Positions 1-64,000 of a stretch of DNA of 64,000 nt are shown piece after piece. The stretch lies in the IMG/VR virus record IMGVR_UViG_3300042482_000702, positions 258,478 to 322,477 of that record; one strand, given 5' to 3'. The translations under genes were made by a program, and so were the position numbers. The first letter of the stretch is position 1, and the number at the start of each line of letters is the position of its first letter. The notes under the pieces were generated by a model. That model searched no databases. It saw only the letters and a list, made by a program, of their open reading frames with translations, and was not told where the DNA came from.

Positions 1-2
1 AT

Positions 3-140
3 TTTGTATCTGAAGAGATTATAAAAGGAAATGTTGTAGAAAACACTCCATACACAATCACCTCTGTTGATAAGGAAATTAAATTTCAAGAGGTTGTTGA
101 AGTTGTGAAAAAGACAAGAAAGAAAAAGGGGGATTTATAA
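3..140 (+). CDS. 3' end of a gene entering the window; possibly C-terminus of a ClpA/B/C-type AAA+ ATPase
   Basis: Open frame FVSEEIIKGNVVENTPYTITSVDKEIKFQEVVEVVKKTRKKKGDL* followed by a terminator; EEIIKGN resembles the Clp D2-small tail; only 45 aa visible. Confidence 0.35.
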   Translation, partial: FVSEEIIKGNVVENTPYTITSVDKEIKFQEVVEVVKKTRKKKGDL

Positions 141-165
141 TCCCCTCTTTAAATACCAAAAAAAT

Positions 166-191
166 AACCCCACCTTTCGGAGGGGTTTTTT
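166..191. terminator. Bidirectional intrinsic terminator
   Basis: AACCCC-ACC-TTTCG-GAGGGGTT hairpin with A-tract before and T-tract after, between convergent genes. Confidence 0.8.
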
Positions 192-193
192 AT

Positions 194-697
194 TTAATTT
201 TTGTCATTTGAATTATTCTCACCATATTTATCTATAATTTGTTCAACACGATGATAAGACTTTCTTCCCATATTAAATTTGATTGTTTTGTTACTCCCAT
301 CGTTAATTCTGTAAGATAAATCAACATTACCATCACTGTCAATTGTTATATTAACAGGTAATTTAATATTATCACGATGTTTAAAAATGTGAGACCTATT
401 TCCATCAATATGTAAATCAATACTGTTATCAATTTTTTCATACGATAATTTATAATCATTGGGATTAGTTTCAAATTCTCTGAACATTTTTTTGAACACC
501 GTTTTATCATCAAGTTTTAATCCAGACATTAATATGGATTCAAGTATTTGACGACCAAACAATTTCATAAATATATGTACACCTAATGTCATTAATAAAA
601 ATTCCCCAAAATTTTCATTTATGGTTTTTTTTCCTGTGTGCATCTCAAGGATTCTACTTTTTTCTTCTTGAGAAATATTATTAAATAAATTTTTCAT
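194..697 (-). CDS. Hypothetical protein with N-terminal EEKxRILEMH-type tag
   Basis: 167-aa ORF; N-terminus MKNLFNNISQEEKSRILEMH resembles those of 42313-42945 and 46870-47505; TATTTAT motif at 711-717. Confidence 0.75.
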   Translation of the reverse strand: MKNLFNNISQEEKSRILEMHTGKKTINENFGEFLLMTLGVHIFMKLFGRQILESILMSGLKLDDKTVFKKMFREFETNPNDYKLSYEKIDNSIDLHIDGNRSHIFKHRDNIKLPVNITIDSDGNVDLSYRINDGSNKTIKFNMGRKSYHRVEQIIDKYGENNSNDKN

Positions 698-746
698 ATT
701 AATTTTTATTATAAATATATTACAAAAAAAAAGAGACCGAAGTCTC

Positions 747-1568
747 TTAAAATTTATAAAAATATTTTGAATCCGTTTTGTATAAATATTTTTTATACCC
801 CAAATCCTGAATCATCTTTTTACCGGTCTCTATTCCATTATAAACATCCTCAACAACCACATACTCATTTCTTGTGTGATAGTCGTAATAACCTATCGCA
901 AAATTGATACAGGAGAAGTCAAATAAGTTCTTCAGAGCATAAACATCAGTATATGGGTTTGAAAAGTATTCTTGTTCACCCTTAAAGTTTTCTGTTAAGA
1001 CATTATCACATGTCTTAAAAAAATCACTCTCTCGGTCAAACAATTGTGTTCCCATACAAAATTCTGTAACCATTCTGTTTCCCGGAGCATCAAATTGAAT
1101 TCCGTATCCTACATTTATAAAAAAATTGGGGTCAGCCTTTTTGGACCCGTGACATCCGGTTTCTTCAGATACAAAGAAAGCCGCCTTTAGATTTGGCAAT
1201 TCTTTTAATAATTCCAAACAAGCATAAACACCACATTTATCATCACCACCAATACCGGTTGGATTTCCAAAATCGTTATAAGCCTTTAACGCTGGTTTGA
1301 GTTCATATTGATTGTTCTGTAACATTTCCTCACGAATATTTATCGTGTCTATGTTATGAACCGTATCTGTATGAGCAATTACACAGGGAAAATAATCGAT
1401 AAATTCGTCTGTTTGTTTTATAGCGTAGATATTTTTATGTTCATCCACATTGAAGGGAATCCCATTTTCCTCTAACCAGTTGATTAGAAAATCTACCATT
1501 CTGTCCTCTTGATATGTTTTTGTCGGAACCGACAATACATCTTTTAATAATTGATAATTTCTTTCCAT
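747..1568 (-). CDS. Zinc peptidase, M20/M28 clan
   Basis: Motifs HTDTVH, GGDDKCG, SEETGCHGS and YHT match co-catalytic Zn aminopeptidase ligands. Confidence 0.8.
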   Translation of the reverse strand: MERNYQLLKDVLSVPTKTYQEDRMVDFLINWLEENGIPFNVDEHKNIYAIKQTDEFIDYFPCVIAHTDTVHNIDTINIREEMLQNNQYELKPALKAYNDFGNPTGIGGDDKCGVYACLELLKELPNLKAAFFVSEETGCHGSKKADPNFFINVGYGIQFDAPGNRMVTEFCMGTQLFDRESDFFKTCDNVLTENFKGEQEYFSNPYTDVYALKNLFDFSCINFAIGYYDYHTRNEYVVVEDVYNGIETGKKMIQDLGYKKYLYKTDSKYFYKF

Positions 1569-1572
1569 AGCA

Positions 1573-1580
1573 CAAATATA
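1573..1580 (-). promoter_or_regulatory. Bacteroidota-type -7 promoter element
   Basis: TATATTTG (TAnnTTTG) just upstream of the peptidase start. Confidence 0.6.
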
Positions 1581-1609
1581 AGGAAAATAATTAACATAAA
1601 AACATTATT

Positions 1610-2977
1610 TTAATTTATTCTAACAAAACCCTCAAATAATTCAGGTGAAACTAAAAAGTTATTAAATTCTTCTTCGGTATAACTTCTACGAGCAACACCA
1701 TTTTTAGTGAAAACATCCATATGTATTCTATTTGTTGCCGGGTCAATTTCTCTAATAAAAAATTCTCTACCATACGAAGTCTTACTTCTAGTGTTAGTCG
1801 GGTATTTAGATATAACTCTATCGTAGATATCTGAGTATTCTAAAATATCAACATACTTATCGGATTGTTCTAATTCCTCAAGTATTTCATCTAATTCTTC
1901 CCCTATAACAAGATTAAGTCGCTCATCATCAAAATCGTTACATTGTATTTCATATCTATATTCATCCCACCCACCAGTGTTAAATGTGTGTCCAATATCT
2001 GTTAAAACACCCTTAATGTCTTTAGTGGGGTCTTGACTAATCTTAAACATTGATAATAAAAGACCAACAGTGGTATAATAAGTTCTAAAACAATCTATAT
2101 TGATTAACCCATAATTTTGAAAAATTTCACAAATTTCATCGTTAATTTGTTTTTTAGCCTCATCGTGACGACAATTATTTTCAAGGTCTACATACTCTTC
2201 TAACATACTTTCAATTTTACCCGCAAACATATCCGACAATTTTTCAGCAGCCTTTTCTTTCTTTTCATCATCGTCTAAAGAAATTAAATCAGGTGAAATA
2301 TATTTTAAAATTTGTTTTAATTTACCCTTATTTTCATCTGAAAACCAACCGAAAAAATACCCCCCATTCCAATCATCAACCGCTGTTTCATAATCAATAT
2401 AATCATATCCATTATCATAATACGAAAATAAACTACTAACATAATAAACATCATCTTCTTCAACCTCAAATAATTTAACATAATCTTCTATATCATCAAA
2501 ATGTAATTTGATTGTACTTTTACCCGGATTTTTTTCGTTGTAATTAAATTTATAAATTAAATTGTCAGCACGTTCCATTTCATTAGATGATACCTGTTCA
2601 CCATTCTTAATCTTAACTAACAAGTCATAAATTGGACTATAACCAATTATGGGTTCAAGTTCTGATTTAACATCATTAGGTAATTCGTGGAATAATTCAT
2701 TTCTAGTTATGACTCTATTTCTCATAACCTCACTACCAATATATTCTATCTTATGGTCGGTATCATTTCTAAAAATAGTGTATGTCTGAATCGGTTCTTT
2801 ATCCTTATCAATAACAAAATAAACATCACCATCCCTAAATTTATTAGTCCATTCTGGTTTAAGTTTTTCCGGTGCAAAATATTCAAACGCCAAACCTGTC
2901 ATTGGCTCAACTATCATCCAATCTTCAGTGTTTAATATAGTTTGACTTTGCTCGTAAGCGTCGTTTTTAGTGGGCAT
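1610..2977 (-). CDS. Hypothetical acidic protein
   Basis: 455-aa ORF, no family recognised; TATTTAT motif at 2995-3001. Confidence 0.75.
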   Translation of the reverse strand: MPTKNDAYEQSQTILNTEDWMIVEPMTGLAFEYFAPEKLKPEWTNKFRDGDVYFVIDKDKEPIQTYTIFRNDTDHKIEYIGSEVMRNRVITRNELFHELPNDVKSELEPIIGYSPIYDLLVKIKNGEQVSSNEMERADNLIYKFNYNEKNPGKSTIKLHFDDIEDYVKLFEVEEDDVYYVSSLFSYYDNGYDYIDYETAVDDWNGGYFFGWFSDENKGKLKQILKYISPDLISLDDDEKKEKAAEKLSDMFAGKIESMLEEYVDLENNCRHDEAKKQINDEICEIFQNYGLINIDCFRTYYTTVGLLLSMFKISQDPTKDIKGVLTDIGHTFNTGGWDEYRYEIQCNDFDDERLNLVIGEELDEILEELEQSDKYVDILEYSDIYDRVISKYPTNTRSKTSYGREFFIREIDPATNRIHMDVFTKNGVARRSYTEEEFNNFLVSPELFEGFVRIN

Positions 2978-3032
2978 AGATATTTATTTTAATAATAAAT
3001 ATATTTTTATTTGGAATTATCTAAAAATGTAT

Positions 3033-3040
3033 TATCTTTG
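3033..3040 (+). promoter_or_regulatory. Bacteroidota-type -7 promoter for tmRNA
   Basis: TATCTTTG ending 15 nt before the tmRNA 5' end. Confidence 0.75.
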
Positions 3041-3054
3041 TAGAGTTAAAATAT

Positions 3055-3463
3055 GGGAGTGACACGGAATTGACTATTCGTAATAGTTATTCGGGGCACG
3101 TAGTGAGATGTTCTCTATCACTTAAATCTATGGGTACAACAATTTAGACGGAAACGTTTTAAACAAAATGGCTCTAGTAGGTCTTGTACGTCAAGATGAG
3201 CTTGTGAACGTAGCGTAAGCAAACACACATTGGGGTCGACGGATATGTGTACCTAGCAACAGAAATATCTTAAGGTGTGATACCACCCGAAGAGTGTCAA
3301 GGTCTCGTTTGAGGGTCTACCTATTAAAGTGAACCTCCCACAGTTGTAGGTAATGATGGAAAAATTAGAACCTTCTATTTGTCAGTTGAGAATTAACTGA
3401 ATAAACGTGTAGTCCTTAATAGGTAATACAAATAACACTTGGGTTCGAGTCCCAACACTTCCA
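3055..3463 (+). ncRNA. ssrA: tmRNA
   Basis: 5' GGGAGTG pairs with 3' CACTTCC-A including G3.U70; T-arm TTGGG-TTCGAGT-CCCAA; resume context ATTTAGAC|GGA; tag frame 3150-3218 GNVLNKMALVGLVRQDELVNVA*; smpB nearby. Confidence 0.92.
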
Positions 3464-3492
3464 CGTCCACTGGAGAGTCCCAACACCTCCAC
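3447..3492 (+). repeat. Direct repeat of the tmRNA 3' end
   Basis: GAGTCCCAACACTTCCAC (3447-3464) and GAGTCCCAACACCTCCAC (3475-3492), 17/18 identical. Confidence 0.85.
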
Positions 3493-3496
3493 ACAA

Positions 3497-3524
3497 AAAA
3501 GAGACCTAAATGGTCTCTTTTTTT
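3497..3524 (+). terminator. Intrinsic terminator after tmRNA
   Basis: AAAAGAGACC-TAAAT-GGTCTCTTTT followed by T-run. Confidence 0.85.
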
Positions 3525-3564
3525 ATTGATAATCACCAATAAAAAAACCACCCGAAGGTGGCTT

Positions 3565-3994
3565 ATTATCAGTTCAAATGTTTATTTTTTAATCTTTTAA
3601 TACTTGTTTATCCCCAACCGGAGATGTGAATTTGGATGTTAATTTATCTAATCTTGAATCAAAATTTCTATATACATCACTAAACATTTTATCTACGTCA
3701 TCCATTCTTTTGTTGGTGTACATATTTGTTTCAGTATATAATCTATCAACCCTATCAATCTCCCCATCAATACGACGGTTTAGAGAATCTCCACCACTAT
3801 TAATATCATTAAAGATATGTCCTTGAACTTGTTCTAATTGTTTGCATTTATTTTTTAATCTGTTAATCTGAATGCACATTATAACCATAACCACAACTCC
3901 CAGTACCCCGAGAACCAAACCTATACCCATAATGAACGATGTTAAATCTACCATAATTTCTGTTTTTTTATTTGTTTATTATTGAACTGATAAT
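3565..3994. repeat. 13-bp perfect inverted repeat enclosing one ORF
   Basis: ATTATCAGTTCAA (3565-3577) and TTGAACTGATAAT (3982-3994). Confidence 0.75.
3589..3954 (-). CDS. Membrane-anchored coiled-coil protein
   Basis: 121 aa; N-terminal hydrophobic helix then heptad-like region. Confidence 0.75.
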   Translation of the reverse strand: MVDLTSFIMGIGLVLGVLGVVVMVIMCIQINRLKNKCKQLEQVQGHIFNDINSGGDSLNRRIDGEIDRVDRLYTETNMYTNKRMDDVDKMFSDVYRNFDSRLDKLTSKFTSPVGDKQVLKD

Positions 3995-4015
3995 TAATTA
4001 TAATAAAAAAAGGGA

Positions 4016-4453
4016 CTATTTCAAGTCCCTTTTCATATCTCTTTCGATGTCCCGAGATTTGATGGTATCTCGTTTATCGTATGTTTTCTTCCCTTTGGCA
4101 AGAGCAATTTCCATTTTAATTAATCCGGTGTCGTTTATGAAGATACGATAAGGAACGATGGTTACACCATTGATTAACTCATTCTCCCACTTATTAAGTT
4201 CTTTTCGTTTGGCTAATAGTTTTCTATCCTTTACGGTCTCGTGGAAGGACCCAAACCCATAATCGGAGATATTCATCCCCTTTATAAATAACTCCCCCTC
4301 ATTGAAATAACAATACCCTTCAGAGATGGATACCTTTCCCTGACGAATGGACTTTACCTCTGAACCAACTAGTTTGATTCCCACAATTAATGTCTGTAGG
4401 AATGAATACTCAAACTTGGCTTTCTTATTGACTATGTTAATTGAATTTTTCAT
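4016..4453 (-). CDS. smpB: SsrA-binding protein SmpB
   Basis: NKKAKFEY, GIKLVGSEVKSIRQG, RKLL, TIVP, IALAKGKKTYDKR motifs. Confidence 0.95.
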   Translation of the reverse strand: MKNSINIVNKKAKFEYSFLQTLIVGIKLVGSEVKSIRQGKVSISEGYCYFNEGELFIKGMNISDYGFGSFHETVKDRKLLAKRKELNKWENELINGVTIVPYRIFINDTGLIKMEIALAKGKKTYDKRDTIKSRDIERDMKRDLK

Positions 4454-4457
4454 ACGA

Positions 4458-4465
4458 CAAAGATA
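4458..4465 (-). promoter_or_regulatory. Bacteroidota-type -7 promoter for smpB
   Basis: TATCTTTG immediately upstream of the start codon. Confidence 0.65.
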
Positions 4466-4499
4466 ATATAAAAATTGATATAAACAAAAAAAGGTGATA

Positions 4500-5400
4500 C
4501 AAATTAATGTACCACCTTTTTGGCTTAATACGATGAGAATACTCGTCTTATTGAGAATCTTCGGAAGGATTATTGTTTCCCTTCGTTTCCACCATCTTTT
4601 GAATGGTAACCCTCATTGCCGATTGGTTAGACCAATCACTCCTTGAGATATCATCTACTCTCTCATTATTCAACTCTCTTTAACCTTGCGAGCTAACTCC
4701 GGATTCGACTCCGTAGAGGTTTTTGGCGAGAATACATTCAGACTTGCGGTCATCCTGTGCAACGAACGGCTCGTTACTATGTAGGCAACTTGTCGACGAT
4801 ACCTGGTAAACATTTTTGCTATTGTCTATTTAGTTTTTCACCATATGAAAATAGTTAATGTGTTGTGGATGTATTCAGGAAGTAGTTTACCGTAAGCTCC
4901 CTAACCTTTTGGGTTAAAGAATACTAAACTTCCCGATGAGATATCCCTATCTCCAAATTTCAAGAATTCTTCAAATCAATATCTTGGTAGATATTTGATA
5001 GGGATAAAGTCAGCACCACCTGTTACTTAATCTTGCCTTTCGGCGTTAAGATTCCTTTTATTTTGGAACCCGCAATTATAAGGTCGGATAACCCTATTTC
5101 TTACTTGATTCCTATGGGTTCTTCTTATCTTGATTCCTCAATCAACCGGACAATCCACATTGCCAAGTTAGTATTCCATTTCCCTACGAAGTTATCCTCG
5201 GTACTACAGGACTACTAATATCCCACTTGCTTACTCGAGTTCGGTTTCCCAAACCACAAAATCACTAACACAAATGATTTCATTTTATCCCCGTTTCCGG
5301 GATTATTTAAAGATGATAAGCCACCTATTATCTTTGATACAACACCGAAGTGTTATAATGGATAATCTAAAATTTCTAAGAACGTCTTTAAGGTTTCCCT
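4500..5400 (-). ncRNA. Large structured RNA, GOLLD-like
   Basis: ~900 nt with no credible ORF and higher GC than flanks; own TACCTTTG promoter (5412-5419) and terminator (~4488-4520); many hairpins (GAC-CGCAA-GTC, CCCG-GAAA-CGGG); 3' part GCTCGCAAGG..GTTGAATAATGAGAGAGTAG..AAGGAGTG..CAAAAG..GTGGA..TATTCTCA resembles the GOLLD 3' domain as I recall it; next to tRNA genes. Confidence 0.65.
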
Positions 5401-5411
5401 TAATTGTTTTA

Positions 5412-5419
5412 CAAAGGTA
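5412..5419 (-). promoter_or_regulatory. Bacteroidota-type -7 promoter for the large ncRNA
   Basis: TACCTTTG. Confidence 0.7.
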
Positions 5420-5470
5420 AGTGATTTTTTTCTAAAGTCAAATATTTTTGTAATTTTTTTTTAAAAAATA

Positions 5471-5564
5471 AAATGTGTTGTGTAAGCTCTACCACTGCAG
5501 CTAAACCTTGGTCACCAGGATTACGGTTGTTGGAATCGAACCAACGACTCTACACGACACATTT
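5471..5564 (-). ncRNA. Circularly permuted tRNA-like RNA 1 (YrlA-like architecture)
   Basis: 14-position terminal helix AAATGTGTCGTGTA/TACACAACACATTT (one C.A mismatch) enclosing T-arm GTTGG-TTCGATT-CCAAC, a loop-capped AACC/GGTT stem, then D-arm TAGCTGCAGTGGTAGAGC. Confidence 0.75.
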
Positions 5565-5568
5565 ATAG

Positions 5569-5659
5569 TGGTATCAGATGGATTCGAACCACCGGCACAG
5601 GGTTTTTCAGAACCCTTGCTCTACCAAGGAAGATAAATCTCCCACTGAGCTATAATACC
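5569..5659 (-). tRNA. tRNA-Phe(GAA), atypical (D-loop hairpin insertion, 8-nt anticodon loop)
   Basis: GGTATTA/TGATACC acceptor; AGGGT-TCTGAAAA-ACCCT anticodon arm; GGTGG-TTCGAAT-CCATC T-arm. Confidence 0.7.
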
Positions 5660-5667
5660 ATATAAAA

Positions 5668-5750
5668 TAATGTGGGTGTATGCTCTACCATCTGAGCTAC
5701 GGATTTGAAACCGGAGGGATTTGAAACCTCGACACAACACCCACACCATT
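5668..5750 (-). ncRNA. Circularly permuted tRNA-like RNA 2 (YrlA-like architecture)
   Basis: Terminal helix GTGGGTGT/ACACCCAC enclosing T-arm GAGGT-TTCAAAT-CCCTC, capped stem CGG-TTTCAAAT-CCG, then canonical D-arm TAGCTCAGATGGTAGAGCA. Confidence 0.72.
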
Positions 5751-5775
5751 AATTCAATGAACTTATTTTCTTCTA

Positions 5776-5783
5776 CAAAGATA
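5776..5783 (-). promoter_or_regulatory. Bacteroidota-type -7 promoter for the permuted-RNA/tRNA-Phe transcript
   Basis: TATCTTTG followed by boxA-like AAGTTCATTGAATT. Confidence 0.7.
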
Positions 5784-5823
5784 ATACATTTATTTTAATC
5801 TGTCAAATCTTTTTTGATTTTTT

Positions 5824-6033
5824 TTAATTCATATTATCCAAGAACATTTCGGTAATCTCATCTTCCTCTTCATCTGTCCCTTCGGCTCCGTTATGCCACT
5901 CTATATTATCTACAGTATAATCGTCCCAAGTATCCCAAAACGCGTGAATTGTAAATTCTCTTCCATCCTCTGTTTGACCATCATAATCGTAATTTGCTGA
6001 AGTTAGAACTTCGCTTGAATAATTTATTTCCAT
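5824..6033 (-). CDS. Small acidic hypothetical protein
   Basis: 69-aa Asp/Glu-rich ORF. Confidence 0.65.
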   Translation of the reverse strand: MEINYSSEVLTSANYDYDGQTEDGREFTIHAFWDTWDDYTVDNIEWHNGAEGTDEEEDEITEMFLDNMN

Positions 6034-6053
6034 TTTTTCTTTTTTTTAATTAG

Positions 6054-6130
6054 TAGTCAGAACAGGATTCGAACCTGTGTACCCTCGTATGAGTTCGTCA
6101 TACCGTGCATCTCCAATGTGCTACCTGACT
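6054..6130 (-). tRNA. tRNA-like RNA with aberrant anticodon loop
   Basis: AGTCAGG/TCTGACT acceptor and ACAGG-TTCGAAT-CCTGT T-arm; loop ACGAACT lacks U33 and purine 37. Confidence 0.6.
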
Positions 6131-6278
6131 ATGTTTCGTTAATGTTAAAAACTGTTCAATCACTGTAAAAACACATCAACTTGGTACTTACTATCTCGGC
6201 TCCCCCATCCTAACTATATAGTTTACCTGAAACTTCAGCGGGTTGTTGATTGACCACTCCCACCTACTCAAGTAGTTT

Positions 6279-6533
6279 TTACACACTCATCATCCAACCC
6301 ATTCGGTTTTGAGATTGATACTCACTATAAGTACATCTTCTCATTGAGGAATAGTCGGGTCTCAACTTAACATGAGTCGGATATTTCTTCTCGTGTTCTT
6401 TACTCTCTCTCACCACCTTAGCGTAAGCTTCTCTTTTACTTGAAGCCCACACATCATTAAATCCACCACCTATCCAATTAAACAAATAAAGGTATTCACC
6501 GTTAACACTTCTATACAATTTCTCTTTAGCCAT
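6279..6533 (-). CDS. Hypothetical protein
   Basis: Probable start MAKEKLYRSV at 6533; TATCTTTG promoter at 6557-6564 overlaps the longer ORF call. Confidence 0.65.
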   Translation of the reverse strand: MAKEKLYRSVNGEYLYLFNWIGGGFNDVWASSKREAYAKVVRESKEHEKKYPTHVKLRPDYSSMRRCTYSEYQSQNRMGWMMSV

Positions 6534-6710
6534 AATGATTAGTTTTAAATCCGATACAAAGATAAGCATTAAATCCACACTTCCAAACTTTATTTCATTT
6601 TTTTTTAAAAAATTTTTTTACGATAACGATTCCGTGAATTTATTTACTATTTTTCTTGACATGACGATGATATTTATCTATAATTTTACAGAATTAAAAA
6701 ACAAACTATT

Positions 6711-6887
6711 ATGAAAAAGTTATTATTGGCGATTGTTATCGCAGGGTCTTTGTCTCTAACTTCTTGTTGGAAAGGTACAAAAAATGAAGAATCAACTACA
6801 GAAGTTGCAACTGATACCACACAAGTGGATTCAATACAGGTTGATTCAGTGGAAGTGGATACAGTAAAAGTAGATACTGTTAAGTAA
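6711..6887 (+). CDS. Small lipoprotein (not in ORF track)
   Basis: MKKLLLAIVIAGSLSLTSC|WKGTKNEESTTEVATDTTQVDSIQVDSVEVDTVKVDTVK*; lipobox LTSC; TATTTAT at 6671-6677. Confidence 0.8.
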   Translation: MKKLLLAIVIAGSLSLTSCWKGTKNEESTTEVATDTTQVDSIQVDSVEVDTVKVDTVK

Positions 6888-6907
6888 TCAAGGTTAATGG
6901 GACTAGT

Positions 6908-7447
6908 ATGGTAACAATTAACAATGACATATCATTTACTAAAGAATTTATAAATCAATTAGTCCCATTAATTCCAAAAGAAGTACATGAATTTTGGAAA
7001 CCAAATTATTCTAATACTGGTTTAGTTAGATTCGTTAACAACAAATTTGATGCAGTATATATCGCATCTCCTAGCATATATGGACAACATAACTTAATTA
7101 AGTTCAATGTTGTTAAAGATAAGTATATATTTGATTCTGTATATTCTCATTATGATGTTATTACTAAAAAGGATATTCATCCATGGGAACATAGATACGA
7201 TAAAGATTTAAATGTAATAGCAACATATAAATTTGCTGAATCTGAATATGAGGGGTTTTTATCTATACAATACAAAGATGGTAAAAAGTTAAAAGAATAT
7301 TTATATCAGACTGAATTATTTCAACCAGAAGTATTCAAAGACTTATGGAACACAAATACAATAACCACCAAGGTTAAAAATATTTACAATATTAATTGTT
7401 TAAGAATTAATGGAAATAAAGAAATTGGGTATTATTGGATTAGATAA
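6908..7447 (+). CDS. Hypothetical protein
   Basis: 179-aa ORF downstream of the lipoprotein, followed by a terminator. Confidence 0.6.
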   Translation: MVTINNDISFTKEFINQLVPLIPKEVHEFWKPNYSNTGLVRFVNNKFDAVYIASPSIYGQHNLIKFNVVKDKYIFDSVYSHYDVITKKDIHPWEHRYDKDLNVIATYKFAESEYEGFLSIQYKDGKKLKEYLYQTELFQPEVFKDLWNTNTITTKVKNIYNINCLRINGNKEIGYYWIR

Positions 7448-7492
7448 ATTTATAAAAAAATTCAGTAAATGTAGACACTATTAAGTAATCAG

Positions 7493-7520
7493 AAACCCCT
7501 CTTAACGGAGGGGTTTTTTT
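7493..7520. terminator. Bidirectional intrinsic terminator
   Basis: AACCCCTC-TTAACG-GAGGGGTT with T-run; near-identical hairpins at 22657-22686, 61519-61548 and 63421-63445. Confidence 0.85.
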
Positions 7521-8088
7521 ATTTTAAAAGTTGTTTAATTCTAATTATATTTTCGTTAAGGTCATCGTCTTTTTTCTTTTTTTTCGGTTTGTCGGACAAT
7601 GATTTATTAATAAACGATATTGGACTTAAAAGTATATCGGAAAAAATATCAGACCCCCCAATTCTAGGTTCATTTGATTTTACAATAGGTTCTTTGGTTT
7701 TAGGTTCTTTGGTTTTAGAGTCTTTAACATTTTTGTTAAATTGATGACCACTTAAAAAATTATCAACATTTTGTTTTGATTTGTTTTTATTTAGTATTGA
7801 GAATGATATTTCTTTATCGGAAAAATATCCAATAGTGTGTCCTTGTTTTACTGTACTACCAATTCCAACAATAACTCTACCTATTTCACAAAAATCTGAA
7901 TAAAATGTCTCCCCATTAACATTATGCTCAATACTAAGATTTCCATCACAACGATTAAAGGATGGTACAACTATACCATCATAAGGACTAACTAATCTAT
8001 CGTTATCGTATGATGAAAGACCGACAGTTTTTGATAACATACCTTGGTTTAAGTTACCATTAGGTGAAGGTGAGATGAAATGATTCAT
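7519..8088 (-). CDS. M23 peptidase-fold protein, probably catalytically inactive
   Basis: VSPYDGIV..SIEH..VGIGSTVKQGHTIG pattern; Zn-binding HxxxD/HxH not evident. Confidence 0.6.
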   Translation of the reverse strand: MNHFISPSPNGNLNQGMLSKTVGLSSYDNDRLVSPYDGIVVPSFNRCDGNLSIEHNVNGETFYSDFCEIGRVIVGIGSTVKQGHTIGYFSDKEISFSILNKNKSKQNVDNFLSGHQFNKNVKDSKTKEPKTKEPIVKSNEPRIGGSDIFSDILLSPISFINKSLSDKPKKKKKDDDLNENIIRIKQLLK

Positions 8089-8714
8089 TATAATAAATTT
8101 TTTATACGATTAATACTCTCAAGTATTCTTTTATTTTTAAAAAAATTTTCATTATTTAGCGACATTATTTTTGATAATCCAGCAGATAATAAATCACCTC
8201 CAAGTTCCGGTTTTCCATCAACATAGGTAGTAGTTGTTGTGTCATCATTATTGGTTAAACCACTTTCTGTTGAACTATTTTTTTTTGACCCTTCTGGTTG
8301 ACCACTTCTATATGAAATATGAAAATGTCCTCCGGTGGCTTTGGCTGTTGGATTTGTATATTCATCAATATATGAAAATCCATTATATTTTGTTTTATAT
8401 GAATCTAATAATGACTTAAAAGATGAATGACATGAACTATCTAAAGTCACATCAACCGCTTCACCTTTGGTATGACGACTAGTATAACTAGTAATTTTTT
8501 TATGGAAAGCGTCATTACCGGATGTGAAAGTTAAAGGACAATTACTCTTTAGTTTTTTCCAATCATCCATGAATTTAGATAATATATCTAAAAAATCAGA
8601 TTGTAATTCACCCCCTGAAGTTAATTCATTTCCTTTTTCAGCATTCCCAACACTTTTAAGTTTAGATTTAAATTCTGATGATGAAATTTCCAATAATGTT
8701 ATTAATTTTTTCAT
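8088..8714 (-). CDS. Peptidase M15-family cell-wall hydrolase
   Basis: TSGNDAFH, SRHTKGEAVD and GGHFHIS motifs. Confidence 0.75.
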   Translation of the reverse strand: MKKLITLLEISSSEFKSKLKSVGNAEKGNELTSGGELQSDFLDILSKFMDDWKKLKSNCPLTFTSGNDAFHKKITSYTSRHTKGEAVDVTLDSSCHSSFKSLLDSYKTKYNGFSYIDEYTNPTAKATGGHFHISYRSGQPEGSKKNSSTESGLTNNDDTTTTTYVDGKPELGGDLLSAGLSKIMSLNNENFFKNKRILESINRIKNLL

Positions 8715-8715
8715 A

Positions 8716-9321
8716 TTATTGTTGTAGATGGTTCATTAAGACACCACCCAATGAGGCTGAATACATTTTTAAATGTTGAATATCGTCTTCATCAAGTTTA
8801 GTTTTTCTTTTTGTATAATCTAAACCCAATGTTCCAATATACTTTCCGTCAATGGATTTGATTGGGAATAAGTATCCGGATTTACATCCGGTATCTTCGG
8901 CAACATATTTTAATCCAAAAGTTGCTATTGTCTCATCTTTGTAATCAGCGATTTCAATAGATTCGTTTTCTAATAAATAGTTGATAGATTTTGAAAATAA
9001 ATTAACGGGGATATTTTGGAAGTTTGACTGAATGGATGAGACACCGGTTCTTACTGTTTCGTAAATAACGCTAAACTTAGCCATTGATTTACCTGTTGGG
9101 TAGAAATTACCTCCATTATGGAATTGGGTTACCCAAACTCTATCAGGTTTTAATTCGTCTTTGATACGGTCCAATTTAGACATTACAAGTTCACTAACTT
9201 TTAAGGTTTCTATAACCATATCAGGTTTTTGACTCCTTTTATCTAATTTATTTTTAATAAATAATAATATAACAGGACCTAAAACCCCCGTGATAAACGC
9301 TACTATTACCGATGTATTCAT
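8716..9321 (-). CDS. Single-TM protein with C-terminal GAF-like domain (T4 holin T-like architecture)
   Basis: N-terminal TM helix; DRVWVTQFHNGG..FPIKSIDGKYIGTLGLDY GAF-like pattern; first gene of a hydrolase operon. Confidence 0.55.
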   Translation of the reverse strand: MNTSVIVAFITGVLGPVILLFIKNKLDKRSQKPDMVIETLKVSELVMSKLDRIKDELKPDRVWVTQFHNGGNFYPTGKSMAKFSVIYETVRTGVSSIQSNFQNIPVNLFSKSINYLLENESIEIADYKDETIATFGLKYVAEDTGCKSGYLFPIKSIDGKYIGTLGLDYTKRKTKLDEDDIQHLKMYSASLGGVLMNHLQQ

Positions 9322-9397
9322 AATTTGTTAATATATCAAAATAAATAGTTTAAAAATAAAAAAAGTGAGGACAATTCCTCACTTTTTATCTTTTTTC

Positions 9398-10423
9398 TTA
9401 CAACTTTTTAAATTCCGGTCTGATTAAATTCCATATAATCTCGGAGTAATCCTTACGGTCAAACATTCTAAATAAAATACCTGATAAATGTTTAGGTTGT
9501 TCTGACACCCACTGAGCAAATTCTTTTCTATCTGTGATGGGTTCTTTATCGTTATACTTACCATACATTTTACCATCAAATCTTTTACCAGCATCTTCGG
9601 ATATTGACATAAAAAAATATCGCAATTCTTTTACATAATTTTTAATTTTAGTGTAAAATTCATCCGGAACATCTTTTAATAATTCCATCACATCTTCACC
9701 ATTTTTTAAATACTCCCAAATACCTGTTGTAGATACATTAGTCATGATTTTGTGAAGACGCAAATATTCAATACCTTTAACCTTAACCCTATCCCCATTT
9801 GAGAACTTCACCACAAACCCCTCTTGGTCGTTTTTAACCATTTCTTTTAATTGTTTGTAGTCATTGATACCATCGTATTTTTTAACGACATCAAAACCCC
9901 ATTCATCCCAATCTGTGATGTCATAATCTTTACCCCAATTATCGAATGCTCCCAATAGGACCAGTTTCTCTTCACCTTTATAATCCAAAACAATTCTGTT
10001 TTCCGGGTAGATAATCTCAAAACAAAATGTCATATGTCTGAACATTATGTCAGTGTTGTATTTCTGTAAGAGTTCGGTAGCCTTGATTGCTTGGTCTGAT
10101 GTAAATGAACCACGAGTGGCAACCACCCATTGACCCTGATACCAAAATACGATACCTAATGAACCATCCATTTTTTCATAAACCTCAAAGGTTTCAGTTG
10201 GAGTATATTTTCCTTCTTCTATGTTAAAGAATTTTTTGAATGGTGTTGCAACAATGTCTCCTTTGTCGTCAGTAACTAAACCTCTACACATAAGGGTCAC
10301 CTCATCCCATAGGTTCTCGTACTGAACTTTTTCAGAGTAGTTCCATATGGTTAATGGAAGTGTTGGATGTACTTGTTTGTAAAGTAATCCGTCTTCGTAA
10401 TATTTGTTTAGTTTTTCTAACAT
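9398..10423 (-). CDS. RNA ligase, T4 Rnl1 family
   Basis: Motif I EKMDGSLG, FEII, EGFVV, RVKVK; N-terminal WNYS..CRGLV..KKFFN. Confidence 0.88.
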   Translation of the reverse strand: MLEKLNKYYEDGLLYKQVHPTLPLTIWNYSEKVQYENLWDEVTLMCRGLVTDDKGDIVATPFKKFFNIEEGKYTPTETFEVYEKMDGSLGIVFWYQGQWVVATRGSFTSDQAIKATELLQKYNTDIMFRHMTFCFEIIYPENRIVLDYKGEEKLVLLGAFDNWGKDYDITDWDEWGFDVVKKYDGINDYKQLKEMVKNDQEGFVVKFSNGDRVKVKGIEYLRLHKIMTNVSTTGIWEYLKNGEDVMELLKDVPDEFYTKIKNYVKELRYFFMSISEDAGKRFDGKMYGKYNDKEPITDRKEFAQWVSEQPKHLSGILFRMFDRKDYSEIIWNLIRPEFKKL

Positions 10424-10561
10424 AATTTTATTTTTTCTTTTTCTTTTTTTTAATAGGTCTTTCAGGTCTTTCTAAATATCTTGGGGGTAAAGGGATTTGT
10501 CTTCCCCCTTTGAATACATTCCCATTTCCCATCATGAGGAAGGACCAAATAAGCCACCCTA

Positions 10562-10945
10562 TCATAATTTTATTTCAAACCTATCTTTCATTTGTACTAA
10601 TTTATCCTCCGGAACTCCATGTTCATTAACACCACCGTGTCTATTTTCTACAATGATGGAGAATACCTTATATCCGTATTCTTTTGCCAAGTCATAGTAA
10701 GGTTGCATCTCCCATTCCTGAGTAAATGTGTTTGATACTACCACTCTTTTGCTTTTGTTTCCCATAAAAACTCTCACAGCGTTTTGACACCAAGCATGAG
10801 CCTCTTTTAATTTAGAACCATCAAATTCGTACTTACCTTCGTAGGTAAAGTATTTATCTGCTTCCATATGCAACCCCCCTAATGATTCCGCCAATGTTGT
10901 TTTACCTGAGCCGGGACAACCACGAACTAAAAATAATTCTTTCAT
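10562..10945 (-). CDS. P-loop kinase (AAA_33/polynucleotide-kinase-like)
   Basis: LFLVRGCPGSGKTT, ADKYF, VVVSNTF, HGVP. Confidence 0.82.
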   Translation of the reverse strand: MKELFLVRGCPGSGKTTLAESLGGLHMEADKYFTYEGKYEFDGSKLKEAHAWCQNAVRVFMGNKSKRVVVSNTFTQEWEMQPYYDLAKEYGYKVFSIIVENRHGGVNEHGVPEDKLVQMKDRFEIKL

Positions 10946-10946
10946 A

Positions 10947-11228
10947 TTAATTTTTTAAATATTTTACAATCTTTTCAAATTTTTCGGTATCATCCGAATT
11001 AATAATAAACTCATCAAACGCTCCGTACCTACATTGATAACCAAAAATATATTTCAAACCATAACTAACTCTTTCCCAAAAAGGTCGTTTAGTTAAATGA
11101 GTATGGATATATACCATCGGATATTTCACACCATCAATCTCGTCTTCATCATACATTACCACCATTTGATGTTCTGTGTTATGACAAGAACAGATGAATA
11201 AATCTTTTTGTGTTTGAGTAATTTTCAT
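10947..11228 (-). CDS. Hypothetical protein
   Basis: 93-aa ORF within the operon. Confidence 0.7.
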   Translation of the reverse strand: MKITQTQKDLFICSCHNTEHQMVVMYDEDEIDGVKYPMVYIHTHLTKRPFWERVSYGLKYIFGYQCRYGAFDEFIINSDDTEKFEKIVKYLKN

Positions 11229-11229
11229 A

Positions 11230-11892
11230 TTATTTTCTTTTTCGACCTTCGTCGGTTATCATATCATCTGTGTGATGGTCATCATCCATGTTTGATTTAA
11301 TTTCTCTCAATTTTACAATCTTAATAACATTGTCTAATGAGTATGGTGCAAAAAACAATGAACCATCAATACCAACATCCATTCTACGACCTTTACCAAA
11401 GATTTTACCCGTTGGGAGATGTACATGTCCATGGAGGTGAATATGACCCTTATTTAACCCATCCCAAGAATCAATAGGGTAGTGCATTAAAACCAAAGTA
11501 TCAAATTTATACATCAATTTTGTGTAGTGATTGACACTTGAAAACAATTCCTGACAATCCCCTCGGTTATTTTCAATGTGATGGTCATGATTACCCAATA
11601 TAAGGTGAATCTCTTGACATACAATTCTATCTCTAAAAATTTTCACATTTTCAAATCCGCCAAAACTCCAATCACCCAAATGAATCAAAACATCATCTTG
11701 ACCAACAACACTATTAATACCGTTTACGATAGCGTCGTTCATCTCCCCAATATTACTAAAATCTCTTGTTTGAGCAATTGGAACACTCCCATCCGGAAGT
11801 CTCCATTCTGTTACACCACGACATATATTCTTATGTCCAAAGTGAGTGTCGGATATAATCCAAACTTTTCTATCTTTATCTATCTTAATCAT
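11230..11892 (-). CDS. Calcineurin-like metallophosphoesterase
   Basis: SDTHFGH, HLGDW, LGNHD and HLHGHVH motifs. Confidence 0.88.
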   Translation of the reverse strand: MIKIDKDRKVWIISDTHFGHKNICRGVTEWRLPDGSVPIAQTRDFSNIGEMNDAIVNGINSVVGQDDVLIHLGDWSFGGFENVKIFRDRIVCQEIHLILGNHDHHIENNRGDCQELFSSVNHYTKLMYKFDTLVLMHYPIDSWDGLNKGHIHLHGHVHLPTGKIFGKGRRMDVGIDGSLFFAPYSLDNVIKIVKLREIKSNMDDDHHTDDMITDEGRKRK

Positions 11893-12382
11893 ACTGCAAA
11901 TCTAATTCTTTTTTTCCAAACCAAAAAGGTTTTTCTCTGTTTTTCCAAGACGCTAAATTAATTTTAGCACCCATATAATAATTTCTATAAGATTCCACAA
12001 CAGAATCCACCTTAAACTCATCCGGCATTGCCATTGCTGGTTGAGTAAAACCAATATCCGGGATGTTAGGTCTATTTAAAATACACCATAAAACCACTTC
12101 AATTGATTTATGTTTTTTACCATACCTGTGGGTATATTCTTTACCTAATTCCAAACCCAATTCACACAAATACAAATAATTTGATAAACTCTGACGAGTC
12201 CATACCGCACAAGGGTGATTTTTATGAGACAACTTGTACGGTACTTGGTCGTTAACTTGGTCGGTTACGTGATGAACCGAACATAATAATTGAGCGGTTT
12301 CCAAAATCATTTTAACTACGTGTTTATCTACGTGGTATTGAGCCGATAGTTTAGGATTCTCATCCAAGAAAAATATATTCAT
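11885..12382 (-). CDS. Pyrimidine-dimer DNA glycosylase (DenV)-related protein
   Basis: MNIFFLD..DKHVVKMILETAQLL, HKNHPCAVW, EYTHRYGKKH, AMPDEFK..YRNYY; TATCTTTG promoter at 12407-12414. Confidence 0.7.
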   Translation of the reverse strand: MNIFFLDENPKLSAQYHVDKHVVKMILETAQLLCSVHHVTDQVNDQVPYKLSHKNHPCAVWTRQSLSNYLYLCELGLELGKEYTHRYGKKHKSIEVVLWCILNRPNIPDIGFTQPAMAMPDEFKVDSVVESYRNYYMGAKINLASWKNREKPFWFGKKELDLQYD

Positions 12383-12417
12383 TATTTATTTTTAAATATT
12401 ACGGGACAAAGATACAA

Positions 12418-12564
12418 CTATTTTTTTTTATTCCAAGGGATTGAACCTTTTTTTCTTCCTGTTTTTTCTATACAGATTTCATCAATTTTATCAAATTTAT
12501 GATATCTCCAAATAAAACCTCCGGAACTTTTTGACTTACCTAACGAACAATAATGTTTGGTTAT
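12418..12564 (-). pseudogene. Homing-endonuclease remnant (NUMOD1 and NUMOD3-like motifs)
   Basis: Startless open frame ITKHYCSLGKSKSSGGFIWRYHKFDKIDEICIEKTGRKKGSIPWNKKK*. Confidence 0.6.
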
Positions 12565-13019
12565 TTAATAGGTATTCGAACCCTAACACAGGTCTCAGGT
12601 TGTTTTTCATTTTTTAAGAAATTGTTAATCCAACCACAAATATTATGTGCTCCAACAGGATTTGCTGAATGAACATATATCGTTGGAAAAGTAAATTTAC
12701 CGTCTTTTTTTTCATTTCTTGTCATATTAATTCTTTCCGGAAATTCATAATAAAATTGATTAACCAAGAATTTAGCAGCATCATATCCAGTTTTCTCGTT
12801 AATATTGTTATAATCCAAAGTGTAATTTGGCGAGACATTATCAAAATACTCTTTCATAGCTGAATCACCCAAATCGTGGTCTAAGGAGATTGTGCTAATA
12901 TTTTCTAACCCAATTTTATTAATTTCATTAACAAAATCGTCGTAATCTCTTACAACAATCCAATCATCTCCGGTTGGAGTTCTTACATCATCGAGATAAA
13001 TTCTACAGAGTGTTTTCAT
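12561..13019 (-). CDS. Cyclic-phosphate-processing receiver domain protein
   Basis: IYLDDVR, ISLDHDLG, TGYD, VHSANPVG; promoter TATCTTTG at 13037-13044. Confidence 0.78.
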   Translation of the reverse strand: MKTLCRIYLDDVRTPTGDDWIVVRDYDDFVNEINKIGLENISTISLDHDLGDSAMKEYFDNVSPNYTLDYNNINEKTGYDAAKFLVNQFYYEFPERINMTRNEKKDGKFTFPTIYVHSANPVGAHNICGWINNFLKNEKQPETCVRVRIPIK

Positions 13020-13089
13020 ATTATTTAATTTTAAGGCAAAGATAATGTTTTTTTTTGTTAAAAAAAAGTATTTATATAAAAATAATAAT

Positions 13090-16000
13090 ATGAAAGGTCA
13101 AAAATTAGAAATTAGAAATAACGGTAATTCAAACACAACAATAAAATATCAAAATTTTAATGATTCTATATGGAGAAATGGTGTGATATTAAGAGCTAAC
13201 CAAATCATGAAAATATGGTGTGTTAAAGGAACTTTTTCTTCCGTATCAAAAAATGTTGTAATTTTATCATCCCTTGATTGGCCACTGGCTAAACCACCAG
13301 TAATTGGAACATCTAACTGTGTTTTACCAGATGGGTTAATCTCGATTAATGTTTTAACATCAATCGTACTTGAGAATCCAAGTGAAATTATAACATTTGA
13401 TTTAACATTTGACCCAATTAATGATTGGATGTATTTAAAATCAGACCCAAATTACATTAATAGAAATGAAATAAGAACGTACACCTCAATTTATAGTTAC
13501 AACCCTCAACGAATGGTTTTATATGATAGACGTACCGGATGTAAAGCAATTAATGGTTTTTATGTGTCTACTAACATTGTATACGTTACAAATGGTGTAA
13601 TGGAAATAACTGACGATACTGGTACGAGAAATCCAACACCAACACCAACGAAATCTTTACCACCAACACCAACACCAACAGAAACTCCAACACCAACACC
13701 AACGAAAACATTAACGCCTACGCCTACCCCAAGTTTAACCCCAAATTTCACACATAGTTTAAGATTAACATTTGACACTACTGAAAATATAAATTTATTA
13801 GTTGGCGACCCTACCAATGTTTTAAATTGGAATGTTTTTTTTGATTCATGGAATTATGGTAACTCATTTTCATCTGTAACTATTGACGATGTTAATGTTA
13901 TATTATTTGGAGGTGGTAATCTCACAATAAAAAATAATTTATTTGAAGGGAATAATTCTTTAATAGGGATTGTCGACGAATTTAATTGTGTAATTAGTTT
14001 AGGTGATTATGTTTTTTCTTCTTGTTTAAATTTAACAACAATAAATTTACCAAGTGTTACATATTGTGGCGAATATTGTTTTAATAACATCCCAAAAGTT
14101 GAGGTTATTAATTTACCGAATTTAATGGTGGCACTTTCAAATTCATTTAACGGAGAATCAGTTTTAACCGAATTATCTTTACCTAGTTTAATAAATGCTG
14201 GTTCATATTGTTTTAATTCTCGTAGTAATGTAACAAAATTTTATTTACCAAATTTAATATCAATAGAGAATTACGGATTTAATAATTGTACATCAATAAC
14301 TGATTTATACATCCCTTCTATATTGGCATTTGGGGAAACTTTTGATAGTTATGAAATTTTTGACGGTACAACGGGAAATACGATAAATTTAACTGTATCA
14401 TCATATGTTATGACGGGTAATACAGGTCTTCCGGATACCGATATTCAATATCTTATAGATAATAATAACATTACGTTAACAATTGTAGATGTACAGACAT
14501 CAAGTTTTACACAACCATCTCTTATGTTGGTTTTTGATGATATATCTAACGCAGAAACTTTAATGGGTTATTCCTTATCGGTCAGAGATTGGAACACATT
14601 CTTTGATTTACCAACTTATGGTTATCCATTTACTAGCGTAGAAGTAAGTGGTAATACAGTTAGTTTATTTGGTGGTTCTCAGATTATTATTAAAGATGAA
14701 TTATTCTTAAATAATATTCATTTAATTTCTGTAAGTGATACTTTAGGTTGTGTTATGTCAATCGGTAATTATAGTTTTCTAGGTTGTACATCCGCACTAA
14801 CCTTTAATTTCCCATCAGTAGTGAGCGTAGGAATATACGGAGGTTGTTTTGAACAGTGTGTGTCATTAACAACAATTAATTTACCGTTAGTCACAATTAT
14901 AAGTGATGATTGTTTTTACAATTGTACTAGTTTAATAAGTATTAATTTACCATGGGTTACAACTATAGGTATTTCTTCTTTTGCTTATTGTTCTTCATTA
15001 ACAACAATGAATTTACCTTTATGTACTAATTTAGGAGAAACTGTTGTGAATAATAATGTGTTTGCTAATATAACGGGACAAACTATAACATTAACAATAC
15101 CTTCTGAACTAATGACGTGTAATGAAGGACTTCCCGATGGAGATGTACAATATCTTATAGATAATAATGAGGTGACAGTCGTAGAAATATCGACTTCAGC
15201 TGAGATATACTTATCTCTAAATTTAACATTTGATAATATCACTAACGCCGATTTACTTGTTGGGGATGTATCATTAATAACAAACTGGAATACTTTCTTT
15301 GACCTTCCCACTTATGGAAATCAATTTATTAATGTAGAAGTAAGTGGTAATACGGTTAGTTTAATGGGTGGTTCTGAAATAACTATTAAACATAATTTAT
15401 TTTATAATAACATTAATATAATATCTATTTATGATACAGGTAGTGTTATAGCTTTAAACAATTCTAGTTTTGATTCTTGTACTAATTTAACAACAATAAA
15501 TTTACCTTCTTGTATTAATTTAGGTGGTTCAGTTTTAAATGATGATGTTTTTAATTTTATTGTAGGACAAACAATAACATTAACTATTCCAAATATATTA
15601 ATGACATGTAATGGGGGATTTCCTGATGGTGACATTCAGTATCTTATAGATAATAATGATGTGACAGTTATAGAAATAACAATCCCTATCCCAACACCAA
15701 CCCCAACACCAACCCCTATCCCAACACCAACACCATCAAATGATTTGACATACATGTTATTACCGGATAATGATTTATACTATGAATTGATTGAACCGAC
15801 ACCGACACCAACACCTACACCTACACCAACAGCAATTTTTGTGGATTGTGTGAATGAAGGTTTACTATATAATTGGCAAGCCGCGACATATAGTGGTACA
15901 GGTAATACCACAATTGCACCAGCTGGATGGCACTTACCAACAATTGAAGAATTTAACACTTTAAGAACATTCTTGTCAAACAGTTCTTATGATTTAATTG

Positions 16001-17949
16001 ATGGTACAAAATGGGTAGATTATCAGGACACACAAGATTGTACAAACTCATTAAAGTTTAATGTTTGGAATAATAGAGAAAGAACTATATCGGGAGAATT
16101 TCAAATGAGTTATTCTGTTTATTTTTGGGCATCACAAGATGATAATAATAAAAGAGCTTTTGAAGTTTATGGATGTTGTGGTGATATGTACACTGCAAGT
16201 GAATCAATCAACCACGGACATTCTATCAGACTTATTAAAGATAATTCTGATAACACAGGAACAATGACTGACTATGATGGTAATGTTTACTCAACAGTAA
16301 AGATAGGAGACCAAGTATGGTTAGCACAAAATTTAATGGTTACACATTACAATGATGGTACACCTATACCTTATGCGGAAGACAATACCACATGGGCGGC
16401 TAGTTCTGATGCTTTTTGCGCATACGAAGGAAATTGGGCTAATGTGGGGTGTGACGCACCAACACCTACTCCAACCCCTACACCAACAAATGAACAATTA
16501 CCAACACCAACAGTAACTACAACCTCAACACCTACACCAACTCCGACAAAGACACCAACCCCTACACCATTACCACCTACAGAATTTATATCTATATGGA
16601 GAACAACATCTCTTGATGAATCTATAACACTTCCTTATAACTTATCTGGAGCATACACAGGAACTATAGATTGGGGTGATGGTAATATATCTAGTAATTC
16701 TTATTCTAACAGAACTCATACTTACCTTACACCTGGTGATTACACAGTAACTGTATTTGGAACAATAAATGGATGGTCTTTTGGAGTTAGTAGTACTCTA
16801 AATAACGCTGTTAAAATACGAAGTATTAGTCAATGGGGAAGTTCATTTAGATTAGGTAATCAAACTCAGTGTTTTAGTAATTGCTCTAACTTAAACTTAA
16901 GTGGAGTTACAGACATACTGAATTTAGATGGAACTACTACTCTTTCTAATATTTTTAATGATTGCACATCATTAACCACAGTTGGTAGGATGAATGAGTG
17001 GGATGTTAGTCGGGTAACTAGTATGTTATTTATGTTTGTAAATTCCACATTCAATCAAAACATAGGAAATTGGAATGTTAGTAATGTTACTACTATGAAT
17101 GGTATGTTTTATAGGGCGACATCATTTAATCAAGATATTAGTTCTTGGAATGTTGGTAATGTAACTAATATGGATAATATGTTTAATATTGCACCCTCAT
17201 TTAATCAAGATTTAAGTAGTTGGTGCGTAACTCTTATTCCAACAACGCCCGCAGATTTTGACACACAAGCAACATCTTGGGTATTACCAAAACCAATATG
17301 GGGAACTTGTCCGGGACCAACACCAACACCAACAATAACTCAAACACCAACAAGAACACCATTACCACCGACAGAAGTTTTTATAGGTACACAAATCTTT
17401 ACTAATAGTAACCTTGATGTTACAACGTATAGAGATGGTACTGAAATACCACAAGTAACTGGTCAAACAGCTTGGGATAATTTAACCACTGGAGCTTGGT
17501 GCTATTACGCAAACAATACAGCTAATGGAGTTGTTTACGGAAAGTTATATAATTGGTATGCTGTTGCAGGAATAGATGGTAGTGGAATACCAAGAAATTT
17601 AGCACCTTTAGGTTATCATATTCCAACAGATGCAGAATGGACTACATTAACAACATATTTAGGAGGAGAAAGTGTAGCAGGAGGTAAAATGAAATCAACA
17701 GGAACATCGCTTTGGACAAACCCTAATACAGGAGCAACTAATGAGAGTGGTTTTACAGGTCTTCCTGGAGGGGGTCGCTACAGCAATGTGTCGTTCAACG
17801 CCATTGGCATCTTCGGTTTTTGGTGGAGTTCGTCAGAGGACATTTCTACTAGAGCCTGGTACCGCAACCTGAGTACCAACAATAACGATGTTAGCAGAAG
17901 CACCTACAATAAGAAAGACGGTTTCTCAGTAAGATTAATAAAAGACTAA
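13090..17949 (+). CDS. Large multidomain virion adhesin/fibre: 3 BspA-like LRR_5 modules, 2 Fib_succ_major (FISUMP) domains, DUF285 repeats, PT linkers
   Basis: Probable start MKGQKL at 13090 after TATTTAT (13069-13075); repeated FDLPTYG..LP..PDGDIQYLIDNN blocks; LYNW/GWHLP/WWSSS/SVRLIKD motifs; WDVSRVT/WNVSNVT repeats. Confidence 0.8.
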   Translation: MKGQKLEIRNNGNSNTTIKYQNFNDSIWRNGVILRANQIMKIWCVKGTFSSVSKNVVILSSLDWPLAKPPVIGTSNCVLPDGLISINVLTSIVLENPSEIITFDLTFDPINDWMYLKSDPNYINRNEIRTYTSIYSYNPQRMVLYDRRTGCKAINGFYVSTNIVYVTNGVMEITDDTGTRNPTPTPTKSLPPTPTPTETPTPTPTKTLTPTPTPSLTPNFTHSLRLTFDTTENINLLVGDPTNVLNWNVFFDSWNYGNSFSSVTIDDVNVILFGGGNLTIKNNLFEGNNSLIGIVDEFNCVISLGDYVFSSCLNLTTINLPSVTYCGEYCFNNIPKVEVINLPNLMVALSNSFNGESVLTELSLPSLINAGSYCFNSRSNVTKFYLPNLISIENYGFNNCTSITDLYIPSILAFGETFDSYEIFDGTTGNTINLTVSSYVMTGNTGLPDTDIQYLIDNNNITLTIVDVQTSSFTQPSLMLVFDDISNAETLMGYSLSVRDWNTFFDLPTYGYPFTSVEVSGNTVSLFGGSQIIIKDELFLNNIHLISVSDTLGCVMSIGNYSFLGCTSALTFNFPSVVSVGIYGGCFEQCVSLTTINLPLVTIISDDCFYNCTSLISINLPWVTTIGISSFAYCSSLTTMNLPLCTNLGETVVNNNVFANITGQTITLTIPSELMTCNEGLPDGDVQYLIDNNEVTVVEISTSAEIYLSLNLTFDNITNADLLVGDVSLITNWNTFFDLPTYGNQFINVEVSGNTVSLMGGSEITIKHNLFYNNINIISIYDTGSVIALNNSSFDSCTNLTTINLPSCINLGGSVLNDDVFNFIVGQTITLTIPNILMTCNGGFPDGDIQYLIDNNDVTVIEITIPIPTPTPTPTPIPTPTPSNDLTYMLLPDNDLYYELIEPTPTPTPTPTPTAIFVDCVNEGLLYNWQAATYSGTGNTTIAPAGWHLPTIEEFNTLRTFLSNSSYDLIDGTKWVDYQDTQDCTNSLKFNVWNNRERTISGEFQMSYSVYFWASQDDNNKRAFEVYGCCGDMYTASESINHGHSIRLIKDNSDNTGTMTDYDGNVYSTVKIGDQVWLAQNLMVTHYNDGTPIPYAEDNTTWAASSDAFCAYEGNWANVGCDAPTPTPTPTPTNEQLPTPTVTTTSTPTPTPTKTPTPTPLPPTEFISIWRTTSLDESITLPYNLSGAYTGTIDWGDGNISSNSYSNRTHTYLTPGDYTVTVFGTINGWSFGVSSTLNNAVKIRSISQWGSSFRLGNQTQCFSNCSNLNLSGVTDILNLDGTTTLSNIFNDCTSLTTVGRMNEWDVSRVTSMLFMFVNSTFNQNIGNWNVSNVTTMNGMFYRATSFNQDISSWNVGNVTNMDNMFNIAPSFNQDLSSWCVTLIPTTPADFDTQATSWVLPKPIWGTCPGPTPTPTITQTPTRTPLPPTEVFIGTQIFTNSNLDVTTYRDGTEIPQVTGQTAWDNLTTGAWCYYANNTANGVVYGKLYNWYAVAGIDGSGIPRNLAPLGYHIPTDAEWTTLTTYLGGESVAGGKMKSTGTSLWTNPNTGATNESGFTGLPGGGRYSNVSFNAIGIFGFWWSSSEDISTRAWYRNLSTNNNDVSRSTYNKKDGFSVRLIKD
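17773..17930 (+). other. Probable DGR variable region at the 3' end of the adhesin gene
   Basis: Abrupt enrichment of NNC codons and GC in a gene otherwise ending codons in A/T; consistent with adenine-mutated AAC/AAT template codons; C-terminal FISUMP (C-type lectin fold) domain. Confidence 0.7.
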
Positions 17950-18023
17950 TCAACACCGACACCGACACCTACACCAACATCAACATAAAATCAATAAAAT
18001 AACTATTTATAAATAAAAACATT

Positions 18024-20162
18024 ATGAAAGGACAAAGATTAATAATTAAAAATAACGGCACAACAAAAATTACATTAAAATATATAAATTTAAGTGATTT
18101 TTTGTTAAGAGACAACGTATCTTTAAATCCAAATCAAGTTAGGCACATATGGTGTGTTAAAGGAACTTTTAGTCACACATCAGGTGATTTATCAATTATT
18201 TCAGATATTGGTTGGCCACCTAAGAAAATAATTCAAAAACCAACACCTACACCAACGCCTACTAAAACATTTGTGCCAACTCAAACCCCAACTCAAACCC
18301 CAACAAATACCCCAACTAACACAGAAACACCAACTCAAACACCAACACCAACTCAAACACCTACACCAACAGATGTGTCGTTAATAACCCCTACCCCAAC
18401 ACAAACTCCAACACAAACAATGGAAGCAGGATATCACTATATTGCAAATTTATATGATTGTACATATGATTGTGCTCTTGCAGGTCCAAGTTTACCAGTT
18501 AAATCAACAACAACACCTTTAGAAATTGGTAAATTTTATAAAGACCCAGGTAGCCTTTCAGGTGGTACAGGATATTGTTGGGAAATTTTATCAGTAGGTA
18601 ATGAAATGACAATAGTCGATTTAGATTTAATGACACCATATGACACTTGTTCAGATTGTTGCGCCTTTTTATCTCCAACTCCAACAGCTACTCCTACGGA
18701 AACACCGACACCTACTCCAACAGCTACTCCTACGGAAACACCGACACCTACTCCTACTCCTACGGAAACTTCAGCACCTGCACCCAATGTTACATTTATA
18801 AATAATTCCACAATTGCATCTATAGATGATTTTATTGATAATTCAGGGTTTATATCATTAACTAACTTAACTGGTTCATTCCCTGTGACTTCAGGACAAA
18901 CACTTTCAGGGTATCACTCTATTATAACGGATGGACAACCTAGTACAACTATATCTGGTCAAGGAGTTATTAATTACTTAATAGAGATTAATGGTTTAGT
19001 GGTTTCTTCAGGTTCTACAGAAATCCCTGTTGGATTGGGTCTTGGTACGGGATTACCTTTAGATATTACCGATATTTTAGTGATAACAATAATTAACGAA
19101 CCTATACCCCTTACTATTTCATTAGAAGGATTTTACTTTTCAGGTTCGGTAGGTGCTGGATATCAAGCAATTGCTAACCAACCATTAATCGATGATGTAA
19201 CTATTAATTTTACTAATATATTAGGAACTATTACAGGACCACCGCTAGTAATTAGTGGTTCTGTTGAAATCTTATCAGGACAAACAAGTGGTTTTACTCA
19301 AACATTTATTGATTACGACTATAATAATTTAACAGAAGAAAGTTCATTCACTGGAATAACGTTTGAAGAGGTAGGGTTACCACAATATATTTTTTCAGGT
19401 GAAGTATCAGGTTCAACATTTAATGTAACACCTACACCAACACCAACGAATGAACAATTACCAACACCTACACCAACGGCGGAAGCAATAACAGGTGTTA
19501 CACCAACAGTAACCTCAACACCGACACCTACACCAACAATAAGTCCCGTAATGGCATCGTTATTTATTGATATAGTTGAGGGTTATAACGGTATTTCATT
19601 TGATGGGGTTACATATACATCAGACACAACAATCAATGTTATTAAAAATCAACAATATACTATTATTGCGTTTAATGGTAGTGGGTTGTTCCAAAATTGG
19701 GAGGGTACTAATGTTGATTTACCTGTACCTAATTCATCTAATACCATTGTAACTGTCACCGGTAATACCGCAACATTAAAAGCTGTGTTCCCTGAAGTAA
19801 CACCAACTCCAACTCCAACAGAAACACCAACACCTACTCCAACCCCAACAGTTGTCTCAAATGTGTTTAATGTAACTGCTGATGGTTCCTCTGCTTATAT
19901 AATAAACGGACAATCAAACCCTACATTAAGTATAACTGAAGGGGAAACTTATACATTTAACATATCAGCAATTGGACATCCGTTTTGGATTAAAACAGTA
20001 AATTCAACAGGCACAGAAAACTCATATAATGATGGAGTAACTAATAATGGAACTGATGACGGGACAATAACGTTTACAGTCCAATATGGTACACCATTTA
20101 TCCTTTATTATAATTGTCAATTCCATGCTAGTATGGCGGGTACTATAAATTTAACGCCTTAA
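18024..20162 (+). CDS. PT-linker multidomain virion protein with C-terminal cupredoxin-like domain
   Basis: N-terminus paralogous to 13090 (MKGQxLxIxNNG..IWCVKGTFS); C-terminal [18 protein letters not shown]. Confidence 0.75.
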
Positions 20163-20266
20163 TATAAAAATATAGATAAATTATTCTCTAATACCAAACA
20201 ATGATTTGGATATAGAACTATTATATTAAAAACAAATAACTTAACAATAAAAAAAAAACAAAAATT

Positions 20267-22378
20267 ATGGCAATAGGAGCAAGAATATTAAGTAACAATT
20301 TAAGTGGTGAAACCGTAGATGTTACTTTTTTACCATTTACAGGTGGAACAATTGATTTGGGAGAACAAACAATCCCATTTAATAACTTAACACCATACCC
20401 TTACGGTACGTATGAAGTGTATGTACCATTATATGACCAGACATATGAGGTGGTAATAAATCAAGGAGCTAGTGGTCAAACATTTAGTTTTGTGTCTAAA
20501 TTAACCGGAAGCAATAATCACGGAGCGGTAACATTAAACTTTACTGATTTAACTGCTCAAATTATTGATTTAAATGTTGATTACACCGGATGGTACATTA
20601 ATGATATATACCCAATTACAGATTATGGTTATGGATACTTTTTTCAAAATGATAGTACTTGTAATTTACAATGGGTTATTTTTGCAGATGTATTAGGTAA
20701 TATAATGGAAAGTTTCCAAACAAATTGTGATTGTGATTACGGTTATGACGATTTAGGTGGAAAATGGATATATTTTAATGACCATTTTAACGGTATATTA
20801 AAATATTTTAATGGTAAAGATGTCTATACATTAACTGCCGACACATCAAGTGAATATATTAATGTTAATGATTCTTGGGACGGTGTTATGTCAAATGATA
20901 ACTTTAGTATAACTATTTATAATACAATTAGTGGTACCGCAGTTAGTTATATTGTTAACGGTTCAACTTTAATACCATTTAATGAATTTAATAGTTCAGG
21001 ATATAACCAAAATATTATCACCTATTTTAGTGGTAGTTGGATAGCTGAAACGATTTACTCCGCTGGTCCTCCTATTCCTGAATCGATTTACGCCGTTGGT
21101 TCTGATAATTATGAAACATTAAAGTTTTATGATGGAACCGACGGAACTTTATTACAAACATTAAACCTAACAGGGGATACTTACACAGATTACGATATAA
21201 GCCCTTACGGTGATAATAAAATAGGTGGTTTATTCTATAAGGATGGTGACCCATTAGTTGATTATCTTATCTTCCAATATGACGGTAACACCGATACATT
21301 AATCACAACAACACACGCATACGCAAATTATGATTATAGAAATATATCCTCAAGAGATAATTTTTTCCCAAATCCTGGAGGTTCAGAAGCTTTGGTAATA
21401 AAACTTCAAAATACGGCGAGTTATAACAATATTGGAGAGGTTGTTAATTACTGTGATTTAATTTATATGTTAAGTGGTGATACTGATTTTACCACATATG
21501 TCTTCCAAGATAGTGGGACTGGAGATAAATCAATACGTAATTCGATGCGTGTAAGTGATATAGTTAATGGAATTTGTGATAATGGTGATGGATATGTTTC
21601 TTCATTAGTTATTAATTCAAGTGGTGTTACAATCACTTCAAGTGGGATTTTAACATCTGATAATGGTGGAAATGAAGTTTATGATGTTGGCAACGGAGTT
21701 GTTAATTTATTTTACACAGATAATAATTCAACAGGTTGTACCCTTACATACATTAACGGAGAAGGTGTTGTGAGTGATACAATCTCAGGAATTACATTTG
21801 GAATAGGAGGAGCATTTGATGCTAATAATACCGGAGGATTATTTCAGTTTAGTAATTCTTTAGGTGATGATTATTATATTACCGAAATGTCTGACTTATT
21901 TCAAACAGGTAATACTTTAGTTAATTCAGGGACAACCCAAGTTTATTACGTTCAAGGCAAATTCAGACCAGATTTTTTACTTCCTAGTTTACTATTGTCT
22001 GTTGATTATGTTACTAAAGAATATAATATATTATCATCAACAGGTTATACACAACACTTTGATTTATATGAGATTGGTGAATATGGTAGTTCATTTAATA
22101 TTGCTGTTGGAGATGATAAATTTATGTATACATTTTTCGATTTAAGTGGTAATACAAATATTAGTCTATATGATTTTAATGGTAACCGATTAAATCGTCT
22201 TGTAACATCACATACAACTTTTAATATTCCACGAGCTTGTGGAAATAGTTTTGTACAAAGAATTAATGAGAATGGTAATTACTACATATATTTGGTAAGT
22301 GAAACCGAAATATCACCATCAATACTTACAGATGATAATAATTATTATACATTTAACGACTATATTTGGTGGGACTAA
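20267..22378 (+). CDS. Putative structural protein (beta-rich, Gly/Asn/Thr-rich)
   Basis: 703 aa; composition and position with the adhesin genes. Confidence 0.65.
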   Translation: MAIGARILSNNLSGETVDVTFLPFTGGTIDLGEQTIPFNNLTPYPYGTYEVYVPLYDQTYEVVINQGASGQTFSFVSKLTGSNNHGAVTLNFTDLTAQIIDLNVDYTGWYINDIYPITDYGYGYFFQNDSTCNLQWVIFADVLGNIMESFQTNCDCDYGYDDLGGKWIYFNDHFNGILKYFNGKDVYTLTADTSSEYINVNDSWDGVMSNDNFSITIYNTISGTAVSYIVNGSTLIPFNEFNSSGYNQNIITYFSGSWIAETIYSAGPPIPESIYAVGSDNYETLKFYDGTDGTLLQTLNLTGDTYTDYDISPYGDNKIGGLFYKDGDPLVDYLIFQYDGNTDTLITTTHAYANYDYRNISSRDNFFPNPGGSEALVIKLQNTASYNNIGEVVNYCDLIYMLSGDTDFTTYVFQDSGTGDKSIRNSMRVSDIVNGICDNGDGYVSSLVINSSGVTITSSGILTSDNGGNEVYDVGNGVVNLFYTDNNSTGCTLTYINGEGVVSDTISGITFGIGGAFDANNTGGLFQFSNSLGDDYYITEMSDLFQTGNTLVNSGTTQVYYVQGKFRPDFLLPSLLLSVDYVTKEYNILSSTGYTQHFDLYEIGEYGSSFNIAVGDDKFMYTFFDLSGNTNISLYDFNGNRLNRLVTSHTTFNIPRACGNSFVQRINENGNYYIYLVSETEISPSILTDDNNYYTFNDYIWWD

Positions 22379-22407
22379 TAAAAAAAATTAAATAAAAAAT
22401 TATAAAT

Positions 22408-22653
22408 ATGAAAAAACCAGTAAGAATTACAATAGATAAAGAATCACCAAAAGGTGAACTTACATCATACTTAACTCAGTTTGATGTAACTGAAACTACA
22501 ACAGTTTTAGAACTTAAAACAACAATAAAAGACTCAATTAAATTTCCATATGAACTTGTTAAAGAAACATTATGGGGTAGTTCTACTGAGTTAAAAGATG
22601 TTGATTTAATCCCAAAAAACGGAAGACTTGAATACAACCTTTTAATTAAATAA
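22408..22653 (+). CDS. Small protein, possible ubiquitin-like (beta-grasp) fold
   Basis: FDVTETTTVLELKTTIKDSIKFP pattern aligns by eye with ubiquitin strand2-helix1; no C-terminal GG. Confidence 0.5.
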   Translation: MKKPVRITIDKESPKGELTSYLTQFDVTETTTVLELKTTIKDSIKFPYELVKETLWGSSTELKDVDLIPKNGRLEYNLLIK

Positions 22654-22656
22654 TAA

Positions 22657-22686
22657 GAAACCCCTCTTAAACGGAGGGGTTTTTTT
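22657..22686. terminator. Bidirectional intrinsic terminator
   Basis: AACCCCTC-TTAAACG-GAGGGGTT plus T-run between convergent genes. Confidence 0.85.
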
Positions 22687-23654
22687 ATGAAACCTTGTTA
22701 TTTGTTTATTTTTTAAAATTTAGTTCCACAAGAAGAACAAAATTTATCAGAATCTTTTTTTCTTTTTTTACCACAATTACCACAATAAACTTTTAAATCT
22801 TTATTGTTGTATTGTTTTTGTGATTCAGGTAATATCTTCCATATAGAAGTAGAACATGCGTAGTGATTAAACGATTTATTCACCGTTTGGAATGATTGGT
22901 CACTTTTACCACCTTTCTCAACTCTACCGGTCTCTAATGAATCCATAGTAACCTCTTTTTTACCACTAATATTGATATTTCCTGATGAGGTATTAAACAT
23001 AGCTGAACTAATTCCCGCAGTTAATGTACTGTATGATGCCGTTCCGGTTGTTGAACCCGCAAATCCATTAGTTGTAAATGTAATTCCTCCAGTATTTGTT
23101 GTGTGGGTAGGTGGTTGAAATGACCCACCCGTGTTTGTAGAATAAGTTGGTCCACCAAATGAACCCCCATAACTAATATTGTTTGTCCACACCGGTTGTT
23201 TATACTCATCAAAGAAGTCAATAACAACATCCCCATTTCCGGAGATGGCATCCAACACCTCATTTGATGTTCCGTCAACCTCATAAGTTTCAAACTTGAA
23301 TTTACGAGCATCGTCAAGATATCTCTCAAGGAAAATTCGTTGTCCCGGTTTAAGAACAATTCCTCCTCCGGAGATATAATTTCCGTCAAGTTTAATTTTA
23401 GATAATACTGTGTTAGTGGAGGGGTTAAATAATTCTAGTTGGAATTCATCCCCATTTTTAAGATAGACATTTTGTCCAACTTGTTTAAGACGTTTTTTGT
23501 CTTTTGTGATATACGCACAAGGCGTACCTGTTTTTGTTTGGTAATACATAATTTCCTTATTTTATTTTTTATGTTTATTGAACTTCTCTTCGTTGGTATC
23601 AATTCCAACTCAAATGCCACTTTGGACACGAGAACCTCAGCAACAAGGTTTCAT
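22687..23654. repeat. 13-bp perfect inverted repeat enclosing one ORF
   Basis: ATGAAACCTTGTT (22687-22699) and AACAAGGTTTCAT (23642-23654). Confidence 0.75.
22713..23549 (-). CDS. Hypothetical protein with C-terminal zinc ribbon
   Basis: 278 aa; YCGNCG..FCSSCG; low-complexity G/T/S linker. Confidence 0.8.
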   Translation of the reverse strand: MYYQTKTGTPCAYITKDKKRLKQVGQNVYLKNGDEFQLELFNPSTNTVLSKIKLDGNYISGGGIVLKPGQRIFLERYLDDARKFKFETYEVDGTSNEVLDAISGNGDVVIDFFDEYKQPVWTNNISYGGSFGGPTYSTNTGGSFQPPTHTTNTGGITFTTNGFAGSTTGTASYSTLTAGISSAMFNTSSGNINISGKKEVTMDSLETGRVEKGGKSDQSFQTVNKSFNHYACSTSIWKILPESQKQYNNKDLKVYCGNCGKKRKKDSDKFCSSCGTKF

Positions 23655-23831
23655 TTATAAATATAAGGATGTTTTGTTTTATTGTAAATAAAAAACCCCC
23701 AAGTTTCCTCGGAGGTTCTATGTAGGAGTTCTCGGGTATCTACACTGATTAACGACAATCAGACCATCGTTCGCGACCTGTAAGAGTCCAACGACTGATA
23801 TTATACTATACTTACACTCAAATATCTATTG

Positions 23832-23904
23832 TGGTCCCGGAGAATTACGATATCCCGACTTCTACATTATGAGTGTAGCACTCTAACCTCTGAGTTACGA
23901 GACC
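23832..23904 (-). tRNA. tRNA-Met/Ile2 (CAT)
   Basis: Cloverleaf; CTACA-CTCATAA-TGTAG; non-canonical T-loop ATCGTAA. Confidence 0.75.
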
Positions 23905-23944
23905 AATTATGGGTTTTTAATGAACCCATAAAACATATGTCAAT

Positions 23945-24178
23945 TTATTGGTGGTGCTTAATGTACCTCCCAAATTTATCAACCCTCACAGAGAGTTTCT
24001 CCAATCTAAAGTTCCAATTATCGAACTTTCCTAAGCCAGATTTTACTCTCGCCTGTTTAACCGCAGATACTTCTGCCTTCTCACGTCCTTCTTCCGTAGT
24101 TTCTACGAAAAAAGTGGGAGCCTGAACACCAGTCTTACTGGTAGGGACTACTCTCCAAATTCTCAATTTCTGAGTCAT
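23945..24178 (-). CDS. Hypothetical protein
   Basis: 77-aa ORF inside the tRNA array with AT-rich leader. Confidence 0.65.
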   Translation of the reverse strand: MTQKLRIWRVVPTSKTGVQAPTFFVETTEEGREKAEVSAVKQARVKSGLGKFDNWNFRLEKLSVRVDKFGRYIKHHQ

Positions 24179-24353
24179 AAATTTTAGCTAATAGCTAAAA
24201 CTATGTGGAGTTGGGTTGGTTGTTTTTCATATTAATTAGTTTAATTTTTTAAATAAAATGATGTTTAAATCTCCAAGTAAAAAAAAATACTGTTATTAGT
24301 AGTATTATCTTTATTACCTTAATAATCTTTTTTCCCATATTGATAATATTTTG

Positions 24354-24438
24354 TATCCGGAGAGGGACTTGAACCCTCAATCTCCTTTCGGAAAACTAGA
24401 TTTTAAGTCTAGCGTGTATACCATTTCACCACCCAGAT
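24354..24438 (-). tRNA. tRNA-Leu(TAA)
   Basis: Cloverleaf with long variable arm; CTAGA-CTTAAAA-TCTAG. Confidence 0.92.
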
Positions 24439-24658
24439 GTGTTCCCCCAATGAGATTAGTTTGGGGTAGAATTTTTTCGGTTTTTCTATTCAAAAGTCGA
24501 GACGGTCTTACCCGCACATAAAAGTCAACTATTACTTGGAGGTGAGTTAGTATGCTCCCTTTTTTCCAAAGACCTCATCTATCAAACCGTTTGAGGCGTC
24601 AGCTACATCTTTGTTTAAGAAACGATGCCAAATCTCTTGAGTATCTCTATCTCAATTG

Positions 24659-24739
24659 AGCTTCCGGTTGGATTCGAACCAACGTGCCATTCGGTCCTAC
24701 TTACAAAATAGGTGCAATCAACCACTATGCGACGGAAGC
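24659..24739 (-). tRNA. tRNA-Thr(TGT) with extended variable region
   Basis: CCTAT-TTTGTAA-GTAGG; 12-nt variable region ACCGAATGGCAC. Confidence 0.85.
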
Positions 24740-24949
24740 CTGTTGCAGAGTATTTTTTTTAAGTAGAAGTCAACTCTGTCTCTTAAACTACTAAAAGAAA
24801 CTGTCCAAGGTCTATCCTGCTTTCGCTGTCCAGATTTTTCTCTGTTTCTTAAAACATCATCACTTCGGCCACATTGGGAGAACCGCAGTTCCCACGTTGT
24901 TTAAGGAGGTAGTTGGCGGTGTATCACACCGAGTTATGATAATGTATTG

Positions 24950-25023
24950 TACCCCCAGTGAGAGTCGAACTCACAAAACTCTTCATCCTAAGTGAAGCGA
25001 CTTTCCCGTTTGTCCACAGGGGT
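24950..25023 (-). tRNA. tRNA-Leu(TAG) with short variable loop
   Basis: CTTCA-CTTAGGA-TGAAG; variable region only AGTTTT. Confidence 0.85.
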
Positions 25024-25085
25024 AAATTGATGGGACTTTAACCCATCTGTTGACTATAACAAAAACATAAAGAAAGAAAAATTAG

Positions 25086-25207
25086 TAGTGTAGATAGGAA
25101 TCGAACCTACCTCGATGAATTACTTGTAATATGCACCAACTCTTCTCTCCAATCCTAGTATTAAGGAGTGTTACCTACAAATTACCATCACTCAACCCTT
25201 TTACACC
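25086..25207 (-). ncRNA. tRNA-like RNA with expanded, non-tRNA core
   Basis: GGTGTA/TACACT acceptor and GTAGG-TTCGATT-CCTAT T-arm enclose ~90 nt with no recognisable D or anticodon arm. Confidence 0.5.
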
Positions 25208-25212
25208 ATTTG

Positions 25213-25284
25213 TGACTCCACAGGGATTCGAACCCCGATAATTTCCTTAGAAGAGAAATGTCCTATCCGTTGAACGATGGAGCC
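25213..25284 (-). tRNA. tRNA-Arg(TCT)
   Basis: Cloverleaf; TTTCT-CTTCTAA-GGAAA. Confidence 0.9.
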
Positions 25285-25289
25285 AATTT

Positions 25290-25507
25290 ATTCTGTTACC
25301 GACATAGATTGGTAATTAAGTGTGAAAGCCCAAACCCTTTCACTCCCGTATTATCATCCTGCCACATTCTTGACGAATGCCGACGTTTTCACTTAACCTT
25401 CCGTTAGACATGCGAATCTATGTTTTCTGTATGTGGTGAGTAACTTCCTTCCCCACTTGTGTTTCCGAGATATCGAGGGCACCATACTGTCTAACGTCAA
25501 ACAGAAT
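25290..25507 (-). ncRNA. Candidate multibranched ncRNA (~215 nt)
   Basis: Closing helix ATTCTGTT/AACAGAAT; internal helices GTTAGACA/TGTCTAAC, ACATAGATT/AATCTATGT, TTAAGTG/CACTTAA, GTGAAAG/CTTTCAC. Confidence 0.55.
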
Positions 25508-25717
25508 ATAATTTTTAAAATAGTTTGACCAAATTTTTCACCATTGCGGTCTTAAGGAGCTATGACTTCATCTCCATGTCCGTTATGGGTAATTACTCCC
25601 AGATGGATGACCGGTGCGCCGTTGTCTTTCATCATACTTTTCACCAACCTATGTGTTAAAGGGTTCCGGCAGTGTCCCCGAAGGTTACTTCATATAATTA
25701 CTTTTTCACTATTTTTG

Positions 25718-25789
25718 AGCGAATGGAGGGAATCGAACCCTCATCCCTTGATTGGAAGTCAAGAGTAATGACCATTATACGACATTCGC
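25718..25789 (-). tRNA. tRNA-Gly(TCC)
   Basis: Cloverleaf; CTTGA-CTTCCAA-TCAAG; U73. Confidence 0.92.
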
Positions 25790-25922
25790 AGTTTAGATGA
25801 ACTTCGGACTTGTGTACCGAAATGAGACCCAATAATTAAATCACTAACCCCGGGTGTGGTCTATTCATCTATTTTTTTAAGCTTATACCTTTAAAATAAA
25901 TTTTAATTTTAAGCTTATAAGC

Positions 25923-26096
25923 TTAAACTTTCGTTTTAAGGTTGTTAATCTCCTTCTCGATTCTTTTCTTATCAGAATCAGTTAAAGGAATCTTGGTATT
26001 CATAGTACCCTTTTCGGTTTTTACACCATTTTTTAATTGTTTCTCCAACACTTCAAGAACTCTTTGTTGTCTTGACCTTTTCGCTGCTGTTGCCAT
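25923..26096 (-). CDS. Small basic protein (not in ORF track)
   Basis: MATAAKRSRQQRVLEVLEKQLKNGVKTEKGTMNTKIPLTDSDKKRIEKEINNLKTKV*, 57 aa. Confidence 0.7.
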   Translation of the reverse strand: MATAAKRSRQQRVLEVLEKQLKNGVKTEKGTMNTKIPLTDSDKKRIEKEINNLKTKV

Positions 26097-26118
26097 ACGG
26101 ATTTAGTTATTAAATTAG

Positions 26119-26191
26119 TAGCGTAGGGCAGGTAACGCTCCTGCTTTGGTCGGCTTATGAGACCGATGAGATACTATACCTCCCCCTCGCG
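26119..26191 (-). tRNA. tRNA-fMet-like (CAT)
   Basis: C1:U72 mismatch; TCGGT-CTCATAA-GCCGA; bulged acceptor; T-loop AGCGTTA. Confidence 0.7.
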
Positions 26192-26206
26192 ATGTATTAT
26201 TTTTTG

Positions 26207-26278
26207 CGGTCTATGAGAGAATCGAACTCTCATCTCTACCGTGACAGGGTAGCATCCTAGCCGTTGAACGAATAGACC
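26207..26278 (-). tRNA. tRNA-Asp(GTC)
   Basis: Cloverleaf; CTACC-CTGTCAC-GGTAG; G73. Confidence 0.92.
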
Positions 26279-26419
26279 AAAATTTTCAATCCAAAGGTGA
26301 CAAACCTATAACAATTGAAAGAGAAAGAACCGTGTTTCCCGGGTAGTGACTTCCCGTATTCTGTCTTCCTGTTTTGTTTTACAAAGATAGTTATTAAATC
26401 TTTAATAACCAATTTTTTT

Positions 26420-27025
26420 TTACACCATTTTATTAAGTGTTGGTAAATACCATTTAAATCTCACCGCCATTACTCTAACTGATATAATCACTAATGAAGT
26501 GGTTAAATATAACACATCTGAGTTTAGGTTAAATTTCCTAAGTATGAAGAACACAATCCCCCCTAATATACAAATGGTAGCATATATTTCTTTTTTAAAG
26601 ATAACCGGTATTTCAGCACATAGAATATCTCTAATCACACCACCAAAACAAGCGGTCATTGTACCTAATGCGATACATATAATGGGATGTAGACCAATGT
26701 TTATTCCTTTTTCTAACCCAATCAATGTGAATACCCCTAAACCGATTGTATCAAATATAAAAAGATATATTTTAAATTTCTCTATTAGTTGTTTGAATAA
26801 TAATGTTACTATAAACCCTGTTATTATTACATAGATATAATCTATGTTGAGCATCCATCCCACCGGTGTTCTTCCAATCATTACATCTCTCAGTGTTCCT
26901 CCACCTAATGCGGTTACGAATGTAATTATAAACACACCAAATAAATCCATTTTTTTATCTATGGATACTAAAGCTCCGGATATGGCAAATGCCAGTGTTC
27001 CTATTAGGTCTAATAAATTAAACAT
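26420..27025 (-). CDS. TRIC/UPF0126 (YadS-like) membrane protein
   Basis: Twin repeats AFAISGA..GGGTLRDV and TACFGGVIRDIL..EIP; about 7 TM helices. Confidence 0.88.
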   Translation of the reverse strand: MFNLLDLIGTLAFAISGALVSIDKKMDLFGVFIITFVTALGGGTLRDVMIGRTPVGWMLNIDYIYVIITGFIVTLLFKQLIEKFKIYLFIFDTIGLGVFTLIGLEKGINIGLHPIICIALGTMTACFGGVIRDILCAEIPVIFKKEIYATICILGGIVFFILRKFNLNSDVLYLTTSLVIISVRVMAVRFKWYLPTLNKMV

Positions 27026-27072
27026 TAATCATTTATTTTAAATTAATTGGTCTTAACAATAGACCTTTTTTG

Positions 27073-27144
27073 TGGAGCTACACGGTAACGCTCCGTGTTC
27101 TATGATTTGCAAAACCATTGTAATTGCTTTTATACGACAGCCCC
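27073..27144 (-). tRNA. tRNA-Ala(TGC)
   Basis: G3.U70; ATGGT-TTTGCAA-ATCAT; T-loop AGCGTTA. Confidence 0.88.
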
Positions 27145-27205
27145 AATTTTGGATAGATGAGGTTCTATCCGGACCAGTACCTTCTCCCTTGGGAGATGTC
27201 AGTTG

Positions 27206-27277
27206 TAGCCCCACCGGGAGTCGAACCCGACTTTTATGGATGAAAACCATATGTCCTAACCGATAGACGATAGGGCC
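27206..27277 (-). tRNA. tRNA-Glu(TTC)
   Basis: Cloverleaf; TATGG-TTTTCAT-CCATA. Confidence 0.9.
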
Positions 27278-27285
27278 GTTTTGTA

Positions 27286-27332
27286 TTACCAATATGTCAA
27301 TTAACTTGTTTGTTTTTGATGGTACAAAGATA
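27286..27332 (-). promoter_or_regulatory. tRNA-operon promoter plus boxA-like leader
   Basis: TATCTTTG (27325-27332) followed by TTGACATATTGGTAA (27286-27300), identical to 35462-35476. Confidence 0.65.
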
Positions 27333-27356
27333 ATGCTTTATTTCATTCCACCAAAC

Positions 27357-27494
27357 TTATTCTTCAATAATATTATTCAGAACCAAATCTAATGCGTGGT
27401 CTTCATCCCACTCTGATTCATCAACAACATTTTTTAATCCGTAGGTTACTCCCAATATCGGTGAGTAATCCATAACCAATTCTTCTCTAATCAT
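27357..27494 (-). CDS. Small acidic protein (not in ORF track)
   Basis: MIREELVMDYSPILGVTYGLKNVVDESEWDEDHALDLVLNNIIEE*. Confidence 0.5.
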   Translation of the reverse strand: MIREELVMDYSPILGVTYGLKNVVDESEWDEDHALDLVLNNIIEE

Positions 27495-27631
27495 ACCTGT
27501 TATTATTTTTTAGTTATTTTATCCACATATTTTTTACCTACGGCTACTAATAAAATAAAACATATCAATAATCCACTAATAATAACCACCAATTGTTCTC
27601 CTGTATATTCTTCCATATCTTTAATTTGTTT

Positions 27632-27862
27632 TTACCAAGTATTGGTGTTATAAATACAAAACTCTGAACCCACTTGGGCGTTTCTCCAATCATTCGGATA
27701 TAGATAAAATAATTTATCATCACCGGTACATTCATTTCTAATTACAACAGAATAATCTCGTACTCTATTACTAACCACTAAACCACAATTACAACTCACA
27801 TACTCATTAATAGAACAAGATAAGAATAGTGGGATAACTATAATTAAAATTAATTTTTTCAT
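27632..27862 (-). CDS. Small lipoprotein
   Basis: Probable start MKKLILIIVIPLFLSC; lipobox; promoter TATCTTTG at 27880-27887. Confidence 0.7.
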   Translation of the reverse strand: MKKLILIIVIPLFLSCSINEYVSCNCGLVVSNRVRDYSVVIRNECTGDDKLFYLYPNDWRNAQVGSEFCIYNTNTW

Positions 27863-27980
27863 AACCCTTTTATTTTTGACAAAGATACAACTTAATTTCA
27901 TTCTACCAAATATAAATCAAAAAAAAAATCCACCTTTTTTTGAAGATGGATTTTTAAATATTTTTTTACTTAAATATATA

Positions 27981-28055
27981 TCATACCATCGTCTTCCAAG
28001 TTGTATCTCTACCCTCAGTTCCCGCTATCGTAAGTAATATGTTTAAAGTTTGCAT
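27981..28055 (-). CDS. Leader-peptide-like mini ORF followed by a terminator
   Basis: MQTLNILLTIAGTEGRDTTWKTMV*; TATTTAT at 28079-28085; hairpin AATCCATCTTC-AAAA-AAGGTGGATT plus T-run downstream. Confidence 0.45.
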   Translation of the reverse strand: MQTLNILLTIAGTEGRDTTWKTMV

Positions 28056-28185
28056 TTTTTGTGTTATTGTAATTTCTAATAAATATACGACATTTTGTGA
28101 AAGTGTCAAGTGGTTTTAAAATTATTTTTTAAACTTAATCATAATTTAAGATATTTATAGTAAATAAACTTTTAAAAATTCAATT

Positions 28186-28356
28186 ATGAATAAAGAACAA
28201 ATTTTTGGTGTTATTCGCCACGTATTCACTGCCATTGGTGGTATTGTCATTGCACAAGGTTACATATCTGATAGTATGTACACTGAATTATCCGGAGCGA
28301 TATTAACATTAACTGGTGTAATTTGGTCAATTGTTGCTAAAAAATCTACAGTATAA
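28186..28356 (+). CDS. Small two-TM putative holin (not in ORF track)
   Basis: MNKEQIFGVIRHVFTAIGGIVIAQGYISDSMYTELSGAILTLTGVIWSIVAKKSTV*; TATTTAT at 28152-28158; terminator at ~28365-28392. Confidence 0.7.
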   Translation: MNKEQIFGVIRHVFTAIGGIVIAQGYISDSMYTELSGAILTLTGVIWSIVAKKSTV

Positions 28357-28420
28357 TAAACAGAAAAAGGTTAGAGAAATCTAACCTTTTTTTATGCCTT
28401 TAAGTTAAATAAAAAAAAGC

Positions 28421-28622
28421 TTAACAACCCCGCCCTCGGGTCGTAGCGGGCAACTTGAGAATTACTTCTCGTGGGAATTCCGGAATTGGTTGTGTTCCTC
28501 ACCGGCGTACCAGTCCTTATCTATCCTTTAACCGTATTTCTACGGTGCTACTGTTGGGAGGTCACCCCTATCAACACACCTAGTCCATTAGTTTTTTAGA
28601 GTATGGACACCCCGGTTGTTAA
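28421..28622 (-). ncRNA. Candidate multibranched ncRNA A (~200 nt)
   Basis: Closing helix TTAACAACC/GGTTGTTAA; hairpins GTCCAT/ATGGAC, ACCGTA-GAAA-TACGGT, GAGAA-GTAA-TTCTC (GNRA loops fix the minus strand). Confidence 0.65.
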
Positions 28623-28690
28623 ACTTTTTAATTTAATATTCTCTTACATAACGGCGATTATCGCCGGTATTAACCTAATTGGTAAATAAA

Positions 28691-28840
28691 AAAACAGACA
28701 ATGGGGATTCTCCGATATTTCAGTCTTAGGGGACTAGACGGGCATCATACCCGTGTTTACCCTCGGCGGTCTCTTGGTTTGGTTGATTACTCCAAACCTC
28801 ACCCCTACACTACCACTGACGTAAGTTATAGGTCTGTTTT
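28691..28840 (-). ncRNA. Candidate multibranched ncRNA B (~150 nt)
   Basis: Closing helix AAAACAGAC/GTCTGTTTT; AGGGG/CCCCT, GGTTTGG/CCAAACC and ACGGG/CCCGT helices. Confidence 0.6.
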
Positions 28841-28857
28841 TAATTCTTTGTAAAACA

Positions 28858-29086
28858 ACAGACGGCTTTGAAGTACATCCACACCAACAATTATGACCGA
28901 CTTCACCTTATGTGGAAGTTTAGTTTTACAATATCTATCAAGATTTACCCCAGTCTTTAGGTCGCTATTAATACCTTTAACCCATACTCTCGGAACACTA
29001 TGGAGATGGAATCAAACCATCTAATAACCCGTCGGTTATAGCGTCAGCCTTATATTTCCTATCTTTTGGAGATAACTTTCGTCTGT
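28858..29086 (-). ncRNA. Candidate multibranched ncRNA C (~230 nt)
   Basis: Closing helix ACAGACG/CGTCTGT; ATAACC-GACG-GGTTAT, AGATGG-TTTGATT-CCATCT (T-arm-like), ACTTC/GAAGT. Confidence 0.55.
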
Positions 29087-29120
29087 CACCTTATTCAACC
29101 TTATATGAATAAATCTTTTG

Positions 29121-29227
29121 CCCTTCCAGTGGGAATCGAACCCACATACTCTTAATACATTCTTGGAATGGTTACCGGAGGGAGATGTATTCGTCTCTGT
29201 GTTTTGCTCTTTTTAAACTACAGAAGG
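29121..29227 (-). ncRNA. tRNA-like RNA with replaced anticodon arm
   Basis: CCTTCTG/TGGAAGG acceptor, GTTT/GAGC D-stem and GTGGG-TTCGATT-CCCAC T-arm; anticodon region replaced by ~60 nt containing an AATACAT/ATGTATT stem. Confidence 0.55.
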
Positions 29228-29233
29228 ATTTTG

Positions 29234-29304
29234 CACGTTTGATAGGTCTCGAACCCATACAAATTCTTTTGGAGAGAATTATGCTACCATTACATCACAA
29301 ACGT
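29234..29304 (-). tRNA. tRNA-Trp(CCA)
   Basis: Cloverleaf; ATTCT-CTCCAAA-AGAAT; G73. Confidence 0.9.
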
Positions 29305-29305
29305 A

Positions 29306-29953
29306 TTATTTTAACCATTTTCTAACAGCGTTATCACTAACACCATATTTACGACCTGTTCCTCTATACCCAAGATTAATAATATCTTGTTTTATTTGTT
29401 CTATGGACGGTCTTTCAACTTTTCTATTTTGTTTATTTGAACATTTAATACATTTATCACTTTTTTTATCTTTTGTACTACCACATTCACAATGATATTT
29501 AATTTTATTGGATTTCCCGGAATATGTACTAGTTTGGGAGTGACAATTAGGACATAAAAATCTTAAATTTTCTATTCTATTATCATTATTAACTCCATTT
29601 ATATGGTCTAAATGTAGACTAATATTTTTACCATTCCACACCCCATTATTACCACATTCAATACATTTATATTCAAGTAAATTTTTCTTTAATATTCTAT
29701 TTTTAATTTTTTGTCTTGGAAATGTTGAATTTTCAACAAAAACATCCTCATCTAATCTAACCTCTTTAGGTCCAGTCCCATAATAATTATATTTAGGAAT
29801 CTCTAATCCCAATTTAATTATTCTATCTTTAATGTTCCTATAACCACCCGAACCATTTGGTGATAAATTAAATAATAAAATAACCTCTCTCATAGATTTT
29901 GAATTATTCAAAATTTCAAATAACTCTTCTTTTGTAATAGTTTTTAAGTTCAT
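29306..29953 (-). mobile_element. Free-standing HNH homing endonuclease gene
   Basis: CIECG..LHLDHINGVNNDNRIENLRFLCPNCHSQT; C-terminal Zn finger and HTH (GRKYGVSDNAVRKW); stop codon 1 nt from the tRNA-Trp 5' end. Confidence 0.85.
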
Positions 29954-30184
29954 ATTATGTCTTTTATTATAAATATCTTAAAAAATACCAAAGTTCACCA
30001 TAACCTATGTTTTACCAAAAATAATAACATAATCATTCGTAGTCCCCTGCCGGGCAACCCTCCTACTTTTTCACACAATCCGGATGCCTCCAAATCTAAT
30101 TTTCTTTTTTACCCCTATTAAGAAACGCGTTTTCCGTTCGGTAGTTCAAGCCCATTTTCGTGAGTTAAATAATTATGTTATTTG

Positions 30185-30267
30185 AGTTCAGGGTCGGATT
30201 CGAACCGACGAGGACTTTCGTCATTGGTTTTGCAGACCAATCTAATCAACCACTCTAGCACCTGAAC
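30185..30267 (-). tRNA. tRNA-Cys(GCA) with long variable arm
   Basis: TTGGT-CTGCAAA-ACCAA; U73; variable arm GAC-GAAA-GTC. Confidence 0.88.
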
Positions 30268-30328
30268 ATTTAAAGTAAAATATAATTTACAAATACACCC
30301 ATTTTTGTAAATTATATTTAATGTTAAT

Positions 30329-30574
30329 TTAATAACCTATTTCATCTTTAACCTCCCATTGTTTATCAATGGGGATTCTTTCAATCTTTTCCACCGGAAC
30401 AAATCCGTCAAATCCTTTGTCTTTAACATCTTCAAAATGTTCTATGGTGTCCAAGTAAAATCCAAATTGATATCTAACGTATTGGAACTTCTCTCCGTCC
30501 CAATAAGCGACGTGGTTGTTTCTACAGAAACCATTATACCACCCCTCAACCATTTCATTTTTTGGTATCATCAT
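30329..30574 (-). CDS. Hypothetical protein
   Basis: Probable start MMIPKNEMVEGW at 30574 (AT-rich leader); the upstream part of the longer ORF call is GC-richer and looks structured. Confidence 0.65.
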   Translation of the reverse strand: MMIPKNEMVEGWYNGFCRNNHVAYWDGEKFQYVRYQFGFYLDTIEHFEDVKDKGFDGFVPVEKIERIPIDKQWEVKDEIGY

Positions 30575-30698
30575 TTCTATTTTTATATTAGCACCCTTGT
30601 CTATATAGCCTGAATCTCTCAAGCGCCATGCCTTATTAGGGTCTCTATATAAACTTAGGGTCACGTAGTTACTGGATGAACCCAAATAACTTACTTGC

Positions 30699-30773
30699 TG
30701 AGAACTCATTTGTGTTGATAGAGGCGTTCTCTATACGTTTAATTTACCTATTCCTTTCTCAAGGGAACAACAC
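30699..30773 (-). ncRNA. Pseudoknot RNA motif, copy 1 of 3
   Basis: GTGTTG-TTCC-CTTGAGAAA-GGAA..ATAGAG/CTCTAT..CAACAC-AAATGAG-TTCTCA. Confidence 0.6.
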
Positions 30774-30888
30774 ATCTACCATTTCTGATAGTATCTTTAT
30801 GTAAATAACCAAGACAATTGTACAAATGCTACCACGTATTTCTTTGGTTCACTTATTATTTACAAAGGTTTCAATGTTTAACCTATTT

Positions 30889-31074
30889 TTACAACGATAC
30901 AATTACATTTCTACTTTTGAGAATCTTTCTCAAAAAAACTAATCTTTTTCTATGATTAACATACTCATCAGCATCATTGGCTTTATGACCTCTAAATATT
31001 GATTCGGTTATCTCACAATCCAATTTAATAATTTCGGTTATTATCTCCTCCGTGGTTAAATTACTTTTTTTCAT
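30889..31074 (-). CDS. Hypothetical protein
   Basis: 61-aa ORF overlapping the upstream stop (ATGA). Confidence 0.6.
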   Translation of the reverse strand: MKKSNLTTEEIITEIIKLDCEITESIFRGHKANDADEYVNHRKRLVFLRKILKSRNVIVSL

Positions 31075-31397
31075 ATCTTCTCAAATTCGTCTTCAAATCC
31101 GTACCACTCATCACCATTTTCATCTTCGTACCAACATTTGTATTCTCGCTCGTACCGATTCCAATCAATTCTTGTTAATTCAACTTCATTTCCCCCATCT
31201 TTGTTTATAACCACTTCACCCACTTGGAATGTTTGTGGTGCGTAATTGTCGATTGTTTTACTTTGAATAATTAAATCTCCAACACTTTTAACCTCATCGG
31301 TTTGGATATTGGTGTAATTTCCTCCGGATGATAATTTCCACCCTTTACTATACAACCAAATCGTAAAATCTAAAATTTCTTTTTCTAATAACATAAT
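31071..31397 (-). CDS. Hypothetical protein
   Basis: Probable start MLLEKEIL; promoter TATCTTTG at 31416-31423. Confidence 0.65.
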   Translation of the reverse strand: MMLLEKEILDFTIWLYSKGWKLSSGGNYTNIQTDEVKSVGDLIIQSKTIDNYAPQTFQVGEVVINKDGGNEVELTRIDWNRYEREYKCWYEDENGDEWYGFEDEFEKI

Positions 31398-31426
31398 ACA
31401 TCTGTTTTGTGAGTACAAAGATAATA

Positions 31427-31759
31427 CTATTTTTTACCCAATCCTACAATCGTAACACTTTTAATCTTTTTTTTACCTTTTTTAACTTTTTTCTCAACTT
31501 TTGGTTGGGAAACTCTACTTTGTTTCGCCAATACCTTCCTTGTTCTTTTACACATTTTTTCTAAAATCTCCAATGATTCAAGATTCTTAAAGAAAACAGT
31601 TAGAAGTTCTTCCGATTCGTCTGAAGAATAAATATTATCACCAATCATTCTTGGTTTTAATAATTTATTAAAACTAATAAATGGTGTTTGAGTAATATTC
31701 TCAATTCCCGCACCCATAGACAATTCTCCCAATCCCGCAACAACAATACTTTTTTTCAT
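31427..31759 (-). CDS. Hypothetical protein with Lys-rich tail
   Basis: 110 aa; promoter TATCTTTG at 31783-31790. Confidence 0.65.
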   Translation of the reverse strand: MKKSIVVAGLGELSMGAGIENITQTPFISFNKLLKPRMIGDNIYSSDESEELLTVFFKNLESLEILEKMCKRTRKVLAKQSRVSQPKVEKKVKKGKKKIKSVTIVGLGKK

Positions 31760-31820
31760 AATTTTTATATATTTAATTTCGACAAAGATAATACAATTTT
31801 TTAAACTACCAAACTTTATT

Positions 31821-32330
31821 TTAAAAAAATAAATAAGGTTCCCATTCTTTTGGGATATCGTGATGAACTTGTTTCATTAACATCAGATAATGTGGTCGTC
31901 TTGGTTGAGGTATGTCTTTACCATATTCCTCTAACGTCAAATTGGACTTCTCACCGTTACATCTCCTACAAGCGGTAACCAAGTTGTCCCAACTATCTTT
32001 ACCCCCCTTAGATTGGGGTACTACATGGTCTAATGTTAATGTCTTTCTGTTATTACACCCACAATATACACATTCAAAGTTATCTCTACGATAAACATTC
32101 TCTCTATTTAAAGGAACTTTTTGTATGATTTGATTAACATACTTATATACCCGAATGATTGATGGTTTTTTGATGTCCAATTCAGGATTTACTAATTTGA
32201 ATGATTCCGGATGTTCGTTTATAACATCGGCATTACCTTTATAAGAAATGACGAAAGCCCTCTCTGTGGAAATAATACTCCTCGCCATGAAACTTGAATC
32301 TAAAACCAAAGTTTTTTGGTAACTACTCAC
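31821..32330 (-). CDS. HNH endonuclease (McrA-like)
   Basis: RDNFECVYCG..TLDHVVPQSKGGKDSWDNLVTACRRCNGEK. Confidence 0.88.
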   Translation of the reverse strand: MSSYQKTLVLDSSFMARSIISTERAFVISYKGNADVINEHPESFKLVNPELDIKKPSIIRVYKYVNQIIQKVPLNRENVYRRDNFECVYCGCNNRKTLTLDHVVPQSKGGKDSWDNLVTACRRCNGEKSNLTLEEYGKDIPQPRRPHYLMLMKQVHHDIPKEWEPYLFF

Positions 32331-32360
32331 GATTTCTAATTTTTAATTAAACATTTTTTT

Positions 32361-32960
32361 TTACTCTAAACTATCAGGATAGTATAAAAGTGTTGGATTT
32401 TTCTTTTGGATGTCTATCTCCGGAAATTTTTCTTGGAATTTTCTAACATCAAATTTTCTGGTAATTAAATGAACACCATTTTTTGTTGGGATGACAGCCT
32501 CAACTTTATCACCAACCGGTTGTAAAACAATTAGAAATTTTGACACTTCAAAAAGAGTATCAAAATCTTTAGTATCAATATCTACAATCCATCTTTTTTC
32601 CTGTGTCTTAATTTGACCCACAACCGAATCAAATAAACCTTTTTGGTTTTGAACCCCATTTTTGATTCTCTCAGCAAGAAGTGCTAACATATCCAAAGAT
32701 ACATCACGATGATTTTGTTTTTGGATGTGGATGTAAGCTCTCGCTTTAAACATCTCACATAATTGGATAATCTCATCATACCTTTTCTCCAAATGCTCAA
32801 TACTATCAATACAGTAAGTTTTAATTGTTCTTACTGATTGGTGATTGTCCCTCTCATCGATGGGTTGGTCTTTTTTACGCTTAAAAACATATAACATATA
32901 AAAATCACCCTTTTCGGAGAAATTTAACAATGGTTTCAGTTGTTCGATGTTGTTTATCAT
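32361..32960 (-). CDS. Hypothetical protein
   Basis: 199 aa; WIVDIDTKD and GVHLIT motifs suggest a metal-dependent enzyme, not assigned. Confidence 0.75.
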   Translation of the reverse strand: MINNIEQLKPLLNFSEKGDFYMLYVFKRKKDQPIDERDNHQSVRTIKTYCIDSIEHLEKRYDEIIQLCEMFKARAYIHIQKQNHRDVSLDMLALLAERIKNGVQNQKGLFDSVVGQIKTQEKRWIVDIDTKDFDTLFEVSKFLIVLQPVGDKVEAVIPTKNGVHLITRKFDVRKFQEKFPEIDIQKKNPTLLYYPDSLE

Positions 32961-32976
32961 TATTTCTATTTTTTTG

Positions 32977-33047
32977 TTCCCCCAGGTGGTATCGAACCAA
33001 CTTCCCGATATTAAAAGTATCGTGCTTCACCTTAAAGCTTTGGGGGA
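32977..33047 (-). tRNA. tRNA-Lys(TTT)
   Basis: CGATA-CTTTTAA-TATCG. Confidence 0.88.
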
Positions 33048-33129
33048 GTTTGAGCTCATTTCACTTTGTTATTTGGCTCAAAACATAACTAATTTGAGCT
33101 TAATAATCAAAGTTTGTGAGCCACATTTG

Positions 33130-33201
33130 TTGTTCCGGTAGGATTTGAACCTACGACCGCTGAAGTATCAGTTCAGAACTCTACCGCTGAGTTACGGAAC
33201 A
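33130..33201 (-). tRNA. tRNA-Ile(GAT)
   Basis: CTGAA-CTGATAC-TTCAG. Confidence 0.9.
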
Positions 33202-33207
33202 ATATTG

Positions 33208-33279
33208 TCGGGATAGCAGGGGTCGAACCTGCCGCCTCTTGGTCCCAAACCAAGCGTCTCACCCCAAGACTATATCCCG
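33208..33279 (-). tRNA. tRNA-Pro(TGG)
   Basis: C1-G72, A73; CTTGG-TTTGGGA-CCAAG. Confidence 0.9.
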
Positions 33280-33286
33280 AATAATA

Positions 33287-33344
33287 AACTACCACCTGAC
33301 TCTTTTCGAACTTTGCAGGCTCGTATCATTCCCTAATGGTAGTT
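33287..33344 (-). ncRNA. Anticodon-stem-loop display RNA 1 (Cys loop)
   Basis: AACTACCA/TGGTAGTT closing helix; AATGATA-CGAGC-CTGCAAA-GTTCG-AAAA. Confidence 0.6.
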
Positions 33345-33350
33345 ATTTTG

Positions 33351-33424
33351 TCTAAATGACTGGACTCGAACCAGCGGTCTCTACATTCCAAGTGTAGCGG
33401 ATTAACCAACTTTCCCACATCTAG
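33351..33424 (-). tRNA. tRNA-Pro(TGG), second copy
   Basis: CTAGATG/CATTTAG, A73; CTACA-CTTGGAA-TGTAG. Confidence 0.88.
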
Positions 33425-33443
33425 ATTTTAATTTTATTTTCTG

Positions 33444-33529
33444 CGGAGAGCAGAATACTTGAAATCCATCCCTTTTACAGAACCACTCGCTTAGCAGGCG
33501 GTGACAATACCCTGATTGTTTTACTCTCC
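33444..33529 (-). tRNA. tRNA-Ser(GCT)
   Basis: G73, long variable arm, loop CTGCTAA; imperfect anticodon and T stems. Confidence 0.78.
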
Positions 33530-33535
33530 ATTTTG

Positions 33536-33607
33536 TGTCCCCAAGAGGATTCGAACCCCTATCTCTGATGCCGTAAATCAAAATTCTATCCGTTGAACTA
33601 TGGTGAC
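33536..33607 (-). tRNA. tRNA-Arg(ACG)
   Basis: TTGAT-TTACGGC-ATCAG. Confidence 0.88.
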
Positions 33608-33611
33608 AATT

Positions 33612-33731
33612 TGAGGTTGAGAACTCCTCTGTGTTGTGTGTTTAAGACTAACTTTTTATACACTAAATAGGACTTACGCAAGTAGGTTGGCCTAATTTTA
33701 ATACTTAATTCCCCTCTCACAGGAACAACAC
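33612..33731 (-). ncRNA. Pseudoknot RNA motif, copy 2 of 3
   Basis: GTGTTGTTCCTGTGAGAGGGGAA - 73-nt variable - AACACAGAGGAGTTCTCAACCTCA. Confidence 0.62.
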
Positions 33732-33736
33732 GGCTG

Positions 33737-33826
33737 TGAGGTTGAGAACTCCTCTGTGTTAGTCTTTACTAGTTAATTGCAATAACCGTGTAGCCACTCT
33801 ATTTTCCCCTCTCACAGGAACAACAC
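33737..33826 (-). ncRNA. Pseudoknot RNA motif, copy 3 of 3
   Basis: Same 23-nt and 24-nt ends as copy 2, 43-nt unrelated middle. Confidence 0.62.
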
Positions 33827-33829
33827 ATT

Positions 33830-34018
33830 TTACTTCCATTGAGTTTTTCGGTTATACTTCCAAGTTTTATGTTCTCTGTATTTGTGAGAGAACTGACCTC
33901 TTCTATAATGAACACCCTCATCCCAATAAGGTGGATATTCAAACTTTAACCAAATTACTCTGTAATCTTTGGAACAAGTTGCCTTGTTCAGTTTCATTCT
34001 GTTTGTGTTTACACTCAT
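33830..34018 (-). CDS. Small basic hypothetical protein
   Basis: 62 aa, aromatic/basic, KTWKYNRKTQWK end. Confidence 0.6.
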   Translation of the reverse strand: MSVNTNRMKLNKATCSKDYRVIWLKFEYPPYWDEGVHYRRGQFSHKYREHKTWKYNRKTQWK

Positions 34019-34068
34019 AATCTTGAGTCTGTTGTTTAGCAGACCTCAAAGATTATCCAATACCTTTT

Positions 34069-34326
34069 TCATAACCGTAATTTATAAATTCTTTTATAAT
34101 CATCCATCGCCGACTTCAGATTTACAATACATTCTCGGTAATTAACATTATCACCAAGATTAAATCTTTCATTTTCTTGTTCCCTCTTGAATAACACTTT
34201 CAATGAATTATCAATGTTAGATAGAATGTCCAAGTAAATCATTTCCTTATCTTTGGATTTTTTTAAATCAAATTTCAAATCAACAATTAGACCTTCTAAT
34301 TCTTCAATTTTTTTATCTTCATCCAT
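34069..34326 (-). CDS. Coiled-coil hypothetical protein
   Basis: 85-aa ORF. Confidence 0.65.
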   Translation of the reverse strand: MDEDKKIEELEGLIVDLKFDLKKSKDKEMIYLDILSNIDNSLKVLFKREQENERFNLGDNVNYRECIVNLKSAMDDYKRIYKLRL

Positions 34327-34340
34327 AACAAATAATTTTG

Positions 34341-34413
34341 GGAGTTAGTTCGGTATCGAACCGAATTCTTTGGTACCACAAACCAACGCTTCACCGTTAA
34401 AGCTTCAAACTCC
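34341..34413 (-). tRNA. tRNA-His(GTG)
   Basis: Encoded G-1:C73; TTGGT-TTGTGGT-ACCAA. Confidence 0.9.
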
Positions 34414-34477
34414 ATATTACCCCACTTCCCCGGCTTAACGGACCGAGTGCCATATAGGAGGTGTGGGGGTAACCTCG

Positions 34478-34549
34478 CTCCTCCGGGTGGGATTGAACCA
34501 CCATGATTTGATTAACAGTCAAACATAATTACCATTATATGACAGAGGA
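34478..34549 (-). tRNA. tRNA-Asn(GTT)
   Basis: TTTGA-CTGTTAA-TCAAA; G73. Confidence 0.9.
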
Positions 34550-34552
34550 AGA

Positions 34553-34608
34553 TATGACCACTATGTTATTTTGCGAACGTATGAAGCTCGTATCATTGTT
34601 AAGTCATA
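34553..34608 (-). ncRNA. Anticodon-stem-loop display RNA 2 (CAT loop)
   Basis: TATGAC/GTCATA closing helix; AATGATA-CGAGC-TTCATAC-GTTCG-CAAAA. Confidence 0.6.
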
Positions 34609-34699
34609 GTAGTCCAAGGCGTTACGCACCCATCTGGTAACTTTACTTCTCTTGAGTCCGGGTAAGCGCTTACCAACTCGGGGGTTGTTTCCTTGTTTG

Positions 34700-34772
34700 T
34701 GGGGACTACCGGTTACGCTCCGGTCTCCTTGATTCTTCAGACCAATGCTTTCACTAGATTAGCTTAATCCCC
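34700..34772 (-). tRNA. tRNA-Phe(GAA)
   Basis: TTGGT-CTGAAGA-ATCAA; T-loop AGCGTAA. Confidence 0.85.
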
Positions 34773-34915
34773 AATTAAAATGATGGTGAGATACCCGTTT
34801 CGTCTCACTCTTGACTGCTTAATAGTAGTTTTACTGTGCACAGGCAGAGGGTTATAATTTCGTTTATTGTAATCAGAATTGTCGACATTCTTTCATACAG
34901 AAATTCATCATTTTG

Positions 34916-34996
34916 TGGGACACTATGGAATCGAACCATACCCTACTACAGAACGGTGTTACAGACCGCTTATCACACCAGTGACTGAAGCATCCC
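34916..34996 (-). tRNA. tRNA-Tyr(GTA)
   Basis: CGGT-CTGTAAC-ACCG; long variable region; A73. Confidence 0.85.
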
Positions 34997-35002
34997 TTTT
35001 TG

Positions 35003-35073
35003 TACCTCGTGATGGTTATGCTCCACCGCCATTTGTATGTAAAACAAATACGCTCCTATTACGCCAACGAGGT
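35003..35073 (-). tRNA. tRNA-Val(TAC)
   Basis: TTTGT-TTTACAT-ACAAA; T-loop AGCATAA. Confidence 0.82.
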
Positions 35074-35166
35074 AAATAAAATTAACAATTGCTATCAGGA
35101 TTTAAACGTCGCTCAGAATACTTACTGACGCCCACCGATTGGGTACGATGACTAGTTAATTTTTTG

Positions 35167-35238
35167 TACCGATGGGTGGGATTGAACCACCGACACCTTC
35201 CGTATGAAAGAAGTGCTCTACCACTGAGCTACATCAGT
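35167..35238 (-). tRNA. tRNA-Met/Ile2 (CAT)
   Basis: Canonical cloverleaf; CTTCT-TTCATAC-GGAAG. Confidence 0.88.
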
Positions 35239-35292
35239 ATTTTGGTGGATATAGGCTCATCACCTATTCGTGGGTTTCCACCGAACCCCTCG

Positions 35293-35364
35293 TTACCCCT
35301 AATGGAATCGAACCACTCCCGCATGGACCAAAACCATGTGTACTAACCGATATACGAAGGGGCA
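35293..35364 (-). tRNA. tRNA-Gln(TTG)
   Basis: U1-A72; CATGG-TTTTGGT-CCATG. Confidence 0.88.
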
Positions 35365-35370
35365 AAATTG

Positions 35371-35452
35371 CGGAAGAGACAGGATTCGAACCTGCAAAGC
35401 TGTTACACCCGATAGTTTTCAAGACTACTTAACGACCACTGTCCACTCTTCC
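35371..35452 (-). tRNA. tRNA-Ser(TGA)
   Basis: GTAGT-CTTGAAA-ACTAT; long variable arm; G73. Confidence 0.9.
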
Positions 35453-35461
35453 ATTTTATTC

Positions 35462-35511
35462 TTACCAATATGTCAAATAACTAATTCCTTTATTTTGATG
35501 GGACAAAGGTA
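35462..35511 (-). promoter_or_regulatory. tRNA-operon promoter plus boxA-like leader
   Basis: TACCTTTG (35504-35511) followed by TTGACATATTGGTAA (35462-35476). Confidence 0.65.
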
Positions 35512-35601
35512 ATCCTTTTTTTTTAACTTCCAAACTTTTTTATAAAAAAAAATCCCGAACTTTTTGAGTTCAGGATTTTGGTTATATTTTATGTTTAACT
35601 T

Positions 35602-35724
35602 TTATATTGTCGTTAAATCATTTAATAAACTATCTGAACTTGTATGCGAAATACGCGGATACGAACAATTACTAAATTGTTGGTTCCAAATCACGACATT
35701 CATATGTTTATTAGTATTTTTCAT
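35602..35724 (-). CDS. Leader-peptide-like mini ORF followed by a terminator
   Basis: MKNTNKHMNVVIWNQQFSNCSYPRISHTSSDSLLNDLTTI*; hairpin AATCCTGAACT-CAAAA-AGTTCGGGATT plus T-run at ~35548-35578. Confidence 0.45.
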   Translation of the reverse strand: MKNTNKHMNVVIWNQQFSNCSYPRISHTSSDSLLNDLTTI

Positions 35725-35951
35725 TTTTCTTTTTTTTGTGGTATCTCTACCTGTGTTTCTTATAATTATATCAAACTTACGAAAAGTTTAAATAGTTGTC
35801 AAATTTTTTTCAATAATTTTATTTAACTCCTCTATGTGGTACTCCTCCATCCATTCAGCAATTTTACTGTTGGTATCAGCAAAAACACCAAATTCCTTGA
35901 AATGTTCCTCTTGTTTTTTATCTAAAAAAATTTTAGCATTAATGTCGTCCA

Positions 35952-36212
35952 TTACGGTAATTTTTTTGAAATAGTGAAAATGATGTCTTCATCTTCTTTT
36001 GTCAATACCATTTTTGAATGATATAATTTATTTAAAGCCTCATACCACTCATCATCTATTCCATCTTTACTCGATAATTTAACCTTCCCGTTGAATGAAT
36101 TTAAATGTCCTTCTTCAATAAGAATCTCAATTAATTCTATAATCTCACTACGAGAACACTCTGATACATATTCTGAAGGGTCAACATCAATATAAGTACT
36201 AAAATCCGCCAT
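35952..36212 (-). CDS. Hypothetical protein
   Basis: 86-aa ORF. Confidence 0.7.
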   Translation of the reverse strand: MADFSTYIDVDPSEYVSECSRSEIIELIEILIEEGHLNSFNGKVKLSSKDGIDDEWYEALNKLYHSKMVLTKEDEDIIFTISKKLP

Positions 36213-36215
36213 AAT

Positions 36216-36476
36216 TTATAAATTTTCTAATCTGTTAATAATTTTTGTTACTTCTTCTTTTGTGTTCCACCCTGATTGATTATCACCATCTTCAAATGGA
36301 ACAAATTTATTGAGAGTTTTGTAGAACGCGGCAACTTCAAAAGTTGTTATACCATCTCCATATAATCCCTCTCCACCAACCACAGAAACTAATATATCGT
36401 TTCCTAAATCCAATTTTGCTTGGACACCTTTTCGTATTGGATATGGTTTAAACTCTAAATCGTCAAATGTTTTCAT
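36216..36476 (-). CDS. Hypothetical protein
   Basis: 86 aa, MKTFDDLEF..GDGITTFEVA; promoter TACTTTTG at 36481-36488. Confidence 0.7.
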   Translation of the reverse strand: MKTFDDLEFKPYPIRKGVQAKLDLGNDILVSVVGGEGLYGDGITTFEVAAFYKTLNKFVPFEDGDNQSGWNTKEEVTKIINRLENL

Positions 36477-36634
36477 AGGACAAAAGTAATATAAATTATT
36501 TAATAAACAAAACTTATTTTAAAAAAGTTTTAGGCAACAAAAAGATGTCCGAAGACATCTTTTTGCTAGATGTGGTATTTTCCCCTTTCTTTTTAAATGG
36601 TTAATACCATCCGGTTTCTACACCGGAGGTAAGT

Positions 36635-38242
36635 TTACTTACTTAACACTTTTTCTTTCATTTTATCAGTAGCTGTCTCTATTTTAGTTTTAACACCACC
36701 TAATAGGGGACATATAAGAGTAGATAAATTTCTCTCAACAGATTGTCCGAAATCGGAATGTTCTACCATTTCAGCCAATGAGTTTCTTAATATATCATAA
36801 AACGGACCTGTCATACCAACAGATTTTTTAATTTTATCCGCAGCTTCTTCAACAATTGATTTAGTTAGAACAGGCACTAGAAAATTACAATTAGTTAATT
36901 TACCGATATCTGTAAGACCAACGTTACCTACCGCTTTAACAACTATACCACCAATCCATCCATCAGTATCTAACGGTGTTAATTTAGTAATAAGTTGTTT
37001 TGCCAAATATTCTTTAAAGTATTGGAATGTTCCTTCAGCACCAGTTCCGAATAAGCCTTTTAATGCGTCCCAGAATTGCTCGTTAATTAATTGTTCTCTG
37101 AATCCTTGAGAATTTAAATAATTCGATTCAATAAGTATTTCATTGAAGAATTTATCTCTTTGAGATTCTGTTTCAAGTATTCTATTCTCAATTAAAAATT
37201 TGGTTCTATTTCCAATAATATTAGATTCTGTGATTAAATTTTGTTTTTTAAGTTTAGAACTTTGATATAGACTTTCTTTAATCATTGTTTTTAATTCGTT
37301 TTGAACTGACTCATTTTGTATTCCTCCGATGTAAAACAAATAAGGACTTGGTGATGGTAAATATTTGGGTTTATCACCTCTTAATAATTTTACAATGAAT
37401 TCAAATCTTAATTTATTTCTAAATAATTTGAAAGGGTTTTTATCATTAGGAACACCTGGATAATCAGCTTTATCTATTCCGGAGAAACTATTGTACTTAC
37501 CACTACCATAACAACTATTAATTTGACCTTGCATTTTTAAAACATCCGGTCTTGCATCTAAATTATTGTATGAGTATTGGAATGCGGAATCTAAATAAGT
37601 TTTTAATATGGTATTACAAGTAGTCTCGTCTAATTTCATATCCACAGTAGTTGGTGTTTCCATTGCTGCTTGTGGTAAATAAATTGAGATGTTCTTCCAT
37701 CCATAATCAGAATTTAATTGTTCTGACATATTTGGTTGATACTTGATTTGTAAATCAGAAGTTTTAGCCGGTAATGAGTTTTCAGGTTTTATTTTTAATA
37801 CTTCTGTACTTTTAAACACATTAGTTAAAACATCATTCCATTTTTGGAATATGTCCGACACGGCATTTTGGTCAATTAATCCTCGTAATGTTGTTGTAAT
37901 TTGTTTTGCCTTTTCAGTATCAGTTTTGGTTATACCAAAATTTGCTAAAATATCATTGTATTTTCCTCCAACGGTATCACAAGACCATCCTCTTTTTTCT
38001 TTTGTTGAAATATTTTCAGCAACCATTCTTCCACTACCATCAGGAATTAAATCTAAATAAAAAACAATATCTTGATTTTTACTATTTTTACCTGACCAAA
38101 CTCTCTTATTTTTGTAGTCTGAGACAGTACCGCCAACTAACCATTTCGGAAAACATCCCGCACGATTAAATTCAATCAATTTAGCTCTATCGGCAATTTT
38201 TGGGTCCGACACTTGTTCTTTTATAATCTCTCTCTTTTTCAT
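36635..38242 (-). CDS. Putative virion/internal protein
   Basis: Probable start MKKREIIKEQ; several I/L-x-E motifs (LITES, LINEQ); C-terminal amphipathic helices. Confidence 0.75.
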   Translation of the reverse strand: MKKREIIKEQVSDPKIADRAKLIEFNRAGCFPKWLVGGTVSDYKNKRVWSGKNSKNQDIVFYLDLIPDGSGRMVAENISTKEKRGWSCDTVGGKYNDILANFGITKTDTEKAKQITTTLRGLIDQNAVSDIFQKWNDVLTNVFKSTEVLKIKPENSLPAKTSDLQIKYQPNMSEQLNSDYGWKNISIYLPQAAMETPTTVDMKLDETTCNTILKTYLDSAFQYSYNNLDARPDVLKMQGQINSCYGSGKYNSFSGIDKADYPGVPNDKNPFKLFRNKLRFEFIVKLLRGDKPKYLPSPSPYLFYIGGIQNESVQNELKTMIKESLYQSSKLKKQNLITESNIIGNRTKFLIENRILETESQRDKFFNEILIESNYLNSQGFREQLINEQFWDALKGLFGTGAEGTFQYFKEYLAKQLITKLTPLDTDGWIGGIVVKAVGNVGLTDIGKLTNCNFLVPVLTKSIVEEAADKIKKSVGMTGPFYDILRNSLAEMVEHSDFGQSVERNLSTLICPLLGGVKTKIETATDKMKEKVLSK

Positions 38243-38243
38243 A

Positions 38244-39275
38244 TTAAAATTCATTATTATCAACATTATTTACATAAGCCTCAGCATCAGGTATTGGTCT
38301 TTCTTCTGGTGCTGGTGCTGGTCTTTCTTCTGGTGCCGGAGCTGGTGTTGTTCCACCACATATTTTACTAACATCAGCATCGGTAAATCCATTTGGAAAA
38401 CCTTTAGCAACTAACGCCGCTTGTGTTTTAATCCAAAATTTACCGTCTTGGATTAACCCTAAACATGCCTGAACTTGTCCAATAACACCTGTTGGTGATG
38501 TTTTACACCCTTTTTTATAAGTACCTCTACCTGTACAATCAATATATCTATTTGTACCAGGGGGTGTTACAGGTGGTGTTACAGGTGGTGTTACAGGTAA
38601 ATCGTCCGGAACTGTGCTCATAGTTGATAAAATCCACCAAGCAATCAATCCCGCGGCCAAAAGACCGACACCCCATTTAGCAGCGGAAGATTTAACTATT
38701 TCTTTAAATGATAACCCTTTCTTTACCATTACTTCAACTTCTTCAGACCCACCTTCTCTAACAACTTTTTCTAACCCTTCTTTACTAGCCTTAGCAAAGT
38801 CGTCGGCACCGGCCTTTATTGTTTTACTAGCACCTCCTCTAGTTCGTTTGGTAATACCATTAACTATTTGTCTAGAGTTGTTTCTAAGTTGATTTGTAAT
38901 ATTGATAACAATACCCCTATCCGCCAATTCTTTACTACCCTGTTTTGCCGCTGCTTCAGCCTCTTCTTGAGCTAATCTAATTAATTCCGCTTTAATACCG
39001 CTTTTTTGGGTGTCGGTTAATGATTGTAAACCCGCTTTTTTCATAACAGATTTTTGAGCTGCGCGTTCTACTGATGAGTAAACTTTTCCTTGTTTTGAAA
39101 TCACCCCGACACCCTTCATGGCGGCTTGAACTTCAGCCCTTAAAATAGATAATATTTCTGTTTCGGCCACGTTTTTAAATAAACTACCTAACGCACTTTC
39201 GTTTAAAGTGAATTTATTTTCAATACCGATAAGTTCCGATATTCTATGTATTTCTGTAATTAAATTTTTTTCCAT
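38244..39275 (-). CDS. Putative virion protein with TM helix and C-terminal peptidoglycan-binding-like domain
   Basis: N-terminus LITEIHRISELIG; TM WGVGLLAAGLIAWWIL; VIGQVQACLGL..DGKFWIKTQAAL resembles PG_binding_1. Confidence 0.7.
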   Translation of the reverse strand: MEKNLITEIHRISELIGIENKFTLNESALGSLFKNVAETEILSILRAEVQAAMKGVGVISKQGKVYSSVERAAQKSVMKKAGLQSLTDTQKSGIKAELIRLAQEEAEAAAKQGSKELADRGIVINITNQLRNNSRQIVNGITKRTRGGASKTIKAGADDFAKASKEGLEKVVREGGSEEVEVMVKKGLSFKEIVKSSAAKWGVGLLAAGLIAWWILSTMSTVPDDLPVTPPVTPPVTPPGTNRYIDCTGRGTYKKGCKTSPTGVIGQVQACLGLIQDGKFWIKTQAALVAKGFPNGFTDADVSKICGGTTPAPAPEERPAPAPEERPIPDAEAYVNNVDNNEF

Positions 39276-39296
39276 TTTTATAATATAATAATATTT

Positions 39297-40724
39297 TTAT
39301 GTTGTTGGTTGTTTTGCAACCTTTGATAAACTTTTTTTAAGAAAATCAGTACCTTGTTTAGCCATTTTACCCATAGTTTCTTTGGCTTTAGGTGGGATAT
39401 ATTTTGAAATTCCTCTCTCATCCATTGTTAGACCCATGGCCATTAAACCACCATTATCTAATTTTCCATCAGTTCTTAATTTTTCGTATTTACCTGTTTC
39501 AGGGTCATTATTGAAACAAGTTGCAAATTTTTTAACACCGTCCTCAGTTTCTTTGGTAAATGTATTTCCGTTAGGTATTTTTGTAATATCAACTTTACAC
39601 GCAGGAAACATTATATTATGAATGTCTCTAAAATACTTATTCACGTTTGAAACATCATCTCCGGTGTCGTTAATTCCTAACACAATTGGTCTAACTAATA
39701 ATCCAACACCGACACCCGTAACAACTGCTGTAACACCTTGTTTAGAAAATAGTTGAGATATAAATGTATCAACACCCTTAATAATAGAATTAAAACCTGA
39801 GATTACTTTAGTAACGATTGTTTTTGCTCCCGGAATATGTTTAATAATTAAATTACCAAATGATGATAGTGATGATGAAATGCCCGGTAAAGATTTTGAT
39901 AATTTTGTTAGGGTATTTTTCAAAAATCCACTAGCCGGTTTACCCGCTTTGACCGCTCTTAAAGCAGTCTTAGTTGTAAGACCTGCGGCAGCGGCAAATA
40001 CAAATGAAATTAAATCAATTAATAACCCTGAATACGGGTCTTGTTGTCTTTCGGGGTCAGCTGGGTCAAAATTACCTGAAATAATCTCAAATACATCTAA
40101 AATAACTATCATTGCCCAAACTAATTTATTTGCTCCCGTTGTAACAGGTATCATTGCCGTTACAACATCTATAACAGTCCCCGCTACGGTATAAACATTT
40201 TTTCTTATCCATCTTAATGCCGGTAAAAACCCATTCATTAAGGCTTTCTTGGCTAACTCAGCCGCACCACTCGCAATGGTACTACCAACTTTTTTGGTTG
40301 CATTCCAAGCCGACTTAGCGGTATTTTTTATCCAATCTGATTGTTCATTAATTAATTCATCATCATTAATTAAAGATAACGACTCTAAAAATAAATCTTT
40401 AGTCCATCTAATAGAATTTAAAACACTTTCTTCAATAATATTAGCACTATTTTTATAATTTTCTTTAATTATTTCATTAATAACCCAAGTATTTTCCCAT
40501 ATATTACCAATAAAACCTAATTCTTTAGAAATTAAATTATCCGCCCAAATTAAATATTTTTCATCTTCAGTAATGACAAAATCAAAAACATAACCTTCCT
40601 CAATCATTGGTAAAAATTCTTGATTTTCAGTTAAAGTTTTTCTACTATCATAGTTCATCATAAGAAGAGCGCGATTAAGGACTTCATTCCTTTCATTTAA
40701 ATTATATTTGTTATTATAAGCCAT
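39297..40724 (-). CDS. Putative virion/ejected membrane protein
   Basis: Probable start MAYNNKYNLNE; N-terminus shared with 40714-41250 (LNE..L.R.LLMM.YD.KKTL.EN); several hydrophobic helices. Confidence 0.72.
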   Translation of the reverse strand: MAYNNKYNLNERNEVLNRALLMMNYDSRKTLTENQEFLPMIEEGYVFDFVITEDEKYLIWADNLISKELGFIGNIWENTWVINEIIKENYKNSANIIEESVLNSIRWTKDLFLESLSLINDDELINEQSDWIKNTAKSAWNATKKVGSTIASGAAELAKKALMNGFLPALRWIRKNVYTVAGTVIDVVTAMIPVTTGANKLVWAMIVILDVFEIISGNFDPADPERQQDPYSGLLIDLISFVFAAAAGLTTKTALRAVKAGKPASGFLKNTLTKLSKSLPGISSSLSSFGNLIIKHIPGAKTIVTKVISGFNSIIKGVDTFISQLFSKQGVTAVVTGVGVGLLVRPIVLGINDTGDDVSNVNKYFRDIHNIMFPACKVDITKIPNGNTFTKETEDGVKKFATCFNNDPETGKYEKLRTDGKLDNGGLMAMGLTMDERGISKYIPPKAKETMGKMAKQGTDFLKKSLSKVAKQPTT

Positions 40725-41250
40725 ACCTAGATTTAACAACACAAAGGTTGTTTTTTTTATTTTTAGGGTCTTGACACCAAGTTTGTATTTGAGTTTTAAC
40801 AGGATTAATAACTGAATCTTTTAAATCATCTGCAAACCATTCACCTTCAATTGCTTCCCAAAATGTTTCACCTCCTACAGCAGGATACGATTTAATCATT
40901 GCAACACTATTCGGTAATATGTTAAATGTTTTTGAAATAATGGAGGGTAATCCTTGGTCAGGGTCCATATCTCTCGTAATACTACCAATACCTCTCTTTC
41001 TATCATTACTAATAGCCATAAAAAACGCTTTAGCATTTACCTCAGGCTTTATTGTTGGGTTTCCAAAAATATTAGGAATTTGCTCAGGATGAGCCATAAA
41101 ACTTTTGGTTAAATTTGTGAAATATTCATCTTCAGTTTGTTCAAATATTAAAGAAGTATTTTCAACTAAAGTTTTTTTATTATCATATTTCATCATAAGA
41201 AGAACTCGTTTAAGAGCATCGTTCCCCTCATTTAAATTAAATTTTTCCAT
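40714..41250 (-). CDS. Putative virion protein
   Basis: N-terminus paralogous to 39297-40724; TATTTAT at 41265-41271. Confidence 0.72.
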   Translation of the reverse strand: MEKFNLNEGNDALKRVLLMMKYDNKKTLVENTSLIFEQTEDEYFTNLTKSFMAHPEQIPNIFGNPTIKPEVNAKAFFMAISNDRKRGIGSITRDMDPDQGLPSIISKTFNILPNSVAMIKSYPAVGGETFWEAIEGEWFADDLKDSVINPVKTQIQTWCQDPKNKKNNLCVVKSRYGL

Positions 41251-41310
41251 ATTATTGTTTTGTTATAAATATCATTAATAATATAAATATTATTTTATTT
41301 TAATAAACCA

Positions 41311-41553
41311 TTACGTTAATGGGTTTGCCTTTCCCCTCGTTAACCCTGATTCCCATTTTTCACCTTTTAATCCTAACATATTTGCTGGACCTCTAGTTAA
41401 ACCTGTTGTCCATTTTGTTACGGTATTAGTTGAACCACCCTCGGAACTAGCACCATCGACAGGAGCTTCTTCTTGTTCCCCAAGTTCTTCATTTGAATTT
41501 GTTGTTGTGTATTCTTTCATTAAAGAAATAATACGGTCAATATCTGTAATCAT
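41311..41553 (-). CDS. Small protein with repeated W(T/E)(T/S)GLTRG.AN motif
   Basis: KWTTGLTRGPAN and KWESGLTRGKAN. Confidence 0.7.
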   Translation of the reverse strand: MITDIDRIISLMKEYTTTNSNEELGEQEEAPVDGASSEGGSTNTVTKWTTGLTRGPANMLGLKGEKWESGLTRGKANPLT

Positions 41554-41558
41554 ATTTG

Positions 41559-41867
41559 TTAAAATAGTTGGGTATTGGGTAATCTTTTAGGGTAAATTAG
41601 GTAATATTCATTTAAAAATGATATTATTTCTTCTTCTTCAAAATCTTCATCAAAAAACTCATCAAAATAATCTTCCTCTTCCTCTTCCTCTTCATAAAAA
41701 TTATCGGACTTATTTTGGGTTAATATATATCCAAATGTTTTAGATTCTTCTAAATCTATTTGGTCTGTTCTAATTTCATCCTCATTATCGGAATGAATTC
41801 TAAATGTAACTTCTAAAGTTTGAGATGTTTCATTTATATAAAATGATTCTAATTCTTTAATTTCCAT
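41559..41867 (-). CDS. Acidic hypothetical protein
   Basis: 102 aa with a poly-Glu tract. Confidence 0.7.
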   Translation of the reverse strand: MEIKELESFYINETSQTLEVTFRIHSDNEDEIRTDQIDLEESKTFGYILTQNKSDNFYEEEEEEEDYFDEFFDEDFEEEEIISFLNEYYLIYPKRLPNTQLF

Positions 41868-41933
41868 TATATTCTATTTTTCATTGTAAAATGCGTCGTG
41901 GAATTCACCTCTTCGCTTATATAGATTTTTTTT

Positions 41934-42311
41934 TTAATTGATTGGTAAATTTGGGGATGTTAAAACATCAATCATTTCTGATAATCTTTCCGATTCTATT
42001 TCACTTTGAAATCCTTTTGTATACCAATTACAATCACCTTTAATACACGATTGTTTTAATTTAAATTGCACGATAATTTTATTACTAGGTTTTAAAACTT
42101 TTAAGACAGCACCATCTTTCTTAAATTCAAAAAAGAAATTTCCCGCTCCTTGTATTTTTTTAACTAATACTTTTCTACCTCCGGTGTTATTGGCATCGGT
42201 GTATCCCCTACTTCTTAATTTTGTTTCCAAATTTGAATTGGATTGTTCATTAATAAGTCGTTTTATAATACTAATTAAATCACTTTCTTTTAATCTAATA
42301 ATTTTTTTCAT
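41934..42311 (-). CDS. Tagged hypothetical protein (MKKIIRLKESDL)
   Basis: N-terminus matches 60122-60544. Confidence 0.75.
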   Translation of the reverse strand: MKKIIRLKESDLISIIKRLINEQSNSNLETKLRSRGYTDANNTGGRKVLVKKIQGAGNFFFEFKKDGAVLKVLKPSNKIIVQFKLKQSCIKGDCNWYTKGFQSEIESERLSEMIDVLTSPNLPIN

Positions 42312-42312
42312 A

Positions 42313-42945
42313 TTAATTATATTTCATAAATCTTTTGAACATATCTAAAGATTCGGTAATGTTTGAAATGATGTCATCTTGTTCACCTTGTTCAAACTCA
42401 TCAACCTCATCTTCAAGACCAAATAAATCCATAATATTTAAATCAAAATCGTCATCACTATCATCAGGATTGGTTAACGCCATTATATCGTCATCATCGT
42501 CAAATAATTCATCGTCTAATTCCTCAAAATCATCATCTTCAAATGTTCCGTGGTCTAAATCATCATCACCATCACCAATCATATCTAATTGTTCCCCTAA
42601 TGAAACATAATGTCCTTCGTCTTCTTCACTTTCAAAGGATTCTTCCGGTTCATATTGAGAACCTGGTGATATATGTCCTTGTTCCTTTGGTTCTTCATCA
42701 GAAAATAATCCAGTACTTTTTCCGTCGGCATGCATTTCGTTAATTTTCATAGTTTTATATGATGAAACTTCGCCTTTATTGTTAACGGTAACACCTTCTT
42801 TATCGTTTGCGTAATCTTGCGTATATAAAGGTTGGTTTTTCTCTGGTTGAGCGTAACTAGTTACGTATCCATCATAAATCTCTTTATGTTGGTCAAGGAT
42901 ATTATTTCTTTCCTCGTTGGTCATTTTGAAAAAATATGCATTCAT
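42313..42945 (-). CDS. Highly acidic tagged protein
   Basis: N-terminus MTNEERNNILDQH; C-terminus ITESLDMFKRF; TATTTAT at 42964-42970. Confidence 0.75.
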   Translation of the reverse strand: MNAYFFKMTNEERNNILDQHKEIYDGYVTSYAQPEKNQPLYTQDYANDKEGVTVNNKGEVSSYKTMKINEMHADGKSTGLFSDEEPKEQGHISPGSQYEPEESFESEEDEGHYVSLGEQLDMIGDGDDDLDHGTFEDDDFEELDDELFDDDDDIMALTNPDDSDDDFDLNIMDLFGLEDEVDEFEQGEQDDIISNITESLDMFKRFMKYN

Positions 42946-42976
42946 AATTTTTGGTTTTTATATATAAATATATTGT

Positions 42977-43582
42977 TTAATGTAAGTGTATGTAATTTTC
43001 AAGAACTTTTGATGAATAAACTCTAAGATACTTATTAAGATTTTCTAAAGTATCTTCTATACCTTTAGATTCTAAAACATTAATAACCCCATTTATCATT
43101 TCTGCTTGGGCTTGGTTAGCTAAATCTAAAACTTGGTTAAATGCTTCTTCATTGTGAATATCCTTATATTTAAATTCGTGTTCAATTCGTTCTTTACCCA
43201 TATAAAGATATGGTGCTGCCCCAAACATATTAACAATTGCCGACTTTTTAATTAATATAAGGTATTTGTATAAAAATTTCATATTAAATGATTTAAATAC
43301 ATCCCCATTTTTACCTAATAAAATATCAAAACTTTTGTTAGATGTTTGTTCTTTTATCTTCTTTTTTTCCCCTTGTTTTTTTAATGGTTCAAAACCCCAC
43401 ATATCCTCACCACCTATTAACATTAACGTACTACCATTATCCCAATTAACACTATAATGGTCTTCACCAAATATGTGTTGGGCTTTGGTGACCGTTCCAT
43501 AAGTATTTACCGGTATTGAATATTCGTTGGGCATATAGTAGAGACACACTCTATCACCGACTTTTAATCTAGGGTTTAACAT
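42977..43582 (-). CDS. Hypothetical protein with SH3-like (DUF4314-like) N-terminus
   Basis: Probable start MLNPRLKVGDRV; GTVT..YSVNWDNGSTLML. Confidence 0.65.
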   Translation of the reverse strand: MLNPRLKVGDRVCLYYMPNEYSIPVNTYGTVTKAQHIFGEDHYSVNWDNGSTLMLIGGEDMWGFEPLKKQGEKKKIKEQTSNKSFDILLGKNGDVFKSFNMKFLYKYLILIKKSAIVNMFGAAPYLYMGKERIEHEFKYKDIHNEEAFNQVLDLANQAQAEMINGVINVLESKGIEDTLENLNKYLRVYSSKVLENYIHLH

Positions 43583-43634
43583 ATTTTTATTGATTCTATT
43601 TAACAATAAATATAATTAAAGTATTTATTATCAT

Positions 43635-44264
43635 ATGAAAAGGTTATTAATAATTAACGAGCAACAAAAAAAATTGATTTTAACTGAATCAATTATCAAT
43701 GAATTTACAAAATCAATAGAAGAAGGGTATGACTATACCTCTAAAGTATTGAAAGAAGTGAATGAAAATTATAAATTAAATTTTGAGTTTCTTATAACCT
43801 GGGGAGCTAGTATTGGAGGTTTTATCTCTCCAATAAGTGAATTTTTGCAAGGTAGATTCCCTGAAATTTCTGATTTAGATTTGAGTTTAATTTTAACGGG
43901 TATTATTGCGGTTAATTATATTGATAATAGAAAAAGTGTAGAAAAAGTACTTAAACTAATTAGAGAGGAGGGATTATCCGATATTTTTAAAGTTGGGTTA
44001 GATAAATCAATTGAGTTGAAAGAGGTTATGTTTAAATTTTTAGAGAGTTTGAATATAACATTATTTAAAATCACAAAAATGATGTCTTATGCTTTTATCA
44101 TACCTATTTTAGTTATGTTATATACAATGGTGATAAATAAACAAATTAATGAGTCTGATGCTAAAGAAATAACTTTAAGAATTTTAGGTAGTGGATTAGT
44201 TAATGTTGGTGGAATTATGATAAAAGATTTAATTAGTAAATTAATTGCTCGTTTTAAAGGTTAA
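43635..44264 (+). CDS. Tagged membrane protein
   Basis: MKRLLIINEQQ N-terminus; hydrophobic helices; TATTTAT at 43622-43628. Confidence 0.72.
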   Translation: MKRLLIINEQQKKLILTESIINEFTKSIEEGYDYTSKVLKEVNENYKLNFEFLITWGASIGGFISPISEFLQGRFPEISDLDLSLILTGIIAVNYIDNRKSVEKVLKLIREEGLSDIFKVGLDKSIELKEVMFKFLESLNITLFKITKMMSYAFIIPILVMLYTMVINKQINESDAKEITLRILGSGLVNVGGIMIKDLISKLIARFKG

Positions 44265-45028
44265 AATTCTCCATTAATAAAATCACACATTTTACCACTA
44301 AAAGTGCTCTGACTAACGTAATTATAACTATCAATCGGAATATCATTTATAGTTCCCATGTTAACATATGTGTGAGTCCAAATTTCACAATCCATTAATT
44401 TCATATATTCATTTGTTTCATCCCAAATAGCTTCATCCAGACTTTGTTTAATAGTATCCATTTCCACAATATATCCGGTTATCATCCCAAGTATTTCTTC
44501 GTTTGTTATATTAATTAACACACCATCCAACGCAATTCCGATGCAATCCAGTGTGATATTACTAACAATACCATCATCAATGTACATATCGGAACCATAA
44601 TATCTTAAATATAATTTTAATATTCTTTTTTGATTTCCACAATAAAAATATGTTTCAACAGATTTTACAGTGTTAGCTTTAAACAATTCGTGAGCTTTAT
44701 CTTCAAACCATTTCGGAATATAACCCCCATATCTTTCAATTTTTTTAACACCCAAATATGTATCATTATGATTTCCTTTAACTTTCCCAAAATCAATACC
44801 GATAAATTCACAAGCACTTTCTATTATATGGTTTGATTTACAATGAAAATAATCCCATAACCACGGAATGTCTTTTTGCTCATAATTTATATATAAATCA
44901 TAATCAAATATTAATTTATCATCATTAATTCTTGATTCTTTAATATCAAAATTAAATTTGAAACTATCTACCTTGTTGGTACTTCTAGTTAGATACATTT
45001 TTAATGCGGTTGCGTCTGATTGGGTCAT
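44261..45028 (-). CDS. Hypothetical protein
   Basis: 255-aa ORF. Confidence 0.7.
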   Translation of the reverse strand: MTQSDATALKMYLTRSTNKVDSFKFNFDIKESRINDDKLIFDYDLYINYEQKDIPWLWDYFHCKSNHIIESACEFIGIDFGKVKGNHNDTYLGVKKIERYGGYIPKWFEDKAHELFKANTVKSVETYFYCGNQKRILKLYLRYYGSDMYIDDGIVSNITLDCIGIALDGVLINITNEEILGMITGYIVEMDTIKQSLDEAIWDETNEYMKLMDCEIWTHTYVNMGTINDIPIDSYNYVSQSTFSGKMCDFINGEF

Positions 45029-45981
45029 TACTTATTTAATAATGTGTTTATTACGATTTTCACTTCTTCATCGTTTAAATTGTGAATTTCTTTATGAGTG
45101 TCGAACCAATCTTGAATAACCTGTTTATATGGTAATTTTCTTAATTTAGCGACTCTTCTAAATCCGACTCTTTGAGATTTAATTTCTTGGGGTTGTAGAT
45201 AATATTCGATACCTTTTGGTGGTTCATTATAAACATGCTCACCTTTAAAATATTGGTGTAAATGTTCTAATTCGTGAGCAATAATATCATTTAATTCTCC
45301 AATAATATTGTAGAAATTTTTCTTTAATGTTTTAGGATTAAACCTAATTAATAATTCTATAACATCATTTTCAGCATGGTTAGCATTTGTCTCATAACCC
45401 TCCAATTCATTATCTATTTTAAGTGTTAAATCCACCGTATAACTAAAAGGTAAATTTGTAAACATATATTCGTCATCATTATTTGGTAAACGAAATTCAC
45501 CAGATTTACCATCCTTTAATTTATACACCACATCCTTAACCGTTGTTCTAACTGCCACCCGACTCATTCTTGATTCAGTAATATTTTCAGATTTAGGTAA
45601 ATCAAAACTAAGATTATTAATTGTTATTCTAACATAATCATTATCAAAAAATCTTAAATAACTTGCAATTGCCTGATTTAACCCATTATAAAAAGGGTAT
45701 AGTTGAGTTTTAAACATTTTTTCAAAATCAAAATGCTTGTTATTTTCATCAAACCCAAACACTAATCTAGATAATGGGTCATTAAGACCGGTAATTGTCA
45801 CATCAATTAATAAATAATCATAATATTCACCAACGCTTATCATTTGTTTAACACCGGTTATTTTAAATCTATATTCTATATTTATAATAGTTGTTGCCCC
45901 AGGAATTAATTCACCACTGTATTTAAAGGTTTTATCCCCTACCAACTCATTAATTTTTTCTATTAAATTTTGACTTATCAT
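45028..45981 (-). CDS. Protein with C-terminal HExxH zinc-metallopeptidase motif
   Basis: IIAHELEHLHQ..YYLQPQEIKS; TATTTAT at 45986-45992. Confidence 0.7.
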   Translation of the reverse strand: MISQNLIEKINELVGDKTFKYSGELIPGATTIINIEYRFKITGVKQMISVGEYYDYLLIDVTITGLNDPLSRLVFGFDENNKHFDFEKMFKTQLYPFYNGLNQAIASYLRFFDNDYVRITINNLSFDLPKSENITESRMSRVAVRTTVKDVVYKLKDGKSGEFRLPNNDDEYMFTNLPFSYTVDLTLKIDNELEGYETNANHAENDVIELLIRFNPKTLKKNFYNIIGELNDIIAHELEHLHQYFKGEHVYNEPPKGIEYYLQPQEIKSQRVGFRRVAKLRKLPYKQVIQDWFDTHKEIHNLNDEEVKIVINTLLNK

Positions 45982-46040
45982 ACCTATAAATACTTTTATT
46001 ATTAATTAATTTAGTTATATTGATAATAAAATAGATTATT

Positions 46041-46199
46041 ATGTCACATTATAAAGAATTACTTAATTGGATTGAGTCAGAGCAGGAGAAATTTCCGGAT
46101 GAAGATATTCAAAATGCTGAAATGGTTGCGTACGCAACTTTAGAATTAGTTAAAAGAAAAATAATGGAATTGGAAGAAAACAATGAAAATCATAAATAA
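46041..46199 (+). CDS. Small helical protein (not in ORF track)
   Basis: MSHYKELLNWIESEQEKFPDEDIQNAEMVAYATLELVKRKIMELEENNENHK*. Confidence 0.55.
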   Translation: MSHYKELLNWIESEQEKFPDEDIQNAEMVAYATLELVKRKIMELEENNENHK

Positions 46200-46241
46200 T
46201 TACATTTATGACGATATTTATAATATAAAATTAATTCAGTT

Positions 46242-46754
46242 ATGAAAAAAATAGTTATAAACGAAAAAGAACTTCGTAAATCAATTAGACAACACCTATT
46301 GGAGCAATCACAGGTAGACGCTAAAGACAATAGAGAAGAAAAACAAAGATGTGTTGCCGGTAATGTTATTCCGTTAGACACAATGATTGGCCCATCCAAA
46401 AATTTTAACAATTATACTTCTACCGTTCTTAAAAGAGATGGTGGTATTCACGGAATGGTTGATACTTTAGATATGTTAAAAACATTAAGATTACACCAAG
46501 GAATCGAAGATTCTGGAGAACATTTATCGTACAATCTAATGAACCATTTAAATACTTTTAGAAATAAAAATTATTTTGACGAAACAAACAGTGAATGTCA
46601 AAAAGCTATGGATAAAGTTATTGAATTGTATAAAGAAAATGACCACGGTGAAGACCTTGTTAAAGACATTGAAAAGGTGTTAAGACATCCTGACCCTTCA
46701 CCTAGAGCTAAAGAATACCTTAAAAGATGTTTAATCTTAGTTAAGGAAAAATAA
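46242..46754 (+). CDS. Tagged hypothetical protein
   Basis: MKKIVINEKEL..LLEQ N-terminus; TATTTAT at 46215-46221. Confidence 0.75.
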   Translation: MKKIVINEKELRKSIRQHLLEQSQVDAKDNREEKQRCVAGNVIPLDTMIGPSKNFNNYTSTVLKRDGGIHGMVDTLDMLKTLRLHQGIEDSGEHLSYNLMNHLNTFRNKNYFDETNSECQKAMDKVIELYKENDHGEDLVKDIEKVLRHPDPSPRAKEYLKRCLILVKEK

Positions 46755-46869
46755 ACCTCATTTAATTGGGGACATTTAGGACCGTTATCAGTGATGGTAA
46801 CAAAATAAAGGGGAAGTTCGCTACTATCCCCTTTTTTATTTTTTGTGATATTTATGAATAAAAAGTATC

Positions 46870-47505
46870 ATGAAAAAACACATAATCACCGAACAAGAAA
46901 AAAATAGAATACTTAAATTACATTTAAGTGAAAAAAATATTAACGAGGATTTAACATCTTATTACGGTGGAGATGAATTTAAAAAAATGTTAGATAAAAT
47001 GAGTGAACCGAGTCCAATGTTTGACTACACCTCTGAAACTTCTTTATCTCCAAAAAAGTTTAATGAATTTTATGATAAAATAGAGGGAAAATTATTTGCA
47101 TCATTTGGGGGTTTAGGTAAATATGTTGAATTTATTAGGGATTATCCCGCGTCACCTGAAATGAATTTAATTTTAAAAAAACATCCCGTGATTGATACGT
47201 TTTCATCTTATGATGACTATAAAAATTCGCCATATTATGAAATGTCAGAAATTTTTTTTAAACCTAATAGGTATCATACTGAAAACGATAAACGCAGGTC
47301 TTTTGACCATTTTATAGATAAATTTGGAGACCTTATAATTAAAAAAGGGGGCGACTTTAATAAAGAAAATGTTAAAACATATAGAGATAAAACAGAAAAA
47401 ATGTCACCTGAAGATAAAACCCGAGAATACACAGTAGGTATTAACAAAGTTCATCAAAATTTTGATGATGAAGGAAATGTTATCAGTAGAAAAAACATTA
47501 ATTAA
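46870..47505 (+). CDS. Tagged hypothetical protein
   Basis: MKKHIITEQEKNRILKLH N-terminus; TATTTAT at 46849-46855. Confidence 0.75.
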   Translation: MKKHIITEQEKNRILKLHLSEKNINEDLTSYYGGDEFKKMLDKMSEPSPMFDYTSETSLSPKKFNEFYDKIEGKLFASFGGLGKYVEFIRDYPASPEMNLILKKHPVIDTFSSYDDYKNSPYYEMSEIFFKPNRYHTENDKRRSFDHFIDKFGDLIIKKGGDFNKENVKTYRDKTEKMSPEDKTREYTVGINKVHQNFDDEGNVISRKNIN

Positions 47506-47513
47506 GTAGTATT

Positions 47514-47801
47514 ATGAAAAATAAAAAGTATTTTTTTGGGTGGGGAAACATTAGATGGTTCATTACTGAAATTGGAAAACAATACAGTAATTCAAAATCT
47601 TATTTTTCTAAAAAACGGGTTGAGTCCGGAATCGCATTTGGCGTGGGACAATTAGGTATGATATTTTTTTTAATTAAAAAATATGAAACATTAACAATGT
47701 CAGATGTCCTTATGTGGGCGGCGGTAGAATTCGCAATTGCCGGGTATATCGTAAATCAAATTCAAAAAGAAAAAAAGGAAGAAGAAGAAATTGTAGAATA
47801 A
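47514..47801 (+). CDS. Small two-TM membrane protein
   Basis: Two hydrophobic helices and a charged C-terminal tail. Confidence 0.7.
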   Translation: MKNKKYFFGWGNIRWFITEIGKQYSNSKSYFSKKRVESGIAFGVGQLGMIFFLIKKYETLTMSDVLMWAAVEFAIAGYIVNQIQKEKKEEEEIVE

Positions 47802-47828
47802 CAAATAACCCCCAATTAAGGGGGTTTT

Positions 47829-48482
47829 TTATTTATTGTTTTTAATCCTATTTTTCAACTCTCGTAATGCCGATATGGCTAATTCAGTATTATCAATATT
47901 ACCATCTGGAGTCACTCTTATTGAGTCAACATCAGTAATACTAATGGGTGTTCCATCCGAAACCGGAACATCTTTAAATTTAGACACTCGTATTAAACTT
48001 TTTTTCTTATCTCGAATTTTAAGATTATCTAACATTACTTCAGGACAACCGTTGTTTTCAACTGAACCTTTTACCGTTGGGCATTTATCGTCTTTATCTA
48101 AAACTCTGTCTCCATCAGTGTCGGGCCATGATATTGAGTAAGGTTTGGAATTTCTTATTATCTTTTCTAACTCATCAATTTGAGCAATTATTTCTTTTTC
48201 TCTCTCTATTCTTTTATTCGTACACTGTGATTGTCCATTAATCACTTCTTGGGTTAAATTACCGATTTTAAAGGACAAAGTATCCAATTGAGTATTCAGA
48301 GTTATTATTTCTTTTTTTTGTCTCTTAACGACTAAAATCAGTTGTGATGGGTCTGGTTTTAAAACCTCAATTATATCCGAACCAAATGTTATAAAAAAGG
48401 TTGATACACATAGAATAGTCAAAACCCAAAGTCGTTGAGTGATTGAGAATAGCGAGATAATATCTTTAAAATACTGCATCAT
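47829..48482 (-). CDS. TM + coiled-coil protein with a TSP3-like Ca-binding repeat
   Basis: [28 protein letters not shown]; TATTTAT at 48487-48493. Confidence 0.7.
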
Positions 48483-48493
48483 ATTAATAAATA

Positions 48494-49087
48494 TCAGTCA
48501 TTCAGATATTCTAATAGTTTTTCTTTAACTCCGGATTGTTTGATTCCCTCATTTTCTCTTGGCGTATGAACAAAATTGGATAAACCCCATTTTCTATCAA
48601 ACCCGTAAGAATCTTTTTCACCTAACTCTAAATCGTCGATACAAGCCCAATGTGTGATATCGGGATGGTCGGTTAGATATTGTCTAACTTCTATACATCT
48701 TTGTTGTTCATACATTGTACTTCGTTTCCATTCAAATTCATCTGGTTTATCACAACCGATGTATCGTTTGGTAAATGCGATTGGGGCTTTTAAGATTCCT
48801 TTTGATAGGTAGTATTCTCCGATTTCTTCTAATGTTGCGTGTAATCTCCAATCAGATGAAACAACAAGTTCTGCTCCGGTTTCTTCTAATACTTGATTTA
48901 ACACCTTAACCGCCTTCTTATCAAAATCATCAAATCGTACCTCAACTGGAGCCATTGTGTCGCTGGTAGCTTCAGGATTAAGTTTTTTATACTTCCTCCA
49001 TTTTTTCATGCGACCACCCCAATTATTGGAGAGACAGATAACACCATCGTTATCTAAAAATAGTACCGCTTTTTTATTTGTTTCCAT
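48494..49087 (-). CDS. HAD phosphatase, Swiss-Army-Knife RNA-repair type (HAD_SAK_2-like)
   Basis: [23 protein letters not shown]. Confidence 0.78.
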
Positions 49088-49460
49088 TTATATCTCTTTC
49101 CCAAATGTATTTTTTATACTCACCTATTATTCTAATTTCATAAGGAACTCTTAAAACTGCTATTCCTACATTTGAAAAATGATTAACAAAATCCTCCATT
49201 CCTTCAGGAGACAAAGATAGTGAACTTCTTCTACGTATCATCAACCATTCTAATTTATATTCTTCAATATATAGATATTTTCGTCTTTCTATTAAATCCC
49301 ACAATAACTCGGGTGTTAAAAGACCTATTTTCTCTAATGTTATAATCGCATTATGAATTGACCTATTCAAGGATTTTATATTTATAATTTTTCCTTTTGC
49401 TCGTTTATAACTCAATTTCTTTATTGAGTCAAAACTTCTTACTTTAACAATTCCTTTCAT
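49074..49460 (-). CDS. Hypothetical protein
   Basis: 128-aa ORF in the operon. Confidence 0.6.
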   Translation of the reverse strand: MKGIVKVRSFDSIKKLSYKRAKGKIINIKSLNRSIHNAIITLEKIGLLTPELLWDLIERRKYLYIEEYKLEWLMIRRRSSLSLSPEGMEDFVNHFSNVGIAVLRVPYEIRIIGEYKKYIWERDINGNK

Positions 49461-49744
49461 TCTTCATTAAATTTACTTATTTCGTCCCAAATTTCTTGTG
49501 ATGTTGAAACTTCACCCATTTCCATAGTAAAACTCTTTAAACCTCTTCTATAATCATTACTAAACCATTTACCCTCACCATTTAATCTGACATAGGTTCT
49601 GAAACTATTTAAGTTCCAATGTGGTTTAATTTCACTATTTGGGTTATGAGCGCAATCACCATACCAAACATCAATACATCCCTCAACACAAGGAACTCTA
49701 GTGAATTTAACCCACCCTTCTTCTATTCTTTCCGGTGTTATCAT
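49457..49744 (-). CDS. Hypothetical protein
   Basis: 95-aa ORF with ATGA overlaps. Confidence 0.65.
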   Translation of the reverse strand: MITPERIEEGWVKFTRVPCVEGCIDVWYGDCAHNPNSEIKPHWNLNSFRTYVRLNGEGKWFSNDYRRGLKSFTMEMGEVSTSQEIWDEISKFNEE

Positions 49745-50166
49745 AATTGAATAGGTTTAGCTAATTTCCAATAATCAATTGACCTAAATTCCTCATCAGT
49801 ATCTACACAGGTTTTTATACTATTTGATGTTACAAAAGTCCCTTTTGATATTGCAATTACATTTCTTCTTTTCCAATTTATACCATCCATACTAACCATC
49901 ATTGGTATATTAACTAATTCAGGTAGTGTTTCTTTTTTTGATATAGGCATCGGCACTTCAAGTATACCCAATTCTTGAATGGGTTCTCTCTCCATAAAAT
50001 ACATAAATTCAAGACATTTATAAACACTAACATTTTTTTCATAACAATCAAAAATATGATAGATGTAGTTTTTAAAATCCTCATCAGTGTATTTGGAATT
50101 GAGTTCAGTTCGTCTATCTTTTAATCTCTGTAAGTATTCTTCAAATGTTTCTTTTTCCATTTCCAT
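49741..50166 (-). CDS. Hypothetical protein sharing a domain with 51910-52491
   Basis: ETFEEYLQRLKDRRTE..KYTDEDF..SVYKCLEFMYF. Confidence 0.7.
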   Translation of the reverse strand: MEMEKETFEEYLQRLKDRRTELNSKYTDEDFKNYIYHIFDCYEKNVSVYKCLEFMYFMEREPIQELGILEVPMPISKKETLPELVNIPMMVSMDGINWKRRNVIAISKGTFVTSNSIKTCVDTDEEFRSIDYWKLAKPIQL

Positions 50167-50170
50167 ATTA

Positions 50171-50323
50171 TTAATTATCCTCCTCCCATTCGTCTTCTTC
50201 TTCCTCTTTAAGTTCGTTCGCCTTAATTATTTTTTCCTCCTTTAAATTATAAAGGACATCACCCAAACTATCCTGTGATAGGATATAGTTTTTAATTTCA
50301 TCTATTGTAAATGTTCTGCTCAT
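50171..50323 (-). CDS. Small acidic protein (not in ORF track)
   Basis: MSRTFTIDEIKNYILSQDSLGDVLYNLKEEKIIKANELKEEEEDEWEEDN*. Confidence 0.6.
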   Translation of the reverse strand: MSRTFTIDEIKNYILSQDSLGDVLYNLKEEKIIKANELKEEEEDEWEEDN

Positions 50324-50376
50324 AATGTATGTTATTTAAATCATTATATCGGTTTAGTGTCCGGAATAACGGACAT

Positions 50377-50634
50377 TTATATGTATGTATTAACTTTATA
50401 CGCCTCATAATTATAGAGGTTTGATGAATAATGGGGATACTTGGGGTCGACCAAATAATTAATAATATTACCCGTCTTCAGATTCTTACTTTCCCAAATG
50501 TATTGACCGGTTTCATTTAATTTTGGTAAAGTCATTACCTCACATTTAATTCCAACACCCAATTCATATTCATAATGAATATCACCAATTTTAATCTCCT
50601 CAACAATTACGTCTCCTTTTGTGTATGTCTTCAT
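50377..50634 (-). CDS. Hypothetical protein
   Basis: 85-aa ORF. Confidence 0.65.
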   Translation of the reverse strand: MKTYTKGDVIVEEIKIGDIHYEYELGVGIKCEVMTLPKLNETGQYIWESKNLKTGNIINYLVDPKYPHYSSNLYNYEAYKVNTYI

Positions 50635-50637
50635 ATA

Positions 50638-51129
50638 TTACGAGTTTAATATTCTTATTGCTTTATTTGTACATTCGTTTGTTAATCCATATCCGATATC
50701 TATTGAGTCGGGATGATTGATATTATTTGCTGTCCTAACAAAATTTCCTCGTTGATGAGTTAAAAAATCGTTATCATCATCCAATATAACATAATTGGTA
50801 ACATTTGGGTTCTCATCCAACCATTGTTCTACTTCGTGACCTCTTTCAACATTGTCGTAAAATTCTGCTCTACCCTCATCAACAATCTGAACACAATCAA
50901 CTGTTACATCAATTAATTCACCAGGAAGATTTCGGTCAATCCACATTTGTTTCATTCTTTCAAGTCCTGCAAATCTCCAAGTTGAGCTCATCACGATTTT
51001 GGCTCCCGTTTCATCAACGATTCTTTTAAGATTATCTACGAACTCGGGATGAAATAAACGACCATAATCATCGTGTCCGGGATACCCGACATTTAAAACA
51101 CCATCTATATCTAAAAATATTACTTTCAT
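50638..51129 (-). CDS. HAD phosphatase, Swiss-Army-Knife RNA-repair type (HAD_SAK_2-like), second copy
   Basis: VIFLDIDGVLN, VMSSTWR, YVILDDD. Confidence 0.82.
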   Translation of the reverse strand: MKVIFLDIDGVLNVGYPGHDDYGRLFHPEFVDNLKRIVDETGAKIVMSSTWRFAGLERMKQMWIDRNLPGELIDVTVDCVQIVDEGRAEFYDNVERGHEVEQWLDENPNVTNYVILDDDNDFLTHQRGNFVRTANNINHPDSIDIGYGLTNECTNKAIRILNS

Positions 51130-51275
51130 TGTTTAACTCTTTTAAAATAACATTTTCTTAAAGCTACCGCATCATTTGTCTCAACAGCAACTAATTCCCA
51201 CCCATCATCACCGAGTTTATTTAATTTATCTGTACTAATAATACCCCATTCAATTTTATACTCCCACTTTACCAT
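51126..51275 (-). CDS. DUF4177-like small protein (not in ORF track)
   Basis: MVKWEYKIEWGIISTDKLNKLGDDGWELVAV.. Confidence 0.65.
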   Translation of the reverse strand: MVKWEYKIEWGIISTDKLNKLGDDGWELVAVETNDAVALRKCYFKRVKQ

Positions 51276-51361
51276 AACTTATTTCTTTTTAAATGGTTCA
51301 ATAATAACAAATCTTATAAATAACCCTGCAATTATTCCTAATAGACCAAACATAACTTCTC

Positions 51362-51622
51362 TCATATCTTATTTCTTTTTTCAAATAATTCTTTAGTGGT
51401 GAATGATGTAGCTTCGTCAAAATCAGGTCTATCAAACCACACACCTTTTTGAGAACTTGGATAAAAATTATCCTCACACCAATCAACAAAATTAATACAC
51501 TCTTTTTTTGAATACTCGAGAGCAATTGATTCAAGATGGTCAATTGTTTCTTTCGCCGATAATCCTGAATGGGCAAAAAACCCTAATTGCATTCCTAATC
51601 TATTTCTTAATTTTGAATCCAT
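51362..51622 (-). CDS. Hypothetical protein
   Basis: 86-aa ORF. Confidence 0.65.
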   Translation of the reverse strand: MDSKLRNRLGMQLGFFAHSGLSAKETIDHLESIALEYSKKECINFVDWCEDNFYPSSQKGVWFDRPDFDEATSFTTKELFEKRNKI

Positions 51623-51625
51623 ATC

Positions 51626-51913
51626 TTATTTATTTTTAAATTTTAAATATTGTTCATTATGTTCTTCTTCTAATTTTTCAGGGGCAAACTCTTCCCAATG
51701 CTCCACAATTCTTTGAGCACATACCTTGTGTAATTCTTCCAAAAACGCAACACAAACATTACCTTCTAAAGCGTCAATATATCGATTGGCTTGTTCTTCG
51801 TAATCTGTATATGAACCGGTTTCATTTGATATAATAGCTTCTTCTAATGATTCTTGTATCTGATGAAGAAATATATGAACATATATACGACTTCCTAATT
51901 TAATTGATTTCAT
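51626..51913 (-). CDS. Hypothetical protein
   Basis: 95-aa ORF. Confidence 0.65.
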   Translation of the reverse strand: MKSIKLGSRIYVHIFLHQIQESLEEAIISNETGSYTDYEEQANRYIDALEGNVCVAFLEELHKVCAQRIVEHWEEFAPEKLEEEHNEQYLKFKNK

Positions 51914-52449
51914 ATCTTATTTCTTTTTAAGTAGCCGATTTCCTCTCTTAATAATTGGATATCCTTTGCACCCTGCTCTTGTTGCCATTTAGCACCCATT
52001 AAAAATATATCATATTCTTCCATTTTATAAGGGAACATTCTTTCAGCAGCTTCTTCAAGTGTTTCTTTTTTATGGTCTTGTATCAATTGCTTTATACCTT
52101 TCTTTTTTTCTTCGTTCCAAACTTGTTCTGGTTGAATCTCTTTTTCAGCAAAATACATAAACTCAAGACATTTATACACACTCATTCCACATCTCCAACT
52201 ATCCATAATGTATTCATCGTACTTTTCAAAATCCTCGTCGGTATATTTGTAATTGTCCTCTGTTCGTCTATCTTTTAATCTTATCAAATATTCGTCAAAT
52301 GTTTCATTATACAAACCTAAATCCTCGTCATCGTTCATCATATCAATTAGATGTTGTTTTTGTTCATCTTTAAGTGGAGAATGTTCCCAAGTATTTTGAA
52401 GACCATTTCCTAAATCATCGTATTCCGGATTGTCATAACATTTACTCAT
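51910..52449 (-). CDS. Mosaic hypothetical protein
   Basis: Probable start MSKCYDN; promoter TATCTTTG at 52469-52476; shares a domain with 49741-50166. Confidence 0.7.
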   Translation of the reverse strand: MSKCYDNPEYDDLGNGLQNTWEHSPLKDEQKQHLIDMMNDDEDLGLYNETFDEYLIRLKDRRTEDNYKYTDEDFEKYDEYIMDSWRCGMSVYKCLEFMYFAEKEIQPEQVWNEEKKKGIKQLIQDHKKETLEEAAERMFPYKMEEYDIFLMGAKWQQEQGAKDIQLLREEIGYLKRNKI

Positions 52450-52531
52450 AATTATTTCTTTTATGGGACAAAGATAAACAAAAAACCCCAATAAAAAAAT
52501 TATTGGGGTTAAAAATCATCATTATAATTTA

Positions 52532-54406
52532 TTATTCAGATTTTATCTCTTCAAATTCAACATCAGACACATCAATATCGGATTCTGAACCATCACCTTC
52601 ATTAACACTTGAGTATAAATCTTGAGATATTTGTTGGAACTTTTGAGACAATTCTTCCGACAATACCTTAACATTTTCAATATCTCTACTTGAATGAGCT
52701 TCTTTCAATTTATCCATTGATTCAGTTATTGTTGTTTTTTGTTCTTCAGAAATTTTATCTTCCAAATCCGTCAAAGATTTACCTGTTTGGAAAATCAGGT
52801 TGTCAGCAGAATTTAATGTATCCACATCCTCTTTAAGTTTTTTGTCCGATTCAGCATTTTCTTCAGCCTCCAATTTCATTTTTTCAATTTCCTCTTGAGA
52901 TAATCCTGAAGATGCCTCAATTCTGATTGATTGTGTTTTGTTTGTTGCTTTATCCACAGCGGAAACATTAATAATACCATTCGCATCAATATCAAAAATC
53001 ACTTCAATTTGAGGTGTTCCTCTCATTGCCGGTGGTAACCCATCTAAATGGAATCTACCGATTGTTCTATTGTCTTTTGCCATTGGTCTCTCACCTTGTA
53101 ATACATGGATTTCAACAGATGGTTGGTTATCAACAGCCGTTGAGAACACTTGAGATTTTTTAGTTGGAATTGTGGTGTTAGATTCAATAAGACGAGTTAA
53201 AACTCCCCCCATTGTTTCAATACCTAATGATAGAGGAGTAACATCTAACAATAATACATCTTTCACATCACCAGCCAACACACCACCCTGAATAGCCGCT
53301 CCTAAAGCAACAACCTCATCCGGATTAACACCTTTTGATGGTTCTTTACCGAAGAACTTTTTAACAGCTTCCTGTATTGCAGGGATTCTAGTAGAACCAC
53401 CAACAAGGATAACCTCGTCAATATCAGTAATCTTTAATTTAGCATTTTTCAATGCCGATTTACACGGAGCAATAGTTCGTTTAATCAAATCACTCGCAAG
53501 TTGCTCAAATTTAGCCCTTGTTAATGTCTTCACCAAATGTTTTGGTCCGGTAGCATCAGCACTTAAATAAGGTAAGTTAATTTCTGTTTGAGGAGAAGAA
53601 GATAATTCAACTTTAGCTTTCTCAGCACCTTCTCTTAACCTTTGTAACGCCATTGGGTCTTTTGTAATGTCTAAACCATCATTATCTTTTTTAAATTCAT
53701 CAACTAAAAAGTCAATAATAATTTGGTCAAAGTCATCACCACCTAAATGGGTATCACCATCAGTTGATAGTACTTCAAACACACCACCACCTAATTCAAG
53801 GATGGACACATCATGCGTTCCACCACCACAATCAAACACAACAATTTTACTATCACCTTTTTTATCAATACCATAAGCCAATGCAGAACTTGTAGGTTCA
53901 GATATAATTCTCAAAACATTTAATCCAGCAATTTGACCTGCTTCAATTGTTGCTTGTCTTTGAGAGTCATTAAAATAAGCTGGTACGGTGATAACCGCGT
54001 CAGTGATAGATTCACCAACATAATCTTCAGCAGTTTGTTTCATTTTTTGTAAAATGATTGCTGAAATTTCTTGTGGAGAGTATTCTCTATCGTCAATTTT
54101 AACTCTTGGAGTGTTTCCACTACCTTTAACCACAGAATACGAAACTTTAGATAGTTCATTTACGATACTATCATAGTTAGCTCCCATGAATCGTTTAATT
54201 GATGATATAGTTTTTGTTGGATTGGTAACCGCCTGTCTTTTTGCTGGGTCACCAACTTTTCTTTCTCCATCAGTTAAGAAAGCAACAATTGAAGGTGTTG
54301 TTCTTTTACCTTCGCTATTTGCGATAATTATGGGTTCGCCGCCCTCCATAATGGCACAACACGAGTTTGTTGTGCCTAAATCAATTCCTAGAACTTTTTT
54401 GCTCAT
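52532..54406 (-). CDS. dnaK: Hsp70 chaperone DnaK
   Basis: [22 protein letters not shown]-type [30 protein letters not shown]; full length. Confidence 0.97.
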
Positions 54407-54579
54407 AATTTAATAAGTTTTTTTTTAAGTATATATGTTTATTTTTAATGTGTCAAACACATTTCACATATATTAAAAATTATACCAAATTATTTAACCT
54501 GTCAAAATTACAAAATGAACTGACAAAATGTCAGTAAATAAAAATAGTTATATTAAAAAAAAAGTTATATCTTTGCAGG

Positions 54580-54954
54580 ATGAAATTATTTTTAGACGAC
54601 CACAGAGAACCTTACGATGTGTTTAAAGACACAATTGACCCAATTTATGAAAATAATAATGATTGGAAGGTAGTTAAGGATTATTTAGAATTTGTGGATA
54701 CCATTTTAGAACACGGATTACCGGAAGTAATATCGTTTGACCACGATTTATCTCAAAATCATTATTTACCCGAAAATCAAACAAATATCAGTTATGACAC
54801 CATAAAAGATAGGACAGGATTTGACGCCGCATTATGGTTAATAGGGTATTGTAGAATGAACCATACTGGATTACCAAAAATTAAAGTTCATTCCGCCAAT
54901 GTTGAAGGTAAAAGGAATATTGAGAGATTATTTTTCGGAAACAAAGGCTCTTAA
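54580..54954 (+). CDS. Cyclic-phosphate-processing receiver domain protein, second copy
   Basis: LFLDDHR, ISFDHDL, TGFD, VHSANVEG; promoter TATCTTTG at 54568-54575. Confidence 0.78.
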   Translation: MKLFLDDHREPYDVFKDTIDPIYENNNDWKVVKDYLEFVDTILEHGLPEVISFDHDLSQNHYLPENQTNISYDTIKDRTGFDAALWLIGYCRMNHTGLPKIKVHSANVEGKRNIERLFFGNKGS

Positions 54955-55509
54955 TTTAACTTTATCCCAATTTTTAAAGTCCTCGCCATTATCACCAAGT
55001 TTTAATGTGGACATAGCTCTATGCCATCCTTCAACAATCTCATACTTACCATGTTTATCTATATGAACAATTATTGGTTCGTTTTTACCTGTTGGGGTGG
55101 CTAGTTCTCTTTGTATTTCCATCCTTTCTTTATCGTCCTTAACAAAATAAGCATCAACTTCACCAAATTCTCTCTCAATGAAGGAGTTTATATTGTTTTC
55201 AACAAAATCTTCAGGATTAACTGTAATTATCTGTAATTTCCACGGACCTTTTAAATAGTTATAAATCATTTTACCTAAAAAAGGTATTGGGTCTCCGTGA
55301 TATTGTCCCATCACGGTTTTATAACTCTCCTCATCACCACATAAAACATTTGTTACAAATTCTTTTAAGATATATTCCGGAGTATTTGGGAACTCTTTTT
55401 TGAATCTATTATAAAATGATTTACATACTGAAGATGTTGGTTTATAGAGGGGGATTGATTGGATATCCTCCCATAATTTATATTGTTGTTCCGTTATTAT
55501 TATTTTCAT
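54928..55509 (-). CDS. Tagged protein with ParB/Srx-like domain
   Basis: MKIIITEQQY N-terminus; EPIIV..YEIVEGWHR. Confidence 0.7.
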   Translation of the reverse strand: MKIIITEQQYKLWEDIQSIPLYKPTSSVCKSFYNRFKKEFPNTPEYILKEFVTNVLCGDEESYKTVMGQYHGDPIPFLGKMIYNYLKGPWKLQIITVNPEDFVENNINSFIEREFGEVDAYFVKDDKERMEIQRELATPTGKNEPIIVHIDKHGKYEIVEGWHRAMSTLKLGDNGEDFKNWDKVKLRAFVSEK

Positions 55510-55510
55510 A

Positions 55511-55816
55511 TTAAACTTGTTCTACTCTGTAACATTTTTTACCTCTAAACCCAAACTTTTTATTAGCCCATTCTAATAATAAATCACTAACCTCATCATT
55601 ATCAAATCCAAACATATTACGAATAAAATCCCATATATCATGTTTAACACGTAAAGTTTTAGTTCTACTAATATAAGACATCTTAAACATTCCTTTATCC
55701 GCAACAAAAATGTCTTCATATTCAGGGTATCTTAATAATTCTAAATTGGGATAATCATTCTCTAACCATTTAATAGCGATTTGACTTCTTTTGCTCTCTG
55801 TTATTAATATTTTCAT
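55511..55816 (-). CDS. Tagged hypothetical protein
   Basis: MKILITES N-terminus. Confidence 0.7.
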   Translation of the reverse strand: MKILITESKRSQIAIKWLENDYPNLELLRYPEYEDIFVADKGMFKMSYISRTKTLRVKHDIWDFIRNMFGFDNDEVSDLLLEWANKKFGFRGKKCYRVEQV

Positions 55817-56172
55817 CACCACGCTTTACAGCTCCAAAACTTTGCGGAAGTTTTTGGACCAGGATTTTTACAATTATGTCTTGCTCTAAAAGATTTACGA
55901 TGTTTGGGACTTTGAACTTTAATTCTCATATTAGGGTCACCAAAATTAACCTTAACAACATTTCCTTTTGCGTTCTTAACATATACCGAGCGTTTTTTAG
56001 GTCCGTCAGGTGTTAAAAATGGTTTATTAAGGGTCACTTTTCGTCCCTGATATTCAGCTTCAGTTAGTAAATCACCAACAACAAAGTTAGTTTCTTCAAC
56101 GGAGCCATAAAAACTATCGTCTAATTCATTAAACAATTTTTCGTACTGAGATTCTGTTATTATTATTTTCAT
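55816..56172 (-). CDS. Tagged basic protein
   Basis: MKIIITESQY N-terminus; internal LLTE; basic C-domain ending RKSFRARHNC..FWSCKAW. Confidence 0.75.
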   Translation of the reverse strand: MKIIITESQYEKLFNELDDSFYGSVEETNFVVGDLLTEAEYQGRKVTLNKPFLTPDGPKKRSVYVKNAKGNVVKVNFGDPNMRIKVQSPKHRKSFRARHNCKNPGPKTSAKFWSCKAW

Positions 56173-56173
56173 A

Positions 56174-56632
56174 TTACATTCTATTTTTTATATCGTTTAA
56201 CATACTTTCATCAAATTCAACTCCGTGTCTTTCTTGAAAATGACTTAACAATAATCTAATTGGTTCATAATACCCTTTATCTTGTAATAGTATATACGCT
56301 CCCAAATCAGCTTCTAATTCATCTTTATTATCTCTAGGCCCATCGTGTCCTAATAACACATGAGTAATTTCATGAGCCTCAATAAATTTTAAAATATCTG
56401 TAGCATCTGGTTGTCCCACCAATATCTCACCATCAATAATGATTAAATTTTTACCAGGAACCATAAACCCAAACCCATACTCTTCAAAATATTCTTTAAC
56501 CTGTTCATATAATGGGTCGTCTTCAAACACAACAACAACTGTCACACCTTCTAAAAATTCGCTGGTGTATTCCAATTGGGTGTCTTCTTTAATTATTGTT
56601 CTATATTGAGATTCTGTTATTATTAATTTCAT
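56174..56632 (-). CDS. Tagged HExxH metallopeptidase-like protein
   Basis: Probable start MKLIITESQY at 56632; AHEITHVLLGH..ELEAD. Confidence 0.72.
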   Translation of the reverse strand: MKLIITESQYRTIIKEDTQLEYTSEFLEGVTVVVVFEDDPLYEQVKEYFEEYGFGFMVPGKNLIIIDGEILVGQPDATDILKFIEAHEITHVLLGHDGPRDNKDELEADLGAYILLQDKGYYEPIRLLLSHFQERHGVEFDESMLNDIKNRM

Positions 56633-56636
56633 GTTT

Positions 56637-57791
56637 TTACCATTTATAATTATCCTCGCCAAACATAATTACAAAATCCGCCAATACAAGGTTTAATTTT
56701 GGAAATTTTTTATTAAGCATATTAAGAAATAATTTATTACTTAATTGAGCCATACCATTATAATAATTAATATTATTTTGTCTAAGAATATCACCTATTG
56801 ACTTGAATATTATTGTAAGTTGATTGCCTTGAATTACAAATTTTTTATTATACTCATCAATATTTGATTTAAACCATCTACGTCCATTATCTAATTCATC
56901 ATCTAATGTTATGTTATTAACAATATCATTTAAAATATATTTAATACCTTTTATTGTATTTTTTTCATCATCTGTTATCTCTAAACCTAATTTTTCTTTA
57001 TAATAAATTGGTATTAACTTTTCACTTAACCCTTTTTTTAGTAAAAATTTAGTTAAATTAAGAAATAATTTACTTTCACTAACGTCATCATCATTTTTAT
57101 TCATAAATTGACCAGAATCATAGTGAAATTGATAAGGTGATAATGGGTCACCCATATTATAAAAAACATAATAGGATGAACCAGGGGAATCATTAAGATA
57201 TCTCTTAAAACTATCAAATCCTGCCATAGTGCAAATAGATACTATCTGACCTTTATCTCTACCCGAACATTTACCAAGAATCTCTCGATATAAATTCCAA
57301 ACTTCTTTACTATCCTTCACTTCCGGTGGCACTTGAAAAGATTGTAATCCATCAACCATACCCAAATATTTAATACCGACCGATTCTAATTTTTGAATAT
57401 CGTTTGTGCTAATTAAGTTTTTCTTATCGGAAACATCACCTTGTTTGTTATCTTGCTGTTTTATTAAAATATCTTTTGATTTTCTTTCAAACTCAAAAAC
57501 GTCATTTATCGTTTTAATTTGACCTAAATCTTTAATAGGGTAATGTTGTTTAAATTTTTCAAAAACATTAAAGTAATTTTTAAATTTATAAGCATCCTCA
57601 TATTTTATGAAACCGGAACTTAACATTTTCAACAACCATCCAACATAGAATGGTTTTTTTATGTTATTAAGAATTTCGTTAAATTGATTTTCAGGAATTA
57701 ATCCTGAATCAACGTACTTTTCTCTAAACTCTTCTTCGGAATATGCTTCAGTCAGTATCCTATACTGACTTTCGGTTATTATTAATTTCAT
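56637..57791 (-). CDS. Tagged hypothetical protein
   Basis: MKLIITESQY N-terminus; 384 aa. Confidence 0.75.
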   Translation of the reverse strand: MKLIITESQYRILTEAYSEEEFREKYVDSGLIPENQFNEILNNIKKPFYVGWLLKMLSSGFIKYEDAYKFKNYFNVFEKFKQHYPIKDLGQIKTINDVFEFERKSKDILIKQQDNKQGDVSDKKNLISTNDIQKLESVGIKYLGMVDGLQSFQVPPEVKDSKEVWNLYREILGKCSGRDKGQIVSICTMAGFDSFKRYLNDSPGSSYYVFYNMGDPLSPYQFHYDSGQFMNKNDDDVSESKLFLNLTKFLLKKGLSEKLIPIYYKEKLGLEITDDEKNTIKGIKYILNDIVNNITLDDELDNGRRWFKSNIDEYNKKFVIQGNQLTIIFKSIGDILRQNNINYYNGMAQLSNKLFLNMLNKKFPKLNLVLADFVIMFGEDNYKW

Positions 57792-58180
57792 AACTTATTT
57801 ATACCCCCTTTAAAAGTTGATTGAGCGTTTTCATCGTATGTTTTATTAAACCACTCTAATAAATCATTCTCAAACCACATTGAATATTGTTTAGCTCTAT
57901 TATGAATTTTTGTATTAACATATAACCTATTCGGTGCTTCAGAACCTACTTCACCAACACCGGATTTCCAATCAGATGGTGAATCAATTATTAAAGTAAA
58001 AAATATTTCATTTGTTTTTGGGTCATAATATCTACGAGTAACACCTCTTACCGAACTTTTAATTCTATTTATTTTTAAATTTCCAATATTTGGATATCTG
58101 ATTTTTAAAAATGTGTCAAAGTCCGGTTTATCATTTTCAACCAATTTTTGATATTGTGATTCTGTTATAATTAATTTCAT
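57788..58180 (-). CDS. Tagged hypothetical protein
   Basis: MKLIITESQY N-terminus; TATTTAT at 58185-58191. Confidence 0.75.
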   Translation of the reverse strand: MKLIITESQYQKLVENDKPDFDTFLKIRYPNIGNLKINRIKSSVRGVTRRYYDPKTNEIFFTLIIDSPSDWKSGVGEVGSEAPNRLYVNTKIHNRAKQYSMWFENDLLEWFNKTYDENAQSTFKGGINKL

Positions 58181-59308
58181 ATTGATAAATACTTTGAATT
58201 ATTTTTGATTCCAACCAAGTTGGGGATAATTACCGGTTGTTATTATATTACCATTAGTATTTTTACTTTTTAGTCCATAAAAAACTTCGTGATTTATTTC
58301 GTGATAAGTTTTAGTGGTATATGATATTCTAACTAATTTTATATTATTATTTTGACAATACGAGTTTTTTTCTTTGTCACTATTAATTCGTTTTCTAAAT
58401 TCTTCTTCACCACCAAAATATTCGTTTGATTGAAAATGTTGTTTCCCATCATATTCAAATATGATACCGGTTTCAGGTATGTAAAACCCTTCATTTTTAC
58501 CAACCATATAATTATTTTCATTATACGGTAGAAAAATATCAAATTTATAAAACTTACAAGTTAAACTATTTTTACAATCTTTATATGTATGTTGACCTTG
58601 TCGTGGAATATCTTTGAACCCCAAATTTTCTAATGTATCTCTAATTGCTTTTTCACCCCACCATTCTCTTAATTTTCCTAATTTTTTTTGTATTTCATAA
58701 ATTTGGTCTAAAACATTTTGAAATTTTCCAGTTTTATCGGATTTTTTATTATTATGGAACCAAATATAAGTATCACGGGTAAATTCACCACCATTTTTTA
58801 CGTGATTTAAAATTTGCTCAATTTTTTTATTTTCTAATTCTTCCTGTATTTTTGTAATTTGGTCTAAACCATTTTGAAATTTTCCGGTTTTATCGTATAA
58901 TATTTTACTATATAACCAAAGATAATTATTGTCTTTATTATCACGTTTAAATTCACCACCATTTTTTACGTGATTTAAAATTTCCTCAATTTTTTCATTT
59001 TCTAATTCAATCTTAATTTCCTTAATTTGGTTTAAAGCGTTTTGAAATTTTTGTTCTTCGGTTTTATCGGATTTTTTTTTATTATATAACCACTTATAAT
59101 AATCGTCTTTTGCCCTATTACGTATAAATTCACCACCATTTCTTACGTGATTTAAAATTTCCTCAATTTTTGCATCAATTTCTTCAGGAGTTTCTTTTGG
59201 TTTTCCACCCTCATTAATCTTACCAAACACAACATCTCTCGGTTTATTAACCAATGTCCTATACTGACTTTCTGTTATTCTAATTTTCATATTGATAAAT
59301 ACTTTGAA
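58175..59308. repeat. 24-nt direct repeat (promoter + start codon) flanking the endonuclease gene
   Basis: TTTCATATTGATAAATACTTTGAA at 58175-58198 and 59285-59308. Confidence 0.85.
58199..59290 (-). CDS. Tagged PD-(D/E)xK (Vsr/DUF559-like) endonuclease with three ~50-aa repeats
   Basis: MKIRITESQY; KIEEILNHV.NGGEF x3; GEKAI..FDIFL..FEYDGKQH..FGG..DKEKN.YC..NNIKLVRI. Confidence 0.8.
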   Translation of the reverse strand: MKIRITESQYRTLVNKPRDVVFGKINEGGKPKETPEEIDAKIEEILNHVRNGGEFIRNRAKDDYYKWLYNKKKSDKTEEQKFQNALNQIKEIKIELENEKIEEILNHVKNGGEFKRDNKDNNYLWLYSKILYDKTGKFQNGLDQITKIQEELENKKIEQILNHVKNGGEFTRDTYIWFHNNKKSDKTGKFQNVLDQIYEIQKKLGKLREWWGEKAIRDTLENLGFKDIPRQGQHTYKDCKNSLTCKFYKFDIFLPYNENNYMVGKNEGFYIPETGIIFEYDGKQHFQSNEYFGGEEEFRKRINSDKEKNSYCQNNNIKLVRISYTTKTYHEINHEVFYGLKSKNTNGNIITTGNYPQLGWNQK

Positions 59309-59338
59309 ATTATGTATCTTTACACAAAACTATAAATT

Positions 59339-60043
59339 ATGATAAAAAATACAACCCCTTACATCGGAAAAATCAGTTTAAAACTTGAAAAATACCCTGA
59401 ATACTCCGGGAAATCAAAATTAAACAAAATTCACTTGGATTTAGGTTTTACAAAATTGGTTTCAAGAATCACACCCAAAAGAGATTTAGCTGGATGGATA
59501 GTTAATCCGGAATGTGTTCATAAAATTAATAATTACACTGGTGGTGTTATTAAAGAACACTCTTTTGGAGATATAGACGAATATTCCCTACCAAATTCAT
59601 TCTTATCAAAAGAAGGTGATTATATTGGTGATATAGAGCGTGGTTGGTGGTATTACCAAAATAATATGGTGATTTGCGATGAATACCCTAGAGGAGTTGC
59701 CAAAATAATTAATGAAGTCACTTATGTTAATCACCATTTATTTCCTGAAATAGAAGGTTATTACGGATATACTCATAGAGGTGGTCAAACATTTAAACTT
59801 GGTGATAGATTATTTGACGCTTCTTACGAACCAAAAGAAGAAGATTATGAAGAGTGGGAATGGACTGGTTGGGAATATAAGTATCTTGAATTATATGGTA
59901 AATCTGACGCATTAGATAAAAAATGGATGAGAGAATCCGGCATTTCTTATGTAATCCCATTTAAAAAACGAGGTAAAAAAGTAATTGAAACTTTGGAAGA
60001 AGCTTTACAAGCGGCAATCAATATGTCAAATGAATTGTCTTAA
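59339..60043 (+). CDS. Hypothetical protein
   Basis: 234-aa ORF, aromatic-rich. Confidence 0.75.
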   Translation: MIKNTTPYIGKISLKLEKYPEYSGKSKLNKIHLDLGFTKLVSRITPKRDLAGWIVNPECVHKINNYTGGVIKEHSFGDIDEYSLPNSFLSKEGDYIGDIERGWWYYQNNMVICDEYPRGVAKIINEVTYVNHHLFPEIEGYYGYTHRGGQTFKLGDRLFDASYEPKEEDYEEWEWTGWEYKYLELYGKSDALDKKWMRESGISYVIPFKKRGKKVIETLEEALQAAINMSNELS

Positions 60044-60121
60044 AAACAAAAAACCCCTGAAATGGGGGTTTGTTTTAATATTAATTCACATAGAAAAAAC
60101 CATTCTGTTGGAGGAGTAATA

Positions 60122-60544
60122 TTATTGTTGTTTTCGTCTCGCAACCAATTGGGGAAGAATTGGTTGTTCCGGAAAACCACTGCCACGTTTTGAAAATTTA
60201 TCGGAATGAATTTTATTAATTCGTTCCTCTATTCTTGGAACAAACCGACAATATTGATGAGGTTGGTCATCATATAGATAATTTTTACAATAATCTTTGG
60301 CAATGGACAACAATATTTCTGTGTCCGCTAATAATTTACGTAAATCGCTTTTTTCAAAATCATTATAATCTGTCCGAGCTTTATTGAGTTTTTCTCCATG
60401 AGAAGTCCAATCTTCATCAGACATTTTATCCATTTGTTCGGGGCTTAATGTCCCAAATCCATCACTATCAAATGGGGCCTCATTTATTATTTTCTTAACC
60501 AAACTCGTTAAGTCCGATTCAGATAATCTTACAACTTTTTTCAT
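60122..60544 (-). CDS. Tagged hypothetical protein (MKKVVRLSESDL)
   Basis: N-terminus matches 41934-42311; TATTTAT at 60561-60567. Confidence 0.75.
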   Translation of the reverse strand: MKKVVRLSESDLTSLVKKIINEAPFDSDGFGTLSPEQMDKMSDEDWTSHGEKLNKARTDYNDFEKSDLRKLLADTEILLSIAKDYCKNYLYDDQPHQYCRFVPRIEERINKIHSDKFSKRGSGFPEQPILPQLVARRKQQ

Positions 60545-60618
60545 AATATAATATTTTATAAATAAATATCTTTTTTTTTTTCAAAAGTTTTTTTTTTGAG
60601 GCTGGGATATTTATTTGT

Positions 60619-61512
60619 ATGAACTTACAAGAACAGACAAATAGGATTAAAGAGATAATGGGTGTTATTTCTGAAAATGATAATTTTATTAAAACTATCA
60701 AAAATTTTGGGATACCCGATACCATCAAATATGTTGGCAGTTATGATTTATTTAAACAAAGTAAATTTTTTGATTCTGTTTTTAAAATGGTTGATGATTT
60801 ATTAAAAGATTTTACTGATTTAATAATTGTGGATAATTATTCTGACGGTAATTATGACGATAAAAATTCATCAAGAGCGGTTGCTTATGGTGAGGGACAT
60901 AATGATTTTAAAATTAAACCCGGGTATGTATATTTTGATTGGTATAAATCCCCCATGAATAAACCAACAGCTACGTTGAGTGTGGATGAAAAATTATCTG
61001 ATGTGTTAAGTTCATTGGATTTACCGGATAATCTTATGAAAGATATTTTGGTTAAATGGGTTAATAAATATTACGATAATATCCCCCCAATCGACAATGT
61101 GAAGTATGGTAAAGTTCTTGGTTATGGGAATGATGAAACTGATGACCATAGTTCTCTGATACCACCACCTCATATCCCTTTTGATGATAATATTCCATCA
61201 AGAAAAATAACTGAAGATGAAATTATTGAACTTTTAAAAGATGCTGCGGAAAAATTTCCTAAAGAAAATTGTGATGATTTAATGGATTGGATGAATATTG
61301 TGTTTACTTATGTTGAAGATTACATTGATGATAATAATATTGATACCGAAATTAAAAATAAATCAATATTTAGTTTGAATTCCGATAATCTTAGAAAAAA
61401 ATATGATTATGTTTTAAGGGATATCTGGGGACCTGATGATGATTATCCATTTTTGGATGACGTTAGAGATTTTGATATGGGTAACTCTTTAAATCATCTA
61501 CGAAATAATTAA
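60619..61512 (+). CDS. Tagged acidic protein
   Basis: MNLQEQTNRIKEIMG N-terminus; TATTTAT at 60608-60614. Confidence 0.75.
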   Translation: MNLQEQTNRIKEIMGVISENDNFIKTIKNFGIPDTIKYVGSYDLFKQSKFFDSVFKMVDDLLKDFTDLIIVDNYSDGNYDDKNSSRAVAYGEGHNDFKIKPGYVYFDWYKSPMNKPTATLSVDEKLSDVLSSLDLPDNLMKDILVKWVNKYYDNIPPIDNVKYGKVLGYGNDETDDHSSLIPPPHIPFDDNIPSRKITEDEIIELLKDAAEKFPKENCDDLMDWMNIVFTYVEDYIDDNNIDTEIKNKSIFSLNSDNLRKKYDYVLRDIWGPDDDYPFLDDVRDFDMGNSLNHLRNN

Positions 61513-61555
61513 CAAATAAAAAACCCCTTCTTTACAGAGGGGGGTTTATTTTTAA

Positions 61556-62215
61556 TTAAAAATTATCATCTTCATTAAAATCTGATTCAACATACCTTGA
61601 AAGGATATAATCACCATAATTATCTTTTATCAATTCCTCAAGTTCGTCATAATTGTTGTCTTCATAGTTATAATTTGTTAAATCATCAATAACCCAAGAA
61701 ATAATATTGTCAGCAAATTCAAATTCATCACCAAAATATGTTCCTTCTTCTTCTACTTCATTAATATATTTTTCAATAAGGGATTCAATAATTTCTTCTT
61801 CATCTAAATCATTATCTTGCTCAAATAAATTATCGTCTTTTTCTTCATTAAAATCACCTTCTTCGTAATCAAAATCACCTATTTCAGTTCCTCCAAATTT
61901 TGCTCCATAAGGTATATCTGTTGGATGATATTCAAACCCTAATTCTTCTCCGTGTTCGCTTGGATGATATCCTACTCCGTGTTTATAAGTCCCAACAACT
62001 TTACCGGTGTCAGAATGTTTTACTATTCTTTCAGGTCGTTCTTTTTCCGTATTAAGATTTAATTTTTCACCATCCCATAAATCTTCATCTAATTCAGTAT
62101 CTAAATAACCTTCAGTGGTGTAATCATAATTTTGTTCTGAAATAACTCTTCCTGCTTTATACCCAAAAAGGTATTTCATATTTTTAATATCTTCGTTAAT
62201 TAATTTCTTATCCAT
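61556..62215 (-). CDS. Tagged highly acidic protein
   Basis: MDKKLINEDIKNMKYLFGY..VISEQ N-terminus. Confidence 0.75.
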   Translation of the reverse strand: MDKKLINEDIKNMKYLFGYKAGRVISEQNYDYTTEGYLDTELDEDLWDGEKLNLNTEKERPERIVKHSDTGKVVGTYKHGVGYHPSEHGEELGFEYHPTDIPYGAKFGGTEIGDFDYEEGDFNEEKDDNLFEQDNDLDEEEIIESLIEKYINEVEEEGTYFGDEFEFADNIISWVIDDLTNYNYEDNNYDELEELIKDNYGDYILSRYVESDFNEDDNF

Positions 62216-62231
62216 TTTTTAATTGTTTTTA

Positions 62232-62951
62232 TTATTTTATCACCGGTTTTCTTGGTGTTGTTTTTTTAACCGCCGGTTTTTTTGGTGTTGTTGTTTTTTT
62301 AACCGGAGTTCTTCTTTTTGGTTTAGGTTTTTCTTCTTGTTTCTTTATCATAGGATATACAATAGAACCTAACAATACAACCGCTAAAGCTAAAGCTCCC
62401 ATCATAAAATTTGAAAAGTTTTTAAGTAAGTCAATCATCTTCATAGTTTCTTCCTTACCTACTTTAGTTTGTAATTCCAATAACGCATTTGTATCATCAA
62501 GAACAGGATTAATCTTTTCATTTAGTATCCCTGTTGCCAAAATACTATCTACCGCTTCTCTATCAGTCACCGCTTTCTCTAATAAAGTATTAACCAAATC
62601 ATCAGCTTCATCCATCCCCTTCTGTGCATGCTGTACAAGTACCGACTCTTCCGGTGTTAGGTATGTTGATTTATATTCTTCCCACTCTTTTTCAGTTTGT
62701 TGTTTAATTTTTTGTATCTCACCTCTATTGGCTAGTAACTGGTCGTAGTCAACAACATGGCTTGAGAAATTATCCTGAACTGTGGTTCCGTAGTAATCAA
62801 ACCTATGAGAAATAAGAGGCACTGGTTTTAATCTGTCTTCTAATATTGTTGTTGCGGAAGCCTTTATATTCCTCCCCACATAAATTCCATAACCTGCAAT
62901 GAGTAAAACGATTGAGGTTAAAATTAACATAAATGTTTTTTGGTTATTCAT
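62232..62951 (-). CDS. Two-TM protein with chemoreceptor-type four-helix-bundle (4HB_MCP_1-like) sensor domain and basic tail
   Basis: TM1, TTILEDRLKPV.., EWEEYKSTYLTPEE, TM2, then a K/P/T-rich tail with no signalling domain. Confidence 0.7.
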   Translation of the reverse strand: MNNQKTFMLILTSIVLLIAGYGIYVGRNIKASATTILEDRLKPVPLISHRFDYYGTTVQDNFSSHVVDYDQLLANRGEIQKIKQQTEKEWEEYKSTYLTPEESVLVQHAQKGMDEADDLVNTLLEKAVTDREAVDSILATGILNEKINPVLDDTNALLELQTKVGKEETMKMIDLLKNFSNFMMGALALAVVLLGSIVYPMIKKQEEKPKPKRRTPVKKTTTPKKPAVKKTTPRKPVIK

Positions 62952-62955
62952 ATAT

Positions 62956-63363
62956 TTATTTTTTATTTGTTGTTTTCCTAACAGGTTTTTTAACTGTTCT
63001 AGTATTTCTTTTAGCCGGTGTATTTATTTTACCTGACTTTATGTTTGTTAAAAATTCACCAGGATTATCGGAAAAGGATGTTGTCACTTTTAAAATACCC
63101 TTTAAAATCTCAGGAGAATTTAAACCGGCAAGCCCATAAATTAAAGCTTTATATAGTGAATTAATTTCAAATTGTTCCAATATAAACCAAGCCAATAATG
63201 AAGTAATCATTGCCGATAAAATATTTTTAATTATACCATTAGTGCTAATTTCGTCTGTAGAATCAGTAGTGACTAATCTGGCAACCATTCCAGCAGCTCC
63301 AATTAACAATACAACCCAACCACCTTTTAAAAATTCCGGAATAAAGTCGTTTAAATTTTTCAA
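62956..63363 (-). CDS. Putative holin (about 3 TM) with basic tail
   Basis: GGWVVLLIGAAGMVARL..LAGLNSPEILKG; directly downstream of the GH19 endolysin. Confidence 0.6.
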   Translation of the reverse strand: MKNLNDFIPEFLKGGWVVLLIGAAGMVARLVTTDSTDEISTNGIIKNILSAMITSLLAWFILEQFEINSLYKALIYGLAGLNSPEILKGILKVTTSFSDNPGEFLTNIKSGKINTPAKRNTRTVKKPVRKTTNKK

Positions 63364-63451
63364 ATTATCTTTTTTATTACTATAAATATTTGTAAATACT
63401 TAAAAGAAATAATTTTTATTAAAAACCCCTCTTTATGGAGGGGTTAGTTCA

Positions 63452-64000
63452 TTACTTTAATAAGTCATAGTATTCTTTGAAATGTTTGATTCTATCGGGT
63501 AACCCAATCGTACCACCATTTACTCTTTTAGTCACAGCAGTTACCGTGGCATCGTCAGCCCCTTTATCACAAATAGACCATAATTTATTTGAATCAAAGA
63601 AGAATGCCGCAGACGCTAATGGATATTTTGTTGCCACTAAATCAGGGTTAACAACAGTATCTTCACCAATGAATTTAGCGAAGTTTGTGTAATTTGATTT
63701 TCCTGTTAATTGGATATACCCTCTACCTCTAAATTTGAATCCCTCTTTTGTTGATTCATCCCCATTACCCATTCTTCCACCATATACTTTTGATGCAATT
63801 TTCTCAGGGTTTCTAGCGTAAGATTCCGCTAAATTACCAGGGAAATATTTTGGGAATATTTTTTTAAGCCCATCAGCCGAATAATTCACATTTTCAGATA
63901 CGGCTTTAAACCCACCTGATTCATGACCACACTGAGCCAAGAAGTGAGCTAATCTTAATGGATTAGTAATGTTGAATTTTTTTGCTGTATCCGGAATCTG
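63452..64000 (-). CDS. Glycoside hydrolase family 19 endolysin (5' end outside the window)
   Basis: Frame open to the window edge: LRLAHFLAQCGHES..ENVNYS..FRGRGYIQLTGKSNY..VTKRVNGG..DR. Confidence 0.9.
   Translation of the reverse strand, partial: QIPDTAKKFNITNPLRLAHFLAQCGHESGGFKAVSENVNYSADGLKKIFPKYFPGNLAESYARNPEKIASKVYGGRMGNGDESTKEGFKFRGRGYIQLTGKSNYTNFAKFIGEDTVVNPDLVATKYPLASAAFFFDSNKLWSICDKGADDATVTAVTKRVNGGTIGLPDRIKHFKEYYDLLK

What the first reader, a model, noticed from the sequence alone, without database searches (positions are those of the whole stretch)
17773..17930. Probable DGR variable region in the terminal FISUMP domain of a giant adhesin, with no TR or RT in the window
Seen: the last ~53 codons (RYSNVSFNAIGIFGFWWSSSEDISTRAWYRNLSTNNNDVSRSTYNKKDGFSV) switch to NNC codons (TAC AGC TTC AAC GCC GGC ATC TTC GAC TAC CGC AAC ACC AGC) while the rest of the gene, including the first FISUMP domain, ends codons in A/T. 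Known: DGR retrohoming mutates template adenines, so AAC/AAT template codons give NNC/NNT codons at the C-terminus of C-type-lectin-fold targets. Inference: the template would read roughly RNNN..FNNIGNNGNWWSSSENN..NAWNRNLNNNNNNVNRNNNNKKNGFS and lie elsewhere in the genome with a reverse transcriptase, or the domain was recently captured from a DGR-bearing donor.
Basis: partly seen in the sequence, partly recalled or inferred. Interest (0 to 1): 0.72.

Follow-up and report, generated by a model that had tools for sequence, protein, structure and literature searches.

The report
Orphan DGR variable region in phage fibre
The end of a giant fibre gene in a 322-kb freshwater T4-like phage carries the sequence signature of a diversity-generating retroelement (DGR) variable region of the type found in Flavobacterium, but the phage has no reverse transcriptase or template and every sampled copy of the region is identical.

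Summary
The last ~50 codons of the 1634-aa gene (window 13045-17949) have GC3 0.64 against 0.19 for the whole gene, the most extreme stretch in any real gene of the genome.

The DGR reading is strongly supported. The stretch aligns without gaps to true template repeats (TRs) found next to Avd and reverse transcriptase (RT) genes in Flavobacterium/Bacteroidota genomes. Related phage copies differ from gene A at 43-62% of TR-adenine sites but only 10-18% of non-adenine sites. Third codon positions are more conserved than first and second. The domain models as the C-type-lectin fold of DGR variable proteins.

The window is the last 64 kb of a 322,477-bp T4-like phage record. That record has no RT, no Avd and no TR. 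No cognate TR was found in IMG/VR, JGI contigs or GTDB representative genomes. Every recovered copy of this phage's region, from at least four other assemblies, is identical.

Best reading: an orphan, currently static DGR-type variable region on the receptor-binding tip of a phage fibre. One oddity remains: three other phages without an RT, one with a complete genome, carry regions copied from one shared unsampled template.

The parts
13045..17949 (+). Giant modular fibre/adhesin gene A (1634 aa). It has an N-terminal ~70-aa module shared with the next gene, PT linkers, three BspA-type LRR_5 blocks, an internal FISUMP domain followed by a fragment of a second one, a PKD-like stretch, a DUF285/PARCEL repeat block and a terminal FISUMP domain.
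   Evidence: ORF list and translation; Pfam and NCBIfam scans; N-terminal module shared with 18024-20162 at 50% identity.
17377..17943 (+). Terminal FISUMP (Fib_succ_major) domain with a C-type-lectin fold; probable ligand- or receptor-binding tip.
   Evidence: PF09603 matches aa 1445-1633. The AF2 model has pLDDT 93.1. The best VIA-align match is the DGR variable protein TvpA 2y3c at Z 8.4, then Lcl C-terminal domain 8q4e at Z 7.7, Mtd 1yu0 at Z 6.9 and TaqVP 5vf4 at Z 5.7. The whole domain is 64-73% identical in DNA to Flavobacteriia DGR target domains.
17773..17919 (+). DGR-type variable region (49 codons). NNC/NNT codons are interleaved with an invariant scaffold (CGC, TTC, ATT GGC, TGG TGG AGT TCG TCA GAG, GCC TGG, CGC, AGA, AAG).
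   Evidence: GC3 is 0.64. It aligns without gaps to TR175/TR194/TR195. Against TR195 it mismatches 28/67 adenine sites and 17/98 non-adenine sites, p = 7e-4. Against other phage VRs it differs at 43-62% of TR-A sites and 10-18% of non-A sites.
17920..17949 (+). Conserved phage-type tail GGT TTC TCA GTA AGA TTA ATA AAA GAC TAA (GFSVRLIKD*). It occupies the position of the IMH in bacterial VR/TR pairs but is AT-rich.
   Evidence: The tail is shared by phage relatives and by paralogues B and C. Bacterial VR/TR pairs end GTG CGT TGC CTC AGG GAT instead. No hairpin follows it: MFE -1.8 kcal/mol, z -0.8.
17950..17988 (+). In-frame PT-linker remnant directly after the stop codon ([12 protein letters not shown]). 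It is a scar suggesting the FISUMP cassette, with its stop, was inserted into a PT linker.
   Evidence: Read directly from the sequence.
15832..16242 (+). Internal FISUMP domain of the same gene, used as an internal control. It shows no codon shift.
   Evidence: Its VR-equivalent codons 1009-1059 have GC3 0.16.
18024..20162 (+). Neighbouring PT-linker fibre gene that shares the N-terminal module of gene A.
   Evidence: Translation and tblastn at 50% identity over 68 aa.

Best explanation
Window 17773-17919 is a DGR variable region. It was written by adenine-directed mutagenic retrohoming from an AAC/AAT-rich template repeat of the Bacteroidota 'CLec2' (DUF1566/FISUMP) DGR family. The AAC/AAT template codons become NNC/NNT codons, which explains the local C-ending codon usage in a 31.5% GC genome.

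The region forms the ligand-binding face of the C-type-lectin-fold domain at the distal end of a giant modular fibre of a freshwater T4-like jumbo phage. The likely host is Flavobacterium or a related Flavobacteriia member.

In this phage the region is an orphan. The genome has no reverse transcriptase, Avd or template repeat, and the region lacks the GC-rich IMH and the downstream hairpin seen in bacterial VRs. Every sampled copy is identical, so it is now a fixed allele that evolves by ordinary mutation.

Shown: the codon shift; homology to real TR/VR pairs; the adenine-site variation pattern; the fold; the absence of DGR machinery; identical copies across samples. Inferred: that the domain, or its VR, entered the phage lineage from a DGR-bearing source (a Flavobacteriia host or a DGR-carrying phage), and that it acts in host binding.
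For: - Codon shift: GC3 is 0.64 against 0.19 for the gene, the top value among real genes genome-wide. The internal FISUMP domains show no shift.
- Real TRs: a scan of GTDB genomes for the 18-nt scaffold gave 30 loci, nearly all freshwater Flavobacteriia. Three of them are true TRs beside Avd and RT genes. Their cognate VRs have 0 non-adenine mismatches and 45-52% adenine-site mismatches.
- Gene A's VR aligns in register with these TRs. It mismatches 42% of adenine sites and 17% of non-adenine sites, p = 7e-4.
- Columns that vary among five phage VRs coincide with TR adenines: OR 14.9, p = 7e-14. Pairwise differences lie at TR-A sites rather than non-A sites, p 1e-5 to 1e-15.
- Codon-position identity is inverted. 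Upstream it is about .88/.86/.66 for positions 1/2/3; in the VR it is .65/.65/.86.
- The fold is that of DGR variable proteins and C-type lectins. FISUMP/DUF1566 is a recognised DGR target class (PMC5758913).
- No DGR machinery in the phage genome: PF00078 none; no RT-like YxDD context in six frames; tblastn with the Flavobacterium RT and Avd gives best E 0.06; the best non-self 'match-or-A' score is 72%.
- Static allele: Logan contigs from two other lake samples cover the VR with 0 differences. Two further JGI contigs encode identical protein. No variant at 78-99% identity was listed among the best hits of >5,600 homologues.
Against: - Only assembled contigs could be examined, not raw reads. 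Low-frequency adenine-site variants would be invisible.
- In runs X8 and X11 no identical contig spans the VR, although the flanks are present. This could reflect heterogeneity or simply low depth.
- The record is linear without terminal repeats, and the window sits at its end, so a missing piece cannot be strictly excluded despite CheckV 100%.
- No donor with a cognate TR was found, so the capture step is inferred rather than shown.
- VRs of three other RT-less phages share one template more closely than their genes share synonymous sites. This hints that some DGR still reaches phages of this kind.
Confidence: 0.72

Rival explanations
1. The region is still diversified, but in trans. A DGR (Avd, TR, RT) encoded outside the phage genome, in the Flavobacteriia host, a resident prophage or mobile element, or a co-infecting phage, supplies mutagenised cDNA that homes into the phage gene during infection.
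For: - VRs of L162, L166 and L008 differ at 46-57% of TR-A sites but only 1-3% of non-A sites, while their upstream synonymous sites are only about 73-77% identical.
- L008 lies in a DTR-complete 30.5-kb phage with no RT, Avd or TR.
- None of ten VR-bearing viral records has a credible RT.
- Avd/TR/RT are known to work in trans from a plasmid (PMC5758913).
- L014 and L015 differ in 5.2 kb only at three putative A-sites of the VR.
Against: - No cognate TR exists in any GTDB representative genome that carries the scaffold; the three TRs found differ at 8-24% of non-A sites from the phage VRs compared. IMG/VR has none either.
- The phage tail differs from the bacterial IMH-like end at about half of its 18 positions, and no hairpin follows it.
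- Gene A's VR is identical in every sample examined, and it sits 10-12% from the shared phage scaffold at non-A sites.
Confidence: 0.15
2. The phage has its own DGR, but the RT and TR lie in a part of the genome missing from the record.
For: The record is 'linear' with no terminal repeats, and the window ends at the record's end.
Against: CheckV completeness is 100%. A DTR-complete relative-bearing phage also lacks RT and TR. All sampled copies of the VR are identical.
Confidence: 0.04
3. The region is not DGR-derived. The C-ending codons reflect a patch acquired from a GC-richer genome, or selection on codon usage or an overlapping nucleic-acid element.
For: GC rises locally to 0.46-0.48. The phage and bacterial domains are interleaved in the tree, so exchange does occur.
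Against: The shift is codon-position specific. First and second positions are hypervariable and third positions are conserved across relatives. Variable columns track TR adenines. The flanking two-thirds of the same domain has normal AT-rich codons. No structure or terminator is predicted.
Confidence: 0.03

Closest known systems
DGR target class 'd' / CLec2 variable regions (DUF1566, DUF823, Fib_succ_major), exemplified by Legionella LdtA (Wu et al. 2018, PMC5758913)
   Same: The VR lies in the last ~50 codons of a C-type-lectin-fold FISUMP/DUF1566-like domain. It has NNC/NNT codons on an invariant scaffold ending in GFS-V-R. It is homologous in DNA to the TRs and VRs of Flavobacterium/Bacteroidota cassettes ordered target-Avd-TR-RT.
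   Different: No RT, Avd or TR is present in the genome. The tail is AT-rich instead of a GC-rich IMH, and no downstream hairpin follows. The nearest TR mismatches 17% of non-adenine sites. The carrier is a lytic-type T4-like jumbo phage rather than a bacterial chromosome.
Bordetella phage BPP-1 Mtd and its DGR
   Same: A phage receptor-binding protein whose C-terminal C-type-lectin-fold domain carries a DGR variable region. The model matches Mtd 1yu0 at Z 6.9.
   Different: BPP-1 encodes avd, TR and brt immediately beside mtd. Here the phage encodes none of them, and the VR shows no variation between samples.
Treponema denticola TvpA and remote DGR targets
   Same: This is the best structural match (2y3c, Z 8.4). 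Treponema shows that one TR can serve several distant VRs.
   Different: Remote targets there lie in the same genome as the RT and TR, and they match the TR at all non-adenine sites. Neither holds for gene A.

Membership tests
FISUMP / Fib_succ_major domain (PF09603, TIGR02145) | Profile match above the curated cut-off | tested here: met
   PF09603 scores 196 bits against a cut-off of 33.9; TIGR02145 scores 157.7 bits against 41.65.
DGR variable protein (C-type-lectin-fold target) | VR at the C-terminus of a C-type-lectin-fold domain | tested here: met
   The AF2 model has pLDDT 93. VIA-align gives TvpA Z 8.4, Lcl C-terminal domain Z 7.7, Mtd Z 6.9, TaqVP Z 5.7 and many C-type lectins. Z values near 8 are only moderate by the tool's own note.
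DGR variable region | Variation confined to positions that are adenine in the template | tested here: met
   Gene A against six other phage VRs differs at 43-62% of TR-A sites and 10-18% of non-A sites, p 2e-5 to 4e-8. Variable columns against TR adenines give OR 14.9, p = 7e-14. Third codon positions are more conserved than first and second.
DGR (complete, functional element) | Cognate TR that differs from the VR only at TR adenines | tested here: not met
   In the own genome the best 'match-or-A' score is 72%. Degenerate and consensus scans of IMG/VR and JGI contigs gave 0 hits. The three TRs found in GTDB genomes mismatch 17-21% of non-A sites.
DGR (complete, functional element) | DGR-type reverse transcriptase in the same genome | tested here: not met
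   PF00078 gave no hit at E <= 1. No RT-like YxDD context appears in six frames. tblastn with the Flavobacterium and Bacteroides DGR RTs gave best E 0.06.
DGR (complete, functional element) | Accessory Avd-type gene | tested here: not met
   tblastn with two Avd proteins from L195 and L175 gave best E 5.
DGR (complete, functional element) | IMH at the 3' end of the VR and a downstream hairpin or cruciform | tested here: not met
   The phage tail is GTAAGATTAATAAAAGAC against the bacterial GTGCGTTGCCTCAGGGAT. The 100 nt after the VR fold at -1.8 kcal/mol, z -0.8. The bacterial VR is followed by a GC hairpin.
DGR (complete, functional element) | Hypervariability of the VR within or between populations | tested here: inconclusive
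   Identical VR is seen in contigs from X2 and X6 and in two JGI contigs. Contigs hide minor variants, and X8 and X11 lack an identical VR contig.

The most novel reading that the evidence does not exclude
Freshwater Flavobacteriia phages that encode no reverse transcriptase, including this jumbo phage's lineage and a complete 30.5-kb phage, have the receptor-binding tips of their fibres rewritten by a DGR located elsewhere. That source could be the host, a mobile element or a co-infecting phage. Phage host-range diversification would then be outsourced to a trans-acting retroelement that shares one template across unrelated phage genomes.
Probability: 0.15. Interest if true: 0.85.

Novelty: new variant of a known kind. 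Interest (0 to 1): 0.6.

Why it matters
DGR surveys start from the reverse transcriptase, so variable regions in genomes without one go uncounted. This case shows that a codon-usage anomaly alone can reveal a DGR-written binding site in a phage that has no DGR.

It also links the adhesin tips of freshwater phage fibres, at the DNA level, to the DGR-diversified surface proteins of their likely Flavobacterium hosts.

The side result raises a testable question. Three phage contigs with no detectable reverse transcriptase, one of them a complete genome, carry regions derived from one template. Either DGR-diversified modules are traded between genomes as finished products, or phage tropism can be diversified in trans.

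Tried and rejected
- A fully degenerate {base or A} pattern for the TR matched only poly-A/T runs in IMG/VR, which wasted one scan. It was repeated with third codon positions fixed: 0 hits in IMG/VR and JGI contigs.
- Inferred-TR consensus patterns and a phage-type-tail TR pattern gave 0 hits in IMG/VR and JGI contigs. The metagenome collection also failed to return TRs that do exist in MAGs, so its silence is weak evidence.
- The three terminal FISUMP domains of this genome (A, B, C) cannot be VRs of one TR, because they differ by indels.
- The FISUMP remnant at genome ~78.9 kb was considered as a TR. It is only a ~20-codon decayed 3' fragment.
- A weak RVT_1 hit (14.8 bits) in the record of L164 lies in a 1494-aa structural-looking ORF and is not RT-like.
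- The phage-type tail pattern was searched in five candidate host genomes and in 401 Flavobacterium genomes. The only hit was one non-DGR FISUMP C-terminus.
- The three-base L014/L015 difference was considered as evidence of activity. It is too small, and a full retrohoming event should change many sites.
- Foldseek against PDB gave only weak hits; VIA-align was needed.
Full report
**1. Where the window lies**

The window is the last 64 kb (258,478-322,477) of a 322,477-bp IMG/VR virus record with 31.5% GC. The record is classed linear, with CheckV completeness 100%. It encodes a T4-type major capsid protein (Gp23, E 1e-64) and no NCLDV capsid. The window holds 21 tRNA genes, an Hsp70 homologue and a T4-type RNA ligase. 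This is a jumbo T4-like phage. The stretch occurs in at least 20 lake or freshwater metagenomes dated 2018-2025.

**2. The observation**

The flagged stretch is the end of a 1634-aa ORF, window 13045-17949. The ORF has this architecture:
- an N-terminal module
- PT linkers
- three BspA-type LRR blocks
- an internal FISUMP domain
- a DUF285/PARCEL block
- a terminal FISUMP domain at aa 1445-1633

GC3 is 0.187 for the whole gene. The maximum 50-codon window is 0.64 and falls exactly on the flagged codons. Genome-wide this is the second-highest value among 242 long frames, and the first is a spurious repeat frame. The equivalent parts of the internal FISUMP domains of this gene and of paralogue B have GC3 0.16 and 0.23. 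Two other genes of the genome, B (179660-184627, minus strand) and C (67169-70066, minus strand), also end in FISUMP domains. Their C-termini show weaker shifts (GC3 0.33 and 0.44). They differ from A by indels, so the three are not copies of one template.

**3. No DGR machinery in the phage**

- PF00078 gave nothing at E <= 1.
- A six-frame search for YxDD motifs found no RT-like context.
- tblastn with the RT and Avd proteins of two genuine Bacteroidota DGRs gave best E 0.06.
- A scan that counts each genome position as compatible if it equals the VR base or is adenine gave at most 72% for any non-self site. A real TR should approach 100%.

**4. The DGR signature across relatives**

A protein-seeded scan of IMG/VR found 34 loci encoding this domain. 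Many show the same C-terminal GC3 jump, for example 0.17 to 0.62, 0.23 to 0.66 and 0.41 to 0.95. Others show none.

The codon alignment of gene A with L007-L010 and L014 is diagnostic. In the first two-thirds of the domain, third positions vary and codons end in A or T. In the last ~50 codons, about 25 columns read NNC or NNT. Their first two positions are nearly random and their third position is conserved. These columns are interleaved with invariant codons, including rare ones (TCG, GAG, CGC, GCC).

Quantitatively, codon-position identities invert. For A against L008 they are 0.88/0.86/0.66 upstream and 0.65/0.65/0.86 in the VR. Ordinary divergence cannot give this pattern. A templated, position-specific process is required.

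**5. The real templates**

A scan of one genome per GTDB species for the invariant 18-mer plus NNCNNT returned 30 loci. Nearly all come from freshwater Flavobacterium, Flavobacteriaceae or other Bacteroidota, including Flavobacterium sp. CYK-55 and strain BAL38. Most are VRs at protein C-termini ending in GFSVRCLRD*.

Three are true TRs, with 23-25 AAC/AAT codons out of 70. In L195 and L175 the layout is a canonical cassette: target gene ending in the VR, a ~126-aa Avd-like gene, the TR, then a 408-423-aa RT with a YVDD motif. L194 has the same order but a disrupted RT frame and no core-bearing VR. The cognate pairs VR175/TR175 and VR195/TR195 have 0 mismatches at non-adenine sites and 45-52% at adenine sites.

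The TRs translate as ...R NNN GTF NN IG NN G N WWSSSE .. N AW N R N L N Y NN ... N R NNNN K(K) N GFS.

**6. Gene A against the templates**

Gene A's VR aligns with these TRs in register and without gaps over 165 nt. Against TR195 it mismatches 28/67 adenine sites and 17/98 non-adenine sites (p = 7e-4). This is the behaviour of a non-cognate member of the same VR/TR family, and bacterial VRs against foreign TRs behave alike.

Among five phage VRs, the variable columns coincide with TR adenines (OR 14.9, p = 7e-14). Pairwise, gene A differs from six other phage VRs at 43-62% of sites that are adenine in all three TRs. At sites that are non-adenine in all three, it differs at 10-18%. Against the phage scaffold, its deviations at originally non-A positions are G>A, C>A, C>T and G>A. 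This fits a little AT-biased decay since the last templated event.

**7. Fold**

An AlphaFold2 model of aa 1440-1634 has pLDDT 93. Foldseek gave only weak hits, led by the Legionella Lcl C-terminal domain. The Foldseek-independent search put the DGR variable protein TvpA first (Z 8.4). It was followed by FGE-like proteins, Lcl (Z 7.7, 23% identity), Mtd (Z 6.9), TaqVP (Z 5.7) and dozens of C-type lectins. FISUMP/DUF1566 is a recognised DGR target class, 'CLec2' (PMC5758913).

**8. Is it active?**

- Logan contigs from two other samples and studies cover the VR with zero differences: X2 over 17734-17937 and X6 over 17426-17937.
- In a 5.8-billion-cluster protein collection the domain has more than 5,600 homologues. 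The only close ones are 100%-identical copies from two further JGI contigs. The next best listed is 77% identical, so no listed hit has the same framework with a different VR.
- The phage tail (GTA AGA TTA ATA AAA GAC) differs at about half of its 18 positions from the GC-rich end shared by bacterial VR and TR. No hairpin follows it, whereas the bacterial VR is followed by a GC hairpin.
- No cognate TR was found in IMG/VR, JGI contigs or GTDB representative genomes.

Caveats: contigs hide minor variants. In runs X8 and X11 no identical contig spans the VR. The JGI contig scan also missed TRs known from MAGs, so its silence is weak evidence.

**9. Origin**

The whole terminal domain is 64-73% identical in DNA to Flavobacteriia target domains. 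In a tree of the non-VR part, phage and bacterial sequences interleave, though the alignment is short and support values were not assessed. An in-frame PT-linker remnant follows gene A's stop codon (17950-17988). A ~20-codon FISUMP 3' remnant follows another ORF at genome ~78.9 kb. These scars fit cassette-like movement of the domain. Capture from a DGR-bearing source is therefore the best reading, but no donor was identified and the transfer is not recent relative to any sampled sequence.

**10. An unexplained side result**

The VRs of L162 (same contig as L009), L166 and L008 differ from each other at 46-57% of TR-adenine sites but at only 1-3% of non-adenine sites. Third-position identity in the upstream part of the domain, computed for the L008-L009 pair, is only 0.77. 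They therefore derive from one template more recently than the genes diverged. L008 sits in a 30,567-bp phage genome with 127-bp direct terminal repeats that has no RT, Avd or TR. None of ten VR-bearing viral records has a credible RT. Either finished VR modules are exchanged between genomes, or a DGR outside these phages writes into them. Gene A lies 10-12% from that shared scaffold and looks like an older, fixed product.

**11. Verdict**

- The 'DGR variable region' reading is strongly supported.
- 'TR and RT elsewhere in the genome' is refuted for this record.
- Active diversification is not supported.

The best explanation is an orphan, static DGR-type variable region on a phage fibre tip (confidence about 0.72). 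Trans-diversification is the most interesting reading that remains open (about 0.15).

Noticed in passing
L008 (record G002, 30,567 bp, 127-bp DTR), L162 (same contig as L009), L166-L168 and L170: The VRs of three different phage contigs with no detectable RT differ at 46-57% of TR-adenine sites but only 1-3% of non-adenine sites, so they come from one unsampled template. One of them is a complete genome with no RT, Avd or TR.
   Followed up: partly
window 17950-17988: Directly after gene A's stop codon the frame continues as [12 protein letters not shown]. This is a PT-linker remnant and suggests the FISUMP cassette, with its stop, was inserted into a linker.
   Followed up: no
genome 78,920-78,990 (minus strand; outside the window): A ~20-codon remnant of a FISUMP C-terminus (NRKDNGFSVRLIKD*) lies just after the stop of an ORF that ends in an SprB-like repeat. 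It is a scar of C-terminal domain replacement.
   Followed up: partly
window 24353-35452, plus 5568-5659: 21 tRNA genes lie on the minus strand, most in a ~11-kb array interspersed with small ORFs.
   Followed up: no
window 52532-54406 (minus strand): A full-length Hsp70/DnaK homologue (PF00012, E 5.5e-253) is encoded by the phage.
   Followed up: no
window 18024-20162 (+): The next gene shares the ~70-aa N-terminal module of gene A (50% identity). It carries many PT linkers and ends in a stretch with a cupredoxin-like C-x2-H-x2-M motif ([11 protein letters not shown]). It also has a weak match to the anammox S-layer glycoprotein family.
   Followed up: no
window 15856-16431: The internal FISUMP region of gene A is one domain (profile positions 50-187) followed by only the first 42 profile positions of another, and then a PT linker. 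This is a domain-shuffling scar.
   Followed up: no
genome 67,169-70,066 (gene C, minus strand; outside the window): Gene C carries about five tandem copies of a ~14-aa unit (CEYRIDVQDMSSAA / CEYRIDVQE..PIYS) immediately before its terminal FISUMP domain.
   Followed up: no
L014 against L015/L016 (IMG/VR contigs from different samples): Within 5.2 kb of otherwise identical sequence, the only differences are three bases in two adjacent NNC codons of the VR (AAC TAC against AGC GTC). All three fall at putative template-adenine positions.
   Followed up: partly
L201 and L189 (Flavobacterium / Flavobacteriaceae MAG contigs): Two bacterial-bin contigs carry VRs that end with the phage-type peptide (SVRLIKD / SVRLIRD) rather than SVRCLRD. 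They may be prophage or mis-binned phage DNA.
   Followed up: no
runs X8 and X11, window ~17760-17932: The phage's flanks are present at depth ~7-9, but no identical contig covers the VR. X11 has a contig over 17678-18124 with 10 substitutions and 12 gap letters. The cause could be low depth, a relative, or VR heterogeneity.
   Followed up: no

What the first reader, a model, noticed from the sequence alone, without database searches (positions are those of the whole stretch)
54928..59290. Seven consecutive genes with the same MK(I/L)(I/R)ITE(S/Q)(Q/K)Y tag fused to unrelated cargo domains: a candidate capsid-targeting address system
Seen: ParB-like, HExxH peptidase, PD-(D/E)xK nuclease, a basic domain and unknown domains all start MKxxITESQY, with DNA-level similarity (ATGAAATTAATAATAACAGAATCTCAATA). 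Related leaders occur across the window: MKKxxRLxESDL (41934, 60122), EEKxRILxxH (194, 42313, 46870), xNExxxRIxxxM (38244, 41311, 60619, 61556), and C-terminal LNENIIRIKQLL / ILESINRIKNLL (7519, 8088). Most are Glu-rich I/L-x-E peptides and many follow a TATTTAT motif. Known: T4 internal proteins share a 10-aa capsid-targeting sequence removed by the prohead protease gp21 after Glu in I/L-x-E. Inference: a portable tag that loads diverse effectors into the head for ejection into the next host.
Basis: partly seen in the sequence, partly recalled or inferred. Interest (0 to 1): 0.72.

Follow-up and report, generated by a model that had tools for sequence, protein, structure and literature searches.

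The report
Shared leader peptide on phage cargo genes
A lake jumbo phage with a T4-type head puts the same short, probably cleavable leader peptide in front of dozens of unrelated proteins; it most likely sends them into the capsid, as in phage T4 but on a much larger scale, though no experiment has tested this.

Summary
Seven tandem minus-strand genes (54928-59290) start with MK(I/L)(I/L/R)ITE(S/Q)(Q/K)(Y/R) followed by unrelated sequence.

- About 30 genes of this 322-kb phage carry such leaders. Two complete relatives have 24 and 30.
- The exact tag occurs in more than 119 viral contigs, on at least 36 unrelated cargo families. It is almost absent from 596 Gb of cellular genomes (3 hits).
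- The phage has a T4-type head module: Gp23 capsid protein, gp20 portal and a gp21-like S77 prohead protease.
- The tag's most conserved residues, (I/L)-x-E, match the gp21 cleavage motif. They resemble T4 Alt's removed N-terminus (MELITE) and the ITE in T4 IPI.
- For gene 3, all 120 closest homologues examined keep a junction (L/I)-x-E|AEYQGRKV. The predicted mature end equals the natural start of leaderless versions in phages that are not T4-like.
- Several leader classes are interchangeable in front of the same cargo.
- In an AlphaFold model the tag is disordered and ends at LTE|A.
- Tagged genes tend to share a TATTTAT element with structural genes.

The capsid-targeting and propeptide reading is the best explanation (about 0.55). 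Cleavage, packaging and ejection are untested. I rate it a new variant of a known kind.

The parts
54928..55509 (-). Gene 1, 193 aa. Leader MKIIITEQQYKLWE, cargo of unknown function with a weak ParB-like C-terminus.
55511..55816 (-). Gene 2, 101 aa. Leader MKILITESKR, cargo unknown.
55816..56172 (-). Gene 3, 118 aa. A 38-aa leader that ends LLTE|AEYQGRKV, then an 80-aa basic domain (pI 10.8, phrog_7595, called 'HVA1 family' in some records).
56174..56632 (-). Gene 4, 152 aa. Leader MKLIITESQYRTIIKE, then a weakly metalloprotease-like cargo with HEITH.
56637..57791 (-). Gene 5, 384 aa. Leader MKLIITESQYRILTE|A. The cargo folds confidently but has no known structural relative.
57788..58180 (-). 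Gene 6, 130 aa. Leader MKLIITESQYQKLVE|N, cargo unknown.
58199..59290 (-). Gene 7, 363 aa. Leader MKIRITESQY, helical repeats, and a C-terminal homing-endonuclease-like nuclease domain.
58185..58191 (-). TATTTAT, 4 nt upstream of the ATG of gene 6. A promoter-like element shared with structural genes.
59295..59301 (-). TATTTAT, 4 nt upstream of the ATG of gene 7. A weak host-type box (TAGTTTTG) lies at 59325-59332.
60122..60544 (-). Gene with the related leader MKKVVRLSESDLTSLVKKIINE.
41934..42311 (-). Gene with the related leader MKKIIRLKESDLISIIKRLINEQ.
60619..61512 (+). Gene with the class-B leader MNLQEQTNRIKEIMG, preceded by TATTTAT-N4-ATG.
38244..39275 (-). Gene with the class-B-like leader MEKNLITEIHRISELIG.
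46870..47505 (+). Gene with the leader MKKHIITEQEKNRILKLH (class C).
43635..44264 (+). Gene with the leader MKRLLIINEQQKKLILTES, preceded by TATTTAT.

Best explanation
The shared N-terminus is a portable leader, or propeptide, of the capsid-targeting-sequence type known from phage T4.

Proposed course of events (all steps inferred):
1. Tagged proteins are made together with head proteins.
2. The roughly 15-aa leader is a beta-prone MK-III-T stretch followed by a short amphipathic helix ESQYxx(L/I)xE. It docks the protein onto the assembling scaffolding core of the prohead.
3. After the Gp23-type shell closes, the gp21-like S77 protease cuts after Glu in (I/L)-x-E. The sites are at residue 7, often again near residue 15, and in gene 3 at LLTE|AEY.
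4. The leader is lost, and the cargo stays in the head with the DNA and enters the next cell with it.

Shown here:
- The tag exists and sits strictly at N-termini.
- Selection acts on the peptide, not the DNA.
- The tag is portable across at least 36 cargo families.
- Leader classes are interchangeable.
- T4-type head and protease genes are present.
- The tag carries cleavage-type motifs.
- In the model the leader is disordered.
- Gene 3 has a propeptide-like junction.

Not shown: docking, cleavage, packaging, ejection and any effector role.
For: 1. The genome encodes Peptidase_S77 (E 7.9e-25), a Gp23 capsid protein (1e-73) and Portal_T4 (1e-76) in one module. All 6 tag-bearing viral records that are at least 90% complete also have S77.

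2. The most conserved tag positions are I/L at position 5 and E at position 7: 20 of 20 class-A leaders have E. This fits gp21 specificity. T4 sequences fetched here show Alt MELITE..., IPI ...TITE|A, IPII and IPIII ...FIAE|A, and gp23 ...FLTE|A. T4 propeptides range from 7 residues (Alt) to 65 (PMC9026906).

3. This phage's own capsid protein has ...FLINE|ATSDG and an N-terminal MGALLES.

4. The gene-3 cargo stands alone, starting MAKYQGR, MATYKGK or MAIYRGR, in a siphophage, a podophage and an archaeal spindle virus. In T4-like phages a leader precedes it and ends L-x-E|AE(Y/F)QG. All 120 closest homologues examined keep this junction while the leader class varies.

5. Homologues of the gene-5 cargo show the same swapping of leader classes. 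Each leader ends with two hydrophobic residues, any residue, then Glu.

6. In the AlphaFold2 model of gene 5 the cargo is confident (mean pLDDT 83), but residues 1-16 are below 50. That is exactly up to LTE|A.

7. The tag is virus-specific: more than 119 viral loci against 3 in 596 Gb of cellular genomes.

8. Ser codons switch between TCN and AGY, so selection acts on the peptide.

9. TATTTAT precedes the protease, scaffold-like, portal and baseplate-like genes, and is enriched at tagged genes (odds ratio 3.4-5.5, p 0.005-0.002). Only 2 of 36 genes with host-type promoters are tagged.
Against: - There is no proteomic, cleavage or packaging evidence of any kind.
- About 8% of all genes are tagged, so many protein species would have to fit in one head. 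SPN3US heads do hold about 50 proteins.
- Some tagged cargos in relatives have no obvious need for packaging: an ECF-like sigma factor, a lysozyme with LysM, an M23 peptidase and a homing-endonuclease-like nuclease.
- One or two tagged genes sit behind host-type promoters.
- The tag shares only a motif with the T4 sequence, not demonstrable homology.
- All carriers of the exact tag belong to one phage clade, so co-occurrence with S77 is not independent evidence.
- That TATTTAT is a late promoter is inferred only from the genes it precedes.
Confidence: 0.55

Rival explanations
1. The leader is a handle for a chaperone, unfoldase or protease: a client tag for the phage's own DnaK or Clp-family ATPase, or a degron that times turnover. 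It would have nothing to do with the capsid.
For: - A phage DnaK gene (52532-54406) lies next to the array. A Clp-family ATPase lies at genome 256566-258617.
- From general knowledge, a basic residue followed by 3-4 aliphatic residues and Thr resembles the classic DnaK model peptide NRLLLTG and N-terminal ClpX recognition motifs.
- The leader is exposed and disordered in the model.
Against: - The invariant Glu, and the second hydrophobic-hydrophobic-x-Glu site, are not expected for Hsp70 binding, which disfavours acidic residues.
- This reading does not explain the L-x-E|A junction placed exactly at the cargo's natural N-terminus.
- It does not explain the resemblance to verified T4 propeptides.
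Confidence: 0.12
2. The conservation acts on nucleic acid. The shared 5' coding stretch would be a translation-initiation region for leaderless or Shine-Dalgarno-less mRNAs in a Bacteroidota host, and/or a short homology that lets gene cassettes recombine.
For: - TATTTAT lies exactly 4 nt before the ATG of 19 genes, which suggests leaderless transcripts.
- The tag codons are A/T-rich.
- Contigs of related lake populations break synteny at tag-coding sequences: 55489 to 56153 in register, and 56632 to 57761 with 681 other letters behind the tag.
Against: - Synonymous sites vary freely, including TCN and AGY codons for Ser.
- Conservation runs through about 16 residues.
- Five of the seven array genes have no promoter element and abut the preceding gene.
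- Leader classes with quite different sequences replace each other in front of the same cargo.
- Some proteins carry the tag internally, behind another leader, for example MKLSNILKE...KKIVITESQLKKLIE.
- Recombination at tags can be a consequence of the shared sequence rather than its purpose.
Confidence: 0.08
3. The leader is a docking or assembly peptide for some other phage structure or complex, such as a membrane site, the replication machinery or a multi-protein hub. The (I/L)-x-E pattern would simply reflect an amphipathic helix.
For: - The leaders are amphipathic, and several classes share only a hydrophobic periodicity.
- The cargos include a sigma factor and wall hydrolases.
Against: - No candidate partner is known.
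- This does not explain why the mature end predicted by cleavage coincides with the N-terminus of the stand-alone protein.
- It does not explain why leaders accompany this cargo in T4-like phages but not in the phages examined that are not T4-like.
Confidence: 0.12
4. The seven genes are ordinary diverged paralogues whose N-terminal domain happens to be the best-conserved part.
For: They lie in tandem, and some true paralogue families do exist in the clade, for example eight 149-aa copies in relative G042.
Against: - There is no detectable similarity beyond residue 18 among the seven genes. 127 tagged proteins fall into 36 clusters.
- The cargos include different known domains: nuclease, M23, lysozyme, GNAT and sigma factor.
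- One cargo occurs without any leader in other viruses.
Confidence: 0.02

Closest known systems
[quoted passage not shown]
   Same: - A short N-terminal leader shared by otherwise unrelated proteins, ending in (L/I)-x-E.
- A gp21-family protease and a T4-type head are encoded.
- Genes are clustered and polymorphic between related phages.
- One cargo is small and basic.
- Alt's roughly 7-residue MELITE leader and the ITE in IPI are near matches to MK(L/I)IITE.
   Different: - Only the motif is shared; homology to MKTYQEFIAE cannot be shown.
- There are about 30 tagged genes per genome rather than four.
- At least four or five interchangeable leader classes exist.
- Leaders often have two tandem sites, or extra small modules.
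- The host is probably a freshwater Bacteroidota bacterium.
- Nothing has been verified experimentally.
Propeptides of ejection and inner-body proteins in phiKZ-like giant phages (phiKZ, 201phi2-1, SPN3US)
   Same: Many head-internal proteins are processed after Glu by a gp21-related protease. Paralogues share identical N-terminal peptides thought to act like targeting sequences.
   Different: Those propeptides are mostly longer than 100 residues, and the motif is (A/S/G)-x-E. Those phages lack a T4-like scaffold module. Here the leaders are 7-40 residues with I/L at the third position before the cut.
Cargo-loading peptides of encapsulins
   Same: A short portable terminal peptide directs diverse cargo into an HK97-fold shell. 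This is an analogy of function drawn from general knowledge.
   Different: Those peptides are usually C-terminal, are not removed by a protease, bind the shell rather than a scaffold, and the system is cellular and not ejected.

Membership tests
T4-type capsid targeting sequence / internal head proteins | The same short N-terminal leader on otherwise unrelated proteins | tested here: met
   The seven genes share only residues 1 to about 16. 127 tagged proteins form 36 cargo clusters.
T4-type capsid targeting sequence / internal head proteins | The leader contains or ends with the gp21 cleavage motif (L/I)-x-E | tested here: met
   I-T-E at residues 5-7 in all seven genes, and a second site at residues 12-16 in five of them. 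Gene 3 has LLTE|AEY.
T4-type capsid targeting sequence / internal head proteins | A gp21-family prohead protease and a T4-type capsid protein and portal are encoded by the same phage | tested here: met
   Peptidase_S77, Gp23 and Portal_T4 lie in one module at genome 238-246 kb.
T4-type capsid targeting sequence / internal head proteins | A gp22-like scaffolding core to which the leader binds | tested here: inconclusive
   A 484-aa acidic protein lies between the protease and the capsid protein gene, but it has no Pfam or PHROG hit. Binding could not be tested.
T4-type capsid targeting sequence / internal head proteins | The leader is actually removed by the protease during head maturation | not testable with these tools
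   Only indirect support: the predicted mature end of gene 3 equals the natural N-terminus of stand-alone homologues.
T4-type capsid targeting sequence / internal head proteins | The proteins are present in mature heads and ejected with the DNA | not testable with these tools
   The phage is uncultured and known only from lake metagenomes. No proteome is available.
T4-type capsid targeting sequence / internal head proteins | Sequence homology of the leader to the T4 sequence MKTYQEFIAE | tested here: not met
   Only motif-level likeness. The closest matches are T4 Alt MELITE and the ITE in IPI.
T4-type capsid targeting sequence / internal head proteins | Expression while heads are being assembled | tested here: inconclusive
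   TATTTAT is shared with structural genes and enriched at tagged genes. No transcript data give timing.
phiKZ-type ejection-protein propeptides | Long propeptides (about 100 aa or more) cleaved at (A/S/G)-x-E | tested here: not met
   Leaders here are 7-40 aa, with I/L at the third position before the cut.
Ordinary paralogous gene family | Similarity along the whole protein | tested here: not met
   No BLASTP similarity after residue 18.

The most novel reading that the evidence does not exclude
These freshwater jumbo phages run a combinatorial address system. Several interchangeable leader classes load some 30 different proteins per genome (about 8% of the genes) into the head. The cargo would include nucleases, peptidases, wall hydrolases, an acetyltransferase, a DHH phosphoesterase and even a sigma factor, forming an injected proteome that acts before any phage gene is expressed. 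Different leader classes could set copy number, position or order of ejection.
Probability: 0.2. Interest if true: 0.85.

Novelty: new variant of a known kind. Interest (0 to 1): 0.62.

Why it matters
If the reading is right, the leader is a sequence-only marker that picks out the packaged, co-injected proteins of a large clade of uncultured lake phages. That would yield hundreds of candidate first-strike proteins of unknown function, in at least 36 families.

It would also show that T4's targeting principle reaches far beyond the T-even phages and can expand about tenfold.

The leader would be a ready-made short tag for loading foreign proteins into the heads of phages that infect Bacteroidota.

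The claim is directly testable: by mass spectrometry for N-termini that begin after the tag's Glu, and by protease co-expression.

Tried and rejected
- Complex prediction of the S77 protease with residues 1-40 of gene 5 gave no verdict (score 0.00). This is evidence neither for nor against.
- tblastn of genes 1, 4 and 5 against cultured phages found nothing.
- The Atlas feature search for genes 5 and 1 gave only unnamed clusters.
- Foldseek of the gene-5 model against the PDB gave no match at E <= 0.001.
- A full-text search for the motif strings, and for a description of such leaders in jumbo or Bacteroidota phages, found nothing.
- The one RNA run that holds related sequence is kept only as contigs, so transcript 5' ends and timing could not be read.
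- A weak Pfam match of the gene-4 leader to DUF5760 (E 0.07) was not pursued.
- Simple paralogy was rejected.
- A host-cell signal such as secretion or a general translation start was rejected, because the tag is essentially absent from cellular genomes.


Full report
**What the window is**

The window is the last 64 kb of a single 322,477-bp virus record. The record has about 30% G+C and 21 tRNA genes in the window. Closely matching sequence is held by many lake-water metagenomes.

The genome has a T4-type head module at 238-246 kb:
- a Gp23-family major capsid protein (Pfam E 1e-73);
- a T4-like portal (1e-76);
- a gp21-like prohead protease, Peptidase_S77 (7.9e-25).

The nearest cultured capsid proteins are only about 41-42% identical. 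They belong to Microcystis phage Mel-JY01 and the Flavobacterium immuto phages.

About 36 genes are preceded by Bacteroidota-type promoters (TTTG, about 19 nt, then TAnnTTTG). One of the few cellular hits to the tag is a contig binned with a Flavobacterium genome. The host is therefore probably a freshwater Bacteroidota bacterium. This is an inference.

**Checking the observation**

Seven head-to-tail genes on the minus strand, 54928-59290, all start MK(I/L)(I/L/R)ITE(S/Q)(Q/K)(Y/R). The strict pattern occurs six times in all six frames of the genome, each time at one of these starts.

The shared DNA covers about 30 nt and differs at synonymous sites. Ser is encoded by both TCN and AGY codons. 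Conservation is therefore at the level of the peptide.

After the first 18 residues are removed, the seven proteins have no detectable similarity to one another.

Cargo annotation is thin:
- Gene 7 is homing-endonuclease-like (PHROG 4.7e-18).
- Gene 4 is weakly metalloprotease-like (HEITH).
- Gene 1 is weakly ParB-like.
- Gene 3 carries an 80-aa basic domain.
- Genes 2, 5 and 6 are unknown.

**The phenomenon is much larger than the array**

In this genome about 30 genes begin with variants of the leader, such as MKIIITENK..., MKFILTESK... and MK.I(R/K)L(T/S)ESDL... The core motif lies in residues 1-10 of 28 of 316 proteins, against 2-9 of 316 in later windows.

- MNLQExxxRIxxMMG;
- xITEEEKxxIxxLH;
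- MRDLIKKILREE.

A degenerate DNA pattern for MKIIITE(S/T/R)QY found more than 119 loci in IMG/VR. Almost all are at true ORF starts, on at least 36 unrelated cargo clusters.

The same pattern found only 3 loci in 596 Gb of bacterial and archaeal genomes. All three are short contigs of metagenome-assembled genomes.

CheckV completeness of the viral contigs scales with their length, so they are fragments of one clade of roughly 260-320-kb phages. All six records that are at least 90% complete encode S77. Two complete relatives have 24 and 30 tagged genes.

Tagged cargos in relatives include the following:
- a DHH-like phosphoesterase, sometimes fused to a SET domain;
- a GNAT-like domain;
- ECF-like sigma factors;
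- a lysozyme with LysM;
- an M23 peptidase with a peptidoglycan-binding domain.

**Evidence on what the leader does**

1. *Motif.* The best-conserved tag positions are I/L at 5 and Glu at 7, with Glu in 20 of 20 class-A leaders. Five of the seven genes have a second (I/L)-x-E at residues 12-16.

   T4 sequences fetched here read as follows: IPII and IPIII MKTYQEFIAE|A; IPI ...TITE|A; Alt MELITELFDE; gp23 ...FLTE|AEIGG. Cleavage positions are taken from the literature. T4 propeptides range from 7 residues (Alt) to 65 (gp23), and the first 10 residues of IPIII suffice for packaging (PMC9026906; PMC3012670).

   This phage's own capsid protein has ...FLINE|ATSDG, aligned with the T4 site.

2. *A propeptide-type junction.* The gene-3 domain exists as a stand-alone protein of about 80 aa in Pelagibacter siphophage Kolga, Roseobacter podophage CRP-901 and a Nitrosopumilaceae spindle-shaped virus. 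These start MAKYQGR, MATYKGK and MAIYRGR.

   In T4-like phages the domain has a leader that ends L-x-E|AE(Y/F)QG: in this phage, in Kyanoviridae phage C48C1 (leader MKKFKQYIDE, like T4's) and in HTVC008M.

   All 120 closest database homologues examined keep the junction (L/I)-x-E|AEYQGRKV. Cleavage there would yield exactly the N-terminus of the stand-alone form.

3. *Interchangeable leaders.* In those 120 proteins, and in 61 homologues of gene 5, the same cargo is preceded by MKIIITESQY-type...LTESDL...VKRVL.E-type...NE.(L/I)SRIK.(M/I)MG-type or ...IIREALNNLIEE-type leaders. Each has hydrophobic-hydrophobic-x-Glu.

Some proteins carry two leaders in tandem, or small extra modules separated by further hydrophobic-x-Glu sites.

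4. *Structure.* An AlphaFold2 model of gene 5 built with 34 homologues is confident for the cargo (mean pLDDT 83, pTM 0.76). Residues 1-16 are below pLDDT 50, which ends at LTE|A.

5. *Expression context.* TATTTAT lies exactly 4 nt before the ATG of 19 genes, including genes 6 and 7 of the array and baseplate-like genes. With longer spacing it precedes the protease, scaffold-like and portal genes.

   The element lies within 30 nt of 12 of 30 tagged genes against 60 of 362 others (odds ratio 3.4, p 0.005). In the N4-6 register the figures are 7 of 30 against 19 of 362 (p 0.002). Only 2 of the 36 genes with host-type promoters are tagged.

   That TATTTAT is a late promoter is inferred only from the genes it precedes.

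6. *Population variation.* Contigs from related lake populations break synteny at tag-coding sequences. One case keeps the first 30 nt of gene 5 and follows them with 681 different letters. This recalls the polymorphic T-even ip loci. The joints involve repeats and low-identity alignments, so they are only suggestive.

**Interpretation**

The best explanation is a T4-type capsid-targeting leader or propeptide served by the S77 protease. It has expanded to dozens of cargos and several leader classes.

What is shown is the sequence logic. Docking to the core, cleavage, packaging and ejection are inferred. I put this explanation at about 0.55.

**Caveats**

- There are no proteomic data.
- All carriers of the exact tag are one clade.
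- A large share of genes is tagged.
- Some cargos, notably a sigma factor and a homing-endonuclease-like nuclease, have no obvious need for packaging. Packaged transcription factors and enzymes do have precedents, such as T4 Alt.

**Rivals**

- A client tag for the phage's own DnaK or Clp ATPase, or a degron. The DnaK gene is adjacent and the Clp ATPase was found.
- An mRNA- or DNA-level element.
- Docking to some other structure.
- Simple paralogy, which is rejected.

**Novelty**

The concept is established for T4, where diverse internal proteins share only the targeting sequence. Related propeptides are known in phiKZ-like phages.

I found no description of these leaders or of this clade's system.

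The scale, the multiple interchangeable leader classes and the distant, uncultured, probably Bacteroidota-infecting lineage make it a new variant of a known kind.

Noticed in passing
Genome-wide; in the window, 58185-58191 and 59295-59301: TATTTAT sits exactly 4 nt upstream of the ATG of 19 genes. At that spacing transcripts would start at or next to the start codon (leaderless mRNAs). Several structural genes have TATTTATAAATAAAA, which contains the T4 late-promoter word TATAAATA.
   Followed up: partly
Genome-wide; in the window, upstream of 54580 (+ strand): About 36 genes are preceded by Bacteroidota-type promoters (TTTG, about 19 nt, then TA(T/C)CTTTG). This points to a Bacteroidota host and marks likely early genes.
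   Followed up: partly
window 52532-54406 (-) and genome C1:256566-258617 (+): The phage encodes a full-length DnaK (Hsp70) and a Clp-family AAA+ ATPase (phrog_4871, E 3e-241). This may be a phage-borne chaperone or disaggregase pair.
   Followed up: no
window 59339-60043 (+) and 54580-54954 (+): The array is flanked by a Tad6-family gene (type I Thoeris inhibitor, Pfam 1.5e-16) and a cREC_REC receiver-domain gene (1.6e-18). The neighbourhood therefore looks like an anti-defence region.
   Followed up: no
window 58199-59290, around 58669-59016: Gene 7 contains helical repeats (IEEILNHVKNGGEF...). Contigs from other lake samples lack about 346 nt there, which is a repeat-number polymorphism.
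   Followed up: partly
window 55816-56172 and loci L134-L143: The 80-aa basic domain of gene 3 belongs to a very large family (more than 7,900 database proteins). It occurs in pelagiphages, roseophages, Flavobacterium and Methylophilales phages, and even Nitrosopumilaceae spindle-shaped viruses. Its function is unknown.
   Followed up: partly
Proteins P0019-P0064 (homologues of gene 3): Many homologues insert small basic modules (CWKGY...PNCVK and AQQAAIAINMKKKGIKPK) between leader and cargo. Each module is bounded by hydrophobic-x-Glu, like a small polyprotein.
   Followed up: no
window 13045-17949 (+): A 1634-aa protein combines BspA-type leucine-rich repeats, DUF285 and three Fib_succ_major domains. 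It may be an adhesin or fibre-like protein.
   Followed up: no
window 24353-35452: A dense block of 20 tRNA genes lies on the minus strand, with one more at 5568-5659.
   Followed up: no
Relative G006 (loci L162-L175), 31291-31773 and 233494-233940: This 269-kb relative has two Peptidase_S77 genes and a second set of leaders (...LLNE and ...LLKE types) near the first. Either it has two head-maturation modules or it is a chimeric assembly.
   Followed up: no
Genome C1:56739-58148 (-): This phage's DHH-like protein has a shortened leader, MKKLIIE|SGIRE. Relatives have MKIIITESQYKMLINE|SGIRD. It looks like a deletion between the two Glu sites that still keeps hydrophobic-x-Glu.
   Followed up: partly
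window 7519-8088 and 8088-8714 (-): Two adjacent genes end with ...LNENIIRIKQLLK and ...ILESINRIKNLL. The RIK-type motif, otherwise seen at N-termini, therefore also occurs at C-termini. T4 Alt is processed at both ends.
   Followed up: no
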